Shown piece by piece: positions 1 to 64,000 of a stretch of DNA of 64,000 nt. The DNA is from Gemmatimonadota bacterium. Its GTDB lineage: Bacteria > Gemmatimonadota > Gemmatimonadetes > Palauibacterales > Palauibacteraceae. The notes under the pieces were generated by a model. That model made no database searches and had not been told where the DNA came from. It saw only the letters and a list, made by a program, of their open reading frames with translations. The number at the start of each line of letters is the position of its first letter. Positions within the stretch are counted from its first letter, which is position 1. The translations under genes were made by a program, and so were the position numbers. The DNA is taken from the NCBI GenBank assembly GCA_963666735.1, contig OY762926.1:1-64000 (forward strand), in the 5' to 3' direction.

Positions 1-822
1 CAGGGGGGACGGCTGAGCGGGGTCGTCGCGCTGCCGGATCTCGTGCTCGCGGCGCCGGAGACGCGCATCTCCGACCTGCTCGAGGAACCTCCGGCCGTGG
101 TTTCGGTGGACCTCGACCAGGAGGAGGCCGGGAGGCTCCTGTCCCGTTACAACCTCGCCGCGATCGGGGTCATCGACGCCGAGGGGCGGCTGGTGGGACA
201 GATCACCTTTGACGACGTGATCGATGTCGTGGAGGCGGAGGTCACCGAGGACATCCTGCGCTTCGCCGCGGTGTCGGACGAGGAACAACTGCGCGGGACG
301 ACGCTCGGCGCGATCCGGAGCCGGTTGCCGTGGCTGGCGGTGAACACGCTCACGCTGGCCGTGGCCGCCGTGGCCGTGTGGCTGTACCGCGGGACGATCG
401 AACAGTTGGCGATTCTCGCGGCCGTGATGCCCGTGATCGCGGGACTGGGCGGGAACGCGGGGACGCAGGCGCTGGCGGTCACGATCCGCCGCATCGCGCT
501 CGCCGACGAACTGCCGGGAGAGCGCTGGTCGGCCGTGGTCAAGGAACTCGTCGTGGGCCTCGTGAACGGGCTCGCGATCGGACTGCTCGTGGCGCTCGTC
601 TCGCTGCTGCTCCCGAATACCGAGGCCGCGTTCGGGATCGTCGTGATGATCGCCACGTGGGCCAACCTCGCGGTGGCCTCCGCGCTGGGTGCGTTCTTCC
701 CGATCCTGCTGGAGCGGTTCGGCGCGGACCCGGCGGTCGCTTCGTCGGTCTTCGTCACGACCTTCACGGACCTGGTCGGGTTCGTGCTGCTGCTGGGGCT
801 CGCGACCCGGTTCCTCCTGTGA
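1..822 (+). CDS. mgtE: Magnesium transporter MgtE (5' end outside window)
   Basis: CBS-like region (GRLVGQITFDDVIDV), RLPWL, GGNAGTQ and DPAVAS...TTFTD motifs of the MgtE membrane domain. Confidence 0.93.
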   Translation, partial: QGGRLSGVVALPDLVLAAPETRISDLLEEPPAVVSVDLDQEEAGRLLSRYNLAAIGVIDAEGRLVGQITFDDVIDVVEAEVTEDILRFAAVSDEEQLRGTTLGAIRSRLPWLAVNTLTLAVAAVAVWLYRGTIEQLAILAAVMPVIAGLGGNAGTQALAVTIRRIALADELPGERWSAVVKELVVGLVNGLAIGLLVALVSLLLPNTEAAFGIVVMIATWANLAVASALGAFFPILLERFGADPAVASSVFVTTFTDLVGFVLLLGLATRFLL

Positions 823-1820
823 GGGCGGCATTCGATCCGGGGGGGCTCGCCGACCGCATCGCGGGCGGCGAGCCGCTGGCGCTGGCCCGGGGGATCTCGC
901 ACGTGGAGAACGAGAGCGACGGATTCGAGGCGCTTCTCGAGCGGCTGGACGGGCGCACCGGATGCGCGCGCCGCATCGGCATCACGGGGCCGCCTGGCGC
1001 CGGCAAGTCGACGCTCACGGCGGCACTTACGCGGCATTACCTCGATCAGTCTCTCAAGGTAGGCATCGTCGCCGTGGACCCGACGAGTCCGTTCACGGGC
1101 GGGGCCCTGCTCGGGGACCGCATCCGCATGGGAGAACTCTCCACCGAGCCCGGCGTCTTCATCCGCTCGATGGCGAGCCGCGGATCGCTCGGCGGCCTCG
1201 CGACCGCAACCCGGGAAGCCGCCGACCTCATGGACGCCGCCGGTTACGACCGCGTGATCCTGGAGACGCTCGGCGTGGGCCAGGCGGAACTCGACATCGC
1301 CGTCTCCGCCGACACGACCGCCGTCGTCCTTGTCCCGGAGTCGGGCGATGGGGTTCAGGCGATGAAGGCCGGGCTCATGGAGGTGGCGGACCTCTTCGTC
1401 ATCAACAAGTCGGATCGGCCCGGCGCCGACCGCCTCGAGAAGGAGATCGCGATCATCATGTCGATCCGCTTCGCGAACCGGGAGCCGGCCGGCGGGGGCG
1501 GCGGTGCCGAAGAAGTCTGGCGCATGCCGATCACGCAGACCATTGCGTCGGAGTCGCGGGGGATCGATGAGTTCGCGGCGCACCTGGACCGGCACTTCGA
1601 CTGGCTGGCGGCGACGGGAAGCCTCGAGGCGCGGCGCCGGGCCGCCCGCCTCCGCCGCGCCCACGACGCCCTCGTCCGCCGCTGCCACCGCGACGCGCGG
1701 CGGATCTGGCGCGACGCGTCCCCCGAGACGCTGGATTCGGGGGCTTCCCCCTATGCCATCGCGCGCCGACTGTACGAGGAGTCACGGAGGCCCCGCACGG
1801 GCACCCTCAGCGGAACCTGA
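819..1820 (+). CDS. meaB: Methylmalonyl-CoA mutase-associated GTPase MeaB
   Basis: GITGPPGAGKST, AVDPTSPFTGGALLGDRIRM, ETLGVGQ and INKSD motifs; GTG start at 819 overlaps the mgtE stop (GTGA). Confidence 0.93.
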   Translation: MRAAFDPGGLADRIAGGEPLALARGISHVENESDGFEALLERLDGRTGCARRIGITGPPGAGKSTLTAALTRHYLDQSLKVGIVAVDPTSPFTGGALLGDRIRMGELSTEPGVFIRSMASRGSLGGLATATREAADLMDAAGYDRVILETLGVGQAELDIAVSADTTAVVLVPESGDGVQAMKAGLMEVADLFVINKSDRPGADRLEKEIAIIMSIRFANREPAGGGGGAEEVWRMPITQTIASESRGIDEFAAHLDRHFDWLAATGSLEARRRAARLRRAHDALVRRCHRDARRIWRDASPETLDSGASPYAIARRLYEESRRPRTGTLSGT

Positions 1821-2634
1821 CCACGAGTCCCGTCCCGCCGAAGAAGCCGGTGGCGGCGTCGCTCAACCCCACGCCGGCGCGGATGTCCCACTGAAGATCG
1901 TCGCCCAGGCTCCAGGTGAATCCGCCGTTGGCGTAGTGTTCCGCCCGGATCTCGAGCGGCTCGTCGTGGAAGAAGGCGAACCACTCGGCGTAGACCGCCG
2001 CCCTCGCGCTCAGGGAAAACCCGGCCACGGCGGACTGCGCCCACTCGTAGTATCCCTCCTCCGCGTCCTCCGCGCCGCGGGACCCCGTCACCGCACGGTT
2101 CAACTGCGTACTGCCCGCCAGCGCGACGTCGCCGGAGAGGTCCCAGCCATAGATGAAGTTCACCCCCGGCAGCGTACGGTCGCTCGTGAACGCATCACTC
2201 CCCGTGGGAATCGTCATCTGGGGCAGGATCGCCAGCGCCGGCCGGAGCCCGTTCTGTTCGGCCAGCGCCAGCTTGATCCCCAGGTAGAGATCCTCGACGC
2301 CGCGCTCGGTGACGTTCCGCCCGTCCGCCCCGGCGCCCACCGACACGGGGCTGAGGCCGAGCCGAAGTTCCAGTCCTTCGGCGAGCATGCCGACCCGCAG
2401 CAGAGGCTCGCCCGGCGAGTGCGTCCATACTACGCCGCCGCCGCCTTCCGGCCGGTCGTACTCGTACGTGTACCCGAACTCAAGCTGGACCACGCCGCGC
2501 CCCACCGTCGCGGCGGCCTCGGTGAAGTCCGGGCGATCCGCGACCAGCGGCCCCGGTTGCGCGTGCGCGGTCCCGGCGGCCGTCGCGAAGAACGGGCCCG
2601 CTCCCAGGACCAGAAAGATCGACAGTCTGCGCAT
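1807..2634 (-). CDS. Outer-membrane transporter (MetA-pathway of phenol degradation-like beta-barrel)
   Basis: Signal peptide, DRPDFTE motif, QLEFGYTY, C-terminal VVRF; ATG at 2634 overlaps the HNH gene stop. Confidence 0.75.
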   Translation of the reverse strand: MRRLSIFLVLGAGPFFATAAGTAHAQPGPLVADRPDFTEAAATVGRGVVQLEFGYTYEYDRPEGGGGVVWTHSPGEPLLRVGMLAEGLELRLGLSPVSVGAGADGRNVTERGVEDLYLGIKLALAEQNGLRPALAILPQMTIPTGSDAFTSDRTLPGVNFIYGWDLSGDVALAGSTQLNRAVTGSRGAEDAEEGYYEWAQSAVAGFSLSARAAVYAEWFAFFHDEPLEIRAEHYANGGFTWSLGDDLQWDIRAGVGLSDAATGFFGGTGLVVRFR

Positions 2635-3983
2635 CACGCCGCCTCTCCAAGGTGTTCGTATTGGCCCCACATGGCCCAGAGCGCCCAATCCAGATCCAGC
2701 CGATCCCCTTGCCACATGTTCGTGGCCGTCCAGGGGTTGATCCCCTCCTGACGATGCCAGGGCCCGAGCCCGGAATCTGCGGTTCGCGGCGCCTTCACGT
2801 CCGGCCGCCGCGGCGGCACCGCGGCGACGACTCTGCCATCGGGACTGTGGAAGCGGGCCGCGCCGGCAGACCCCATCTTCACGCGCCAGCCTCCTTCGTG
2901 CACGGTCCGGTGATGGAACCGGCAGAGCAGAATGAGATTGTCCAGCCACGTCCGACCTCCCTCGGCCCAGGGTATCGCGTGATGGGCCTGCACATAGCGC
3001 GACCCGCAGCCCGGGAAGCGGCACCCCCCGTCTCGCACGTCCAACGCCTTGCGGAGTCGCCAATTCACGGTCCTGCGCCGCCGCCCCACGTCCAGTATCG
3101 AGCCATCCAGTCCCCGGGTCACGCGTACGGTTTCCGCGTCGCAGGTCAACCGCCGGGACGTTCCCGCGGGAACGTGCGAGCCGTCCTCCGTGCTCACCAC
3201 ATCCCCGTTGCCGGCGCTCCCGCCGCTGCCGGCCTTCCCGGCCACGGTGTGGACGACCACCTGTACGTCCGCCTCTGTGCGATCCTCGAGCCACGCTTCG
3301 AGCGCGTCATGTCGCCGTTCCCCCTGCGTCGAAGGCGGTCCGGCGGGTGCTCGGGCCTCCCGCACGGCGGCCTGCCGCGCGCGGTGGAGTTCGTCCCCCG
3401 CGGCATCCAGAGCCTGCACGAGAAGGGCGCCGACCTCCGGCAAGAGCCGGCCCCGGAGTTCGTACATCCCGTCCTCCCCGGCCCGCACCGTGAGATAACG
3501 GCGGGCCGACAGTGCCGACTCCTCCCCCTCTGCGGCCGCGGCCGCCGCCTCCGCGCTCCGCCGTGCCCGAACCAGGCGTTCCAGTTGGCTCGCCGTCGCG
3601 TGACGCGCGAATTCCAGCCAGCGGCTCTCGTCCTCCGCCGTGGCGATCCGGGTCAGCGCCCGAACCCTCGACCAGGAAAGCTGTCCCTTTCTCATCTCTT
3701 CCGATGTCCGGGGGAGCGCAGCGAGGCAGCGGGCCACCCGCACCCGTTCGCGGGCGGGGCCCAGCGTGATACCGGTACGCCACGAGAGCCAATGCGCGCA
3801 GGAACGCCATCCGTCCCAGAGTTCCTCCCGGTCGTAGCGGTGGATGAGCGTGAGGAGGCGGTATTGGGCCGCGTCGAGGTGCGCGGAGAGTTCGGCGATC
3901 TCGTCACCGAGGGGATCCGTGCCGCGCAGGGTCTCATGCGGCGTCTCGGGCGTCGTGTCGTCGGGCATCGTGTCGTCGGGCAT
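2634..3983 (-). CDS. DUF222 domain HNH endonuclease
   Basis: SCAHWLSWRTG, RRLTCDA, LDVGRRRR, RDGGCRFPGC...HHAIPW..GG.T.LDNLILLCRFHHRTVH. Confidence 0.9.
   Translation of the reverse strand: MPDDTMPDDTTPETPHETLRGTDPLGDEIAELSAHLDAAQYRLLTLIHRYDREELWDGWRSCAHWLSWRTGITLGPARERVRVARCLAALPRTSEEMRKGQLSWSRVRALTRIATAEDESRWLEFARHATASQLERLVRARRSAEAAAAAAEGEESALSARRYLTVRAGEDGMYELRGRLLPEVGALLVQALDAAGDELHRARQAAVREARAPAGPPSTQGERRHDALEAWLEDRTEADVQVVVHTVAGKAGSGGSAGNGDVVSTEDGSHVPAGTSRRLTCDAETVRVTRGLDGSILDVGRRRRTVNWRLRKALDVRDGGCRFPGCGSRYVQAHHAIPWAEGGRTWLDNLILLCRFHHRTVHEGGWRVKMGSAGAARFHSPDGRVVAAVPPRRPDVKAPRTADSGLGPWHRQEGINPWTATNMWQGDRLDLDWALWAMWGQYEHLGEAA
3158..3175. repeat. Perfect 18-bp palindrome ACGTTCCCGCGGGAACGT, copy 1 (inside HNH gene)
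   Basis: Read directly; identical copy at 4139-4156. Confidence 0.95.
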
Positions 3984-4138
3984 CGTGTCTCGTCCGAATC
4001 TCAGTGTTCAACGGAGCGGGCGGTGTCGTCGATTTTCGGTAAATATTCGGTCTCCGTATCAACGGGGTCTCATCTCCGGGACTCCGCAGCCGGGATCCTC
4101 CGCAGCCCGGGACCCTCGTCGGGTCAGGCGGCCGGGAC

Positions 4139-4156
4139 ACGTTCCCGCGGGAACGT
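4139..4156. repeat. Perfect 18-bp palindrome ACGTTCCCGCGGGAACGT, copy 2 (intergenic)
   Basis: Read directly; flanks extend the match to copy 1 in inverted orientation (GGACGTTCCCGCGGGAACGTG). Confidence 0.95.
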
Positions 4157-4229
4157 CCGGCCCCTACCTTGAGAGCGGGGGACGGGGGCGGGACCGACGA
4201 GCCGGGGGACACGGAGGACACGGACGGGC

Positions 4230-5897
4230 ATGAGCAAGCACGGTGCGCTGAGCGATCAACTCGAGCTTTGGGAGGCGGTCTTCCGCCAGGCCCCGCAGCG
4301 TGATGACACCAGCTTCCGGAGCATCTCCGGGCGGGAGGTCAAGCCGCTCTACACCCCCCTCGACGCTGGCGACACAGGGCCGGGCGCATACCTGGACCGG
4401 CTCGGCACGCCGGGCGAGTTCCCGTTCACGCGCGGTCCGTACCATTCGATGTACCGGACGAAGTTGTGGACGATGCGGCTCTTCTCCGGCTTCGCCACCG
4501 CGCACGAGACGAACGAGCGCTACAAGTACCTCCTCCGGCGCGGACAGACCGGGCTTTCCGTCGCTTTCGACTTTCCCACTCTCATGGGATACGACTCCGA
4601 CGACCGCCGCTCCGAGGGAGAGGTGGGGAAGTGCGGCGTCGCGATCTCGAGCCTCGCCGACATGGAGACGCTTTTCGACGGGATCCCGCTCGACAGGGTC
4701 TCCGTGTCGATGACGATCAACGGGCCCGCGCTCATGCTGTACGCCTTCCTCCTGGTGACGGCGGAGAAGCAGGGCGTGCCGCTCGACCGGGTCCGGGGGA
4801 CGATCCAGAACGACATCCTCAAGGAATACCAGGCCCAGCACGCGTGGATCTTCCCGCCCGAGCCCGCGCTCAAGATCATCGCCGACATCTTCGAGTGGTC
4901 GGCGGACGCGGCGCCGCGCTTCAACACGATCTCGATCTCCGGCTATCACATCCGCGAGGCGGGGGCGACCGCCGCGCAGGAACTCGCCTACACGCTCAAG
5001 AACGGCTTCACCTACGTGGAGCGGGGGATCGAACGCGGGCTCGACGTGGACAGCTTCGCGCCGCGGCTCTCCTTCTTCTGGGACGTGCACAACGACTTCT
5101 TCGAGGAGATCGCGAAGTTCCGCGCGGGCCGCCGCATCTGGGCCCGGCACATGCGCGACGTGTACGGGGCGCGGGATCCCCGGAGTCTGAGATTGCGGAC
5201 GCACGCGCAGACGGCCGGCGTCTCGCTCACGGCGCAGCAGCCGCACAACAACATCGTGCGGGTCGCGTACCAGGCGATGGCGGCGGCGCTCGGCGGCACG
5301 CAGTCGCTGCACACGAACGCGATGGACGAGACGCTCGCGCTTCCCACGGAGGAGGCGGCGAAGATCGCCCTCCGCACTCAGCAGATCCTTGCCTATGAGA
5401 CCGGCGTCCCCAACACGATCGATCCCCTCGCGGGTTCCTACTACGTCGAGTCGCTGACGGACGGACTCGAGGCGGAGGCGGAGGAGATTTTCCGCGAGAT
5501 CGACGACATCGGCGGGGTCGTGTACGGGATCGAGTCCGGCTACTTCCAGGCGCAGATCGCGGCTGCCGCGCGGCGGTTCCAGGATGAGGTGGAAAAGGGG
5601 ACGCAGACGATCGTCGGCGTGAACCGGTTCGAGGATGCGGAGGAGCCCCCGCTCGAGATTCTGAGGATTGGGGAGGAGGCGGCGGCGAAGCAGGAGGCGC
5701 GGCTGGCGGATCTCCGCGCGCGCCGTGATTCCGGGGCGGTCGAGCGCGCGCTCGAGACGCTGGGGCGGGCGGCGCGCGAGAAGGAGAACCTGCTGCCGCC
5801 CCTGCTCGACGCCGTGCGGGCCTACGCGACGCTGGGCGAGATCCGGATCGTGCTGGAGAAGGTCTACGGCCGCTTCAAGGAGCCCGTGGCCTTCTAG
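4230..5897 (+). CDS. Methylmalonyl-CoA mutase family, large (substrate-binding) subunit
   Basis: PGEFPFTRG, GLSVAFD, GTIQNDILKEY, ISGYHIREAG, GGTQSLHTN; no B12-binding domain. Confidence 0.95.
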   Translation: MSKHGALSDQLELWEAVFRQAPQRDDTSFRSISGREVKPLYTPLDAGDTGPGAYLDRLGTPGEFPFTRGPYHSMYRTKLWTMRLFSGFATAHETNERYKYLLRRGQTGLSVAFDFPTLMGYDSDDRRSEGEVGKCGVAISSLADMETLFDGIPLDRVSVSMTINGPALMLYAFLLVTAEKQGVPLDRVRGTIQNDILKEYQAQHAWIFPPEPALKIIADIFEWSADAAPRFNTISISGYHIREAGATAAQELAYTLKNGFTYVERGIERGLDVDSFAPRLSFFWDVHNDFFEEIAKFRAGRRIWARHMRDVYGARDPRSLRLRTHAQTAGVSLTAQQPHNNIVRVAYQAMAAALGGTQSLHTNAMDETLALPTEEAAKIALRTQQILAYETGVPNTIDPLAGSYYVESLTDGLEAEAEEIFREIDDIGGVVYGIESGYFQAQIAAAARRFQDEVEKGTQTIVGVNRFEDAEEPPLEILRIGEEAAAKQEARLADLRARRDSGAVERALETLGRAAREKENLLPPLLDAVRAYATLGEIRIVLEKVYGRFKEPVAF

Positions 5898-6896
5898 ATG
5901 CCTGGGGATCCCTCAGGCCCCGGGACTTCCGACGAGACCCTCTTGGGGATATCCGCGCTGCACCAGGGCCCGCCGCGCGTGCCCGGGAGAGGCGACCTCG
6001 ACTTCTCTCGCGCGGTGCTCGACCAGCTGTACAGCTACCGGCCGAAGCGCGAAGCCATCGCCTACCCGCTGTGGCTCGTGACAGGTGTCTTCGGCGGCCA
6101 CCGCTTCTATCTCGACCGTCCGGGAACGGGTCTCCTCATGCTTCTCACCCTCGGAGGCGGGGGGCTGTGGTGGCTCGTCGACGTGCTTCTGATCCCGCGG
6201 ATGGCGCGGAAATTCAACGAAGACCAGGCGCGGCGGCAGTTCCTGGGTCTGGCGCCCCGCCAGCTCGCCTTCATGCCGGCCAAGGGGGAGACGCTCCCGC
6301 CGGAGCCGCACTGGGCCGCCAAGCGGCGGACACGCGTCCGTCTGGTGGCCGATGCCGTCGTGATGATGCTGGCGGGCGGGTCGATGGGCGCCTTCGCGAG
6401 CGGGTTCGGCATCTACGAGCCGATCATCGCGGTGCTCGCGCTCATCGCGATCACGCTGCTGGGCACCCGCTGGGACGCGCTCTCCAAGCTGCCGGTGCTT
6501 AGGGGGTTCGACCGCTGGGCCCACCGGCTGCGGCTGTTCTACTACACGAACGACCCCGGCGGGGCGGTGTCGCTCGCCTTCCGCCAGGTGCTGGCGATGT
6601 TTGCCATCCTCCGCCGCCGCCGGCGGGCCGAGGCCAAGCTCTACCTGCAACTGGGCGCCTGGTTCACGATCATCTTCACGGTCTTCGATCTCATCGAGGC
6701 GGGCATCGGCGGCCCGGGAGGTCTCGACCTCGGCGCTCTGGCGTTGGACTACTTCCAGACGTTCTTCGCTACCTATGCCTTCGCCGCTCCCATCGGGGCG
6801 GTCCTCAACAAGCACGTCCTCCTGCAGCGCAGCGACCGCGTGACCTGGGCGCTGAGCGCAGTCGCGGTGGTGTTCATCGTAACCGGTCTCTTCTGA
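5898..6896 (+). CDS. TM2 domain membrane protein
   Basis: AYPLWLVTGVFGGHRFYL...GLWWLVD TM2 motif followed by several hydrophobic helices. Confidence 0.8.
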   Translation: MPGDPSGPGTSDETLLGISALHQGPPRVPGRGDLDFSRAVLDQLYSYRPKREAIAYPLWLVTGVFGGHRFYLDRPGTGLLMLLTLGGGGLWWLVDVLLIPRMARKFNEDQARRQFLGLAPRQLAFMPAKGETLPPEPHWAAKRRTRVRLVADAVVMMLAGGSMGAFASGFGIYEPIIAVLALIAITLLGTRWDALSKLPVLRGFDRWAHRLRLFYYTNDPGGAVSLAFRQVLAMFAILRRRRRAEAKLYLQLGAWFTIIFTVFDLIEAGIGGPGGLDLGALALDYFQTFFATYAFAAPIGAVLNKHVLLQRSDRVTWALSAVAVVFIVTGLF

Positions 6897-6911
6897 AAGG
6901 TCGGATTCCAC

Positions 6912-7571
6912 ATGCGCAGAATCGTCGCCTCGCTCCTTCCCCTACTGATCGCTGCCCCGCTGATGGGGCAGACGTCGCTCGGAATTCGTGGCGGGCTGAG
7001 CCGGGCCACAATCTCCTCGGAGGTGGAGGGCGAAGCGACCCAGGACGCCCGCCAGGGTGTGGTCGCGGGGCTCGACATCGCGTTTCCGCTCGCAAGCGCG
7101 GTCGAGCTTCGGATCGGGGGAGCGTATTCCCAGAAGGGTACGGGCGTTTCCGCGGATCTCGCGTCGGAAGGTTTCGATGACATCGGGGGGTCGGGCAGCA
7201 TCGAGGCGGACTACGTGCAGTTGTCGGCCCTGGCGCGCATCGGAACGCCGCGAGACGGGGGAACGTCCATCGGTCTGTTGCTGGGTCCGTGGGCGGCCTC
7301 TCTCCTTTCCTGCGACGCGAGCCTGAGTTTCAATCTCGGCGAACTGGGGTCGGTGAATCAATCGGCATCGTGCGACGATGCGACGAAATCGACCGACTTC
7401 GGCATCGCGGCGGGCGCCGGTGTGGAAATGGCGATTTCCGACGGTCTGCGGCTGGGTGTCGATGTGATATACTCGCTGGGACTCGCGAACGTCGATGAGA
7501 CGTCAACCGAGGACATCAAGACCCGGCACGTGGCGGCTCAGGCCGGGCTCGTGATCCCGTTCGGAGGCTGA
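6912..7571 (+). CDS. Outer-membrane beta-barrel (porin family) protein
   Basis: Signal peptide, GIRGGL, YSQKG, DFGIAAGAG, YSLGL; paralogue of 18623-19417. Confidence 0.75.
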   Translation: MRRIVASLLPLLIAAPLMGQTSLGIRGGLSRATISSEVEGEATQDARQGVVAGLDIAFPLASAVELRIGGAYSQKGTGVSADLASEGFDDIGGSGSIEADYVQLSALARIGTPRDGGTSIGLLLGPWAASLLSCDASLSFNLGELGSVNQSASCDDATKSTDFGIAAGAGVEMAISDGLRLGVDVIYSLGLANVDETSTEDIKTRHVAAQAGLVIPFGG

Positions 7572-7604
7572 CGGAGACGCTCTCGCCGGGCGGGCCGGCC
7601 GCCG

Positions 7605-7763
7605 TCAGGGCACGAGGGCTCGGGGCGACGGCATCAGGTCCTCGAGGCGGAAGATCTCGCCGTCCTTGAGGACGATGCGCGCTCGGCGGAGGTCCGAGAT
7701 GTCCTCGAGCGGGTTGCCCTCGACGATGAGGATGTCCGCAAGCGCGGTAGCGGTGGTATACAT
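7605..7763 (-). pseudogene. Duplicated 3' end of the adjacent amidohydrolase gene
   Basis: 7605-7740 closely matches 7827-7962; encodes ADILIVEGNPLEDISDLRRARIVLKDGEIFRLEDLM with a different tail (PSPRALVP vs SPLQNLVP). Confidence 0.9.
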
Positions 7764-7826
7764 CCTCACGGGCGTTTTCTGAGTTGCTCGGGCCTCAACC
7801 TGCCTTGCCGGTCCAGGCTGCCCGGA

Positions 7827-10800
7827 TCACGGCACGAGATTCTGCAGCGGCGACATCAGGTCTTCGAGGCGGAAGATCTCGCCGTCCTTGAGGACGATGC
7901 GCGCTCGGCGGAGGTCCGAGATGTCCTCGAGCGGGTTGCCCTCGACGATGAGAATGTCCGCGAAGGCTCCGGCGGACAGGGTTCCGATCTCCCCTTCCAT
8001 GGCGAGGGCCTCGGCGGCCACAGACGTGGCGGTTCGCAGGGCCTCGACCTCGGTGAGGCCGCCCCAGACGTAGTTCTCGACCTCCGCGATGAGCGCGGCG
8101 CCGTAGGGGATGATGGGGGAATCGGTGCCCGCGACGACCTTGCCTCCGCCGCGGACGACGCGGGTCACGGTCTCGCCCGCGTCGGCGAGCATGTCGTCCA
8201 TGCCGGACAGGCGGCCGCGAGCGGCGGCGCGCGCGGCCATGCTCTCGGCCATCCCCGGCGGGAAGAACGACGCGAAGCGGGGGTCGGAGGTCCAGGACGG
8301 GTCCTCGCCCACGACCTTCCACCAGCCGCCCATGAGCGCCATGGTCGGCGTGATCGTCATGCCCGACGCGGTGAGAAGCCGGATCACGTCGTCGTACGTC
8401 CGGTACATCGCCGTCACCTTCGGGGAGTAGCCGCGGCGGCTCGTGCCGGAGATGTGTTCGACATGGTCCATGCCGTGCGCAACGGCCGGATAGATCTCGT
8501 GGCTCGAGACGGGGATCCCGATCGAGTGCGCGAAGTCGACGATCCGGCGCTGCAGGAGGTCCGGCAGGCGTACGTACGTCTTGATGAGCGAGAAACCGAG
8601 ACGGTCCGCGCGGTCGAGTTCGAGGGCGAAGTTTCCGTCGGGCCGCAGCGAGCCGGCCCCGGAGTAGTAGATGCGGTTGCCGTCCATCGTCCGTCCCGTG
8701 GCGAACTCGCGCGGGCCGGTGCGGCGGCCGGAGTCGATGGATTCGCGGCGCTCCGCGATCTCGTAGGAGTCGGCGGTCGGATCGCGGATCGTCGTGACCC
8801 CGTAGGCGAGGAAGGTGCGGCCGAGCGTCTCGCCCATGCCGTAGCCCATGTGCGAGTGCATGTCGATGAGGCCCGGGAGGACGGTGTGGTCGCCCGCGTC
8901 CACGACCTCCCCCCCGGCGTCCGCGGCCGAGGCGTGGTTGGCGTCGCTGTGGGGGACGATGGAGGCGATCCGGTTGCCCTCGACGATGAGGTCCATGTTG
9001 CGGTCGATGTCGTCGGAGACGCCGTCCCAGACGCGGGCGGCGTGGATGACCGCCGAGCCTTCGCGGGCGGGGCGCCGCCATTCGAGCGCGACGGGGATCT
9101 CCTCGATGGCGCCGTCGTCGAGTTCGTAGCGGCGCAGGCCGCCGGGCGTCTGGTAGACGATCGAACGCGAGTCGCCCGTCCAGGAAATTGCGTCGGCGTG
9201 GTGGTTCGTGAGCCGCATCGGCGGACCACTCGGCGTCCCCGCGTCGTCGACCTCGACGAGCCACAGCACGCCCTCGCTCGTGTACGCCATGCGGCGGCCG
9301 TCCGGCGACCACACCGGGCCGTCGAGTCCGCGCACGCCCATCCCCCGGTGCTCGGCGGCCGTCACGCGGCGCCCCTGCCCGCCGTCCACCGGCTGCAGGA
9401 GAATCTCGTTCCGCCCCTCGCGGAAGCGCGTCGAGTACTGCGTGAGGACGCCCATGGCGATGGTCTCGCCGTCCGGAGAAAACGAGGGGCGGCCGGGCGC
9501 GAACAGGTCGTCGCGGATCGTCCGAATGTCACCGGTGGCGAGGTCCACGATACGGACGCCGCTCTGGAGTCCCTGGACCGAGGTGAAGACGATGTGCGCG
9601 CCGTCGGGGGAGAACACCGGGCCCACCTCGCCGCCGGGAAGCGTCGTCGCCCGGCGCTCGGCGCCCGTCTCCATGTCGCGCACCCAGATGTCGAGCGTGC
9701 CGCCCTTGTCGGAGGCGTAGGCGAGCATGGAACCGTCGCGCGACCAGGCCGGGAGGACGTCGACGAAGGGGTCGTCCGTGAGTTGCCGCGGGGCGGCGGC
9801 GCGCGGGGAGGCGTCGCGTGGGGAACCGTCCGGGTCGAGGTCGAGGAGCCAGAGGTCGCCCAGCGCGGTGAAGGCGATGGAACTGCCGTCCGGCGAGATG
9901 GCCGGCGCCACGATCCCGACCACCGGCTCCGGCCCGCCCGCCTCGAAGGAACGCGGTGTGCGCTCGTAGTCCGGCCGCGTGAACGCGAAGGTGGCCTCGA
10001 AGGGGATGACGGAACCCCCGCCCCCGTCTCCGTCCCCGTCTCCGGATCCCGCGTCGTCCGCGGATGCCCGCCGGATCACGCCGTCGGCGGTGTACACGAT
10101 TTCGTCGGTGGAGACCCAGTGGGGGCGGAACGGGAAGACATCGGCCCCGTCCCCGGTGAGGCGGCTCGGCTCTGAGTCGGCGCCGGCGTCGGGACCCGCG
10201 CCGGGACCCTGATCGAGAGACGCCACGTAGAGACCGGTCTGTCCCTGGGAGACGGCGGGGAAGGCGATGCGCCTTCCGTCCGGGCTCCACGAGGGAGAGA
10301 CGGCGCCGCGCGCGCGGGCCACGACGCGCTCGGATCCGTCGGTCCCGCGCACGAGGACCGTCCCGCCGTCCTGGTTGGAGGCGTAGACGAGGGCCTCGCC
10401 ATCGGCGGACCAGGAGGGCGTGAACTCGTGGCCCGGCGCGTCGGTGACCCGGCTCATGGTGCCGGTCGCGACGTTCAGCGTCCAGATGTCGTAGTTCCCG
10501 GAGCGGTCCGAGGCGAAGGCGATCGCGCCCCCGTCCGGCGAGTAGGCGGGCTCACGCTCGTCGTACGGCCCGAAGGTGTGCTGCGCCGGGTCGGAGCCGT
10601 CGGGCCGGATCGACCAGATGTGCCAGTTCCCGTCCCGGAACGACTGGAAGACGATCCGGTTCCCGTCCGGCGCCCACTGCGGCTGCCGCGCGTCGTAGTA
10701 CATGTCCGTGATCGCGCGCGCCTCGCCGCCCGCGGCGTCCATCACCCACAGCGTCCCCTGCAGATCGAGCACCATTCGGCTGCCGTCCGGGGAGACGGCC

Positions 10801-10964
10801 GCGGCCATGTTCGTCCCCTCGGACACGGTGACGCGGAGCTCGCGATCCTGGGCATGCGCCGCCGAAGGCAGGAGGCACGGCGCTGCGGGCAGGAAAAACA
10901 GCGCCGCCAGCGGGGACAGCTTGCTGCAACGTCGTCGACGCGGGGGGACCGATACCTGAGACAT
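7827..10964 (-). CDS. Secreted amidohydrolase with N-terminal TolB/PD40 beta-propeller repeats
   Basis: Many (W/F)SPDG repeats; PGLIDMHSH, GVTTIRD, VEH, AGTDSP, ADILIVEGNPL. Start chosen at ATG 10964. Confidence 0.9.
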   Translation of the reverse strand: MSQVSVPPRRRRCSKLSPLAALFFLPAAPCLLPSAAHAQDRELRVTVSEGTNMAAAVSPDGSRMVLDLQGTLWVMDAAGGEARAITDMYYDARQPQWAPDGNRIVFQSFRDGNWHIWSIRPDGSDPAQHTFGPYDEREPAYSPDGGAIAFASDRSGNYDIWTLNVATGTMSRVTDAPGHEFTPSWSADGEALVYASNQDGGTVLVRGTDGSERVVARARGAVSPSWSPDGRRIAFPAVSQGQTGLYVASLDQGPGAGPDAGADSEPSRLTGDGADVFPFRPHWVSTDEIVYTADGVIRRASADDAGSGDGDGDGGGGSVIPFEATFAFTRPDYERTPRSFEAGGPEPVVGIVAPAISPDGSSIAFTALGDLWLLDLDPDGSPRDASPRAAAPRQLTDDPFVDVLPAWSRDGSMLAYASDKGGTLDIWVRDMETGAERRATTLPGGEVGPVFSPDGAHIVFTSVQGLQSGVRIVDLATGDIRTIRDDLFAPGRPSFSPDGETIAMGVLTQYSTRFREGRNEILLQPVDGGQGRRVTAAEHRGMGVRGLDGPVWSPDGRRMAYTSEGVLWLVEVDDAGTPSGPPMRLTNHHADAISWTGDSRSIVYQTPGGLRRYELDDGAIEEIPVALEWRRPAREGSAVIHAARVWDGVSDDIDRNMDLIVEGNRIASIVPHSDANHASAADAGGEVVDAGDHTVLPGLIDMHSHMGYGMGETLGRTFLAYGVTTIRDPTADSYEIAERRESIDSGRRTGPREFATGRTMDGNRIYYSGAGSLRPDGNFALELDRADRLGFSLIKTYVRLPDLLQRRIVDFAHSIGIPVSSHEIYPAVAHGMDHVEHISGTSRRGYSPKVTAMYRTYDDVIRLLTASGMTITPTMALMGGWWKVVGEDPSWTSDPRFASFFPPGMAESMAARAAARGRLSGMDDMLADAGETVTRVVRGGGKVVAGTDSPIIPYGAALIAEVENYVWGGLTEVEALRTATSVAAEALAMEGEIGTLSAGAFADILIVEGNPLEDISDLRRARIVLKDGEIFRLEDLMSPLQNLVP

Positions 10965-11038
10965 GAGGTCAGCTCCGTTCTCTCGACAATAGGGTGGAGG
11001 ATGATACGGTGCGCGCGTCACCCCCCGGCAAGACCCCG

Positions 11039-11524
11039 TCAGCCGTCGCGATAGTGGCGCATGCGCGCGGCGTAGGCGAAACCGAAGAAGTACCTGCGCA
11101 GGCCATCCGCCGAGCCGGGCGGGACATCGGGGTCGAAGAAGAGGCGGCAGAACTCGTGGCGGGCCCGCAGGACCTCCTGGCAGCGGTGTCCGTGCCAGCG
11201 TGGGTCCGCAGCCGTGAGATCGAACAGTTCCAGCGCCCGTGCGAGAGCGCCCTCGAACCGGTTCGAGGGCCCGGCCTCGTGGGCGCGAATGCGCTCTCGC
11301 GCCGACGCGTCGTCCACGCCGCGCGAGCGGTTCCCCCAGAGGTCCTGCTGACGCGAGCCGCGCTCCAGCAGCAGCGCTTCATCATCGGCGTGCAAGTCGC
11401 CTCCGACGCCCATGATCCCTCGAGAGACATCGACCACGGCCTTGATCCAGTCGCCGAACTGGGCCTCGGCCATGCTCCGCAGATCCGCGCGGGAGATGGA
11501 TTTCGAGATGATGCGTCCCGCCAT
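11039..11524 (-). pseudogene. Chimera of internally deleted DUF5674 protein and C-terminus of its usual downstream partner
   Basis: KAVVDV..GIM.VGGDLHADDEALLLE.GS.Q.DLWG joins directly to NRSRGVDD, then ALELFDLTAADPRW; family assignment from memory of consensus. Confidence 0.6.
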
Positions 11525-11693
11525 CAAAACCGTCGACTCCCGGAGCAGGTGTGAGCGGGGCAGGTGCGAGCGGTGGACGAGGCAACTTTACCGCCGTCCC
11601 CTCGACCCGCACAGCGGGTTCTTGACGGGCCGGTCGGGGCGGGCAGATTGATTGCCGGTCAGGTCCAGCCCCTCGCACCCAACGGAGGAACCG

Positions 11694-12536
11694 ATGCAAG
11701 CGCCAACGCGTATCCCCGGGAGTTTCGTCGGCTTGGTGCTGCTGTTGCTCATCGGGGCTCAGCAGGGGTGTCGGCCGGAAACCGAAGATCAGGCGGAGGG
11801 GGAGGGGCAGATGGAGGCGGAGCACGCCGAGGGGATGGGGGAGGCCGAAGTCCACTGGGGGTACGAGGGCGACACGGGACCGGACGCGTGGGGCGGGCTC
11901 GATCCCTCGTTCGCGGTCTGCGACACCGGAGTGGAGCAGTCTCCGGTGGACCTGGCCAGCGCGACTCCGGCGGACGCGGCGGATGCCGGGAGCGGTGGCG
12001 GCCTCGATATCCGGTGGCAGGCCACGGAGGCGGAGGTCGTGGACAACGGCCACACCATTCAGATCAACGTGGCGGAGGGGAGTTCCATCGTCTTGGAGGG
12101 CCGGCCGTTCGCGCTCGTGCAGTTCCACTTCCACCTGCCGAGCGAACACACCGTCGACGGCGCCGCTTCTCCGATGGAGGTGCATTTCGTGCACGCGGCC
12201 GAGGAGGGAGACCTCGCCGTGATCGGGGTCCTCATGGAGGCGGGCGACGCCGACTCGGCCCTCCAGGGTCTCTGGGACGCCATTCCCGGGCCCGACGAGT
12301 CGCCGGCGGCGGTCGGCGCGCTCGATCCGGGCACGCTCCTTCCCGAAGGGCGCGGCTACTTCCGCTACCAGGGCTCGCTGACCACGCCACCCTGTTCGGA
12401 GGTCGTGAGCTGGGTCGTGCTGACGGAGTCGATCTCCGTCTCGCAGGCGCAGATCGATGCCTTCGCGGCGCTCTATCCGATGAACGCGCGCCCCGTGCAG
12501 CCGTTGAACGGGCGGGAGGTCCGGCTCCGGCCCTAA
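11694..12536 (+). CDS. Alpha-class carbonic anhydrase, probably exported/lipoprotein
   Basis: HWGYEG, QSPVD, NGHTIQ, QFHFH.PSEH, EVHFVH, YQGSLTTPPCSE, NARPVQPLNGR; GGAGGA RBS before ATG 11694. Confidence 0.95.
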   Translation: MQAPTRIPGSFVGLVLLLLIGAQQGCRPETEDQAEGEGQMEAEHAEGMGEAEVHWGYEGDTGPDAWGGLDPSFAVCDTGVEQSPVDLASATPADAADAGSGGGLDIRWQATEAEVVDNGHTIQINVAEGSSIVLEGRPFALVQFHFHLPSEHTVDGAASPMEVHFVHAAEEGDLAVIGVLMEAGDADSALQGLWDAIPGPDESPAAVGALDPGTLLPEGRGYFRYQGSLTTPPCSEVVSWVVLTESISVSQAQIDAFAALYPMNARPVQPLNGREVRLRP

Positions 12537-12581
12537 GCCGCGACTGGAGCCGCCGCGACTGGAGCCGCCGCGACTGGAGCC
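12537..12581. repeat. Tandem repeat, 3 x 15 bp (GCCGCGACTGGAGCC) between convergent genes
   Basis: Three perfect units read directly. Confidence 0.95.
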
Positions 12582-12587
12582 GCGACG

Positions 12588-14480
12588 CTAGCGGCCGAGC
12601 GTCCTCCCGCCGCGGCGGGGGTCCGACCAGCCCGTCCATGATCCGTCCGGCATCGCCATGATCAGCTGCAGGTCGCCCGACATGCCGCCGGTGAAGTAGG
12701 CGTCGGGCGGGCCGGGATCGCGCTCGCGGACCGTGTGTCCGAGCGCCTCCAGCGCGCTCGCCGTGGCCGCACCCAGTCCTCCGTATTCGTGGAAGACGAG
12801 GTCCGGGAGGTGCTGGTGGTGGATCCGCGGGGCGTGGACCGCCTGCACGACGTTCATCCCGTGATCGACGACGTTGAAGATGGACTGCAGCACGGTGGTG
12901 ATGATCGTGGCGCCGCCGGGGGTTCCGGCGATGAGGAAGAGATCCCCGTCCGCGTCCTCGACGATCGTGGGGCTCATCGCCGACAGCATGCGCTTGCCGG
13001 GCCCGATCGCGTTCCGCTCGCCCTGCACGAGGCCGAACTGGTTCGGGGTGCCCGGCTTGGCCGCGAAGTCGTCCATCGTGTTGTTGAGGAAGAATCCCGC
13101 GCCCTCCACGACGACCTTCCCGCCGTACCACGAGTTGACGCTCGTCGTGACCGCGACCGCGTTGCCCTCGCCGTCGACGACGGAGTAGTGGGTCGTGTGA
13201 CTCTCATCCAGGAAGCCGTCGATTCCCGGGGCGACCTCGGCGGAGGGTGTCGCCCGCTCCGTGGAAATCGTCGCCGCGCGGCTGTCGGCGTACGCGTCCG
13301 AGAGGAACTCATCGACGGGAAGCTCCACGAAGTCCGGGTCCGCGAGATACTCGTTGCGATCGGCGTAGGCGCGCCGGAAGGACTCGGCCATGACGTGGAT
13401 CGTCTCGGGGCTGTTCCACCCCATCGCGCCCAGGTCCCAGCGCTCCAGGATGTTGGCGATGGCCGCCATGGTGAGGCCGCCCGAGGACGGCGGCGGCATC
13501 GAATGCACCGTGTAGCCGCGGTAGTCGAACGAAACCGGGCCGCGCCAGACCGTCTCATAGCGGCCGAGGTCCTCGAGCGTGATGATGCCGCCGCCGCCGC
13601 GCTCCATCTCCGCCGCGATCAGGGCGGCGGTCTCTCCGCGGTAGAAGTCGTCGGGTCCCTGGTCGCGGAGGCGCGTGAGGACGGCGGCCAGATCCGGCTG
13701 CGCGAAGGTGTCGCCGATGCCGGGGACGGCGTCGCCGGGGAGGAAGATGCGCGCGCTCTGAGCGAAAGCGCGGATCCCCTCCTGCGCCGCGTCGAGCGTG
13801 GACACCAGCCGCGTCGTGACCTCGAACCCGTTCGCGAGGTCGATCGAGGGCTGAACCACCGCGGCCCAGTCGAGGGTGCCGAAGCGCTGGTGGGCCTCCC
13901 ACAGCCCGGACACGGTCCCGGGCACGCCCGCCGCCAGGTGCCCGCGCACGGAGAGGTCCGTGACGTTTCCGTCCTCGTCGAGGTACATGTCGCGGGTGGC
14001 CGCCAGCGGCGCCTTCTCGCGGTGGTCCTGGGCGAAGACGGTGCCGTCGGCGAGGCGGATCATCATGAACCCGCCCCCGCCCAGGTTGCCGGCTTCCGGG
14101 TTCACCACGGCGAGCGCCAGGCCGGTGGCCACGGCCGCGTCGACGGCGTTGCCGCCGGCCGCGAGGATCTCGACGCCGACGCGCGACGCGTACTCGTCGG
14201 TCGAGGCGACCATGCCCTCGGTGGCGGTGACGGGGGCGGCTTCGGCGGCGAAGGGCCACTCCTGCGGAAAGGTGCCGCCCGCCTCGACGAAGGCGCTGGT
14301 CGTGGCGCCCGCCGCGCCGATGGCGCCGCCGTCTGCGGCTCCCCCTTCCGTGCCGCCGGACCGGCAGCCGACGACGAGCAGCAGGAGCGCAAGGACCGCG
14401 CCGGGCGAAAGCGGGGCCTTGCGGCGGCGGAACGTCGGCCGACGTGGCCGCGTGGTATCGAAGAGGTCCGTATCGTGCAT
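12588..14480 (-). CDS. ggt: Gamma-glutamyltransferase
   Basis: GGNAVDAA, GGGGF, REKAP, HTTHYS (catalytic Thr), LNNTMDDF, PGKRMLSAMSPT, SDPR. Confidence 0.96.
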   Translation of the reverse strand: MHDTDLFDTTRPRRPTFRRRKAPLSPGAVLALLLLVVGCRSGGTEGGAADGGAIGAAGATTSAFVEAGGTFPQEWPFAAEAAPVTATEGMVASTDEYASRVGVEILAAGGNAVDAAVATGLALAVVNPEAGNLGGGGFMMIRLADGTVFAQDHREKAPLAATRDMYLDEDGNVTDLSVRGHLAAGVPGTVSGLWEAHQRFGTLDWAAVVQPSIDLANGFEVTTRLVSTLDAAQEGIRAFAQSARIFLPGDAVPGIGDTFAQPDLAAVLTRLRDQGPDDFYRGETAALIAAEMERGGGGIITLEDLGRYETVWRGPVSFDYRGYTVHSMPPPSSGGLTMAAIANILERWDLGAMGWNSPETIHVMAESFRRAYADRNEYLADPDFVELPVDEFLSDAYADSRAATISTERATPSAEVAPGIDGFLDESHTTHYSVVDGEGNAVAVTTSVNSWYGGKVVVEGAGFFLNNTMDDFAAKPGTPNQFGLVQGERNAIGPGKRMLSAMSPTIVEDADGDLFLIAGTPGGATIITTVLQSIFNVVDHGMNVVQAVHAPRIHHQHLPDLVFHEYGGLGAATASALEALGHTVRERDPGPPDAYFTGGMSGDLQLIMAMPDGSWTGWSDPRRGGRTLGR

Positions 14481-14481
14481 C

Positions 14482-14521
14482 TGAAGTGACTCCCAGGAAT
14501 TGGACACCCGGCCTCGGGTTT
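14482..14521 (-). mobile_element. Isolated IS3-family terminal inverted repeat remnant
   Basis: TGAAGTGACTCCCAGGAATTGGACACCCGGCCTCGGGTTT closely matches the reverse complement of the IS ends at 32145-32184 and 36751-36790. Confidence 0.8.
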
Positions 14522-14660
14522 GTCATGCGGCGCTATTGTGCTGTCCACCGCGACAAAGCGGCAAGCGGCCGACACGGCGCCTACGATCGGCAACATGGTC
14601 TCGCGCGACCGACACGCTATGATATTTGCCACATGGCACCTCTAAATGTAAAATACGATT

Positions 14661-15839
14661 ATGGTTCGGCGTCCGATGTGGTTGGAGAGAATCCGGCAGG
14701 CGTGGGCCGAGAGGCCCTTGGTGTGGCTGTCCGGAGTGCGACGGGTCGGGAAGACGACCCTCGCCCGGATGTTGCCGGATGCCGTCTACCTGAACTGCGA
14801 CCTTCCGTCCACCGTCCGGCGGCTCGACGACCCCGAGTTCTTTCTCGGCGGCCTTGAGCCGGGAACCGTGCTCATCGTGGACGAGGTTCACCGTCTGCCC
14901 GACCCCAGCCTTCTCCTGAAGATCGCGGCGGACGAGCACCCATCGCTCAAGGTCCTGGCCACGGGATCGTCCACGCTCGCGGCCACGAGGAAGTTCCGGG
15001 ACTCGCTGACCGGTCGGAAACTGGCGGTCCACCTGTGCCCCGTGCTGTGGGAGGAGTGCGCCGAACCGTTCGGCCGCGGGGGTTTCGACCACCGTCTGCT
15101 TCACGGAGGGTTGCCGGAACCGCTGCTCGCGGAGACGAAGTCGACGCAGTTGTATGCGGAGTGGATCGACAGCTTCTATGCGCGGGACATCCTGGAACTG
15201 TTCCGCGTTCGGAACCGCCGGGGGTTCCTGTCGCTGTTTCGCCTCCTGATGGGATGGAGCGGCGGGCAGGTCGACTACAGCCGTCTCGCCCGTCTGACGA
15301 AACTGAGTCGGCCGACGGTCAAGACGTACATCGAGGCTCTGGAGATCGCGCACGCCATCCATCGCCTGCGTCCCTTCCGCGGCGGGGGGAGCGGGGAGAT
15401 CGTGAGCCGCCCGAAGTGCTACGCCTTCGACACGGGCTTCGTCACCTTCGAGCGGGGTTGGAGCCGCATCAGGGACGACGACCGCGGAGTGCTCTGGGAG
15501 CACCTCGTACTGGACGCGCTCCGCTTCCGCCACCTGGACGAAGACATCTTCTACTGGCGCGACAAGTCGGGCAGGGAAATGGACTTTGTGGTGCGCCGCG
15601 AGGACGGTCGCCTGGACGCGTTCGAGTGCAAGATCAACCCGGATGAAGTCACGCGTGCCGCCATCGAGGCGTTGCGGCGGCGGTACCCGCTGGGGGACAA
15701 CTACGTGGTCGTCCCGGCGGCGACAAAGCCCTACCGCATCCGCCGCGGCGAATGGGAGTTTGCGGTATGCGGAACCCGACACCTTCCCGTGAACCGGGAA
15801 AAGGGACGAACGCCCCGGAAGCCGGGCTCGCGACCATGA
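14661..15839 (+). CDS. AAA+ ATPase (AAA_14 + DUF4143 type)
   Basis: GVRRVGKT, IVDEVH, ATGSS, DSLTGR, GGLPE, K.YAFDTG, FYWRDKSGREMDFVV, FECK. Confidence 0.9.
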   Translation: MVRRPMWLERIRQAWAERPLVWLSGVRRVGKTTLARMLPDAVYLNCDLPSTVRRLDDPEFFLGGLEPGTVLIVDEVHRLPDPSLLLKIAADEHPSLKVLATGSSTLAATRKFRDSLTGRKLAVHLCPVLWEECAEPFGRGGFDHRLLHGGLPEPLLAETKSTQLYAEWIDSFYARDILELFRVRNRRGFLSLFRLLMGWSGGQVDYSRLARLTKLSRPTVKTYIEALEIAHAIHRLRPFRGGGSGEIVSRPKCYAFDTGFVTFERGWSRIRDDDRGVLWEHLVLDALRFRHLDEDIFYWRDKSGREMDFVVRREDGRLDAFECKINPDEVTRAAIEALRRRYPLGDNYVVVPAATKPYRIRRGEWEFAVCGTRHLPVNREKGRTPRKPGSRP

Positions 15840-17506
15840 GTCCGGCGGAGCTGACGATCGACCGTTCGTCGTCCCCCGCGCGGCTGACCTACGGGGAGCG
15901 GTTCAACGCGGCCTCCTGGTACATCGATCGGCACGTGGCGGAGGGACGGGGCGGCAGGGTCGCCATCGAGCAGGCCGGCAATCAGGCCAGCAAGACGGTC
16001 ACGTACGCGGAACTGGCGGAAGGGGTCGGGCGGGCGGGGCACGCCCTCCTCGGGCTCGGGCTCGCGCCGGGCGACCGCCTTCTCATGGTCGTGAAGGACT
16101 GCCCGGAGTTCTTCTTTTACTTCTGGGGGGCGATCAAGGCGGGGATCGTGCCCGTGCCCGTGAGCTACCTCATGCGGGCGCGGGACCTCGGGTTCATCAT
16201 CGCAGACTCCGGCTGTCGGGCGGTCGTCTACTCGCCGGAGTTCGCGGGCGAGGTCGTGCCGGCGCTCGCGGGGGCGCGGACGGGGGCGCGGGGGCTCGTG
16301 CTCGAGGCCGAGGGCGGGGCGCTCGACGACGTCGCTGCGGCCCGTCCGGCACTGGAGGCGGCGCCGGCTCGGCCGGACGACATCGCGTTCTGGCTCTATT
16401 CCTCGGGTACGACGGGGCGCCTCAAGGGGGTGCCGCATCGCCACCGCGACATGCCGGCGACCTGCGAGCACTACGCCGTGGGGATTCTCGGGCTGGGCGA
16501 GGACGACCGCTGCTACTCCGCGGCGAAACTCTTCTTCGCGTACGGGCTCGGGAACGCGATGACGTTCCCGCTGTGGGTGGGAGGCACCGCGATCCTCGAC
16601 GAGCGGCGTCCGGCGCCCGCGACCACGTTCGAGACGATCGAGACGCTGCGTCCGACGGCGTACTTCGGAGTGCCGACGCTGTACGCGGCGCAGCTACAGG
16701 CGCTGGACCAGGTGCGGGCGACCGCGGGTGGCGGCGCGGCGGCGGGGAGCGCGGAGGGCGACAGTCCGGCGGGCCGGGCCGGGCCCGATCTGGGTTCGCT
16801 GCGGCTGTGCGTGTCCGCGGGCGAGGCGCTACCCCCGGACCTCTTCCGTCGCTGGAAGGCGGCGACGGGGCTCGAGATCCTGGACGGGATCGGTTCCACC
16901 GAGGCGCTCCACATCTTCATCTCGAACGCCCCGGGCGACGTGAACCCCGGCAGCACGGGCCGCGTCGTCCCCGGCTACGAGGCGCGGATCGTGGGCGAGG
17001 ACGGCGCCGAGGCGGGGCCCGGCGAGGCGGGACAACTCGAGATCCGCGGCGACTCGACGACTCCCGGCTACTGGAACCGTCGGAAACTCGAGGGGCGCAT
17101 GATCGTGGACGGGTGGCTGCGCACGGGAGACCAGTACGTGCGCGACGCGGAAGGCTGGTTCCACTACCAGGGCCGCGCCGACGACATGATCAAGGTGGGC
17201 GGGATCTGGTGCTCCCCGTTCGACATCGAGGCGCGCCTCATGGAACACCCGGCGGTGCTGGAGGCGGCGGTCGTGGGCCGGGAGGACGACCACGGCCTGG
17301 TCAAGCCGGAGGCGCACGTGGTGCTCACCGAGCCACTGCGGGAGACGGTCGGCGCCGAACCGGCTGCCGACGCGCTCACGGCGGAACTCGTCGCGCATTG
17401 CCAGGCGGGGTTGCCGCGCTACATGTACCCCCGCTGGATCCGGTTCGTGACCGGACTTCCGAAGACGGCGACGGGGAAGATCCAGCGGTTCAGGCTGCGT
17501 GCCTGA
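15836..17506 (+). CDS. Benzoate-CoA ligase family acyl-CoA synthetase
   Basis: WLYSSGTTG, KLFFAYGLGN, SAGEALP, DGIGSTEALHIFISN, GRADDMIKVGG, PKTATGKIQRF. Confidence 0.92.
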   Translation: MSPAELTIDRSSSPARLTYGERFNAASWYIDRHVAEGRGGRVAIEQAGNQASKTVTYAELAEGVGRAGHALLGLGLAPGDRLLMVVKDCPEFFFYFWGAIKAGIVPVPVSYLMRARDLGFIIADSGCRAVVYSPEFAGEVVPALAGARTGARGLVLEAEGGALDDVAAARPALEAAPARPDDIAFWLYSSGTTGRLKGVPHRHRDMPATCEHYAVGILGLGEDDRCYSAAKLFFAYGLGNAMTFPLWVGGTAILDERRPAPATTFETIETLRPTAYFGVPTLYAAQLQALDQVRATAGGGAAAGSAEGDSPAGRAGPDLGSLRLCVSAGEALPPDLFRRWKAATGLEILDGIGSTEALHIFISNAPGDVNPGSTGRVVPGYEARIVGEDGAEAGPGEAGQLEIRGDSTTPGYWNRRKLEGRMIVDGWLRTGDQYVRDAEGWFHYQGRADDMIKVGGIWCSPFDIEARLMEHPAVLEAAVVGREDDHGLVKPEAHVVLTEPLRETVGAEPAADALTAELVAHCQAGLPRYMYPRWIRFVTGLPKTATGKIQRFRLRA

Positions 17507-17528
17507 TCGTGGACCGCACGCCGTCGCG

Positions 17529-18392
17529 CTATCGGGACGGCGTCTCGGCGCTCGCTCGCCTCTCCAGGACGCAGTAGCGGTACAGTTTCAGCGTCTCGCG
17601 CCAGTCCTCGGGGTACTCGGCCACCATCTCGCCCAGCCCGTACTCCTCCGCCAGTTCCGCGAATGAGCCCGACTCCGTCACAGCGAACGGCGCCTCCCTC
17701 TCGAACACCGTCAGGTCGGGGAAGCCGGTGGGGAACGAGGCATTCATCGCCCGCTCCACCCCTTCGAGCCGCTTGCGGTCTTCGTCCGTGTCGAAGTCGC
17801 GGCTCTGCAGGTCCACCGAGAAATAGTCGAACGCGATGCGGAGCGACGGCACCGCGCTCGCGAGCCGGTTCAGGAACGGCATGATGCTTTCGGGCGGCAG
17901 GTACATCGTGTTGCCTTCCCAGACCATCAGCGTGGGGGCCGCGGGATCGAAGCCCAGCTCGGCGAGCCCGCCCGGCACATCGGCCTCCAGGTAGTTGGCG
18001 AAGAGCGATGGCGGCTGTTCGACCCCGCCGCGCTCCAGGACATGGCGCTTGAATTCGAGCACCGCCTTCTGGTCGACCTCGAAGAAGGCGGCGTCCGCTT
18101 CGCGGTAGTGATGGGCCCGCATGTCGAAGCCGCCGCCGAGCAGCACGACCTGGCGGGCTCCGTCCTCGATCCCGCGCTCCACGAACCGGTTGAAGTAGCG
18201 CGTGCGGAACCGGACCATCGTGGTCGAGGGCGGGAACACCGCTTCCAGTTGCCGGGCGGCCGCACGGGCCCGGTCGTTCGAGAACCACGGCGCGTAGGGG
18301 TCGTTGAAGAGCGGACGCGGCTTCTCGGGCTCGAGGGCCCGAATGGACGCGATGACGAAGGCGGTCGCACCGATTTCGTTGATATCGATCAT
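17529..18392 (-). CDS. SAM-dependent methyltransferase (LCM/Rv-type)
   Basis: DPYA, RTRYFN, QVVLLGGGFDMRA, FEVDQ, WEGNTMYL. Confidence 0.88.
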   Translation of the reverse strand: MIDINEIGATAFVIASIRALEPEKPRPLFNDPYAPWFSNDRARAAARQLEAVFPPSTTMVRFRTRYFNRFVERGIEDGARQVVLLGGGFDMRAHHYREADAAFFEVDQKAVLEFKRHVLERGGVEQPPSLFANYLEADVPGGLAELGFDPAAPTLMVWEGNTMYLPPESIMPFLNRLASAVPSLRIAFDYFSVDLQSRDFDTDEDRKRLEGVERAMNASFPTGFPDLTVFEREAPFAVTESGSFAELAEEYGLGEMVAEYPEDWRETLKLYRYCVLERRASAETPSR

Positions 18393-18622
18393 GGTTCGCG
18401 ATCCGGGATATGGAAGAGTGAAGTACGTGGTCGCGGGAGCCACATAGTAGCCATCACGGTAGCCATCACGAAGGGGACACCTCAATGGTGCTCCGGTTCC
18501 GGGCCGCGAGAAGGACGACTGATGACGAACGGGCCCGGCGGGGGTGTCGTTGCGCGCCGGGTCCGGCGCACCGAAGCTCCGTGGCTGTGCGCAAGCTCAC
18601 TCATCCACATGGAGGAGACGCC

Positions 18623-19417
18623 ATGTTCGCAGGGTCCGCAGGTCGCAGTTCCGCGAAAGCCGCCGTTCACGCCTTGGCTCTGGTTCTCGCGCTGGCGGCC
18701 GCGCCGCTCAGCGCGCAGAAGACGATCGGGCTGAGGGCCGGCATCGGTTCCGCAACCCTGTCCGGGGCCAATCTGGACACGCGGGGCGCAGCCGCGTTCG
18801 ATGCGCCCAGATACGGGATCGCGGCGGGGGTCGACGCGGGGATCCCGCTGAGCGGTGCCCTGGGCGCGCGCATCGGCCTGGGGCTGGCCCAGAAGGGCGG
18901 CGCCGTGAAGGTGCCGCCATCGATCTCGGCGAGCCGGTCGCTCACCGAATCGGTGGCCCAGATCGACTACGTGCAGTTCTCCGCGCTCCTTCGCGCGGGC
19001 ACCGCCGCCGAAGGGGGGCGTCTCAACTTCGGCTTCCTCGCCGGGCCCTGGGTGGCCTTCAACCTCTCGTGCCAAGTGGCCGTGACGACCGTCGAGCCTC
19101 CGCCGATCCGCCCCGAGGTCCCGCCGGGCATTCCCAACCGCGTCGGCGCGGCGCGCGTGACAGGTGCGGCGACGGGTTCGGCGCGGGCGGGGTCCGCGCA
19201 GGACACGGACGTGGCGTGCGGAGAGGGCGGGGTGAGCGAGGTCAAGTCGACCGACTTCGGAGTCGCCGTCGGCGGAGGTTTCCAGGTGAAGCTGACGGAC
19301 TCGCTCGACCTGGCGTTCGAGGTGATCTACGCCCGGGGCCTCTCCGAAATCGACGATGAGGGGAAGAAGACCAACCACGTCGCCTTCCAGAGCGGCCTCG
19401 TCTTCGCCATCGGCTGA
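18623..19417 (+). CDS. Outer-membrane beta-barrel (porin family) protein
   Basis: Signal peptide; shares QKG, DYVQ.SAL.R.GT, GPW.A..LSC and KSTDFG.A.G.G with 6912-7571. Confidence 0.72.
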   Translation: MFAGSAGRSSAKAAVHALALVLALAAAPLSAQKTIGLRAGIGSATLSGANLDTRGAAAFDAPRYGIAAGVDAGIPLSGALGARIGLGLAQKGGAVKVPPSISASRSLTESVAQIDYVQFSALLRAGTAAEGGRLNFGFLAGPWVAFNLSCQVAVTTVEPPPIRPEVPPGIPNRVGAARVTGAATGSARAGSAQDTDVACGEGGVSEVKSTDFGVAVGGGFQVKLTDSLDLAFEVIYARGLSEIDDEGKKTNHVAFQSGLVFAIG

Positions 19418-19733
19418 CCCCAGCGGCCGACCCGAGCGGCTGACCCCCAAGGCTCCGGGGACCGCCGCGCGGAGGCGCCCCGGCCTGTGTCCCATATCCC
19501 GCGTCTCGTATCCGTGCATCGGCCTATGCCAATCGCAGGTCCCAGTTTCGATTGGCATAGGGCTGCACAGGGATGTTCAACAACCACCCCACGAATCGCC
19601 GCCCCCTCCACGACGTTGACGGAATCCCTGCGGTCTGGCGACCGGAGACTTCGATGCCGTCGGACGGGTCGACTTTGCCGCGGCGAACGACGCGGCCGAT
19701 CACATCAGCGTGTTCCTGATGAGGTAGCCCCGC

Positions 19734-20126
19734 TCACGGCTCGCGCTTTTTCGCGCCCCGGTCGCTCCGTTGCCCGGCAGCTTGCTCGGCATCGTCACCG
19801 GAAACCCCCGGGTCACTGCCGGCCACCACCACGTACTCCCGTTCGATCTCTCGGTGGAACCGCTCCGGCAGCCTCGCCCAATCCCTGGCCTCGACGAGGA
19901 ACGGAATCGTGGATTCCCGCACCGCCTCTTCGAAATCCAGCAGCCGGTCGGCGGGGATATCCTCAAGCCCCGGTCCCCTAAGCACCAAATCGAGGTCGCT
20001 TCCCTTGTGGCCGAGGCCGCTCACGCGGCTGCCGTAGGCCCACACCTCGACATCCGGCAAGTGCTCCCGGAGAAGTGCTTCGAGCACGCGCCGGTGCCTT
20101 GCGGACAAGTTCACGCGGTCAGGCAT
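19734..20126 (-). CDS. Minimal nucleotidyltransferase (MNT) antitoxin
   Basis: VWAYGSRV.G....SDLDLV motif; overlaps upstream HEPN gene. Confidence 0.88.
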   Translation of the reverse strand: MPDRVNLSARHRRVLEALLREHLPDVEVWAYGSRVSGLGHKGSDLDLVLRGPGLEDIPADRLLDFEEAVRESTIPFLVEARDWARLPERFHREIEREYVVVAGSDPGVSGDDAEQAAGQRSDRGAKKREP

Positions 20127-20544
20127 CGTCCTCCCGGTCGATCAGGTCGGCGAGCGCCCTGGCGTCGACGATGAAATCCGGCAGCAGCTTCAGCGTGGCC
20201 TCCGCGAAGCCCTCGCCGTAATCGTGCGCCGTGTCGCTCCGGTTGTCGCGGTAGCGCAGCCACCGTTCGACCGCGTCGCAGTCCATGAGGTCGTGGCGGG
20301 CCGCGTGGCGGAACAGATCCTTGAAGTGCAGGCGGTCCGCCTGGCGGTTGCTCGCGAACCACGCGGCGAGCCGCTTCCGCAGCAACTTTCCGCTCTGCTC
20401 GAGGACGAGTTCGAACCCCTTGACGCAGGCGGCGCGGTAGAGGTCGTACATGACATCTTCCCGGTCCGCCTGCGTTTCGATTCCCTCGGCCGCCCGCTCG
20501 AGTGAAGCGATGCAGCGGCGCAGGAAGGTGGTGTCGATGCTCAT
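20119..20544 (-). CDS. HEPN / nucleotidyltransferase substrate-binding protein (HI0074 family) toxin
   Basis: FELVLEQSGKLL, FKDLFR.A, R-X4-H motif RSDTAHDY. Confidence 0.87.
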   Translation of the reverse strand: MSIDTTFLRRCIASLERAAEGIETQADREDVMYDLYRAACVKGFELVLEQSGKLLRKRLAAWFASNRQADRLHFKDLFRHAARHDLMDCDAVERWLRYRDNRSDTAHDYGEGFAEATLKLLPDFIVDARALADLIDREDDA

Positions 20545-20688
20545 GTCGCGCCGGTATCGGTCTTGGTGTTTGCCATCGCCGTCTTCGGTTCCATCGCGCG
20601 TCGGCCGGGTCCACTCCGCAGTCTCAAGTTGCCGCCAAGATACGATATGCGCCGTGCCCCCATGCACTTGTCCGGCAAGACCGCGGAT

Positions 20689-20902
20689 TCAGGCGTTGGG
20701 GCCGTCTTCCAGCAGCGTCAGGAGGAGCCCCAGGCAAGCGAAGCACAGGATGACCCCGACGAGGGCCGTGTAGCCGTCCCCAGCCCGGCCCGTACCAGGC
20801 CAGCGCTCCACCCAGGAGCGCCCCCACGATGCAGGTGCCGAACGCGATGCGGTACCATCTCGGCCAATACTTCGGCCGGAACCTGTCGGACCACCTGTAC
20901 AT
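20689..20902 (-). pseudogene. Small two-TM membrane protein, frameshifted
   Basis: GGAGG RBS, MYRWSDRF...first TM; a second TM (YTALVGVILCFACLGLLLTLL) continues in another frame after a G-run near 20780. Confidence 0.4.
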
Positions 20903-21119
20903 AGCGCCCACGTCCTCCGAGGGTTTCGCTTCGTTAGAATCGTTGCACAACGAATTAATGTTCCTACAAATTCGGGATCAAGAACGGTTCCCGAGCGGAG
21001 AGCGTGTGTACACAGCCTCGCGGTGCTTCCGAAAGCTGACGGGGGATGAGGTCTCCGGGAAGGCCGCCGGCTTGTGGGCGGCGCGCGTGCGGGAAGGCGA
21101 GCGGCTAGATTCTCCGCAC

Positions 21120-23135
21120 ATGAGCAGACCGTCCAGCGATCGATTGCGGGAGGAACTCGACTTCCTCCAGCCGTACTTCCTCGGGCCCTCGGGGGAGAAT
21201 GACCGGTGGCTCGAGGAGTTGATCGTCGAGTTCGTGCGCGATCACGCCTTCTGGCGCCGCAACTTCCACCCCGAGGACGGCCACCGGATCACCGCGGCGG
21301 CCGCCTACCGCCCGGATTTCCTGCAGGCGAAGGCCCGCACCCGGCAGGCCCTGATCCGCCTGTCCGGAGAGCTCAAGCAATCCGTTCCCATCTTCCACCC
21401 GCGGTACGTGGGGCACATGAGTTCGGATCTGCTCATCCCCGGTCTCGTGGCGCGGATCCTCACCACCCTCTACAACCCGAACAACGTGAGCGAGGAGGCC
21501 GCGCCGGTCACGCTCACCCATGAACTCGAAGCCGGCCGGGATCTCGCTGCCATGTTCGGCTTCAACGTCGACCCCTCGGTTCAGCCCTGCGCCTGGGGTC
21601 ACCTGACGTCGGGCGGCACGCTGGCCAACTACGAGGCGCTGTGGAACTTCCGCGCCGTGAAGTTCTACGGCGTCGCCCTGCAGGAGGGGGTGAGGCGGAC
21701 GGCACTCGCGACCGGACCCATAGGACCCGTCGGACCGCTGCGGAAGGAGTTGGCGGAGTACGGCAAGTGGGAACTCGTCAACCTGAGCATCGGTCAGACG
21801 ATCGGCCTGCGGCGCGAGATCGCGGAGGCCGTGCGCGGCCAGGATCCGGCGGCATTCACGCGCTTCCGGCGGGCCGTGAGACGCGAACGCATCGAGACGG
21901 CCGGCATCCAGGAGTTCTTCGCCCGGCACCCGGAACTGCGTCCGCCGAGGGTGCTCGTCGCGGCGTCCGCCCACTACTCCTGGGAGAAGGGGATGAAGGT
22001 GATGGGCCTGGGGACCGCGCAGCTGGTCAAGGTCGCGGTGGACGACCACATGCGCCTCGACCCGGACCACCTGGAGGCGTGCCTGGCGGATGCCTTCGAG
22101 AGCCGCACGCCGGTGCTGGGCGTGGTCGGCGTGCTCGGCACCACGGAGTTCGGCACCGTCGATCCGATCCACGAGATCATCGCGGCGCGCCGGCGCTGGA
22201 ACGAGCGCGGCGCGGACTTCTTCGTGCACGTCGACGCGGCCTGGGGCGGGTACCTCGCGAGCGTGTTCCGGGACCCCGATGGCGGCTGCCTGCCGCGCGA
22301 GGAGATCCGGAAGGACTTCCGGCACTTTCCCTCGCGCATGGTCTACCGGGCCTTCACCTCCGTGAAGCACGCCGACTCGGTGACGATCGATCCCCACAAG
22401 CTCGGGTTCCTGCCCTACGCGGCCGGGGCGTTCGTGGCGCGCGACCGGGAGGTGGTGGACTTCATCGCGCAGCAGGCCGCCTACGTGTTCGACCTCGGCG
22501 ACGTCGAGGACGAGGTCCCGCGCGAGCAACAGCTCCGCAACTTGGGCCAGTACATTCTGGAGGGCTCGAAACCGGGGGCGGCGGCCGCCTCGGTGGCCGT
22601 GGCCCACGAAGTCCTGCCGCTGCACGGCGAGGGGCTGGGGCGCATCCTGCGTCACACCATCCGAGCCTGCGAGTACTTCTACGAGTCGGCCCGCGAAGCC
22701 GCCGAGCGGCTGGAAGACCGCGTGCGGCTGATCGTCCCCTTCGAGCCCGACTCCAACCTCGTCTGCCTCGCGCTCAACCGGAACGGCAACCGGAGCCTGG
22801 CGCGCATGAACCGCTTCGCCCGCCGCGTGTTCGCCCGCATGAGAGTGGACGCCGACCGGCCGGTGCAGGACGCGCGTTTCATCGGGTCGTACACGTCGCT
22901 GCGCCGGGACGGCGGGGAAGACGAACAGTGCGGCCGCATCCTGCGCGAGCTGGGCATCGACCCGGCCACGTTCGTCGCCGTCCCGGCCCGGCCCGGGGAG
23001 GACGCGGACCACATCTTCATCCTGCGGCACACGCTGATGAACCCGTTCCTGATGGACGGCCCGGGCGAACGCAGCTACATCGACATGTACTGGGATTTCC
23101 TGGAAGAAGCCATCGACGCGGCGCTGGCGGAGTGA
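21120..23135 (+). CDS. Group II PLP-dependent decarboxylase (tyrosine decarboxylase-like)
   Basis: PRYVGHM, YNPNNV, WGHLTSGGTLANYEALW, HYSW, HVDAAWGGY, DPHK (PLP Lys), LEGSKPG. Confidence 0.92.
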   Translation: MSRPSSDRLREELDFLQPYFLGPSGENDRWLEELIVEFVRDHAFWRRNFHPEDGHRITAAAAYRPDFLQAKARTRQALIRLSGELKQSVPIFHPRYVGHMSSDLLIPGLVARILTTLYNPNNVSEEAAPVTLTHELEAGRDLAAMFGFNVDPSVQPCAWGHLTSGGTLANYEALWNFRAVKFYGVALQEGVRRTALATGPIGPVGPLRKELAEYGKWELVNLSIGQTIGLRREIAEAVRGQDPAAFTRFRRAVRRERIETAGIQEFFARHPELRPPRVLVAASAHYSWEKGMKVMGLGTAQLVKVAVDDHMRLDPDHLEACLADAFESRTPVLGVVGVLGTTEFGTVDPIHEIIAARRRWNERGADFFVHVDAAWGGYLASVFRDPDGGCLPREEIRKDFRHFPSRMVYRAFTSVKHADSVTIDPHKLGFLPYAAGAFVARDREVVDFIAQQAAYVFDLGDVEDEVPREQQLRNLGQYILEGSKPGAAAASVAVAHEVLPLHGEGLGRILRHTIRACEYFYESAREAAERLEDRVRLIVPFEPDSNLVCLALNRNGNRSLARMNRFARRVFARMRVDADRPVQDARFIGSYTSLRRDGGEDEQCGRILRELGIDPATFVAVPARPGEDADHIFILRHTLMNPFLMDGPGERSYIDMYWDFLEEAIDAALAE

Positions 23136-23291
23136 TCAACCGCGCCCATTTGACTACCTTATGGCTTCGGCAGTTCAACCCGCCGCTGAACGGCTCGGTT
23201 TGCACCTGCGTCGAGCTCAGTCGGGGCGGCGTCAAGAGGATCAGCGGGGGCTCTGGCTCCCGGTGCCGACCCTGACGCGGTACCGCTTGGT

Positions 23292-23923
23292 TCAGCCTTC
23301 CGCTTCTCCATCGAACGGCCTGTACTCCACCAGGGCTGCCCGCCCGAAGATGTCGATGATCGTTACGGACAATTCGACGCCGAACGCGTCCGTGAGCCGG
23401 ATGGGCTTGCCCAGCCGGAAGGACACCGGCTGCTGTCGTCCCTGTTCGATTGCGATGTTGTCCGCGTACAGATAGGTCCGGTCGGACGTATCGCGTATCG
23501 GGTTCAGCCGTCCGCGCAATCCCGGGAGATGCCCGGTCGCCTTCGGGAATACCGCCGCGCCTCCGGTCGGGAGCGGAGCCAATTCCAGCACCAGACCGTC
23601 CTCGCTCGGCGTCCACTCCCGTGCCAGCCCGGCGGCATAACCGCGCGCCGCGGCGTAAACGGTCATCGGCAGGTGCGTGGTGTACAGGTCGAACTCCGCT
23701 TCACCCGCTTCATCGGTGGTCGCCCGCTGCCAGGTCTTGTTCGGGAACAGGGCCAGGACGTCGGCGTCGGCCAGCGGTTCGCCCTTCGAGTGCACGGTGA
23801 CCGTAGCGTCGGACGGCGTGAGTTCGAGCTTGGCCGCCGGGATGACCAAGGCCAGACTCGACTCATCGATGATCCTGTACTCCGGCTCGACGCCGGCGGC
23901 CTCGCGGGTCTCCGTGCGGATAA
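23292..23923 (-). pseudogene. C-terminal fragment of a probable RecG-C/HATPase_c_4-type ATP-binding protein
   Basis: IIRTETREAAGVEPEYRIIDESSLALVIPAA resembles the end of that domain; no credible start codon. Confidence 0.5.
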
Positions 23924-24031
23924 TCAGTCGTGCCGGTGGTAGTTGAGGACCATGTGGATGACGCAGCTCCCGACGAAGACGAGCACGCCCGATACGAGGA
24001 TGGGCAGCCACAGGCTGAACGCGGAAACCAC
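23924..24031 (-). pseudogene. 5' fragment of a membrane protein gene (MVSAFSLWLPILVSGVLVFVGSCVIHMVLNYHRHD*)
   Basis: GAGGAG RBS + GTG; hydrophobic N-terminus ends abruptly at the junction with the previous fragment. Confidence 0.55.
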
Positions 24032-24099
24032 GGATTCGCTCCTCTGCCGGGGGTGAGCGGCGCCGGCTCACCCGATGACGAACGCGCGGGTGGTCCGCA

Positions 24100-25821
24100 T
24101 CAGAACAGTCTGATCTTGGCGACGGAGTGGCTAAGGGGCACGGCTTGCCGACCCCGCTCCGGGCTCGGTTCCTCTACGATCTGCTTGCCGTACAGCTTGA
24201 ACCATGCCTCTCCCGCGCCGGGATCCACCTCGATGAGGGCGTAGGAGGCGCCGGTGTAGAGGGCGAGCCGGCTGAATGCGTATCCCTCCGGGGTCTCCCC
24301 GTCGTCGGCCGCGCCGAACCGCAGCGCCCAGCCCAGCGCGCGCGGCACGTGGTAGGTCACGGCGCTCGACGTCAGTTGCCAGATGCGGTGTCCGTCATCG
24401 TCGTTGATGCCGAAGACGGCCGACACGTGTACGTCGCCGCTCAGAATGCAGGGCCGCACGCCGCGCCGCGCCGCCCGAAACAGCACCTCCATGAGCGCGG
24501 CCCGTTCCTCGTCGTGCAGGCTGTGCTCCCACGAATCGCGCAGGTCGTCTCCGAGGCCCGCCTCGCGGAGCGGGAAGCTGAGGTCCGCGTTGGCCAGGGC
24601 CGACTTCGCGTGCAGCACGGGCACCGCCGAAACCACGAACACGAACGGGGTCTCTTCCGGATCGAGCGCCTCCGCCCACGCCTCGAAGCGGCGAAACTGG
24701 GCCTCGCCCAGGATGCGGAAGCCATCGCGATCGATGTCGCGGTGGCCGCGGCCATCCAGCACGTAGAAGGCCGCGCCGCCCCGGGTGAACGAGTAGTCCC
24801 ACACGCCGGCATCGGTCGGGGGGTTGTGGCTGTGCTGGTACTCCCGGTACACATCGCACGCCGCGCGGAACATGCGGCGAACCAGGCGCCGCCCGTCGTC
24901 GCGGGTCAGCCCCTTTTCCTCGAGGTCCGGGAGAATGCGCGCCAAGCCGTCGTCCGGGCCATCGTCCGGGCTATCGTCGGCGAGATAGTGCGACCCCCAG
25001 CCGTCGCCGATCTCGTGGTCGTCCCAGATCATGTAGGTCGGATAAGAGTCGAAGACGCGGCGCACGCCCTCGAAGCCCCAGTATCCCCGGTGGATGTCGC
25101 GGTACCAGCTCCGCATGGACCGCTCGTCGGGCAGCAACTCGCCCGCCTCCCGGCGCATGCCGCGGTTCAGCAGCTTCCAGATGTCCAGAGTCGCCACCCC
25201 GTCGCTGTAGCACTGGTCGCCGCCGGCGATCACCACGTCGACGCTGTCGCGGTGCCGGCCGAGCGTCGCGCCGAGGAAGTCCCAGGCATCGATGTCGCCC
25301 ACATCGGTCCGCTTCCGGAACAGCCCGCTCACGCGGTACGGCATGTGGCAGGAGAACAGCGCGATCTGGAACCGGCGCCGTTCGTCTTCCCGCGGCGGGG
25401 TGCGAAAGCTGCGCAGGCGGTTGTGTCCCAGGATCACCTTTCCGCCGTCGCCGGCCGCATGCAGCGCGTAGCCGTAGCGCGTGTCCGGCCGCAGATCGCC
25501 GATGTCCAGTACGCGCGTGGTGTCGTTGGCGTACCCGCGCACCTCGAAGGGAAGGGCGCGCAATGCGGCCAGGATGTCGCCGGTCTCCTCCGCCGACACC
25601 GGCACCCTCCCGAGCGCGGCCCGAAGCTCCGCCCGCACAGAAGAAGACTCCATCGCCTCGCCGCAATCGTAAAGCAGCAGCGTGAAGCGTCCCGGACCGC
25701 CCGTGCGCAGCCACAGCCGCACCGAATCGGGTGTCGCGTGCCCCACGATAGCGCCCACGCGCAGACGGGCGTTCGGCCACGGCCGGTCCGACTTGAAGAC
25801 GAGTGAGTCCGGTCCGTGCAC
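24100..25821 (-). CDS. PhoD-like (alkaline phosphatase D family) metallophosphoesterase
   Basis: FSCHMP, GDQCYSD, WDDHEI.DGWG, LDGRGHR, LSGDVH; start GTG 25821 inferred. Confidence 0.85.
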   Translation of the reverse strand: MHGPDSLVFKSDRPWPNARLRVGAIVGHATPDSVRLWLRTGGPGRFTLLLYDCGEAMESSSVRAELRAALGRVPVSAEETGDILAALRALPFEVRGYANDTTRVLDIGDLRPDTRYGYALHAAGDGGKVILGHNRLRSFRTPPREDERRRFQIALFSCHMPYRVSGLFRKRTDVGDIDAWDFLGATLGRHRDSVDVVIAGGDQCYSDGVATLDIWKLLNRGMRREAGELLPDERSMRSWYRDIHRGYWGFEGVRRVFDSYPTYMIWDDHEIGDGWGSHYLADDSPDDGPDDGLARILPDLEEKGLTRDDGRRLVRRMFRAACDVYREYQHSHNPPTDAGVWDYSFTRGGAAFYVLDGRGHRDIDRDGFRILGEAQFRRFEAWAEALDPEETPFVFVVSAVPVLHAKSALANADLSFPLREAGLGDDLRDSWEHSLHDEERAALMEVLFRAARRGVRPCILSGDVHVSAVFGINDDDGHRIWQLTSSAVTYHVPRALGWALRFGAADDGETPEGYAFSRLALYTGASYALIEVDPGAGEAWFKLYGKQIVEEPSPERGRQAVPLSHSVAKIRLF

Positions 25822-25823
25822 TG

Positions 25824-26399
25824 CTACTGCCCGGCGCGTTTTCGGCTGGCCTTCAGGAAATCGTCGATGAGCGCCATCAGCTCGTGGATGGTGGCCGATC
25901 CGCCGGCGATCAGCCCGGCCGTCAGGAGGATGTCGGTGAACTGGAACACGGCTTGCTGGAACGCCGACGCGGCAGCGCCGAAGTCGAAGATCGGGCCGAG
26001 GAGCCGGACGCCGGACAGCGAAACCATGATTCCGAGCGTCAGGCCGAAGAGGAGCGCCCGCCGTTGGGTGCCCGCCCTGTATTCCCGCAGCTCGCTCTCG
26101 GCCGCCGCCCTGCCGCTCTCGTCCGCGGCTTGCACTTCCTCCTCGAGGCGCGCCTTCCCGCCCTGGCGCCACGCCTTGAGCAGCACCTCGAGCGAGCGTT
26201 CGACGAACAGGGCGACGATGTAGAGGATGCCCAACTGGACGAGCGCGGTCAGAAACGGTCGTTCTCCCACGGCTACGCCGGCTGGCGTCAGGGCATCCCC
26301 CTGGACCACGACGACGATCACCAGCGCCGCGACCAGCAGCGCCACCCAGATCCGTCCGATGCGGCGTTCCATCCAGGTCCGTAAGCTGTTGCGTTCCAT
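25824..26399 (-). CDS. Hypothetical membrane protein
   Basis: Four hydrophobic segments, ALFVERSLEV and GLIAGGS..IH motifs; co-oriented with the PhoD-like gene. Confidence 0.7.
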   Translation of the reverse strand: MERNSLRTWMERRIGRIWVALLVAALVIVVVVQGDALTPAGVAVGERPFLTALVQLGILYIVALFVERSLEVLLKAWRQGGKARLEEEVQAADESGRAAAESELREYRAGTQRRALLFGLTLGIMVSLSGVRLLGPIFDFGAAASAFQQAVFQFTDILLTAGLIAGGSATIHELMALIDDFLKASRKRAGQ

Positions 26400-26697
26400 G
26401 CGCGTGCCTCCCGATCTCCCGGCCGTTTTTCCGTCAGCGGCGACGGATCATACGGTCCGATGGGCGGCGCACCAACTTTGGTGCCGCGGACGGTCGCCGC
26501 AGCGGGACGAGCGGGCGTGAAGGCAAGGTCGCCGTTACCTATCGAAGTGGCGGCGATGATTACCGCGCCCGGAATGACCGCGGGGGCCCGGTTCCCGGTG
26601 ACGCCGGCGGGTTTGCCCCCGAGCGGCGACCGTGCGAGTCTTGCCCCGCGGTGGCCCGGTGATAACTGATTCCGGCAAAGGCGAATCGCACGCCCCC

Positions 26698-29600
26698 ATG
26701 ACGCCCCAACATTCCGACGAAGCGCAAGGCTCTCTGGACATCGCCGATCCCGCGGGGGACGGCCCCGCCGACCCCTACGAGGCGTTGTCGCCGGCCGGCC
26801 GGCTGGTGGCCCAGGCGTACGGCGTGGTGAGTCCGCACGACCTCGGTCGCCGGAACATGGCCACGCTCCTGTATCACGCGCGGTTCGCCGTGCGCGGCCG
26901 CACGTTCACGCAGACGGAGTTCATGGCCGCGACGAGGGAGGTGCTCGAGGCGGGGATCGTGTACCGGCCCGGCTCCAATACCGGGCTGTCGGCCGAGCCG
27001 GCCTGGGCGCCGCGCCTGACGATCGCGGCTTTCGAAGAGGGCAACCTGGAACGGATCGAGCGGCAGTTCACCCCGGCGCCCGCCGGACGGTTTCCGCGCG
27101 TAACCGATGCCGACGACATCATGCGGCTCCGCTGCCACGCGGTCGCGGGCCGCTTCGACCAACTCGCCCGCGATCTGGAGGAACCGGAGTACCGGGATTG
27201 GAGCTGGCTCTCCTACCCCGGGGCGGAGCAGCTGCTGTGGCGGCTCCCGCCGCAATACGTGGAGGAGGCGCTGGCCGACCTGCTCGACCTCGCTATCGAT
27301 GCGGGGGTTTCCTCGGATCTGGCCGTCAACGCCTGGCGCGAGTGCTCCCGCGACCCGGCCCGGCACGCGGCGGACATCGCCTTGATCCGGGTGCTGGAGG
27401 GGCGGCCGGCGGACGCCCTCGCGGTGTTCGACGAGCTTCCGGCCGAGGCGCGCGACGGGAAGCCGGCGAGGACGGGGCGGGCGGCGACGCGCGCCCTCCT
27501 CGCGATGCTGCGCGGCGACGACGAGGAGGCAACCCGCTTCATCGCGGAGGCCGTCGCCGCCGAGAAGGCGGGTACCCGGAAGCGCAACGTCTTCCCGCCG
27601 CTGCGCGCCTTCACGCTCTCGCTCCTCGCCCTGGTGCGCTCCGACACGCCCGGCAACACGGCATCTCTCGAACGATTCCTGCGCATCGGCAGGCAGCAGG
27701 AGGTCCTGCCGCTCTTCCTGGAGTTCGTGGGCGATGCGGCGGCGGTGCGGCGCGGCGAGGGCGTGTGGGTGGCGCCGGACGGCGCCACCCCCTTCATCCT
27801 GCGGCTGTTCGAGGGTCTGCTGGGCTGCTGGGTGGACAGCTTCGAAGTGTTCGAGAAAGAAGAGCGGGCGGAGGCCCTCCTCGATTACGCGACGCTGGCC
27901 GCCTCGAACGGATACAGGTGGCTGGCGGCGGAGTGTTTCGCGGTTCTCGTCCGCATCGACCGTCTGCACGCGCGGGGCTGGGAAGCCTGGCGGGAGGTTC
28001 CGGAGCTGGAGGCCGAACTGCGCGCGGGTCTCGGCCCGGAGACCCTCGTCTCGCTGATCGAACCCGCCGAGGACTGGGAGTACCCGCTGAGGGAAATCGA
28101 GAAGGTGGCCCGGGGCGTGCGGAAGAAGCGCGGCAAGGCGGGGAAGCGGTCGAGTCCCCGCGCACAGCGTCTGGTCTGGGTTCTCGGGTCGGGTCCCTTC
28201 GGCGAAACGACCTTCCAGCCTCGCCAGCAGGTGGCCGCCAGGAACGGCAAATGGAGCAAGGGCCGGGCGGTGGCGCTGAAGCGTCTCGCCGAGCAGGCGG
28301 GAGAGATGGATTTCCTCACGGACCAGGACCGCGCGGCGGCGGCCGGGATTCGCCACTCCCGCGATCCGTGGCGCGGGGGACCGGAGTACTCCCTGGGCAT
28401 GGCCGGGGTCTACGCCTTGGCGGGACACCCCAACCTGTTCAACGAGGAGGGCGCGCGGGTCGACCTCGTCCGTCGCGACCCGGAGCTTCTCATCGAGGAG
28501 GAGGACGGACGGCTGCGCGTGCGGATCGACCCGCACCGAGAGCGCGACCACGGCGATTATCGTTTCGCGCGGACGGGCGACGCACGCTACGAGGTGACCC
28601 GCTTCGGCGCGGCCCACAAGGAGATGATGGACGTCATCCCGCCCGATGGCGTCGAACTGCCGGCCGAGGCGAGGGAGCGGCTTGTGGGCGCGGTCTCCGG
28701 TCTCGCCGGCGAGTTCCGCGTCCAGGGCACGATGGACGACGAAGCGGAGGACGAGGCGGGCGGCGCGCGCGTCCGGGCCGATGCGCGCCCGTGGGTTCGG
28801 TTGGCGCCGCGGGGGGCGGGTCTGGCGGTGGAGGTCGTGGTCGAGCCCGTCCCGGGATCCGCGCAGTACTTCACGCCCGGGACCGGCGGCACGAGTGTGT
28901 TTGCGCACCGAGAGGGCGAGGCGGTACGGGCCGAGCGCGACTTGGCGGCGGAGGCCGCGGCGGTCCGGGACCTCGCGGCCGCGTGCCCGGCGCTGGCGGG
29001 ATTGGGCCCCGACTACGCGATGACGGCGCCCGGCGTCGCGGAGAGCCTGGATCTGGTGGAGCAGCTCGCGGCGGCCGAGGCACGCTCGCTGTGGCCCGAG
29101 GGCGAGTCGTTCAGGATCGTGGCCCGCGCCGACACGCCGTCCCTTCGTCTCTCCTTCAAGTCTGCGGGCGACTGGTTCCGGGCCTCCGGCGGCATCGAGT
29201 TCGACGAGGAGACGAGCTACGACCTGCGGCGGCTGTTCGAGTTGCTGGACCGCAGCCCCGGGTCGCGCTTCCTGGAGTTGGAGGACGGCACCTATGTGGC
29301 GCTCACCGGGGCCCTGCGGAGGGCACTGGACGACCTCCGCACGTTCACGACTCCGTCCCGCGGTGCGCTGCGTCTCCATCCGCTGGCGGCGCCCGCGCTC
29401 TCGGATCTCGCGGAGCGCGCGACGCTGACGGTCGACGCGGCCTGGCGAGACCGGCTCCGAAGGTGGAGCGACGCGCAGGCCGGGGAGCCGGAGACGCCGG
29501 GCACGCTGCGCGGCGAACTCCGCCCCTACCAGGTGGAGGGGTTCCGGTGGCTGGCCCGCCTCGCGGACCTCGGGGCGGGGGCCTGCCTGGCCGACGACAT

Positions 29601-30900
29601 GGGTCTGGGGAAGACCGTGCAGGCGCTCGCGCTCCTCCTGCGCCGCGCTCCGGACGGGCCGGCGCTCGTCGTGGCTCCGACATCCGTAGTGGCCAACTGG
29701 CTCGCCGAGGCGCGCCGCTTCGCCCCGACATTGAACGTCGCCGCGTACGGCGGACCGGCCGCCGCCAGGGCGCGGCTCCTGGAGCGCCTGGGCCCCTTCG
29801 ACCTCGTCGTGGCGACGTACGGCGTCCTGCAGGTCGATGCGGAGAAGCTGGCGGAGGTCGAATGGGGCACGGCCGTCCTCGACGAGGCGCAGGCGATCAA
29901 GAACCCGGCCACGAAGCGCGCCCGCGCCGCCCGCGGTTTGAAGGCGGCGTTCCGGCTCGTGACCACGGGGACGCCGATTCAGAACAACGTGATGGACCTG
30001 TACTCCCTGTTCGCCTTTCTGAGTCCGGGGATGCTGGGGTCGCTGAGCCGGTTCCGCCGCCGCTTCGCCGTTCCCATCGAACGCGATGGCGACGCCCGGG
30101 CGCGAGCGCGGCTGCGCCGGGTGACCGCTCCCTTCATCCTGCGGCGCCTGAAGTCCGACGTGCTCGACGACCTCCCGCCGCGCACCGAGATCACGCACCA
30201 CGTGGAGCTGTCCCCCGAGGAGGGGGCGCTGTACGAGGCGCTGCGGCAGCGCGCGCTGGAGGATCTCTCCGCCCAGGCCGAAGACGGCACGGCGCCGGCA
30301 CAGGCGCGGATGCAGGTGCTCGCCCACCTGACCCGGCTGCGGCTCGCCTGCTGCAATCCGGCGCTCGTGGCGCCCGGGAAGGCACCGCCCAGCTCGAAGA
30401 TGGAGGCGTTCGCCGAGATCCTCGACGACCTGCGGCGCAACGGCCACAAAGTGCTCGTTTTCTCCCAGTTCGTGCGGCACCTCCGCCTGATCGAGGACCG
30501 CCTCAAGGAGACCGGCGTCCCCTACCAGTACCTCGATGGAAGCACGCCCGCGAAGTCGCGAACCAAGCGAATCGCCGCCTTCCAGGCGGGCCGGGGCGAC
30601 GCGTTCCTGATCTCCACCCGGGCGGGCGGCGTGGGGTTGAACCTGACCGCGGCCGACTACGTGATTCACATGGACCCGTGGTGGAACCCCGCGGTCGAGG
30701 ACCAGGCGTCCGACCGCGCGCACAGGATCGGCCAGACGCGGCCCGTCACCATCTACAGACTGGTCACGAAGGGGACGATCGAGGAACAGATCGTCGATCT
30801 CCACCGCCGCAAGCGCGACCTCGCCGACCGCCTGCTCGAGGGGGCCGACGCTCCCGCCCGCCTCGATGCCGACGAACTCATCGAACTGCTGAAACGCTAG
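26698..30900 (+). CDS. SNF2-family helicase/ATPase
   Basis: LRPYQ.EG..W, LADDMGLGKT, LDEAQAIKN, TGTPIQN, LVFSQF, AGGVGLNLT.AD, DPWWNPAVEDQA.DRAHRIGQ. Confidence 0.95.
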   Translation: MTPQHSDEAQGSLDIADPAGDGPADPYEALSPAGRLVAQAYGVVSPHDLGRRNMATLLYHARFAVRGRTFTQTEFMAATREVLEAGIVYRPGSNTGLSAEPAWAPRLTIAAFEEGNLERIERQFTPAPAGRFPRVTDADDIMRLRCHAVAGRFDQLARDLEEPEYRDWSWLSYPGAEQLLWRLPPQYVEEALADLLDLAIDAGVSSDLAVNAWRECSRDPARHAADIALIRVLEGRPADALAVFDELPAEARDGKPARTGRAATRALLAMLRGDDEEATRFIAEAVAAEKAGTRKRNVFPPLRAFTLSLLALVRSDTPGNTASLERFLRIGRQQEVLPLFLEFVGDAAAVRRGEGVWVAPDGATPFILRLFEGLLGCWVDSFEVFEKEERAEALLDYATLAASNGYRWLAAECFAVLVRIDRLHARGWEAWREVPELEAELRAGLGPETLVSLIEPAEDWEYPLREIEKVARGVRKKRGKAGKRSSPRAQRLVWVLGSGPFGETTFQPRQQVAARNGKWSKGRAVALKRLAEQAGEMDFLTDQDRAAAAGIRHSRDPWRGGPEYSLGMAGVYALAGHPNLFNEEGARVDLVRRDPELLIEEEDGRLRVRIDPHRERDHGDYRFARTGDARYEVTRFGAAHKEMMDVIPPDGVELPAEARERLVGAVSGLAGEFRVQGTMDDEAEDEAGGARVRADARPWVRLAPRGAGLAVEVVVEPVPGSAQYFTPGTGGTSVFAHREGEAVRAERDLAAEAAAVRDLAAACPALAGLGPDYAMTAPGVAESLDLVEQLAAAEARSLWPEGESFRIVARADTPSLRLSFKSAGDWFRASGGIEFDEETSYDLRRLFELLDRSPGSRFLELEDGTYVALTGALRRALDDLRTFTTPSRGALRLHPLAAPALSDLAERATLTVDAAWRDRLRRWSDAQAGEPETPGTLRGELRPYQVEGFRWLARLADLGAGACLADDMGLGKTVQALALLLRRAPDGPALVVAPTSVVANWLAEARRFAPTLNVAAYGGPAAARARLLERLGPFDLVVATYGVLQVDAEKLAEVEWGTAVLDEAQAIKNPATKRARAARGLKAAFRLVTTGTPIQNNVMDLYSLFAFLSPGMLGSLSRFRRRFAVPIERDGDARARARLRRVTAPFILRRLKSDVLDDLPPRTEITHHVELSPEEGALYEALRQRALEDLSAQAEDGTAPAQARMQVLAHLTRLRLACCNPALVAPGKAPPSSKMEAFAEILDDLRRNGHKVLVFSQFVRHLRLIEDRLKETGVPYQYLDGSTPAKSRTKRIAAFQAGRGDAFLISTRAGGVGLNLTAADYVIHMDPWWNPAVEDQASDRAHRIGQTRPVTIYRLVTKGTIEEQIVDLHRRKRDLADRLLEGADAPARLDADELIELLKR

Positions 30901-31922
30901 GGCCACCGGGCCGCTCGCCGCGCGAACACTGAGGCGTCCGCGCGCCACTCCGCGTAGCCGATCCGGCGGCCGTCGGTCAGCCAGTCGATCCTTTCGTCGA
31001 CGCAAGCCAGCAGGTCTCGCTCGTCGGCGTCCAGCGCGAACCCCCCGTACTCGGCCAGCGAGTCGAGCACCGCCACGGCGAACGCTCCGCCGGACGCGTG
31101 CGCCGCCTCGCCGTTTCCGATCTCCCCGCGCGCCACGGCGTCGATCCCTCCCTTGCCGAGCGCGTCCAGCAGCTCCGTCTCGCCGCGTTCGCGGCCCAGG
31201 TAGAGAACCTGCGGCATGCCGTCCGAGGGCGGGTGAAGGCGGGTCCGGCCCGCGAGGGCGGGCGACGCCATGGCGGAGGTGATGACGAAGGCCGCCGTGC
31301 CATCGGCCACGACCGTGCCTCCGGGCGTCTCGACGCGCGTCCCCGCGCGCAGCACGCCGGCGCGGTCGACGAAGCCCACGATCTCCAGGAGCCGCGCCTC
31401 GCCGGTCGTGCCCGGCAGCACGCCGACGCGCACGTCGCGGGTGAGCCGCTCGTAGGAGGAGAGCCGGTCCGCGTCCTCCGCGCGCGTGAGGAGCGACTGG
31501 CGAAACGCGATATGGCCGGACGTGAAGGCCACCGCGGTGTCCCCGGCCGCGTCCAGCGTCCGCGACGCGAGGATGGTGATGCCGCCCCCCGCCAGGTCGA
31601 CCTCGGCCGTCGCCGGCAGCAGCCAGATGCCCGGCCATTCCGCGACGGGCCGGCGTGCGAAGGAGAGACCGGCGTCCTCCATGAGTTCCAGGGCGCTCAG
31701 GAGGTCGGCCTCGTATCCCAGATGCCGGTGGAAGTCGGGCGAGCCGGGATCTTCGCCGGCGCTGTAGCTCACGGGCTCGAAGAAGGCGTAGAAGGCCACA
31801 TTGAGCGGCGCGTCCGTGCCGGCGCACGCCACTTGGGGTTGAGGGGCCACGGCCCCCCCGCACGCGAGACAGGCGGCGGCGAGCCAGCCCGCGGCGGCGA
31901 TGATGCGGATGTCGCGTTCCAT
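30897..31922 (-). CDS. ABC transporter substrate-binding lipoprotein (amino-acid type)
   Basis: Lipobox-like LAC, GYEADL, DLAGGGIT, VGVLPGTTGE, IDAV. Confidence 0.75.
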   Translation of the reverse strand: MERDIRIIAAAGWLAAACLACGGAVAPQPQVACAGTDAPLNVAFYAFFEPVSYSAGEDPGSPDFHRHLGYEADLLSALELMEDAGLSFARRPVAEWPGIWLLPATAEVDLAGGGITILASRTLDAAGDTAVAFTSGHIAFRQSLLTRAEDADRLSSYERLTRDVRVGVLPGTTGEARLLEIVGFVDRAGVLRAGTRVETPGGTVVADGTAAFVITSAMASPALAGRTRLHPPSDGMPQVLYLGRERGETELLDALGKGGIDAVARGEIGNGEAAHASGGAFAVAVLDSLAEYGGFALDADERDLLACVDERIDWLTDGRRIGYAEWRADASVFARRAARWP

Positions 31923-32102
31923 GCGCGTGTCTCCCGGTGTCCCGGCGGTTCCTTCGGCGGCGTCGGCCGCGCCCCAGGCTTACGGCGTCGCTGGCTCGGC
32001 GTCTTCCCGGATCGCTTCGACGCGCCCCGCGAACTCCTCGTCCAGCCTGTTGCCGGTGCCGTCGACCGCCGCGCCGTCCTCGAAACGGAAGGTCACCCGC
32101 CC

Positions 32103-32184
32103 CTTCGGCCGGTTCAAGGTGGAGAGCAGGTCGCTGATCCCCATAACCCGGAGGTCGGGTGTCCAACTCCTGGGGGTCACTTCA
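32103..32184 (+). mobile_element. Internally deleted IS3-family right-end remnant
   Basis: TTCGGCCGGTTCAAGGTGGAGA.CAGGTCGCTGATCC joined to the IR ...GGGGGTCACTTCA; both parts match 36567-36790. Confidence 0.82.
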
Positions 32185-32334
32185 CCGGTCGTCCTCGCGG
32201 TCCCCGGTCTCCGACCGTTCGCAGAGTCGGGATGGTGGAGGCACTCGGCGGTGCTTCGCGCGGCTCGTCACGCGTTGGGGGCTCCACGCCCGGGGCGTAC
32301 CAAGTGCTGCGGATACACCGGTCGTGTACGGGCT

Positions 32335-32943
32335 TTAGCGGCGGGCGCGCATCCCGTCCAGGAGTGTCGCGGTGGTCTGCCGGATCAGCCCATCGACATC
32401 CACGGCCGTGAGGATCTGTCCCTCGATCAGCAGTGATGCGAGACCATGCACGGCCCCCCACGCCACGTAGGCCTGAAGGTGCGGATCCTGTCGCTTGATC
32501 GTTCCGCTCTCCTGGTATGACCGGACGATGCTCACGAGTTCGTCGAACAACCCGTTCGCCACATCGCGGAGTTCCGGGTGGTCCTCGCGAGTGATCGCTT
32601 CCTTTCCGTACATCAGGCGGTAGTGCCCCGGGTTTTCGAGCGCGAACCGGACGTACGCCCGCCCGACCCGCGGGAGCCGCTCGATCCCTGCGTCCGGGTC
32701 GCCCGCGCCCACGGCCTCCAGGCGCTCTCGAAGGCGGTCGAAACCGGCGGCGGCGACCGCGACCAGGAGCGCGGACTTGTCCGCGAAGTGGCGATAGGCC
32801 GCGGACCGCGAGACGCCCAGGCGCCGCCCGATCTCGCGCATCGTCACGCTCGAGGTCCCTCCCTCGTCGATCATCGCGGCGGCTTCGGCGAGCAATGCCG
32901 CCCGCAGGTCTCCATGGTGATACGCGGTGGCGTTTTGGGTCAT
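32335..32943 (-). CDS. TetR/AcrR family transcriptional regulator (WHG-type)
   Basis: YHHGDLR, MREIGRRLGVSRSAAYRHF.DK, W..VHGLA. Confidence 0.93.
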   Translation of the reverse strand: MTQNATAYHHGDLRAALLAEAAAMIDEGGTSSVTMREIGRRLGVSRSAAYRHFADKSALLVAVAAAGFDRLRERLEAVGAGDPDAGIERLPRVGRAYVRFALENPGHYRLMYGKEAITREDHPELRDVANGLFDELVSIVRSYQESGTIKRQDPHLQAYVAWGAVHGLASLLIEGQILTAVDVDGLIRQTTATLLDGMRARR

Positions 32944-32979
32944 GGCGCAAAGGTGATCGGTTCAGGGGTGACCAGCAAT

Positions 32980-33021
32980 GTTGACGGCGTCAACGGAGCG
33001 GAGTAAGTTGACGGCGTCAAC
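32980..33021. promoter_or_regulatory. Two identical palindromic operators GTTGAC-GGC-GTCAAC (32980-32994, 33007-33021)
   Basis: Read directly; lie between divergent tetR and DUF5671 operon. Confidence 0.8.
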
Positions 33022-33057
33022 AAGCTCGGATCGACCACTCGAAGGAGGGAAGGCAAG

Positions 33058-33702
33058 ATGGCCGGCAACGAGGAGATGACCGGATTCCTGAAGGCGGGCC
33101 TGGAGCGAAGCCTGCCCCGCGAGCAGCTCAAGGGGGTGCTGCTCGAGGCGGGCTGGCCGCAGGATCAGGTGCGACGCGCCCTCGACGGTTTCGCCGACGT
33201 CGCGTTTCCGATTCCCGTCCCGCGCCCCGCCCCGTACCTGTCGGCTCGCGAGGCTTTCGTCTACCTCGTGCTCTTCGGGACGCTGTACGGCAGCGCGATC
33301 AGCTTCGGGAGCCTCCTGTTCGCGTTCATCCACCAGGCGTTTCCCGATCCTTCGCTCGACCCCGCGGCCGCACTGCAGATGGCGCGAGAGGAGATCCGGT
33401 GGTCGATCTCCTTCCTGGTCGCGACCTTTCCCGTCTTCGCCTTCGTCTTCTGGACGAATGACCGCGCGGTCCGGAAAGACCCGGGCCGGCGGCTCTCGCG
33501 AGTTCGGCAGTCGCTGACGTACCTGTCCCTGTTCGTAGGTGCGGCCACGCTCATCGGCGTGGTCACGAGCATCGTCTACAACCTCCTCGGCGGCGAACTG
33601 ACGGTCCGGTTCGCCCTGAAGGTTCTGACCGTCGCCACGATCACCGGCTCGTTGTTCGGGTACTTCCTCCGCGACGTGCGCAGGGAGGAGGTGGCGGAAT
33701 GA
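33058..33702 (+). CDS. DUF5671-type membrane protein
   Basis: LLEAGWP, PVPRP, AREAF.YL, AFPD, LTYL.LF; GAAGGAGG RBS. Confidence 0.75.
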   Translation: MAGNEEMTGFLKAGLERSLPREQLKGVLLEAGWPQDQVRRALDGFADVAFPIPVPRPAPYLSAREAFVYLVLFGTLYGSAISFGSLLFAFIHQAFPDPSLDPAAALQMAREEIRWSISFLVATFPVFAFVFWTNDRAVRKDPGRRLSRVRQSLTYLSLFVGAATLIGVVTSIVYNLLGGELTVRFALKVLTVATITGSLFGYFLRDVRREEVAE

Positions 33703-34199
33703 CCCTCTCGCCGCGATCCATCGTGCTGGGAGTCTCGGGAGCCGCCGTTGCTGCTGCGGTGGCGCTCGGGCTGGTATCCCTGGGCTCTCCCGCGCAGGAG
33801 CGCGAGCGACGGATCGATGACCGGCGACTGTCCGACCTGCACGGAATCACGGCGGCTGCCGGTCGCTACTGGACTCGGCACGGGCGGCTTCCGGCATCCC
33901 TGGACGATCTGGCGGCCGAGCCCGGCTTGCGGATCAGCACCCGTGATCCCACCAGCTCGGAGATTTACGGGTACCGGGCGCTCGACGCGGGACGCTACGA
34001 GGTGTGCGCCACCTTCGCGGCGGATTCCGGGGAGCCGACGGGAAGCTCTTCGATCGTCCAGAGGAGCTGTCAGGGCTGCCACGGCCCGGGCTCGCCCGTT
34101 GCGGCCCGGATCGAGGGTCCAGAGGCTGGGCAGGTGGCGTTTCGCGACCTGTGGACGCACGGCCCGGGACGGCACTGCTTCCAGATGCGAGTGCGGTGA
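33699..34199 (+). CDS. Membrane-anchored pilin-like hypothetical protein with CxxCH motif
   Basis: N-terminal TM, D.RRLSDL, LPASL, DP, YEVCATF, WTHGPGRHCF; ATGA overlap with upstream gene. Confidence 0.7.
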   Translation: MTLSPRSIVLGVSGAAVAAAVALGLVSLGSPAQERERRIDDRRLSDLHGITAAAGRYWTRHGRLPASLDDLAAEPGLRISTRDPTSSEIYGYRALDAGRYEVCATFAADSGEPTGSSSIVQRSCQGCHGPGSPVAARIEGPEAGQVAFRDLWTHGPGRHCFQMRVR

Positions 34200-34343
34200 C
34201 GCGGCGGCCGGCGCCGTCCGAAGCCGTGGGACTGCGGCGGGAGGCCAGACCGTCTCGACGACACGCCGCCGCTGTTGCGACCAGCAACAAGGATCGCACA
34301 TTCACTCCTCGGGGATCGCGATGCGCCGGCAGCGGAGGGGGGG

Positions 34344-34928
34344 ATGATGCGAGGCACAAGGGTCGGAGTGCCGCCGCGGTGTACCCTCGCTGCCATGGTC
34401 GCCTGGGCCATGGCTGCGCCCGGCCTGCAGGCCCAAGAGGCGGATTCTCTTCCGGTGGTGGCGGCACAGGACGTTCCGCAGGTCAGCGTGCTGGTGGGCA
34501 TGCGAATCGAGTTGGGCGGTGTGCCTTCACCGGGAGCCAGCCTGGAAGTGTTGGCGGATTCGCCGATTCGGCATATCTGGGTGTCGCTGCAATTCCTGGC
34601 TCAGATCACTCGTTGGAACGTTCAGTACGACTCGATGACCAGACGAGATCACAGCTACCTGGGCCGGGTTCGGGCGGGCCTTGGCACGGGCGAAGGGCCG
34701 AGGTTCTACGCTCTCTTCGAACACGGAATCGGAATCATCAAGGCCGACCGCGAGCGCTTGCTCGGACAAACCTACAACATGACGGGCGTCGGACTGGGCG
34801 TGGGGCTGACCGTCGGCAGAGTCACGGGCTCGCTCGAATTCGTTCTGGGAGAAGCCGACCGAAACAACCCCGATCTCTACGGAGGCCTGGGGTTATCGCT
34901 GCAATACCGCTTGCCGCGAATCTTTTGA
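34344..34928 (+). CDS. Exported hypothetical protein (possible beta-barrel)
   Basis: Signal peptide ending LQAQ, alternating beta-strand pattern; lower GC. Confidence 0.55.
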   Translation: MMRGTRVGVPPRCTLAAMVAWAMAAPGLQAQEADSLPVVAAQDVPQVSVLVGMRIELGGVPSPGASLEVLADSPIRHIWVSLQFLAQITRWNVQYDSMTRRDHSYLGRVRAGLGTGEGPRFYALFEHGIGIIKADRERLLGQTYNMTGVGLGVGLTVGRVTGSLEFVLGEADRNNPDLYGGLGLSLQYRLPRIF

Positions 34929-35081
34929 CCGCGGGGTGCGACACCGCGCGCGACGCGGACGGCGCCGCAGCCGACCGCACCGAAGCTGCGCACGCGTGCC
35001 GGTGATGGCGGATGACCCGACCGCGGCTAGATTGAACCGTTCGTTGACGGCCACGGATCCGGACGACCTTGGAGGTGGAGG

Positions 35082-35279
35082 ATGAAGTACCGGGTGGCGC
35101 TTCAAGAGTCCGAAGAGGGGTTCTCCGTCTGGGTTCCGGGTCTGCCTGGTTGTGCGTCGCAGGGGACGACGGAGGAGGAAGCCCTGGCGAACATCGCGGA
35201 CGCCGTCCGCGAGTACTTGGACGTGGCGGTCGAGAATGCCGCCGGCATGGTCATCCGTGAGATCGAAGTCGCCGTATAG
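35082..35279 (+). CDS. hicB: HicB family antitoxin
   Basis: VPGLPGCASQG.TEEEALANI.DA. Confidence 0.9.
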   Translation: MKYRVALQESEEGFSVWVPGLPGCASQGTTEEEALANIADAVREYLDVAVENAAGMVIREIEVAV

Positions 35280-35282
35280 GCC

Positions 35283-35495
35283 GTGCCGAGGATTCCCGGT
35301 GTCAACCACCTCCGGGCGGTGCGCGCGCTCGAGAAGGCAGGCTTTTGCATCGCTCGCCAAGGAAAGCACATCGTGCTGACCGACGGTGAGCGTATCCTTA
35401 CGGTTCCGCGCAACAATCCGGTCAATGCATTCACGATGGGCCGCATCGTCCAGGACGCTGGTCTGACGGAACGGGAATTCAAGGAACTCCTCTGA
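35283..35495 (+). CDS. hicA: HicA family toxin
   Basis: RALEKAGF...RQGKH, TVPR, I...AGLT. Confidence 0.88.
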   Translation: MPRIPGVNHLRAVRALEKAGFCIARQGKHIVLTDGERILTVPRNNPVNAFTMGRIVQDAGLTEREFKELL

Positions 35496-35509
35496 CGCAG
35501 CCAACCTCT

Positions 35510-35604
35510 CGCACATGAGCAGACCGTTCACCGACCGGTTGCCGGAGGAACTCGACTCCCCCCAGCCGTTTTTTCTTGGGCCCCCGGGGAAAACGACCGT
35601 TGGC
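35510..35604 (+). pseudogene. Degenerate copy of the 5' end of the PLP decarboxylase gene
   Basis: Aligns with 21115-21210 (MSRPFTDRLPEELDSPQPFFLGP vs MSRPSSDRLREELDFLQPYFLGP). Confidence 0.85.
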
Positions 35605-35746
35605 GAAGGCCCGCACCTGCCAAGCCCCGATCGGCCTGTCGGGAGAGATCAAGCAATGGCGTCGCAAGCGTCGGAGTTCGGATTGTTTCGCTGGTGATAT
35701 GGTGTTATGGTGCGTTCATTCGAGAACCTCGACCCCGGACGAAGAC

Positions 35747-35986
35747 ATGCCCCGTCTCACGATCAGCCTGAGTGCTCCCACGCACCGCGCCCTGAAGGAA
35801 GCTTCAGCGCGGCAGGGCCGTTCGATGGGCGCGATCATCGAGGAGAGCCTCGATCTTAGAGGCGTCCGGCCGATCGACACGGCCAGGGACATCGTGGCCC
35901 GAGCCCGCGCGCAGGCCCGGCTGGAAACCGATGAAGCCGCGGCCGTGGCGGTTAGGGAAACGAGACTGCACCGTGAGGGACGGTAG
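35747..35986 (+). CDS. Ribbon-helix-helix (CopG-like) antitoxin
   Basis: MPRLTISLS...HRALKEASARQGRSMGAIIEESL; upstream of a PIN gene. Confidence 0.78.
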   Translation: MPRLTISLSAPTHRALKEASARQGRSMGAIIEESLDLRGVRPIDTARDIVARARAQARLETDEAAAVAVRETRLHREGR

Positions 35987-36030
35987 GCTGATCCGCTGAC
36001 CGACGCCGCGACGGGTGCCGGACGCCGCTG

Positions 36031-36459
36031 ATGACGCCGCCCGTATTCATCGTGGACACGAACGTGATCGTGTCGGCGCTGATCGGGTCCGACTCGAAGG
36101 CTCCCCCGGCGCAGATTCTGGAGGCCATGCTCGGCGGGAGCCTTCTGTACCTCATGTCCGCCGACCTTCTCACCGAGTACGCGTCGGTGTTGCGCCGTCC
36201 CCGCCTCGTTCGGCTCCACGGGCGACCGGAGAAGGAGATCGACCTGTTGCTCGCGGAACTGACGGCGAACGCGATTTGGCGCGACCCGGCCCCGGGCGAC
36301 CCGGCCCCGGATGCCAACGACAACCACCTGTGGGCTCTACTGGCGAGCTGGGCCGGAAGCCGTCCCCTCACGGGTGATCGCCTCCTGGTCGAGAACGCTC
36401 CGGAGGCAGGGCTTGCGGTGACCCCTCGCGAGTGGGTGAACCTCCACAAGAGGCGGTAG
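36031..36459 (+). CDS. PIN domain toxin
   Basis: VDTNVIVSAL, EY..VL.RP, PD.ND, TGD..L. Confidence 0.85.
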   Translation: MTPPVFIVDTNVIVSALIGSDSKAPPAQILEAMLGGSLLYLMSADLLTEYASVLRRPRLVRLHGRPEKEIDLLLAELTANAIWRDPAPGDPAPDANDNHLWALLASWAGSRPLTGDRLLVENAPEAGLAVTPREWVNLHKRR

Positions 36460-36479
36460 GCGACAAGTGGAGATCGCCC

Positions 36480-36790
36480 TTCCAAAAACTCCTTGGGCCG
36501 GAGCGACTGAGCGCGGCTCTCCTACGCGCTGCGCGGACCGAGGGACAACCCGGAGATGGAGAGCTTCTTCGGCCGGTTCAAGGTGGAGAACAGGTCGCTG
36601 ATCCTCGACGCCGGCTCGCTTGAGGAACTCGCGGCCGTCGTCCGGGACCGGATCAACTACTACAATCGGGTGCGCCGTCACTCCTCCTCGGAGACCGGCC
36701 ACCCATGACCATCATCGAGGACCTCTACCGAGAGGGCTGAGCAGCACAATAAACCCGGAGGCCGGGTGTCCACTCTTGGGGGTCACTTCA
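36480..36790 (+). mobile_element. IS3-family remnant (3' end of orfB plus right IR)
   Basis: DNPEMESFFGRFKVE...YYNRVRRHSS integrase-core end; IR ending ...GGGGGTCACTTCA. Confidence 0.87.
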
Positions 36791-37013
36791 CCGGGCGTCG
36801 ACGAGCGGCAGGTCCGCGTGGTGCTCGAGCAGGAAGCGAAGGCGCTGAGAACGGGTTGGTGCGTTGAGGCGGCTGTTCTACCAAGGCACTGCCGCCCGCC
36901 CCGCTTGATCGCCGATGGCGTCGCTGGCAAGCTTGCTGCGCGGGAGTCGGCGCCGCGCCGCCGGATGGAGACGACGATATGGGGGATCAACGATCAACCG
37001 AAGGGCTTTGGGA

Positions 37014-37718
37014 ATGACCGAATCGACCTTCTACGATCAGCTCGGTCGACCTTCCTACGCGGTGGCGGAAGCCGGCCGGCTGGCGGGCCTCACCGCGGGG
37101 AGGGTACGCCGCTGGTTAAGGGGGTACGAGTACAGCTACGGAGACGCCGTGCGGGATCTGCCGCCGGTCCTGCAGGGCAGTGGGACCGAGAGCTCCTACG
37201 CGTCCTTCCTGGACCTTGTGGACCTGCTCTTCGTGAAGCGGTTTCTCGATTACGGAGTGTCACTTCAGAAGGTCCGTCGCGCACTCGACGAGGCTCGCCA
37301 GGTCCTGGGCACGGAACACTTCGCGAGGCAGACGTTCTTCACGGACGGCGGGTCGATCTTTCTCGAACTCCAGGAAGGAGTCCACAGGGGCCGGGGGGAG
37401 GCGATCCTCGAACTGATGTCGGGCGGGCAGTGGGTGATCGCGTCCGTTATTCGGGAACTTGCGCGGCAGATTGACTTCGAGTCGCCCGAGGGGCTGGCCA
37501 GCCGGTGGTATCCGCTCGGGCGGAATAGGCCGGTGGTGCTGGATCCCATGGCGTCGTTCGGTGCGCCCTCGATAGCGGGCCGAGGTGTCAAGACGATCAA
37601 CATCCACGATCTTTTCGTGGCTGAAGACGAAAGCTTGGAGTCTGTCCGCACCTGGTGGGACCTGACGGACGACGAGATCCGAGCGGCAGTGGAATTCGAG
37701 CGTCAGCTGGCGGCATGA
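37014..37718 (+). CDS. HTH + DUF433 antitoxin (VapB45-like)
   Basis: Y.VAEA.RLAG...VRRWL.GY, SFLDL, DP..SFGAP.I.GRGV, EIRAAVEFE. Confidence 0.85.
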   Translation: MTESTFYDQLGRPSYAVAEAGRLAGLTAGRVRRWLRGYEYSYGDAVRDLPPVLQGSGTESSYASFLDLVDLLFVKRFLDYGVSLQKVRRALDEARQVLGTEHFARQTFFTDGGSIFLELQEGVHRGRGEAILELMSGGQWVIASVIRELARQIDFESPEGLASRWYPLGRNRPVVLDPMASFGAPSIAGRGVKTINIHDLFVAEDESLESVRTWWDLTDDEIRAAVEFERQLAA

Positions 37719-38101
37719 GGTTCTTCGTCGATAACAACCTGAGCCCGCAGCTGGCGGCAGGAATGAAGGGATTCGGTGAAGACGTCGTGCACGTCACGGA
37801 GTTCCTTCCACCTGACGTAGACGACACCGAGCTTCTGGCTCGCGTCGGATCGGAAGGTTGGTGTCTGGTGACTCGCGACGACAGAATCCGATACCGGCCG
37901 GCAGAATCGGCAGCGATCAGGGAACACCAGGTAGGGGCGTTCTTCATGGGCGGGAAGAACCTCCGTCGATGTCAGCTAATCCAGCAACTCGTCCGTAACT
38001 GGCCCAGGATGAAGGAACTGGCAGTCAAGACGAGCCCGCCATTCGCGTTTCGGGTCCCGCCGGCGGGTGCCAAGATCAAGCCGATTCCTCTCGGCGACTG
38101 A
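37715..38101 (+). CDS. PIN-like toxin (VapC45/DUF5615-like)
   Basis: MRFFVDNNLS, D.E.L, LVTRDDRIRYRPAE; ATGA overlap. Confidence 0.83.
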   Translation: MRFFVDNNLSPQLAAGMKGFGEDVVHVTEFLPPDVDDTELLARVGSEGWCLVTRDDRIRYRPAESAAIREHQVGAFFMGGKNLRRCQLIQQLVRNWPRMKELAVKTSPPFAFRVPPAGAKIKPIPLGD

Positions 38102-38108
38102 CCCACCC

Positions 38109-38250
38109 ATGACCACCGACCTTACCGAGCGCGGCCTGGAACGGCTCATCTGCGAGGCCCTGACCGGGGACCCCTGCGACCGCCCGATACGGACAAAGGA
38201 CCGTGGCGAGTATTCGAAATCGGCTGAGGGAGAACCGAGTGGAGCCGTGA
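38109..38250 (+). pseudogene. Fused fragments: type I R-subunit (HsdR) N-terminus and HicA C-terminus
   Basis: MTTDLTERGLERLICEALTGDPCD, then degenerate PDTDKG.VASIRN.LREN.VEP* overlapping the hicB start. Confidence 0.55.
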
Positions 38251-38591
38251 GAAACACGATGGAGATCGAAGGCTACCGGGCGATCATCCAGTTCGACCCC
38301 GACATCGAGATGTTCCGGGGCGAGTTCGTCGGCCTGAACGGCGGCGCGGACTTCTACGCCCGCGACGTCCCCGGTCTCAGGAGGGAGGGTGCGGCATCGC
38401 TCAAGGTGTTTCTCCAGATGTGCGAGGAGGACGGCGTCGAGCCCGCACGCCCGTACTCGGGACAGTTCAACCTGCGCATCCCGTCCGAGTTGCACGCGAA
38501 CATCGCCGCCGCCGCGGCCGCCGAAGGGAAGAGCTTGAATCAGTGGATCACCGAGACGCTCCGCGATCGCGTCGCAGCCGGGATGGCCTGA
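38247..38591 (+). CDS. hicB: HicB family antitoxin with RHH domain, orphan copy 1
   Basis: GY.A.IQFDPDIEMFRGEF.GLNGGADFYA, YSGQFNLRIPSELH, SLNQW. Confidence 0.88.
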   Translation: MRNTMEIEGYRAIIQFDPDIEMFRGEFVGLNGGADFYARDVPGLRREGAASLKVFLQMCEEDGVEPARPYSGQFNLRIPSELHANIAAAAAAEGKSLNQWITETLRDRVAAGMA

Positions 38592-38636
38592 CGGCGAACC
38601 GACGCGTCGACTTCCACATCAGTTCCAATGCGGCCG

Positions 38637-38784
38637 TCCGATGCCCGAACCGGTGCTTCGGGAAGCGCTCCCGAATGCGGTGGTGCACGCTTCGGACGCG
38701 ACCTCGGAGGGAAGAGGTCGGCACCAAGTCGGCACCAAGTCGGCACCAAGTGGCGACTCTACGGAAGTCCTTGTCGGCGCGACC
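38637..38784 (+). pseudogene. Heavily deleted copy of the ATP-binding protein gene at 46.9-47.7 kb
   Basis: 38637-38688 matches 46999-47050; 38691-38784 matches 47386-47479, including three 11-bp repeats. Confidence 0.85.
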
Positions 38785-38871
38785 GCAGCACCACCTCCGA
38801 TTTCTGCCGCGCACTCCAGCGCTTCGGCAGGCCCTCGGCCTCCGTCGGCTTCTCCTCGTCCCATCCTCCAT
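38783..38871 (-). mobile_element. Transposase N-terminal fragment
   Basis: Minus strand reads DEEKPTEAEGLPKRWSARQKSEVVLR, like the HTH start of IS3-type OrfA. Confidence 0.5.
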
Positions 38872-38943
38872 CTCTCTGCCTTGCCCTACTCTAATCTCTT
38901 GCTCCTCTCGTGTCTCGCGTGTGTTGGCAGAGAGGGGGCGGGC

Positions 38944-40068
38944 ATGCGACTCTCCGCTGCGGATCCTCCCAGCGCCACGATCGACGGAACACATAAGCAC
39001 CTGCTCGTTGCGGATTGGACGACGCTTCTGAACGGGATGGAGGCGTGTCTGGAGGGCCCCGAACCGGGCCTCGCGGACGTGCGCCAACTCATGGGGCTGG
39101 TGCGGTTCGCGGAGACGAAAGCGCCAAAGGCCCCGCACGCCGGCAAGGCACTCGTCAACCAGGTTACTGCTATCGGAAAAAACTCGGACTGGATACACAA
39201 GGACGGCCTGAAGGCAACACCGAAATCCTACGGCTACGGGCGCTACGTGTGGTTGGGTCGGCGCGCCCGGCTCGGGGTATGGGTGGGGTTCAACACCGAC
39301 CTCCACGAGGAGTTCAAGGCGACGCCCCTGTGGGTCCGAGTCAAGAGGTGGAAGGCGCCATACGACTCGGGCTGGACGGAGCGGACCGTACCAATACTGA
39401 AGGAGTGCGTGTCGCCGTACGTCAAGCAGGTCGGCCAGGTGCTTTGGGTGGGGGTCGTGCCGGACGAGCCCCCGGATCCAAACAGCTACGCAGAGGAGTT
39501 GGAACGGATCGCCGAGATCGTCGACGAGGCTGCCGAGTCGCCCCTCTCGCCTGCCAGCGTACTCACGGAAGTCGGCCGGCGCTACGACCAGCCCGTGATG
39601 AACAACGTGCACCGCGCCGAGTACGTCGAGGCGCTCGTGGCTCTCGCGCTCCGGGACAGCGGATGGACGCGCAAGGCACCGTGGGGGGCCTGGCACTTCG
39701 AGAACGAATCCGGCGTGCGGCTCAAGCTCAAGCACTCCGCGGCGGTGCAGTCGTGGGGGGGCGGCGGAGCCCAGGACTCCCCGCGTTTCGACATTGCCCC
39801 CGGAAAGGGCTACTGGGACGATGAAGACGGACGGTGGGTGAAGCACTACGGTCGCCACGCCGACGTCTACGTGTTCGCCTGGCACGGGGGCACCGGCGAG
39901 AGGACGGACCAACGGGATCCGGCGAGGTGGGAGTTCCATGTGATCGCGGAACGCGATCTACCGGAGCAGAAGTCGATTGGTCTCCCTGCGATCCGAGCCT
40001 CGACGTCGCGGTGCCGCATCGAGGAGCTTGCGGCTGTGATCGACGAGATCTCCGGGGCGGTCCGCTGA
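38944..40068 (+). CDS. Hypothetical protein with C-terminal restriction-endonuclease-like domain
   Basis: RAEYVEALVALAL, SAAVQSW, FDIAP, RHADVYVFAWH, QRDP..WEF.V; start uncertain. Confidence 0.6.
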   Translation: MRLSAADPPSATIDGTHKHLLVADWTTLLNGMEACLEGPEPGLADVRQLMGLVRFAETKAPKAPHAGKALVNQVTAIGKNSDWIHKDGLKATPKSYGYGRYVWLGRRARLGVWVGFNTDLHEEFKATPLWVRVKRWKAPYDSGWTERTVPILKECVSPYVKQVGQVLWVGVVPDEPPDPNSYAEELERIAEIVDEAAESPLSPASVLTEVGRRYDQPVMNNVHRAEYVEALVALALRDSGWTRKAPWGAWHFENESGVRLKLKHSAAVQSWGGGGAQDSPRFDIAPGKGYWDDEDGRWVKHYGRHADVYVFAWHGGTGERTDQRDPARWEFHVIAERDLPEQKSIGLPAIRASTSRCRIEELAAVIDEISGAVR

Positions 40069-40153
40069 GCGCTCCGCGCGAACCGCGCGTCACGGTCGAC
40101 AGGGCGGCCAGGGATCTTCAGGACACGCCTGAGCGCAGCGGCGTCCGGTCGAG

Positions 40154-40411
40154 TCAGGCCGCGTCGTGCTGCTTGATCCAGTCGCGCAGGACGTCATCGA
40201 TCCGGGTCTGCCAACCGCGCCCTCCAGCCCGAAAATGATCGATGACCTCCGGGGACAGCCGGATGGTGGTGGAGACCTTCGGCCGCGCCTTCCGGGGTCG
40301 GCCCCGCCGCACGGGCGCCTTGGCGAATTTCTCCGGCCAGCCGTCCTTCGAGAGGTCGGGTGCCGTATCCGGATCAAAACCTCGGACCGTAGAGCCGTCG
40401 TTCCCGTTCAT
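40154..40411 (-). CDS. brnA: BrnA antitoxin
   Basis: RGRP, TIRLSPEVIDHFRA.G.GWQTRI..VL. Confidence 0.9.
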   Translation of the reverse strand: MNGNDGSTVRGFDPDTAPDLSKDGWPEKFAKAPVRRGRPRKARPKVSTTIRLSPEVIDHFRAGGRGWQTRIDDVLRDWIKQHDAA

Positions 40412-40643
40412 TGGCCTTCCTCATGCTGATGACCCTGCATGCATCGCCGCGCTGCGTCCAGACGAGCACGATCATCTTGTCGTCCAGACAACCGATCGTG
40501 ATGAAGCGAGCCTCGCGGTATTCCTGCCGATCATCCTCGACGGTCAGCGTCGCGCCGGCGAACACCTCCACCGCCCGCGCCATGTCCAGGCCTCGAGCCC
40601 TGATCGTCTCCGCACGCTTTGCGTCGTCGAACTCGATTCGCAT
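40374..40643 (-). CDS. brnT: BrnT toxin
   Basis: EFDDAK, D.RQEY.E.RFITIG, VWT.RG..RVISMRKAN.RE. Confidence 0.9.
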   Translation of the reverse strand: MRIEFDDAKRAETIRARGLDMARAVEVFAGATLTVEDDRQEYREARFITIGCLDDKMIVLVWTQRGDACRVISMRKANERERRLYGPRF

Positions 40644-40766
40644 GAATTAATGTTACTACAGAAATTCCGTGTCAACGTTTCACTCTCGCCGTCGCGGCAC
40701 ACGCCCCAGTCTGCTGTTCGCTCTCAAGCCAATCTCAACGCCGGGGAGGGGCAGGGGCTTGCCCCG

Positions 40767-41516
40767 TCATGGGAGGTGCTCGAGGCTTCCCGCCTGCGGT
40801 AGGGCGATCCAGCCCTCCTCCTTCGCCAACTCTTCATCGCCGGGCGGGATCGGTTCGCAGCGGCTGAGCGCGGCCGCCCGAGCGACGAGGGCCGCGACCA
40901 CCGCATCGAGTAGGTCATCCGAGGCAGTACACTGAGCCCAGTCCTCCTCGGAAAGGGTGAACCAGTCGGCGATGCGCTCGGCGAGATCACTGGCGAGCCG
41001 GGCGCGAACCGCGGCTCCCCTGGCGCGCTTGTAGCCGCGCGAGGGGAAGCCCCATACGTGGAGGGCGGCCGCGGGGTAGACTTCGACGAAGCGGCCGCCG
41101 CCGCTCCGGTCGATGGATTCGCCGGTGGCCGCCGTCTCGGCGAGCAGGCGGACGGCTCGGATGGCGGGCACCGCGATCAGGTCCGTCGAGACGCTGAGCG
41201 GCCATCGACCCAGCCTCTCCCTCACGAATGCATCGGTTCGCCGGAACCGAAGCTGCGGGACTTCGGCGGCAGGCCAGACCGTCCCTGCCGACCAGGCGGC
41301 AACGGCTCGGGTGAAGCGTGCGGGCCAGCCGAAGGGGGCATCGATACCGATCTTGTCCGCGCGCCCGAACAACTCATGCAGGTCGGCGTCCGTCGCACCC
41401 AGCGACAGCGACTCGACGCGTGCCGATCCGCGATGCCACCGAATCAGACAGGTAGCCGTCCGCTTCGGCTGCGATGCGAGATCGACCCCGAGCGTGAACG
41501 ACGCGGGTTCAGTCAT
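40767..41516 (-). CDS. DUF429 domain protein (predicted RNase H-like nuclease)
   Basis: LGVDLA, GIDAPFGWP, R.TD, EVYPAA, DDLLDA, EGWI.LP. Confidence 0.85.
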   Translation of the reverse strand: MTEPASFTLGVDLASQPKRTATCLIRWHRGSARVESLSLGATDADLHELFGRADKIGIDAPFGWPARFTRAVAAWSAGTVWPAAEVPQLRFRRTDAFVRERLGRWPLSVSTDLIAVPAIRAVRLLAETAATGESIDRSGGGRFVEVYPAAALHVWGFPSRGYKRARGAAVRARLASDLAERIADWFTLSEEDWAQCTASDDLLDAVVAALVARAAALSRCEPIPPGDEELAKEEGWIALPQAGSLEHLP

Positions 41517-42502
41517 CGTCCGGCGGCGGGAAGTGCGCCTTCAGGAAGCGTTCGATCTGGTCGAGTCGTTTGTCGAGTTCCTCGCCTCCCAAGTGACCTC
41601 CTTCATTGTACCTTCCGAGCGCGGCGGTGGCCTCGTCTTCGTCAATGTGAGAGAACCACTCGGCGAAACACTTTGGCCCCACCCAGATGCTCAATCCTCC
41701 GCCGCTCGCGCCGGTTCCGGGGCTCGCGTACATCAGGAACCGACGGCGGTCTGACGGCGGCGCGATTCTCACCGAACTCCGCTGCGGTTGCACCGGCAGA
41801 CCGGCCCGCTCGGACATCTCGACGAAGCGATCGAACTGCTCGCTCACACCCAGGTCAACGGCCCACGCACGGATTGCGTCAACCGTCAACCGGTGACCTG
41901 GGCGGGGGAGTCTGGCGGGTTCGTCAACCACCTCCCGAATCAGCAACTGCGGGCCGCCGTCCAGTTCGAACACCTCGAAGCTGACGACCTCGATCGGGAG
42001 GCCGAAACGTCCCAGAAACTCGCTCGTGCGCTCCAATCCCGGGTGAATGCCAGCGCCGACGAGCAGCAGGGCGATCTCCCGATCGTCCCCGTCGTCGGCC
42101 AGAAGTTCCCGCACTCTTGGAGACAGCGTCTTCGGGTCCCCGACCCTGTTGAAGCCACCTTCGAGCTTCCGAAAGAGTTCATCGGCATCGAGACGGGCGA
42201 GTGACGCGGCGTAGTAGATGGCCTGTCCCAGCGCGCCCGAATCGATCATCCCCGGCTTCACTTCGATCACCACCCAGCGATCCTGCGAGTCGAATCGCCA
42301 ACAGATCGAGCCGTCCATCATCGATCGATACCTGGCAGCCGACCAGCATCAATCCCTCGCCGATCAGTGTCACATCGTTCACGATCCAGTCTTCGAGCTG
42401 CCGCTCGAGTTGGATGTGGGAACGCCCGACCTTCTGCGGTTCCCGCTTCGCTGAGCTGTCGTCGTTTCGCGTTTCCATCGTCCAGACTGCCAGTCTCGTC
42501 AC
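41509..42502 (-). pseudogene. NucS/EndoMS-like PD-(D/E)XK endonuclease, +1 frameshift near 42293
   Basis: LERQLEDWI...GRLDLLAI | DSQDRWVVIEVK...GQAIYYA split across two frames. Confidence 0.8.
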
Positions 42503-44804
42503 GTTTCGATACCCCGAAGCTGCTCCCCTCCGAGGCGTCGATAGCGATCCAACGCGGTTCGCCTCATGCCTGCGGGGAGGTGTTTGGTGACCATTCCGAA
42601 TGCGTTGTCGAGTCCCCACGCGTATCCGAGATCGATGGTCGCCTCTCCGGACGGTTCGATCTCCCTCCGAGCGGGAATCTTGACCCTGTTTGCCAGCTCC
42701 ACGACTTCATGGATCGTGGATTCGTCCGAGAGCACGATCGGTGCGCAGCACTCGATGGCTCGTCCCATCATGAGCGTCGCCAAGCGCGCCGAATCGGCGG
42801 GAAGCCGGTCCCACCGGTTCCAGATGATGGGGTAGGCGTTCATGCGCCTGGCGCGGTCGAGCAGTCGAAAGCAGGCGGCCGCATCCAGGATCCGCTCGTT
42901 CGGCACGACTCCCACGTAGACCGACCCGTGGTCGGTCTCGACGCGGAAGCCGGCATCGGTGCGGTCGCGGCCGGAACAATCGAGAACAGCGGGCTGGCCG
43001 TCGCGCAACGCAATACGGACGGGCTTCAAAGGCGTCGCGTTCCGCGGGCGTCCGGGCTTGTCGGCGGACGGGATCTTCGACCAGTCGAGCGGCTCTCCGA
43101 CGGCGGCCATGTCGAGGTCGAGCACGTAGATGCTGCCGGCTTCCGTGCACTCGGAGAGAGGCTGTGAGACTCCCCAGCCCGCCGGCCTGGCCGAGAGCTC
43201 GGTGCCGTCGGGAGCGAACGCGTAGGGGTGGGTTCTCTTCCTGGTCGCGTCGTAATGGAGCGTGCAGAGCGCGAAGAAACGGTTCTCCACCGCCCGCAAC
43301 CGGAGAATGGACGACCACTTGATGCCGGTCACGTTGTCGAAGCTCGGATTGACCCAGATGTGTGCGCCGTTCCGCGCGAGATAACGGGGAAGGAGCCCCA
43401 GGTAATGGTCGTGACAGATCGTCGCTCCCACCCTGACGCCGCCCAACCGGAACGTCGGAAGCTGGGCGGCGCCTCCCAGTCCGGCCGCTCGAACGCCACG
43501 GCGTCGGCCGTCGAGTGTTTCGCGTACACCCGGGAACGAGAGCCGTCGGGGTCGAACCGAAGGAGCACCTGCCAGTCGCGGCCGGTGGAGTCGTTGGTTG
43601 TGTCGATCGCGCCCACGAGCAGCGAGGCGTCCAGGTCTGCGGCGAGCTTCGAGAGCGATTCGCTGCGTTCACGGTCGGACGCCGAGACGTAGCCCTCGGG
43701 GAAGAGCACGAAGTCGATGGCTTCGTCGGCGAAGGAATCGGCGGTGGGCACGTCCGGTTGCTGGGCCCCGGGTCCGCTGGGCGGCACACCGTTCGAGGAC
43801 TTCTGCGCTACCGGGGGGAACGCCATCGCCACGCGCGCAGTGGAAGCCGATCGTCCGGTCGCCGGGGAGATTCCCACGCCAGTTCGACTGGTCCGAGAAC
43901 CTCCGTCGTGGATCAGATCCGAGAAGCGCGCCCGGTCCTCCCGGCTATCCGGATCGAGCGAGCACCAGACCTGGTCGCGGGCGTAGAGCCGCACCGTCGG
44001 CTGGAAGCCCTGCGTCGGCGGGACGAGGTCCCTCAGCGTGTCGTACCAGGCGCGTTGTTCGTCGCGGAACGCCGGGTCGTTGTCCTTCGCGTCGTGCCGT
44101 TCGCAGAACTCCATCCAGCGCCGTGCGGAGAACCCGAGCGTATACGTATCTGCGTAGGCGGAGAGGGCGAGCTTCCGCGGTCTCGTGAAGTGCTGGCTCT
44201 CGTCGAACTCGACGATGAATCCCGGGTCGGGAACCCAGTAGTCGCAGCCCGCGAGTACGTTGCTCCGGACGAACGTGTCGATGCCGTGTCCGCGATAGCT
44301 CTCCAACCGCTCCGCCACGTCTTGTAGGATGGGCTCGAGCGGGGTTCCCGCGTAGGCTTCGGGGCGCGTCTGCCATCCGAATTGAAGATTGAGCGCGCAC
44401 GCGCCGTAGATGCGTTCCAGGAGCTCGGCGACCCGGCCCTTGCATGCGCGACACCGCTCGGAGTGGCGCCCGGTGGAAATCGGAGGCGTCCTCTCAACCG
44501 GTGGAGGGGGTGCGGGTACGACGTGACTGTCCCGGACGCTGCCACGACAGCCGCACTCGGTGACAGCGAAGCCCCGGCGCCTAAGGAACCCATTGGACTC
44601 CTGCCCTCCGGAGAATCGATCCGAGGCCAGGAACTCGCCCGTGGCGATCTTATGAGCCAGCGCGATCGAGTACTTCGGCGGCAGATGCCTGCGCTCCGCG
44701 ACCAGGCAGTAGCCTCGGCTCCTCCTGCCCGGTGGTACGCCGCCACGGACGATGCGCCGGATGGCCTCTTCGATGTGCGCCCTGCCGATGCGCCTCGGGA
44801 TCAC
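42499..44804 (-). pseudogene. Multidomain protein: putative DNA-binding N-domain + Vsr-like nuclease + nitrilase/CN-hydrolase; frameshift near 43465
   Basis: IP..I...HI..AI/PPKY/FSGG.E.N.FL...GF; D...P..IVEFDESQHF/RDEQRAWYDTLRD; nitrilase triad FPEGY, YAKH, TICHD. Confidence 0.7.
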
Positions 44805-44984
44805 GAGTCCTCAATCCAAGGGGGAGAGTGTTTCTCCCGTACGTCCTTTTCGTTCCCCGGCTCGTCGAGAAAAAGCATGTACATGGGCACACTCCAAGGG
44901 TCGCGCGACTCAGCGAAAGGTGTTAGGAATCAGCATGCGACCGGCGCGGTTGCCTTGAGCGACCCGACTGAACGGTTGCCTTCT

Positions 44985-45023
44985 GGGGCGGCGGCTCTCT
45001 CAGCGATGAGAGGCCGCCGCTCC
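44985..45023 (+). terminator. Strong GC hairpin, possible intrinsic terminator
   Basis: GGGGCGGCGGCTCTCTCA-GCGA-TGAGAGGCCGCCGCTCC followed by TCTT. Confidence 0.5.
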
Positions 45024-45245
45024 TCTTGCATCCTACCGTGAGCGCTGCCACTCCCCGGTCCGTGCGAAGCCTCCGCCAAGAAGACCAAAGGGTTCACCGA
45101 CCCTCTCAAACTGCGTTCTGATTCGGCAATTACAAGTACCCCCCCGCAAATAGGGGGGACAGTGGCTACCCAGTCGCCGAGGCTCGTCGAGAAGTGCTGC
45201 GAGAACCACCACTCAACAACGGCTGGCGCTATCAAGGCTCCCAGG

Positions 45246-45271
45246 TGAGACTTACCCCGCTTTGGTAGACG
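45246..45271. mobile_element. Isolated IS3-type IR remnant
   Basis: CTTACCCCGCTTTGGTAGAC resembles both ends of the IS at 51572-52869. Confidence 0.5.
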
Positions 45272-45594
45272 TTGGAATGGTGTTCGAAGCTCCCCGCCGG
45301 CTGGTAGTCGAGGCTCGAGTGGCGTCTGCTGGGGTTGTACCAGCCCCGATGAATCGGTCTGCGGCGGTTGCGAACTCGCGGCCGTGGAGCCGTCGCGGGC
45401 GCGCGAGTTTCCTTGACTGACCCTTCCTCCGCGAACTGCCTCCCGATCCGTCAGCCAGAACAGGAAATGCAGCGGTGAGGGACGCGGGAGCCGGGGGGTG
45501 GGTTGACAGGCTCGTAACTTTCTCGGCAAGGCTGGACGGTCGTGTGGGCGGGCGGGACATGGTTGTTCCGGGTTCATTCCGAGGAGTCAAGGTC

Positions 45595-46152
45595 ATGTCG
45601 GAAGATGGGCGGAAGTGGAACTGGTGGAGCACGTTGGGTGTCCCGGTTCTTGCACGCGTGCTGGCGGGCATCATTCTCCTCGCGCTACCGTTTGTGTTCC
45701 CGGCCGTGCGGTCGTTTGTTTCGGGGGTCTTCGGAGCGATCCCGGCTACCCTGTACTGGATCTTGGGGTTGTGCGCTGCCGCCGCCGTGGGGATCGTGGC
45801 CGGTCCGCGTGTGGAACGTGCTCGGAGGCGCGGGAGGCGAGTCACGAGGGCGGATGCCGAAGCCTTGGTACAGAAATCGAATTACTGGTCCAAGGTTCAA
45901 CGACGGGCCGAGTTGTACCAGATACGTGGCGAGATCGATTACGAGATCTACGGAATCGAACGTGAGCCGGACGCTTGGCAGATGCAGGCTTGGGAGATCA
46001 AACCGCCGCGCCATACGCCGAACGTTGACTCGGCACTCCAATATTTCTGGGACGATAACCCCACGGCTTCGGATGGGGATTGGTACGATCTCGACACGCT
46101 CTTGGATTGGCTTGAGGACCAGGCACACGACGTGGAATTGCCGAACATATGA
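45595..46152 (+). CDS. Hypothetical membrane protein (2 TM + acidic C-terminus)
   Basis: GAGGAG RBS, ATG 45595, two hydrophobic helices; lower GC. Confidence 0.6.
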   Translation: MSEDGRKWNWWSTLGVPVLARVLAGIILLALPFVFPAVRSFVSGVFGAIPATLYWILGLCAAAAVGIVAGPRVERARRRGRRVTRADAEALVQKSNYWSKVQRRAELYQIRGEIDYEIYGIEREPDAWQMQAWEIKPPRHTPNVDSALQYFWDDNPTASDGDWYDLDTLLDWLEDQAHDVELPNI

Positions 46153-46374
46153 CAGGGGCGGCATCCCCAGCACGACCTTTCTTCGGAGGGGCCGTGACTT
46201 GCCGCGGGTTACTCTCGGTTGATCCGGTCCTCCGCGTTCCGCCCTCCGACCGTGGGATGTCCTCGCCCCATCTCCGCCACGTCCGCCGCCTCGCGCGTAG
46301 GGGTAACGGCACATCCGTCTTGTGGCGCAAGCATCGAAGACACGAAATTGGCTGAGGGAGAACGGAGTGGAGCC

Positions 46375-46719
46375 GTGAGAAACACGATGGAGATCGGCGG
46401 CTACCGGGCGATCATCCAGTTCGATCCCGACATCGAGATGTTCCGGGGCGAGTTCGTCGGCCTGAACGGCGGCGCGGACTTCTACGCCCGCGACGTTTCC
46501 GGTCTCCGGAGGGAGGGCGCGACATCGCTCAGGGTGTTTCTCGAGATGTGCGAGGAGGACGGCGCCGAGCCCGGACGCCCGTACTCGGGGAGGTTCAACC
46601 TGCGCATCCCGTCCGAACTGCACGCGAACGTCGCCGCCGCCGCGGCCGCCGAAGGGAAGAGCCTGAACCAGTGGATCACCGACACGCTCGGCGACCGCGT
46701 CGCACCTGGGCTGGTTTGA
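46375..46719 (+). CDS. hicB: HicB family antitoxin with RHH domain, orphan copy 2
   Basis: Near-identical to 38247-38591; 46343-46760 aligns with 38215-38632. Confidence 0.88.
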   Translation: MRNTMEIGGYRAIIQFDPDIEMFRGEFVGLNGGADFYARDVSGLRREGATSLRVFLEMCEEDGAEPGRPYSGRFNLRIPSELHANVAAAAAAEGKSLNQWITDTLGDRVAPGLV

Positions 46720-46771
46720 CGGCGAGCAGGCGCATCGAATTCGACATCAGTTCCAACGCGTCGTATATGCC

Positions 46772-46867
46772 GCGACCGCGCTGAGCATCTCACGGTGGAT
46801 GTTCTGCCAGGGTTGGTTCGGGTACACCGAGCGAGCTTGAATGCGAAACCCCTCGAGCCGCACGTCG
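46772..46867 (-). pseudogene. Diverged duplicate of the mcrC 3' end
   Basis: Aligns ungapped with 47803-47898 (DVRLEGFRIQAR...IHREMLSAVA). Confidence 0.88.
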
Positions 46868-46894
46868 GCCAGCGTCCAGCGCTCAACAGGCGCA

Positions 46895-47666
46895 GCACGC
46901 GATCTCTTCACACAGGTCGACAGGACCATGGAAGTACTGCTCTTCAAGTACCTGAGAGCAGGCATCGGCTACGATGGGATCCACAGGGTGGAAAGCTATC
47001 CGATGCCCGAGTCGGCGCTTCGGGAGGCGCTCCTGAATGCGGTGGTGCACCGGGACTACGCGATCCCCGCGCCGATCCAGATTCGAGTGCACGATGACTG
47101 CCTACGCATCTACAATCCGGGCTCTCTACCCGAGGGTTGGACACTCGAGAGGCTGCTTGGCCCGCACCCGTCTCGGCCCTACAACCCGGACATCGCGAAC
47201 GCTTTCTTCTGGGCCGGCGAAATCGAGTCGTGGGGACGCGGGATCGACCGCGTTCTTCGTGCTTGCGGAAGGGCCGGGACACCGAAACCGGAGATCCACT
47301 TGGAGCCTGGAGGCCTCTGGTTCGAGTTTGGGTTTTCGGCTGACTACCTGGAGAGCGTCGGCGTGGCGGGAAAGCGCGGCGAGGGTTCGGACGCGACCTC
47401 CGAGGGACCAGGTGTGGACCAAGTGGGCACCAAGTGGGCACCAAGTGGAGATTCTACGGAAGTCGTTGTCGGCGCGGCCCATCACGGAACTCATGGCGGT
47501 GATGGGGAGAAAGGACCGCACCAAGTTCAGGAACCAGATTCTGAGACCGATGATGGATGCTGGGTGGATTGAGATGACCATCCCTGATACGCCTACGAGC
47601 AGGAAGCAGCGGTATCGGATCACTGAGGCCGGGAGGGCGGCGCTGGCGACGCTGATTGAAGACTGA
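46895..47666 (+). pseudogene. 5'-truncated RecG-C/HATPase_c_4 ATP-binding protein with Fic-associated C-terminal wHTH, frameshifted at an 11-bp repeat
   Basis: ALREALLNAVVHRDY, NPGSLP, NP.IANAF...G.IESWGRG; second frame RTKFRNQIL.P....G.IEMTIPD.PTS.KQRYR.T..G. Confidence 0.82.
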
Positions 47667-47795
47667 AGCAGCAGAGCGGGCACCGAACTATTCCGCCTGA
47701 ACATCCCCGGCATCTCGGACGGAAGCCGCCCCAGTTCGCGCGCGTAGCGCTCGTCGCAGTCGCCGCGCGCGCTGCTTGAGGGGTTGCGGTATGGT

Positions 47796-48851
47796 CTATC
47801 CTGCGACCGCGCTGAGCATCTCACGGTGGATGTCCTGCCAGCGTTGGTTCAGATCCACCGTGCGCGCTTGGATGCGAAACCCTTCGAGCCGTACGTCGAC
47901 CCGAAATGGGGTCTCCACCTGCGGGTACAGCAGGATCCCTTCGTGCCTCGGCCCGTCCGGTCGCGTGGCCTCGCGGTTTCTCAGGTAGGCGAGAAGCTGG
48001 TAAAGGTTCGGGGAATGCAGTTTTCCGGGGCCGCCCCCCCAACCCGACAACGCGCTGGCGTAGTACTTCGTGTCCAGGATGATCCACCGCTCAGCTGATT
48101 CGAGGATCACGTCGGCTTCCATGATCGGGATTCGTTGCCGATCCGCGTCGGTAGCCCAACCCCGTTCCGCCCAGCGGATGCGGCGTCCCGTCGGATTGAC
48201 ACGGTATTCGCGTTGCTCCCTCTCGTAGAATCCGGTTACGAACTGCTCGAACAGTCTCCACATCGTGGCTTCATCGCGCCGGAAGTCGCGGAAGCTGGAG
48301 CGGCCGGTCTTCTCGTCCACGATGGAACTCTCGTGCAGCAGCCTGCACACCGAGAGCAGGAAGTGGTAGAGGCGACGGCTACCACCGAGCTGGACTCGCC
48401 CGAACGTGCTCCGCTTCAGCCGCAGGTGTGATATCCCATCGAGCCTGCTGTAGGCCGACCGAACCTCGGCTCGGACTCCGCGGTGGAGCCCGGTCTCGCG
48501 GGCCAGCAGATGCCTCAGCGAGGTCCGAAGGATGCGGTTCGGCAGGATGTCCGCCGACAATTCCTCGAAATCGCAGGCCGCCCGGCCGCGGGCCCGCAGC
48601 GCGCGCTTCGCCGTGTCGCTGACCGCCAGCTTCCCGCGGATCCCCGCGAGGTCCTCGCGCCGTTCCACGTACCCACGATCGATGCCGCGCCGAAAGAGTC
48701 GGTTGACGCCGGTGGCCAGCACCTTGCCCAGCAGGTCGTGCACCGACGAGAGGCCGTCCAGCGTGGCCAGCCGCTTGGTGTCGCGCTCCTGCGCGTGTCC
48801 CCACGCGTAGCAGAGGAGGTAGTAGACGTTGAGGATCGGGATGGCTTTCAA
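47796..48851 (-). CDS. mcrC: McrC restriction nuclease subunit
   Basis: IPILNVYYLLCYAW, IRGKL, D...NRIL, LFEQFV, AD.....IILDTKYY, NLYQLLAY; TTGA overlap with mcrB. Confidence 0.92.
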   Translation of the reverse strand: MKAIPILNVYYLLCYAWGHAQERDTKRLATLDGLSSVHDLLGKVLATGVNRLFRRGIDRGYVERREDLAGIRGKLAVSDTAKRALRARGRAACDFEELSADILPNRILRTSLRHLLARETGLHRGVRAEVRSAYSRLDGISHLRLKRSTFGRVQLGGSRRLYHFLLSVCRLLHESSIVDEKTGRSSFRDFRRDEATMWRLFEQFVTGFYEREQREYRVNPTGRRIRWAERGWATDADRQRIPIMEADVILESAERWIILDTKYYASALSGWGGGPGKLHSPNLYQLLAYLRNREATRPDGPRHEGILLYPQVETPFRVDVRLEGFRIQARTVDLNQRWQDIHREMLSAVAG

Positions 48852-51025
48852 GTCGCCCCGTTGCCCTTGAGCCTTGCTACGGTCGCCTCGACATCGGTGG
48901 GTGAATCGAACCAGTACTCCCGGAGAAGCGGCTCGATCTGGGTGTCTACCACGTGCTCGTACCACATGTCGGAGGTCTCGTCGCCCTCCCCGGGAACGAA
49001 GTAGCTGTGACCGACCTCGAACCCGCGGCCGAGTTCGTTGTCCTTTCTGATCTTCTCGTTCAGTTCGCCCATCCGCTCGGAAATCCGGCGAATCAGGTCC
49101 GGCTCTGTGCCCTTCCTCTTGAGGTATCCGTCGAACTCGTCCGTCCCGTACGCCGGCTCGAGCGTCTCGAACGCGAACCGGCGCCGCAGCGCGTAGTCGA
49201 CCAGGGCCAGCGACCGGTCGGCCGTATTCATCATGCCCAGGATGTGTACGTTATCGGGCACGTGGAACCGATCGTCCGAATAGGTGAGCGCCAAGGCATA
49301 CTTGTCGCTGCGCTTGTCCGCCTCGATGAGCATGAGAAGCTCACCGAAGATCCGCGACAGATTGCCACGATTGATCTCATCGATGATGAACACGTGGGGT
49401 GTGCCCGGTTTCTCCCGGGCCCGTTCGCAGAAGCGATGGAACACACCGTCCTTGAGGTCGAATCCACCAGTCTTGGTAGGCCTGAACCCCTGGACGAAGT
49501 CTTCGTAGGCGTACGACTGATGGAACTGCACCATCTCGATGGGACCGTCATCCTCGTAGCCGATCACGCACCACGCGAGCCGTCGCGCGACGAACGTCTT
49601 CCCGGTGCCGGGCGGCCCTTGGAGGATGAGGTTCTTGCGAGTCTTGAGCGAGGTCACCAACCGCTCGAGATGCTCCCGGGAAATGAAGAGATCCTCATGA
49701 GCGTGATCGATCGTGAATTCTCGGCTCGCATATCCTTCGCGGTCCATGAGCGAAAACGCGAGGCGCACCCAAGGCATGTGGGGTGTGAAATCGGTAAGCC
49801 GCTTGGACGAGATACGACGCCTGTGTGCGGGAATCGAGACGGAGCGCTCGCAGGGCCGCCACGCGACCCTTCTGCTGTGAGAAAGATCCCACGAGGCCTT
49901 TGGGTCGTGCCGGTAGTCCCCCCGAACCTCGCCCCAGCCGAGCACCCGCTTCTTGCCCTCAACGGCGATGACGACATCGCCCACCTTCATTTCGTTTCCG
50001 AAGTTGGCGAGGAAGAACGCTCGCTGGGTGGGATTCTCTCCATGTCCGCGACTCGTCAAGTCATCCTGAATGCTCTTCTGGCCTCTCCGAAGATCACCGA
50101 CCTCGCCCCAGCCGATGGTGGCTATCCCGCGCTCCAGCCAGGTGGACCACATGTCCGGTCGACCGGCACCCACGTTCATGAGCCAAACATGCGCTGCGTC
50201 GCTGAAGCGATCCCTGAACCAGGCCTCTACGTCAGCCTTCTTCCAGAGTTCACTTACTGGAGGCAGGTAGAAGTGGAATCCTTCGCCGTACTCCGGTTCA
50301 AGGCGTCGGCGGATCGTAAGTATGGCCCTGTCGACGGAAACTCGATCACCAGTATCGACCGGGGAGCCTTCGTGCAGGTAAGTGATGATCTCACTCTTTC
50401 CCGTCCCGGTAACGATCGGCTCGAACTCGTCCGGGAAGAGCAGAAACAGCAATGCGTGACGGAACATGCGATTCTCGGAGAACTCGGTGCCGTCGATCCA
50501 TGACGCGAAGTCCCACGGTTGGCTCAGGCGCTCTCGTCTTACGCCGGGCTCCAGGGAGAACCACGCAAGCATGGACGTCACGAAGAAGCGGTATTCCTTC
50601 CATCTGAGCGCGTGGTAGGCCGCGCCGACGTTGACAGTGCCGGCTCTCAGCACCGTATCGTCCAGGAGGGCATGATCCTTGGGGAAGCTCTGCCCGGACC
50701 ACTCCCAGACCTCCGCCATGCCGCTTCGCTTCGTGCCCGGCGCCATCCCGCTTGAGCGCACGATCAAGAGATAGACCCACATCATCTCAACCCAAAGGCA
50801 CTTGGCAGCCGGCGAGCCCGGTCCCAGCTGGCGCTTGAGCTTCGTCAGAAAAGAATCCGACGATTCGTCGTCCAGATTCTCAACGTACAACGTCCGCAAC
50901 TCGTCGAAGTTGGACCGAGTCCACAAATCCCGCTCGGTGAACAGAGATCCTCCATCCAGCAGGCACCGCTGTTTCCACTCCTTTGCGGCATTCAGCAGGG
51001 TCTCGGCATCCCTGAATCGATTCAC
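48848..51025 (-). CDS. mcrB: McrB family GTPase
   Basis: KNLILQGPPGTGKT, VQFHQSYAYEDFVQG, IIDEINRGN, MNTADRS, ALRRRF, PLLREYW; start uncertain (GTG 51025). Confidence 0.92.
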   Translation of the reverse strand: MNRFRDAETLLNAAKEWKQRCLLDGGSLFTERDLWTRSNFDELRTLYVENLDDESSDSFLTKLKRQLGPGSPAAKCLWVEMMWVYLLIVRSSGMAPGTKRSGMAEVWEWSGQSFPKDHALLDDTVLRAGTVNVGAAYHALRWKEYRFFVTSMLAWFSLEPGVRRERLSQPWDFASWIDGTEFSENRMFRHALLFLLFPDEFEPIVTGTGKSEIITYLHEGSPVDTGDRVSVDRAILTIRRRLEPEYGEGFHFYLPPVSELWKKADVEAWFRDRFSDAAHVWLMNVGAGRPDMWSTWLERGIATIGWGEVGDLRRGQKSIQDDLTSRGHGENPTQRAFFLANFGNEMKVGDVVIAVEGKKRVLGWGEVRGDYRHDPKASWDLSHSRRVAWRPCERSVSIPAHRRRISSKRLTDFTPHMPWVRLAFSLMDREGYASREFTIDHAHEDLFISREHLERLVTSLKTRKNLILQGPPGTGKTFVARRLAWCVIGYEDDGPIEMVQFHQSYAYEDFVQGFRPTKTGGFDLKDGVFHRFCERAREKPGTPHVFIIDEINRGNLSRIFGELLMLIEADKRSDKYALALTYSDDRFHVPDNVHILGMMNTADRSLALVDYALRRRFAFETLEPAYGTDEFDGYLKRKGTEPDLIRRISERMGELNEKIRKDNELGRGFEVGHSYFVPGEGDETSDMWYEHVVDTQIEPLLREYWFDSPTDVEATVARLKGNGAT

Positions 51026-51653
51026 GGTGAGTTCCGTTGCTTGTGTAACCTTGGGTTCTCGGGGACGGGCAACATGCGTGGTCCTCTGTGGCTCCTGCAA
51101 TCCGCAGGATCCGTTGGGTGGACGCGACGTCCAGGTCTGAGTGCTGAGCCCAGCGGTCGTCGCCGCGAAAGATCTCAAGATGGCTGGCCGTGGGCTCGTC
51201 GCGTTGCTGATCGATGCGGGCTACGGTAGCGTATCGGCTGGTTGTTCCGACCGGGTCCTCAGCACTCAATGCACATTAGGCGGGAGCCACTCAAGCCCAT
51301 GTCACAACAGTTCGCAGAGGCGATCGAAGATCTCGCGAAGGGTATCGGCGCCGGCAGCTTTCGAAGCGAGGCCGAGATCAGCCAGGGTGTGATAAAGCGT
51401 GTCCTGCATGAACTGGGATGGCCGGTCTTCAACGTCCAGGTCGTCGCTCCGGAATTCAAGATCGGTACGAGGAAGGTCGACTACGCCCTCTGCCATCCGG
51501 CGGGAAAGCCGTCCGTCCTCGTGGAGGTCAAGGATTTGGGGAAGGCCGATAACCGTGGGCAGAAGCAGCTCTTACCCCGTTTTAGTGGACAGGTGAAAGT
51601 GGTGGTTTCCTCCATTCTCGCCACCTCGCGGGAGAGGGCCGCGGCCCGGGGGG

Positions 51654-52530
51654 TCACGCCGCCTCTCCTTTCTCGCGCGCCTCGAAGCTGGCGGGCGACT
51701 CGTAGCCGAGGCTCGAGTGCCGCCGGCGCGGGTTGTACCAGCCCTCGATGAACCGGAACACCCCCCGGCGGGCCTCGCCGGGCGTCCGGAACGAGCGCCG
51801 CCAGATCAGTTCGCACTCCAGCGTGGCGAAGAACGACTCGCACATGGCGTTGTCGTAAGCGTCGCCCACCGAGCCCATCGAGGGCCTGACCCCGGCCCTC
51901 CGGCAGCGGCCGCCGAAGGCGTAGGACGTGTACTGGCTGCCTTGGTCGCTGTGGTGGATCACCCCGTCGGGGCGCCGCTGCGCCAGCGCCATGTCGAAGG
52001 CATCCAGCACCAGGGACGTCCTCAGGTGCGTCGCCATCGACCAGCCCACGATGCGGCGGCTCCAGGCGTCGAGCACGACGGCCAGATAGAGGAAGCCCGC
52101 CCAGGTCGGCACGTACGTGATGTCGGCCACCCAGAGTTCGTCGGGTCCGGAGGCCGAGAAGTCTCGGTCCACGAGATCCGGCGCGGGCCTGGACTTCGCG
52201 GCCCGCTTCGTCGTACTGCCCTTGCGGCGCCGGCTCACCCCTTCGATCTCCGCCGCCCGCATCAGCCGCGCCACCCGGCCCACACCCGCCTCGCGGCCCC
52301 GCGCCTTGAGTTCCGCATGGACCCGCGGCGCCCCGTACGTCCCCCCGCTCATGGCGTGGATCTCGACGATCTCCGCACTGAGCGCCTCGTTCTCCCGCGC
52401 CCGCCGAGACGGCTCCCGCGTCCGCCACGCATAGTACCCGCTCGGGGAGAGACCCAGCAGGCGGCACATCACGCGCACGGGATACATGGCCTGGTGATCG
52501 CTCACGAACCGGAACCCCCCCGGGGGATCG
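51654..52530 (-). CDS. IS3 transposase OrfB (DDE), probably by -1 frameshift near the C5G7 run at ~52515-52526
   Basis: YGAPRV, WVADITY, D.WSRRIVGW, HHSDQGSQY, DNAMCESFF, YN..RRHSSLGY.SP. Confidence 0.93.
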
Positions 52531-52810
52531 ATCCGCTCTCCTTGGCGAACCAGGCCGTGGCTTTTGCCAATATGTCGCGCTCGATCTTCACCCGGCGAAG
52601 CTCGCGCTTCAGTTCCCGGACTTCCTTGCGCTCGACCGTCGTCAGACCGTCGGTGCGACGCCCCTCGTCCAGGTCGGCCCGCTCCACCCAGCGCCGGATC
52701 GCCGTCGCCGAGGGCTCGAACTCGCGAGCCAGCCGGTCCGCGCTCCGTCCCGCACGGACCAGTTCCACCATCCGCGCCTTGTACTCCGGCGCGTATCTCC
52801 GTCCCGACAT
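52502..52810 (-). CDS. IS3 transposase OrfA
   Basis: RYAPEYK..MVELVR.G, HTH, ELRRVK.ERDILAKA..WFA. Confidence 0.92.
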   Translation of the reverse strand: MSGRRYAPEYKARMVELVRAGRSADRLAREFEPSATAIRRWVERADLDEGRRTDGLTTVERKEVRELKRELRRVKIERDILAKATAWFAKESGSIPRGGSGS

Positions 52811-53804
52811 GCGACACCTCCTCGTTGTGACCAACGCTCAAAGGTGTCCACCAAATCGGGGTAACTCCAAGCAGCTCTTCGAGTACTGCTTTCACCAGGG
52901 CGTTCCGATTGCGGTGCTCACGGACGGACGCGAGTGGAGTTTCTTCCTTCCTTCCGGCCAGGGAAGCTACGACGAGAGACGATTCGCGCATCTCGACCTC
53001 ATCGACGATGACTCCAGTTACTCAGCCGAGACCTGCGAGAAGTACTTGAACTTTGACCGCGTCAAGTCGGGTGAGGCGCGGCGACGAGCGGAGCGTGACT
53101 ACGAGGCGGCTCGGCGCCAGAAGGAAGTCGCGTCGAACTACGCGTCGGTGTGGGGGCGACTTCTCGCCGGACCCGACCCGTTGCTGCTGGATCTGTTCTC
53201 GGAGGAAGTCGGAAACGAAACGGGCGTTCGACCGGAACCGGAGAGCGCCGCGAGATTCATCCGTCGTCAGGCTCGGGCCGGAGTGGCGTCGCAGGACAAG
53301 TCGAAGCGGAAGAGAACGACGCGACGGGAGGTGGCGCCCATACCTGCCCCAGGAGGATCGGACGACCCGCCCTCGCTTACGTTCCGCGGAGAGATCGAGA
53401 CGTTCAAGACCGGCGCGGAAGTGCTGGTAGCGGTCTTCGAGAAGCTCGCCTCTCTGGATCCGGATTTCTGCCGGCGGTACTCGGAACAGCACCGGGGGAA
53501 AGTGCGGCGATACGTCGCCAAGAGCCGAGCTCACCTCTACCCAGGGAGCCCTCGTCCTGCGAGCGCCTCCCACCGTCTTCCCGGGGGTTGGTACCTCGCC
53601 ACGCACTGCAGCAACCCCGGCAAAGTGACCCGTATCATGAAGGCGTGTGAAGTAGCTGGGCTCAAGTTCGGGCGCGACGTGATCGTCCATATCCCGGTCG
53701 GACCGCGGAAGGGAAGAACTCCTTAACGCGTACGCCCGTGATACTATAGCGAGTGCGTCTCCGCCGACCGACGCCACGCCGTCAGCGGCGAGCGGCATCC
53801 GGCT

Positions 53805-54548
53805 CTATGTGCGAACTCCGCTCCTGTGGCTGGCCCTATTGAGGCGGTCCTCGAAGTACCGCCGGAACACTTCATTCTCAGGATAAGTGTCCGCGTCGGC
53901 CCAGGCCGCGGCCAGGCGTCCCACCAATCCGGCAATCCAATCCGCTGCCTGGAGCGTCTGATAGCGATGGCTCTCCAAATGGAAAGGCGGTTCGATAAGA
54001 TGCCGCCGCGGTTCCTCGCGCGCATACATGCTTCGCGCGGCCTCGGTGATCAGTTCAGATCGTTGATCATGTTCATCGAGGATCAGGACGAAGTCCTCGG
54101 GCGGCTGGCAGTCCACGTCGCAGCATTCGTCAAGCCGCCGGATGGCTTCGCGAAGGATCGCCTGGAAGAGTCGGTTCGGGTTATGGACACCCGGCGGCTC
54201 TGTCTTCCGGATCCCGACATAGAAGACAAAGCCATCGAGTGCCCCGATCTTGTTAAGCAGGCGGTTCGTGAACTTCCTGAGTTCTGCGTACCGGGTGACA
54301 TTCGTGACCGTGTAAAGACTCGACCCCTTCTTCTCCCATCGGGCCGGGTGTTGCCTGGACCGGTCGATCTCGAATGCGAGAAGCTCGCATTTGCGTTGGA
54401 AGAACCAGGTGCCGAAACGGCGCACTTCCTCGGATGGCAGAACGAACCCCGCCAAGCCGAACACGGGGCTGTCGTTGTGAATGGGATCTTGCCGACCGAC
54501 GTATGGACCGATATGGCCGAATTCGTCGAGATAGGCGAAGTAGGTCAC
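53805..54548 (-). CDS. DUF3800 domain protein (RNase H-like fold, putative toxin/nuclease)
   Basis: AYLDEFGH N-terminal motif, EKKG, LILDE, ESH.YQTLQAADWIA. Confidence 0.85.
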   Translation of the reverse strand: MTYFAYLDEFGHIGPYVGRQDPIHNDSPVFGLAGFVLPSEEVRRFGTWFFQRKCELLAFEIDRSRQHPARWEKKGSSLYTVTNVTRYAELRKFTNRLLNKIGALDGFVFYVGIRKTEPPGVHNPNRLFQAILREAIRRLDECCDVDCQPPEDFVLILDEHDQRSELITEAARSMYAREEPRRHLIEPPFHLESHRYQTLQAADWIAGLVGRLAAAWADADTYPENEVFRRYFEDRLNRASHRSGVRT

Positions 54549-54563
54549 GGAAGGATCTCCCGG

Positions 54564-54628
54564 AAACACGAAAGCCCGTGCCGGAGCACGGGCCTCGGAA
54601 AGAGGGCAAGCCCAAGAGCTTGCGTCTC
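54564..54628 (-). ncRNA. Candidate small RNA: H-type pseudoknot followed by terminator hairpin
   Basis: GCAAGC-UCUUGG-GCUUGC stem; loop pairs with downstream CCGAGG; then GCCCGUGC-UCCG-GCACGGGC-UUUCGUGUUU. Confidence 0.65.
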
Positions 54629-54634
54629 AGCGCA

Positions 54635-54663
54635 ACGATACTTCACCGGCCCGAAGACGTCAA
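54635..54663 (-). promoter_or_regulatory. Sigma70-type promoter TTGACG-N17-TATCGT
   Basis: -35 at 54663-54658, -10 at 54640-54635, 17-nt spacer; predicted start ~54628. Confidence 0.7.
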
Positions 54664-54732
54664 CCCGGATCAACCGCTCCTCGGGCCGCGCCGGCCGTTC
54701 ATGGTTGACCCGTACATGGCGGGTTGGCCGTC

Positions 54733-57700
54733 TCAAACAGCGCCGGGGTGCACCGTCGGTGCTGGAGCTGGCGAGAGATCGATCCGCAGCAACGGCTCGA
54801 CCTTCCGCAGCGTCTCGATGCTGCGGCGCTCCAAGAGAAAGGTCATCAGGTCGCCCTGCCGCGGCTGGCCGAACACCATCCGGTAGACGGCGAGAGACCG
54901 CTTGAGCGCTTCCAGTTGCGACGCGTCCCGGCTGAGGGGAAGCGCCGGCACGTGCCGCTCGATGTACGCGCCACCCTCCAGCGGGAAGAGCCAGTACGGC
55001 ACGAGCCCGTCCCCGTTCGCCGACTGCTCCCGGGCGGCTTCGAACAGCTCATGCCACACGTCCTTCGAGTCGCCCGCGAGCACCTCGTCGCCGTGTTTCG
55101 TGGCTACGTTCTTGCGCACGGCGTGGCCCTTGTAGCGGTGGACGCGGCCTTCGCGCTGCTCGAGGTCGACCGGGTTCGACGGCAGATTCCAATGCATGAC
55201 AGAATGGCAGTAGGCGTGGAAGTCCAGCCCCTCCTGTCCGACGGAGGTGGACGCGAGCACAAAGGGCCAGAAGGGGGAGTTGAACGCCTGCCGTACCTGT
55301 CCCTCGCGCGCCCCGGTCTTGCCGTCGTCGCTCTCCTGGGCGCCGAAGCGCATGGCGAAATGGTTGCGCAGTCGGCGGTGGTGGATGCGGACGGTGTCGT
55401 CGGCGGGTCGGATTTCGTCCACTCGCGGCGCGCCGGTGCGAAGCGACAGGGCTTCCGTCACGGCCCCGGCCAGCTTCTCCCACGCTTCCTCATCCTCGGC
55501 CGCGAACAGACCCTCGAGATCGCGTAGCGTGTGGAGGTACTCGTCCAGCACGGCCTGCAGGTTGCCCGCCGCGCAGTAGTCTACCACCTGCCGCCAGTAG
55601 GGCGTGGTCTCATGGTCCCGTCGCCCGCCTCGAATAAGCGCCATCGCCTCCGGCAGGTTGAACAGCGTCCGGAAGCTCCACGCGATCCGGGCGGCGGCAT
55701 CTCGGGCTGCCGGGGCCGACGCCGTTCCCGGCCCCGAGGCCCGGGTCAGAGCCCTCAGCGCGCTCGTCGCGGGGCCTGCGACGGCTCTGGTCGCGAGGGC
55801 TTCCGCGAGATCCTCCGGCGGGCGTCCGAGTTCCAGCGATCCGCGAAGCGCTGCCTCAACCCCCGCTTCCACGAGCTTCCTCGCTTCCCGGACATGATCC
55901 GCCCACCGTGATCCCTCTTCATCATCCTCCTGCGCGCCGTTCCAGATCTTCGGCAGGTCCCAGCGATCGAACCATTCCTTCGTCGACTCGCCGTGCCTCT
56001 GGAGGTCGAGGAGAATCGGGGCCACCCAGTACCAACTCTCGTCTTCGCGCTCGCCGTCGAGATACGGTTTCGTGAGCTTGTCCAGCAGCGGTTCGAGTTG
56101 CGTCCGGGCCCGGGCGACGGCGCCGGCCAGGGTCGCCTCCGCCCCCGACACCGGGACGGGATCGCCCAGTGCCACCAAGGTCGGACTCGGGTAGAGCAGC
56201 CCAAGCACGGGCATGCCCGTGAGCCGCTCGTTCGAGAACGCAAAGCGAAGCAGCCCGCGGCGCTTCTTGCGCTCCTCCGCCGTGTTGCGGATCGAGTCGT
56301 CGAAACGCTGGAAGAGTCGGCGTTCCACCTCGTAGCTCACCACGCTCGCGACCGCCTTGGGCACGACCGCCCAGGTCGAGAAGATCAGACGCTTGGAAAG
56401 CTGCTGCTCGCGCGCCGCCTTCCACGGACCCGACGCGGGCCCCGATTCCGAGTAGTACGGAAGAGCAGGGGGGAGCCAGAGCAGCTTCCACGCCTCGCCG
56501 CGCTCCATCCAACCGAGCAGGCTGCGCAGGCGGGCGTTGGCCGGGTCGAGTCTCGCGTACGCCTCGACATCCTCCCACGAGAGAAACGCCCGCCCGCTGT
56601 CGGTCAGGAGCTCGGCGAGCCCGTTCTCCGACGACGCGTCCAGACTCGCGACCACCTGGGTCTTGAGCTTGTAGTCGTCCATAAAGCTCAGCAGGTACGG
56701 AGCGGACTTCCAGTACTCGAGGACCTGCGGCTGCCTCACCTCGCGCCCGATCTTCTGGAGCGCCAGGAAATCCCCCACGTCGTCGGCGGTGAGTTCCAGC
56801 CCCGTGCTCGGCACCTGCCGCATCATCCCCTGCGCGTCCCCGGACACCCGCAGCCGCTCTGTCCGCGACATGACGCGGCGGAGGTGTGCTTCGATCTCAC
56901 CCTTGATCCGCTCGAGCGCCTTCGTGCCGGACTCGATGCGGTACATCGCCTGTCGGTAGTCATCCAGGAATCGCCGAAGGTCGCCGCTTTCCTTGAGCCC
57001 GAGATCCAGGAACTCGATGGTCCGCAGGAAGTCCCGGTAGTGGTCGTCCTCCGCCCGCTCGTGGTGCAGTGTGTACATCTTGTAGGGCGTCGCCGACAGG
57101 AGGAGCAGACGAACGTCCGAGGTATCGTCGGAGTAGGTGAACAGCTGTTTGGCCAGCTTCGCCGTGGCGTGCTCTCCGTCCAGGAGGTCCTTGAAACGCT
57201 GGAATTCGTCGAGGATCACGAGGTCCGGCTCCAGCGCATCGACGCACACCTCGGCCAGCATCGAACGCAGCTGGCCGATGAAGGTGATTTGCCTCCAGCG
57301 GTCGTCCCCCGGGATCTGCGGGCGGCTTCGGCGAAATCGCTGGCAGAGGTCCTCGTACCTTGCCTGGAGTCCCTCGCCCTCGCGTAGGCGGTGCGCGAAC
57401 GCGTCCGCGATGCCGGGGTCGATCTGGTGCCAGTGCTTGAACTGCTTCAGCTCCCAGCGGAAGTGCCCCGTGTTCCTCACGGACCCCTGAAACAAGTTCT
57501 TGGGGCCCGCCCGGGAGTTCGGCCACACGCGCTGGAGCATGTGGTAGAGGAGAACGCGCTCCTGCCGGATCCCCATGCTGCTCTTCAAGTCGAACGAGGT
57601 TCCCGGCGTGAGAGCGATGTAGTTGACTCGGTTCGCTTTCAGGTTGTGAATCACCTGCGGCAGCAGCGTCAGGCGGGCGGCGCGCACGAACTTGCCATCC

Positions 57701-57987
57701 CCGATCTGGAGTCTGCGCACGTTCTGACGCGCGATCTGGGCGTTGGAGCAGATGTAGACGATGTCGATCTGCTCGACGCGATCGGGCCCGTCCCACAGGT
57801 GATCGAGCGCCTTCGCGATCACTCCGCGCGCCACGAGCGTCTTCCCGAGACCGACCTCGTCGGCCACCAGGAACCGCCGCGTCGAGTCCGGGGCTGTGTA
57901 GAGCCGCTCGAAGGCGTAGTCCACGGTGTCGCGCTGGAAGCCCTTGAGGCCGCCGAGGACGGTTTCGATGTCGGGCCGCTCGCCCAT
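54733..57987 (-). CDS. SF2 helicase of a DUF6361-PLD-helicase defence triad (Azaca-like)
   Basis: FLVADEVGLGKT, LDEFQRF, LLSATPY, FNSPFWPFVLASTSVGQEGLDFH, LEQREGRVHRY. Confidence 0.88.
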   Translation of the reverse strand: MGERPDIETVLGGLKGFQRDTVDYAFERLYTAPDSTRRFLVADEVGLGKTLVARGVIAKALDHLWDGPDRVEQIDIVYICSNAQIARQNVRRLQIGDGKFVRAARLTLLPQVIHNLKANRVNYIALTPGTSFDLKSSMGIRQERVLLYHMLQRVWPNSRAGPKNLFQGSVRNTGHFRWELKQFKHWHQIDPGIADAFAHRLREGEGLQARYEDLCQRFRRSRPQIPGDDRWRQITFIGQLRSMLAEVCVDALEPDLVILDEFQRFKDLLDGEHATAKLAKQLFTYSDDTSDVRLLLLSATPYKMYTLHHERAEDDHYRDFLRTIEFLDLGLKESGDLRRFLDDYRQAMYRIESGTKALERIKGEIEAHLRRVMSRTERLRVSGDAQGMMRQVPSTGLELTADDVGDFLALQKIGREVRQPQVLEYWKSAPYLLSFMDDYKLKTQVVASLDASSENGLAELLTDSGRAFLSWEDVEAYARLDPANARLRSLLGWMERGEAWKLLWLPPALPYYSESGPASGPWKAAREQQLSKRLIFSTWAVVPKAVASVVSYEVERRLFQRFDDSIRNTAEERKKRRGLLRFAFSNERLTGMPVLGLLYPSPTLVALGDPVPVSGAEATLAGAVARARTQLEPLLDKLTKPYLDGEREDESWYWVAPILLDLQRHGESTKEWFDRWDLPKIWNGAQEDDEEGSRWADHVREARKLVEAGVEAALRGSLELGRPPEDLAEALATRAVAGPATSALRALTRASGPGTASAPAARDAAARIAWSFRTLFNLPEAMALIRGGRRDHETTPYWRQVVDYCAAGNLQAVLDEYLHTLRDLEGLFAAEDEEAWEKLAGAVTEALSLRTGAPRVDEIRPADDTVRIHHRRLRNHFAMRFGAQESDDGKTGAREGQVRQAFNSPFWPFVLASTSVGQEGLDFHAYCHSVMHWNLPSNPVDLEQREGRVHRYKGHAVRKNVATKHGDEVLAGDSKDVWHELFEAAREQSANGDGLVPYWLFPLEGGAYIERHVPALPLSRDASQLEALKRSLAVYRMVFGQPRQGDLMTFLLERRSIETLRKVEPLLRIDLSPAPAPTVHPGAV

Positions 57988-58012
57988 CCCCCGTCGCTTC
58001 ATGGGTTGACAG

Positions 58013-59953
58013 TCATGGGTTGACGGCCTTCCTCGCCTGCCAGACCGGCTCCCATATCTCGTTGAGGCCGTCCGGCAGGAGTTCTTTCCCCTCCTCGGTC
58101 TTCTCAAGGTCCGCGATCAACCGGGCGGCCTCGTCGATCCGGTCCGGGTTGCTGCTCAGGCTCTGGAGGAGCGCCTCGAGGAGGGCCGCCTCGCGCCAGC
58201 CGCCGAACGACCCGTCGGCAGCCGAGCCGTCCTGGCCTGCCGCATCCACGAATGCGGACACATCGGCCCCCTCGTCCATGAGGATGAGAAGCAGCAGTCT
58301 CAAGACCCGGCGGCGGTCCTTCAGGAGCGAACGCAGCAGGCGTTCCTTCCGGTTTTCGGGCGCCCCGACCAACTCGGCCGTGGCCACGAACCGCTTCCGC
58401 ACCTCGTGCTTTCCATCCCCCAGCGTCACCTCGAACGCGAAGAAAGCGGTCAGCGCTTCGAAGGACAGCCGATTGAAGGTGGCAATTCGGTCGGCAAGCT
58501 CGGTCGGGTCCGCCGACTCGGTCGGACCGACCGGCCCATGCCGTGCGCTCCTCAGCCCATGGATCTGCAGGGCTGCCTCCGCGGTGAGCGTCGCCGGCCA
58601 CACCCTGACCTCCGCTGTCGGCGGGATTTCCGGGAGTTCTCCCGACAAGACGATATTCCAGCGTCCCCCCTCATCTACTTCTGTTTGGCACACGGTGGCT
58701 GTCAGACGCGCTGCTCCGAGCAGGCGAACCAGCCTCTCGGCGCCCCTCTCCAGCTTCTCCTTGGCGTCGTCGGGTCCTTCGATAGAGTCCGGAGGCCGGT
58801 ACTCCTGCAGGATCGACCGGAGGGTCGCGAGCTTCGGATCGTCCTCGAGTCCGAGGAGCGCATCGATCCCACAGCACTTCTTCATTCCGAAGAGTTCGAC
58901 CAGAACTTCCACGTTCTGGTGGAACGCCGCGCCCGTTGCATTGGACGAGCCCGTGAAGAGCCTTGCACGCCAGCCGTGCTCGAAGAGAAACAACTTGGCG
59001 TGAAGGCCCGTCAGTTCGATCTCGTCCTCGCCGGTCGGCGGCTCGTCCGATCCTTCCTTCCCCTCATTCTCGGCGTCACGCGCGTCGAGGTCTGCACCAC
59101 TCGAGAGGACGTAACACGTCTTTGGCAGAGCCTCGCGCCCCCCGGCGCGAACGATGTCCTCGAAGGCCTCCGGCCGCGAGATCAGCACGTCGAGCCCGTG
59201 ATCCCGCTTCAGGTCCCGGACGGTCGAGCCAACTAGAAACGGTGACACTACGAGGCTCCGTCCGTACTTCGGGAAGGGCCATTCGCGACGCCCTCCCAAC
59301 CCGAAGTTGTGGACGCGGAAGTCGTTAAAGCCCGGAGGGGACTGGAAGTCCACCCGCCTGATGTCGTTCGCCATCCGCTCGAGTTCTTCCTGCAACTCCG
59401 GCGAGATCGGACGTGCGCTGAGTTTCGGGAGAGCCAGAAGCAGCTCCGCGAAGGGTCCGTTCCGCTCGTAGTCGCCTTGGCCCTCCGTGAGCGTCCCCTC
59501 GAGACGGAGACAGGTGTCCCAAGCCCGGGCGAACGTCAGGTTGCGGGATAGGCACAACACTCGGTAGATCGCCGGCCCGTCGTCCGCCTCGAAGGCCAGC
59601 ACCCAGACCTTCGGGTGGAAGATTCCTCCTTCGTGTCGCGCCTGGACTTCAATGACCGAGCGTTCGAGGAAAGCCAGGAGCCCTTGGCCCGGCGCCGGAA
59701 CGCCGATTGCGCCGGCCTGGCAGAAGAGCGTGATCCTCCCGGCATGCCGCCGCAGTGCCTCGAGCAGCAGCACCGGGTCGGCCATGGGCGCGCCGTCGTC
59801 GTCGTGCGCGTCGAAGAAGGTGAAGGCGAGCGGCGCCGTGAGGAGCGCCATCAGGTCCAGCGTGAAGCTGGTCCCCACGGCGCGCCGCAGGCGGTAGCCG
59901 GCCGGCGGGCGCAGGCTGTCGAGAAAGAGGGTCCGGTCACGCGTTCCCAGCAT
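58013..59953 (-). CDS. Phospholipase D-family nuclease
   Basis: FHPK...LSRNLT and LHAK...GSSNAT...NVE; overlaps DUF6361 stop. Confidence 0.85.
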   Translation of the reverse strand: MLGTRDRTLFLDSLRPPAGYRLRRAVGTSFTLDLMALLTAPLAFTFFDAHDDDGAPMADPVLLLEALRRHAGRITLFCQAGAIGVPAPGQGLLAFLERSVIEVQARHEGGIFHPKVWVLAFEADDGPAIYRVLCLSRNLTFARAWDTCLRLEGTLTEGQGDYERNGPFAELLLALPKLSARPISPELQEELERMANDIRRVDFQSPPGFNDFRVHNFGLGGRREWPFPKYGRSLVVSPFLVGSTVRDLKRDHGLDVLISRPEAFEDIVRAGGREALPKTCYVLSSGADLDARDAENEGKEGSDEPPTGEDEIELTGLHAKLFLFEHGWRARLFTGSSNATGAAFHQNVEVLVELFGMKKCCGIDALLGLEDDPKLATLRSILQEYRPPDSIEGPDDAKEKLERGAERLVRLLGAARLTATVCQTEVDEGGRWNIVLSGELPEIPPTAEVRVWPATLTAEAALQIHGLRSARHGPVGPTESADPTELADRIATFNRLSFEALTAFFAFEVTLGDGKHEVRKRFVATAELVGAPENRKERLLRSLLKDRRRVLRLLLLILMDEGADVSAFVDAAGQDGSAADGSFGGWREAALLEALLQSLSSNPDRIDEAARLIADLEKTEEGKELLPDGLNEIWEPVWQARKAVNP

Positions 59954-61175
59954 CGCCCTCGCCTCGCGCCAGCCCGTCAAAGATGTCCTTGAGGATCCGC
60001 TTCGCGGGGCCCCACCGGTACGCCATCCGCCCCGAACCGGAGTCCCCTCCCCAGAGTTCCCGGTGGCGCGCGTTGGTGAGCCGCGCACGGCCCCCCTTGA
60101 GTCGGTGCTCGCGGTCCCGCACGAGGGTTCGTGCTCTCGAGTCCTTCGCCGCGATGGCCTTGGGCCCGTCCGCCTTCAGACACTCGACCCAACTCTCGGC
60201 GAAGATCTTGGTCAGGAAGCTGGGTGATCGCCCCAGGCCCCGCATCACCTCCCACACGCCGCCCAGTCCCCAGTCCTCCAGATCTCGCCCAAGTGCCTCA
60301 ACGTCGTCGCCCCAGACCTTCAATCTGCCGCGATACTTCTCTATCCAATCTTCGCGTCGCCTCAATTCGGAGAGCATGAGGTTGTAGAGAAGCGCCGCCC
60401 CCTGCATACAGACGGCGAAGAGCTTGGCATCGTGAAGCTGCCGTCGCAGGCGCGGCGAGATCTCACTGAGATGGGAGACTTGCCATGGCCGGCCGGCGTC
60501 CAGATCGGCCGGCTCGGCGCGGCCCGCCAGCACGGCCAGCAGGCTCTCCGGATGCTGAGCCTGAATCCGGTCACGCAGGTAATCGGCGTCCTTCCACCGA
60601 AGCGCCACCGAGACGTTCTCCTTCGGAAATCCGTCCGGAGGATCCGGGACGTGGGGGTGCCAGTTCGTCGGCGGTGAGCTCCTGTCTTCCGGGTCGTGCG
60701 GTGTCCCCCGGAACCGGTCGCGGCGACGGTAGAAGCTGTCCAGCGAGCGGAAGTACGCCCACTTGTGACCCGGGAACGTCCCGATCCCCCAGCTTTGGAG
60801 CCCTCCCCAATAGACCTCGCTAGGAAGCCGCTTCAGCGCGTCACCCGCGAGGATCCCAAACACCCCGGCCCTGTCGTCGCCCGCCCTCAGGAGGCGGTTC
60901 AGCCGCAGCTCCTCGTTCCGGGTCCACGCCGCCGCCTTGTTCGAGGGCTTCCGCAGGTCCTCAAGTCGCAGGAAGATCCACGGCACGAGCAGCAAGTAGC
61001 ACGCCCGCGTCTGGATCGTGCTGGTGCCGGGGAAGAACAGATCCGAATAGCTGTCGCGAACGCCAGCCAGGCCAAGCTCGTCGACCGTCCCGGTCTCCCG
61101 AAACAGGTCGATGACCTCCAACGCGCGACGCCGGTCACGCTCGGAGTAGTCCAACCAAGTCAGTGAAGAAGCCAT
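59937..61175 (-). CDS. DUF6361 family protein
   Basis: WLD.S, DELGL..VRD..SD.FFPGTSTIQTRA.Y, KRLPS.VYW.GL..WGI, YRW. Confidence 0.8.
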   Translation of the reverse strand: MASSLTWLDYSERDRRRALEVIDLFRETGTVDELGLAGVRDSYSDLFFPGTSTIQTRACYLLLVPWIFLRLEDLRKPSNKAAAWTRNEELRLNRLLRAGDDRAGVFGILAGDALKRLPSEVYWGGLQSWGIGTFPGHKWAYFRSLDSFYRRRDRFRGTPHDPEDRSSPPTNWHPHVPDPPDGFPKENVSVALRWKDADYLRDRIQAQHPESLLAVLAGRAEPADLDAGRPWQVSHLSEISPRLRRQLHDAKLFAVCMQGAALLYNLMLSELRRREDWIEKYRGRLKVWGDDVEALGRDLEDWGLGGVWEVMRGLGRSPSFLTKIFAESWVECLKADGPKAIAAKDSRARTLVRDREHRLKGGRARLTNARHRELWGGDSGSGRMAYRWGPAKRILKDIFDGLARGEGDAGNA

Positions 61176-61265
61176 GGATCCTCCTCTTCCAAGCTGGCAT
61201 CGCCGAGGATCGATCATCGTCGGAGGGCTGCGGCCGAGCCATTTCCGACGTCGAGTTACCGGTCG

Positions 61266-62141
61266 TCACTCTGCCAGAAGCACGGCTACGATTTCGAGCG
61301 AGATAGTCGCTAGCCGGATCACAAAAAGAGCTTCGGCGCGAGTGTATTCGCGAGCTTCAGCTTGGTGAGCAGCGAGGTTGCCCATGCGCTTCGCACGAGC
61401 GATGACACCTCCGTATAGATCCGCATGCCGTTTGTCGATCTTATCCGTCAGGGCTGCCTGGAGATCATCTCCGGTAGCCGCTGTGATGGACTTCTCCATG
61501 AGGCCGATGGCCTTCCGTGCCCGCAGGACCGCGTAGTCGAAATCGCCTCGATCTACCGCGTCTCGCGCGCGACGGAGTTCCGAGAGGCTTGTGTCGTACC
61601 GATTTGCGTACATGAGGTGGTAACGGACCTCCAGGACATCGACCTGCTCCCCGGTGGCTGAACGAACGACTTCGAGCCAATCGTCCCGGGGGACCTGAAA
61701 ACGAATTTCCTGGACTCGGGCATCAGTGGTCGCTCCGCCGATCTCGACACGCGGCCAGAGTTGCATCTTCAGAGTGAGAAGGCCACCCGCTCGGTATTCT
61801 TCGAGTTGTTCCAGTCGATAACTGCCGAGATCGAGGGCAACGGCGCCTCCTTGGGTATCCACATAGCCGAACGAGCGGAGGGGGTGCGCTGCGCCGTCCC
61901 GCACCAGCTGGCCGACGAAGCGATCATCTGGCCCGAGCCGTAGTTCACCCCCAAGATCGACCAGCTGGTATTGCTCCTGCCGATTCCCTTCACCCGCATG
62001 AACAAGATGTCCCAGAGTCCAGGCAAGCCCGAAGCGAATTCGCGGGGTTAGGGCGGGGACGGCCGCGACATCCGTTACAGCTACGTGACCTACGATCGTG
62101 GGCCCTATCGTGACGCGCCCAGCGCCGTAACCGGTCGACAT
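61266..62141 (-). CDS. Hypothetical protein with C-terminal HEPN-like domain
   Basis: Intact ORF co-oriented with neighbours; helical C-terminus with AV..ARKA and GNLAAH. Confidence 0.55.
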   Translation of the reverse strand: MSTGYGAGRVTIGPTIVGHVAVTDVAAVPALTPRIRFGLAWTLGHLVHAGEGNRQEQYQLVDLGGELRLGPDDRFVGQLVRDGAAHPLRSFGYVDTQGGAVALDLGSYRLEQLEEYRAGGLLTLKMQLWPRVEIGGATTDARVQEIRFQVPRDDWLEVVRSATGEQVDVLEVRYHLMYANRYDTSLSELRRARDAVDRGDFDYAVLRARKAIGLMEKSITAATGDDLQAALTDKIDKRHADLYGGVIARAKRMGNLAAHQAEAREYTRAEALFVIRLATISLEIVAVLLAE

Positions 62142-62228
62142 GTCAGCAGCTCCAATCGAGTTGATGTTCGTGAGGCATCAGGCCGTCAGCCGGCATCGAG
62201 TGCCGGTTGCGGTAGAAACGTGCTGCCG

Positions 62229-64000
62229 TTAATCGAGGCCGAAAACGTACGCACGGCCCGGGCCAGTTGTATCCAGGTCGAACCGGGCAGAGGCAAGCGC
62301 CTTCGCCTGCCGTTGCGGCGAAGCGTCGAAGGCATGTGGAACGTCACGAGCCGGGCGGAGGAAACCGAATCCGTGATCGAGATGGCAACGCCAGCGCGTT
62401 TCGTCGTCCCATGTGATTTCGAATTTTCGTTCATGCGGGACACGCTTGCTGCTGCGGAAGACAATCTCAAGCGGTAGCGGCGTGGTGCCGAAGAGGTGTT
62501 CGATCGCGGCCTTCGCTTCTCGGGTCAACGTCCAGTCGTCCTGAATCCACTGACGCTGCGAGGCACGCTTCGCCGGGGTCGTAGTGAGAACGCGAAAACG
62601 TGCGTCGCGCGCCCCGTCTCCCGCGGTTGTTGCCAGCTCGGTAACGACTTCCAGGAGGATACGGGCGACCAGCGGGGAGCGAACGTAGCGATCTTGATAC
62701 ACCACGCGCTGAATAGGTAGGCCTCGCTCCAAGCGCTCGGACAGGGCGGGAGAAGCGCTCCGGATCGCCTGCCAGAACGCCGCACCGGTCTTGTTGATAG
62801 GGACGCGGAGATGGTCACCGAGCGCGAGGCTGCTCGCCTGGCCGGGCGGCGGCGCGTCGAGTTGAGACGCTTCTACCGGATCCAGCGCAGCCGGGACTTC
62901 CGTCGAGTACCCCCTAACTACGTGGGCGCCTTCTCCAGACACGCCCCATTCGGGGCCGGGGATCAGTGCGTCAGGGGTTCGAGCGGCGAACGTAACGGTC
63001 CGGCCCGGAGAGGAGAGTTCCGCAATGACGGATCGTTTGGGGCGGCGTGCGCGACCGCGGAGCAGCCGCAGGCCAAACGTCTGCTCCCAGACCATGAGTT
63101 GCAGCCGTTCTTCGCGCGGAATCGCAGTCACGTCACGCGGAAGAACCAGTTCGACCTGATGACGCTTGTCGGTCCAGCGCAGCAGGTCTCGGGCGAGCGT
63201 CCAGTCACAAAGAGACCACTGAGATTCGTCGTCGCCCAAGTGAAGGCGCACCGTGTCGGTAGGGCCAAGCTCTCGGCGGATGGCGTCGTCGACCGGTTCG
63301 AACTCGAACCGTGTGTCGGGACCGAACAGTTGTTCCTCGACCGGGAGATCGAGTGCCGCCAGGAAGGTGTCGCTCAGGATGTTACGCGCCCGATGGCGGT
63401 CCAGGCGGTCCACATCGTGATGTGTGTCGTATGAGAGAAGACACGCGTGACAGGCCTTGTCGCAGCCTCGCGCGCAGTCGAGGGTTCTGCGCGCCTGGCG
63501 CAGCAACGCCGGCAGGTGTTCCGGAGCCTGAGCGACGAAGCCTGCGCCACCCGTGGCGTGGTCGTAAAGGAGGATCGACACGTTCGTTTCGCCCGTCTCC
63601 TCGACCCTGGCCCTCTTGATAGCCCAGCCGATTTCGCGACTCTCCACGCCGATCCTCTGGGAGAGAGCCTCGCGCAACGCGACGGCGATAGAGGAGGCTG
63701 CCACAGCGTCGATGGCTTCCTTGGAGTCGGTATCCTCGTCACCATCGACGGCGGACGCGAAGTGGACGGGGCGTACCTGGAGTTCGAATACATCGGTCTC
63801 GCGGGAGACGCCAAGCCATTCATTGCGACGGATCGTGTAGGTCCCGTCGTTCCCCGAGCAAAGGTTGTCCGGTCCGACCGTCGACCCGCCCCGAAGCGGC
63901 TTGTGCCCTCGCATTCGCTTCGGGCGCTCGCCCTTCTTCTCGTGCTCGGCCACAGCGCGACCGCAGTGCAGGCAGATCGCGAATCCGTGCCCGTACTCGC
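62229..64000 (-). CDS. C-terminal part of a large DUF1998 helicase (DruE-like); 5' end outside window
   Basis: GHGFAICLHCGRA, LYD..TGGAGF, C...CDKACHACLL, Y.DRY.RSP. Confidence 0.82.
   Translation of the reverse strand, partial: EYGHGFAICLHCGRAVAEHEKKGERPKRMRGHKPLRGGSTVGPDNLCSGNDGTYTIRRNEWLGVSRETDVFELQVRPVHFASAVDGDEDTDSKEAIDAVAASSIAVALREALSQRIGVESREIGWAIKRARVEETGETNVSILLYDHATGGAGFVAQAPEHLPALLRQARRTLDCARGCDKACHACLLSYDTHHDVDRLDRHRARNILSDTFLAALDLPVEEQLFGPDTRFEFEPVDDAIRRELGPTDTVRLHLGDDESQWSLCDWTLARDLLRWTDKRHQVELVLPRDVTAIPREERLQLMVWEQTFGLRLLRGRARRPKRSVIAELSSPGRTVTFAARTPDALIPGPEWGVSGEGAHVVRGYSTEVPAALDPVEASQLDAPPPGQASSLALGDHLRVPINKTGAAFWQAIRSASPALSERLERGLPIQRVVYQDRYVRSPLVARILLEVVTELATTAGDGARDARFRVLTTTPAKRASQRQWIQDDWTLTREAKAAIEHLFGTTPLPLEIVFRSSKRVPHERKFEITWDDETRWRCHLDHGFGFLRPARDVPHAFDASPQRQAKALASARFDLDTTGPGRAYVFGLD

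Follow-up and report, generated by a model that had tools for sequence, protein, structure and literature searches.

Gene 1 of the window (by which we mean the whole 64,000-nucleotide stretch analysed, from a Gemmatimonadota bacterium) is the broken copy of a widespread fusion gene. Its protein joins a ScoMcrA-like head, a predicted nuclease of the Vsr/AbaSI type, a nitrilase-superfamily hydrolase and what a structure model indicates to be a degenerate second nitrilase. Among relatives the catalytic residues are conserved, the gene is under purifying selection, it is gained and lost patchily, and closely related nucleases have swapped the tail that follows them. The reading that we tentatively favour, and to which we give a little less than an even chance, is a single-gene, horizontally moving nuclease directed against foreign DNA, in which a nitrilase-fold tail would gate cutting.

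The locus had been predicted to hold three minus-strand genes with overlapping stop and start codons, and the frames and both overlaps were verified. Genes 1 and 2 share GTGA at 42499-42502, and genes 2 and 3 share ATGACTGA at 41509-41516 (Table 1). The motifs listed for gene 1 (PPKY/FSGG, IVEFDESQHF, RDEQRAWYD, FPEGY, YAKH and TICHD) are all in the sequence. The nuclease-nitrilase fusion itself is real, with intact relatives of about 760 aa in many sponge symbionts. Residue numbers and structure comparisons below refer to one of these, P0007, which comes from the same genus as the window. A search for longer forms returned one protein, which counts as weak evidence.

Table 1. Features of the locus in the window (residue numbers of P0007)
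Feature	Position	Strand	Description
Gene 1	42499..44804	-	Head-nuclease-nitrilase-degenerate nitrilase fusion (fourth domain as modelled); pseudogene in the window; homologue P0007 is 768 aa
Gene 2	41509..42502	-	NucS-like PD-(D/E)xK, PADLOC PDC-S11-like; pseudogene, frameshift at about 42294; loose companion
Gene 3	40767..41516	-	DUF429, PADLOC PDC-S44-like; reading frame intact; in one sub-clade an older companion on the downstream side, by now largely lost
ScoMcrA-like head	44550..44795	-	Residues 4-85; PF26345 ScoMcrA_N; some family members lack the head
Vsr/AbaSI-type nuclease domain (predicted)	43914..44468	-	Residues 113-297; D188, E199, D201, E202, H205 and CxxCK invariant
Nitrilase-superfamily C-N hydrolase	43081..43847	-	Residues 320-575; frameshift splits K from C
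C-terminal second nitrilase-fold domain (modelled), shortened and degenerate	42526..43038	-	Residues ~590-760
Frameshift 1 (gene 1)	43469..43470	-	One base short of L006

One frameshift each had been noted in genes 1 and 2, and both were located by comparison with the same-genus locus L006. Gene 1 has a one-base gap at 43469/43470 and gene 2 one extra base at about 42294. After the shift the frame of gene 1 ends at 43329-43331, giving a product of 491 aa that lacks the catalytic Cys of the nitrilase, which is left out of frame. The original prediction had called the system either decaying or mis-sequenced. Contigs from four of four sequencing runs, belonging to four studies, span both sites without gaps, which decides for decay and rules out an error of sequencing or assembly; one of the runs may be the window's own source, and contigs drop rare variants. 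Neither site is a homopolymer run, a point considered with programmed frameshifting in mind. The window's gene 1 and its NucS-like neighbour are thus true pseudogenes.

Structure and profile matches on P0007 bore out the three domains proposed for gene 1, a head, a Vsr-like nuclease and a nitrilase; the fourth domain had been overlooked. The head superimposed on that of ScoMcrA (5zmm; Z 7.9, rmsd 2.1, 64 aligned residues, 28% identity) and gave a profile match at E 0.0014. PF26345 was also matched on homologues, and the head is present in 91 of the 120 type A proteins listed. ScoMcrA is a type IV enzyme of the order head-SBD-SRA-HNH, and its description assigns the head no function (PMC6224610). 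The fusion has this small N-terminal head in common with it but lacks the SBD, SRA and HNH domains, the remaining length being taken up by the Vsr and nitrilase folds.

The second domain of P0007 resembled Vsr (1cw0; Z 6.4, rmsd 3.8, 115 aligned), with a Z in the common-fold range, and aligned weakly to AbaSI at E 0.023. Within that alignment the nuclease motif lines up with D61, E72, D74, E75 and H78 of AbaSI, whereas the equivalent of K23 falls outside it. The equivalents of the AbaSI catalytic residues are invariant in alignments of 38 and 42 rows, and the AbaSI study reports that D61A, E75A and H78A abolish activity (PMC4081097). The domain is a predicted nuclease. Among intact copies the median dN/dS is 0.20-0.30 across all four gene 1 domains, with 0.20 for the nuclease. 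Matches of the CxxC stretch to copper chaperones were taken as motif noise.

The third domain, hereafter the type A module, belongs to the nitrilase superfamily by its fold and its E-K-E-C site. It superimposed on 3p8k with Z 23.8 (rmsd 3.2, 236 aligned), gave a Foldseek E of 7.5e-14 and matched PF00795 above the cut-off (E 1.8e-12). E370, K429 and C464 are invariant in the 38-row type A alignment and the second Glu, E439, nearly so. Identity to known nitrilases is at most 21% in fold alignments, and no subfamily cut-off was reached. The fold and the site are common to Nit2, N-carbamoylputrescine amidohydrolase and the aliphatic amidases; unlike these amidases, the module is joined to a nuclease and followed by what is modelled as a degenerate second copy. 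That C-terminal domain was undetected by hhalign and flagged by Atlas as a lead only (<0.9). Folded alone, it gave a model with a pLDDT of 88.8 whose top 13 rows in VIA were all of the nitrilase superfamily (best Z 9.2, rmsd 3.4, 119 aligned; Foldseek E 2.2e-4), and on this model it is assigned as a degenerate second nitrilase.

The type A module is one of at least four exchangeable tails carried by one type of nuclease, the others being B and C, in which the first catalytic Glu is missing, and E, for which neither PDB nor Pfam gave a match. Among the best 150 representatives, 104 have a tail of at least 80 aa: B in 28, C in 20, A in 14 (plus three broken type A tails placed by hand), E in 22, F in 4 and others in 13. 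P0157 (B), P0158 (E) and P0171 (C) have nucleases that are 76-82% identical and modules without a BLAST match to each other, all within one clade of 99 support. Tail swapping among close nucleases is shown by such cases. AU tests on 27 of 89 rows gave p ≤0.001 for A, B, C and E; these tests are post hoc, since the rows were chosen after the tree had been viewed, and all trees are quick trees. The A, B and C tails are dedicated to the Vsr-type nuclease, because, among those listed, all 120 long type B proteins and 109 of the 120 type A proteins carry it, and because an A, B or C module is fused or adjacent to it at 145 of 160 loci.

Tails B and C are probably variants of the nitrilase fold, as judged from motifs and faint profile similarity. 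In both, G or A stands where the first catalytic Glu would be (TCGGF, FP[AG]G), and the K and C are retained. Comparison of C with A by hhalign gave 84-91% on deeper alignments and 13% on shallow ones, with FPGG aligned to FPEG and CYD to CHD. B against C gave 98.5%, to which shared tails may contribute, and 0.3% on shallow alignments. Tail C also matched NAD+ synthetase at E 0.092, and no PDB match was found for tail B.

A constant nuclease with swapped tails recalls how modification-dependent restriction enzymes are built, for instance AbaSI, which pairs a nuclease with a variable reader. Like the fusion, the PvuRts1I/AbaSI enzymes have an N-terminal Vsr-like nuclease with a D...ExDExxHF motif, followed by a C-terminal module (PMC4081097). 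Their module is an SRA-like reader of 5hmC, whereas the fusion has nitrilase folds or another, unassigned domain in this place; it also adds the ScoMcrA head and the CxxC motif, and the two sequences match at just the E-value given above. In the mechanism that we propose, the constant N-terminal domain would cut and the exchangeable C-terminal module would set the trigger. In type A this module is made up of the nitrilase, whose E-K-E-C site is complete, and the degenerate second domain as modelled; the Cys/Lys pocket of the nitrilase would engage, and possibly hydrolyse, a C-N-bearing ligand from the invader. The ligand would most simply be a base that carries an amide, acyl or nitrile group in hypermodified phage DNA, or otherwise a small metabolite. 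Its engagement, or oligomerisation favoured by the nitrilase folds, would bring nuclease domains together to cut. A difficulty for this mechanism is that the pocket of a nitrilase is small and lies buried, so a base in DNA would be readable only by flipping or as a free nucleotide.

A more far-reaching form of this proposal, which we regard as doubtful, is a new class of modification-dependent restriction whose reader is a covalent-chemistry fold. The nitrilase Cys would attack a hypermodified phage base at its amide, acyl or nitrile group; type A would edit and then cut, the Glu-less B and C tails would trap the base covalently, and either event would license the Vsr-type nuclease. The tails would then form a catalogue of readers, some of them for modifications not yet known.

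The nitrilase could instead be the toxic part. In a two-effector abortive infection system it would drain an essential amide metabolite, a role that has been suggested for DRT1, with the nuclease as DNA sensor or second effector. Class 3 DRTs (DRT1, UG5/DRT11) likewise bear a nitrilase with a catalytic tetrad, and that of DRT1 is described as an effector rather than a sensor, a point against a sensing tail, and its substrate as an open question (PMC13275509); in DRT1 and DRT11 the nitrilase is an effector or a required part (PMC13275509; PMC13436386). The retention of E370, K429 and C464 in all 38 type A rows and the frequent pseudogenisation, which suits a costly gene, are consistent with such a role. 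It is the nuclease, however, that stays constant and keeps all of its catalytic residues, whereas the tail is exchanged even for a non-nitrilase domain, and in tails B and C the first Glu is missing. Unlike in class 3 DRTs, the partner of the nitrilase is a nuclease and the protein holds no reverse transcriptase; among 128 neighbouring genes the only such sequences were pieces of a group II intron reverse transcriptase, at L034. P0007 matched no PADLOC model at E 0.1, the DRT nitrilase models included, which also counts against the reading that we favour. We consider the two-effector arrangement unlikely and retain the tail-gated nuclease as the preferred reading.

The distribution of the gene is defence-like in its dynamics, being patchy, often broken and close to toxin-antitoxin, IS and defence genes. 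Enrichment in defence islands had been named as a check, and the outcome depends on what is counted. Strict defence neighbours were found at 10 of 32 loci against 2 of 20 control loci, all 20 from one genome, which is borderline (one-sided p 0.07); the count becomes 9 of 32 without the NucS gene of L006, which missed the Pfam cut-off. With toxin-antitoxin genes added the comparison is 15 of 32 against 2 of 20 (p 0.007), and with mobile genes as well 22 of 32 against 3 of 20 (p 0.0002). The island of the window copy also holds McrBC, ZacABC and BrnTA. A methyltransferase is among the four nearest genes at 2 of 32 loci, and the fusion has no cognate methyltransferase, as is characteristic of type IV restriction.

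Many B and C loci lie among housekeeping genes, which speaks against a defence role and would suit one in the repair of DNA adducts, the nitrilase stripping acyl or carbamoyl groups and the Vsr-like domain nicking at the lesion. Vsr, a repair nickase, is the best fold match, and purifying selection is likewise compatible with repair. Against this, of 35 further genomes from the genus just two have the fusion intact (two more hold remnants), a quarter of the type A loci are broken (14 of 56, read by hand), and no neighbour was found to be conserved across phyla. The head is that of a type IV restriction enzyme and the tails are swapped, and we find repair distinctly unlikely.

The fusion moves between phyla, as seen from L006, which sits among Acidobacteriota in the tree with 99 support, and its insertion sites vary. 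This mobility, together with the fold neighbour I-Bth0305I (3r3p, Z 5.7), would fit a selfish endonuclease gene of the Vsr-like homing kind with the hydrolase as passenger. Distant copies, however, have no flanking DNA or target site in common, shared upstream DNA being confined to close loci, and the fusion was found neither in phage records nor in viral contigs. Plasmids gave nine generic nitrilase matches and none to type B, and BFVD one generic CN hydrolase. A search for conserved ncRNA or mobile-element ends found no Rfam match in 30000-64000, and a promoter scan returned 0 sites. Since the tail is also under purifying selection, a selfish gene is highly unlikely.

The original prediction was of a modification-dependent anti-phage system of three genes, acting on a modified base, for example a cyano- or amide-bearing deazaguanine, or on a nucleotide metabolite. 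Its type-IV-restriction-like parts and defence-like dynamics are supported, whereas the three-gene form and the deazaguanine are not. Gene 2 is NucS-like and gene 3 a DUF429 gene, as proposed (NucS_C, E 1.6e-7; DUF429, E 1.7e-31), but each resembles a single-gene PADLOC candidate (PDC-S11 and PDC-S44). Besides the overlapping codons, it speaks for a unit that DUF429 lies 3' of the fusion in L046, L010 and G010, with 5' remnants there in L007, L009, L011 and L014, and that L006, G014 (a remnant) and L026 (another subfamily) have a NucS-like gene in this place. The trio in a row was nevertheless seen at none of 80 loci from genomes and none of 80 from metagenomes, many metagenome contigs being short. 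Within the genus, G022 and G023 have DUF429 but no fusion, and in G017 the two are about 10 kb apart. A lack of co-occurrence had been named in advance as refuting the prediction, and for genes 2 and 3 this is the outcome. Genes 2 and 3, which accompany the fusion only sporadically across genomes, are therefore loose companions and no fixed parts of a system. As for the substrate, folE or queD adjoins type B fusions in L175, L183 and L193, but these genes are duplicated or truncated and thus look like insertion sites. Flanking DNA totalling 1.82 Mb contained no QueC, QueE or QueF motif, a search with PF01702 for a second TGT-like (DpdA) gene in G000 gave one match only, and the sister tails lack the Glu. 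We regard a three-gene system acting on 7-deazaguanine as very improbable.

The architecture of gene 1 appears to be undescribed as far as the literature was searched. No nuclease-nitrilase family was found in print, although the supplements of large defence screens may list it, and nothing was found on DUF7255 or on a nitrilase with PvuRts1I. END nucleases, unlike the fusion, combine PLD or NucS nucleases with an inactive endonuclease III sensor, and their source text does not mention a nitrilase. In the papers searched, the only anti-phage nitrilases were those with reverse transcriptases. The fusion family would provide a second, independent and simpler setting for defence nitrilases, consisting of one gene with intact homologues, and it makes catalytic and Glu-less variants available on nearly identical nucleases. 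Through it the unannotated domains of tails B, C and E become testable. If the tail indeed reads a base modification, it would be a new class of reader for type IV restriction and could give tools for amide- or nitrile-modified DNA.

The fusion of a nuclease to a nitrilase is real and undescribed, and the original prediction, in which it was proposed, over-read the operon and the substrate. P0007, an intact same-genus homologue of gene 1, gave an AlphaFold model of four domains (768 aa, 38-row alignment, mean pLDDT 85.3) with Vsr and nitrilase matches. Residues 4–85 resemble the ScoMcrA head (5zmm: Z 7.9, rmsd 2.1, 64 aligned), whose function is not known (PMC6224610). Residues 117–302 resemble Vsr with a middling score (1cw0: Z 6.4, rmsd 3.8, 115 aligned), and in a profile alignment with AbaSI (E 0.023) residues D188, E199, D201, E202 and H205 pair with D61, E72, D74, E75 and H78. 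All five are invariant in alignments of 38 and 42 rows, and D61A, E75A and H78A abolish AbaSI activity (PMC4081097). The nitrilase (residues 320–575; PF00795 E 1.8e-12; Foldseek E 7.5e-14; Z 23.8) has invariant E370, K429 and C464 and a nearly invariant E439. Residues 585–760, folded alone (pLDDT 88.8), again retrieved nitrilases as the top 13 VIA rows (best Z 9.2) and by Foldseek (E 2.2e-4); hhalign detected no nitrilase match for them. At a guess, this second nitrilase-like domain fills the nitrilase dimer face. Among intact copies the median dN/dS per domain, from the head to the C-terminal one, is 0.30, 0.20, 0.22 and 0.26. No description of such a fusion was found in the literature searched, judged mostly from titles and abstract openings.

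The nuclease carries exchangeable C-terminal tails, of which the nitrilase with its degenerate second domain is type A. The nuclease profile covers 778 representatives at 50% identity. Among the 150 best, 104 have a tail and 46, being fragments or stand-alone genes, end within 80 aa after the nuclease. The tails are of type B (28), E (22), C (20), A (14) and F (4), plus 16 singles, three of them broken A. Types B (TCGGF, GKSYP, GCHD, HPH) and C (FP[AG]G, [RK]KF.P, CYD) keep the Lys and Cys and lack the first Glu; profile evidence is mixed, and C is likely to have a nitrilase fold, B less surely so. Tail E (P0158, P0152, P0179, P0238 and 18 more representatives) has a conserved HE ... Y-A-x-C ... 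GP, and the members scanned had no match in Pfam, PADLOC or PDB. The proteins P0157 (B), P0158 (E) and P0171 (C) have nucleases 76–82% identical and modules without a BLAST match to each other; they cluster at 99 support in a quick tree of 89 rows with 41/86 branches open. Post hoc AU tests (27 rows) rejected monophyly for types A, B, C and E, each taken separately. The nuclease was present in 120/120 long B proteins and 109/120 A proteins among the matches listed, and the remaining 11 A proteins start inside or just ahead of the nitrilase. An A, B or C module is fused or adjacent to it in 145/160 loci; B is a separate adjoining gene in L078, L080, L169 and L170. Three Gemmatimonadota relatives (L060, L061, L062) have the same nuclease with yet another tail of no known kind. 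L062 adds a weakly matching UDG-like domain (E 0.046), and L060 adjoins an ABC-3C system.

The build of the family, in which a constant nuclease of Vsr/AbaSI type with its catalytic set complete is joined to a type IV head and a changing C-terminal module, is that of modification-dependent restriction enzymes such as AbaSI and the END nucleases (PMC12191111). By this analogy we tentatively favour a single-gene nuclease against mobile DNA: a base or metabolite bearing a C–N group would engage the nitrilase-fold tail, which would in turn gate the nuclease. The nitrilase might instead be toxic in itself, as proposed for DRT1, a reading we consider unlikely. A DNA-adduct repair enzyme is a rather improbable reading. 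In DRT11 an RT and a nitrilase suffice (PMC13436386), and nitrilases are named among effectors (10.64898/2026.09.30.754977). In the passages covered, 10.1101/2024.10.26.620412 covers RT-nitrilase only, PMC11090510 has Vsr-like effectors with nitrilase absent, and the relevant mention in PMC13376578 is a reference only. Tail E is exchanged with nitrilase-like tails on the same nuclease.

The island of the window copy holds McrBC, ZacABC, a DruE-like piece and BrnT/BrnA.

Features of the window island and insertion sites of type B fusions
Feature	Position	Strand	Remark
ZacC, ZacB, ZacA in a row	54733-61175	-	PADLOC matches
DruE3-like piece	62232-63953		next after the ZacC/ZacB/ZacA genes
McrB-like and McrC-like pair	47796-51178	-	
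Gene apparently interrupted by a transposase region	51263-53726	+	transposase about 51654-52810, presumably IS3-like by its motifs
Small toxin-antitoxin-like cluster	35082-40643 and 46219-46719		BrnT/BrnA; PIN_10 with HTH/DUF433 gene
Small ORF, two near-copies	38109-38588 and 46387-46716		
Insertion sites of type B fusions: folE/PTPS or truncated queD	L175:3-6049; L183:5330-5482; L193:1452-1682		

The N-terminal region of the window's McrB is long and includes a PDC-S02-like stretch. The four nearest genes of 32 de-duplicated type A loci (128 genes, simple gene caller, Pfam) were compared with 94 genes of 20 random loci from a single genome. With labels assigned by hand from family names and loci that are not independent, strict defence neighbours occurred at 10/32 loci (counting the L006 NucS gene, taken from separate Pfam/PADLOC matches) vs 2/20 in the control (one-sided p 0.07), rising to 15/32 vs 2/20 with toxin-antitoxin genes (p 0.007) and to 22/32 vs 3/20 with mobile genes also counted (p 0.0002). 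Around B and C, a minority of loci have restriction-modification, toxin-antitoxin, Tiamat-like or integrase genes nearby, and many have housekeeping neighbours. No neighbour is kept across phyla. At two loci the gene immediately behind the type B form is Tiamat/sacsin-like (L078:2108-3136, L175:2643-5180).

Loci were taken from a genome scan (80 kept of 197 confirmed stretches) and a metagenome scan (80 of 348), and of 8000 candidates scored, 423 proteins matched the nitrilase half alone. Type A turns up most often in records of Acidobacteriota, Pseudomonadota, Latescibacterota and Gemmatimonadota. The same-genus locus L006 falls inside an Acidobacteriota branch at 99 support (quick tree, 38 rows); bins and paralogues can give the same picture as transfer. 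Within the genus, type A is intact in 2/35 other genomes and a remnant in two, and G014 has one more short remnant. A selfish endonuclease would be a little less probable than a repair enzyme; the family was not found in the phage records or viral contigs searched, and the plasmid search gave generic nitrilases only.

The least probable reading, a three-gene system acting on deazaguanine, finds little in the loci: the fusion, NucS-like and DUF429 genes stand in a row in 0/160, many metagenome contigs being short, and QueC, QueE and QueF motifs were not found in 1.82 Mb of flanks (the control genome G000 gave one gene each for QueC and QueF and none for QueE). The folE or queD genes adjoining type B in L175, L183 and L193 are duplicated or truncated, possibly marking an insertion hotspot. 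In L099:807-3994 (G000:C1 ~2633800-2636990), NotI-family endonuclease, QueF and AIPR genes lie side by side; the proximity of QueF to a restriction enzyme could be coincidental or point to deazaguanine.

For gene 2 the matches are NucS_C and PADLOC's PDC-S11 (E 1.4e-27), and for gene 3 they are DUF429 and PDC-S44 (E 5.5e-13). The genes are partly linked: in L046, L010 and G010 the gene right behind the fusion is DUF429, and its first 25–50 bases persist past the fusion stop in L007, L009, L011 and L014. G022 and G023 have DUF429 with the fusion absent. A NucS-like gene stands behind the fusion in L006, G014 and, from another subfamily, L026. The simplest history would be an older fusion-DUF429 pair in one sub-clade that, in this genus, took up a NucS-like gene in its middle, either companion being readily lost. 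Downstream of its intact NucS gene, L006 has a second short NucS-end/DUF429-start junction remnant (14718-14847), about 10 kb from a full DUF429 gene.

The window is part of a 3.98-Mb single-contig genome. Its three minus-strand frames were confirmed, as were the overlaps between them and every motif first quoted. Compared with L006, whose protein is identical to that of the congener G017, gene 1 lacks a base at 43469/43470 and gene 2 has an extra one at about 42294. Contigs from four runs of four studies span both sites without a gap (run X1 may be the source sample, and rare variants are invisible in contigs), so both genes are true pseudogenes; of the earlier alternatives, decaying or mis-sequenced, decay stands. 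The product of gene 1 would be 491 aa, with the nuclease kept and the nitrilase Cys missing. Elsewhere, stops, frameshifts or insertions break 14/56 type A loci (58 listed, two of type C removed; nine flagged rows were re-read as intact, seven with natural terminal stops and two divergent). The copy in the window is dead; the family as a whole lives on and is both mobile and modular.
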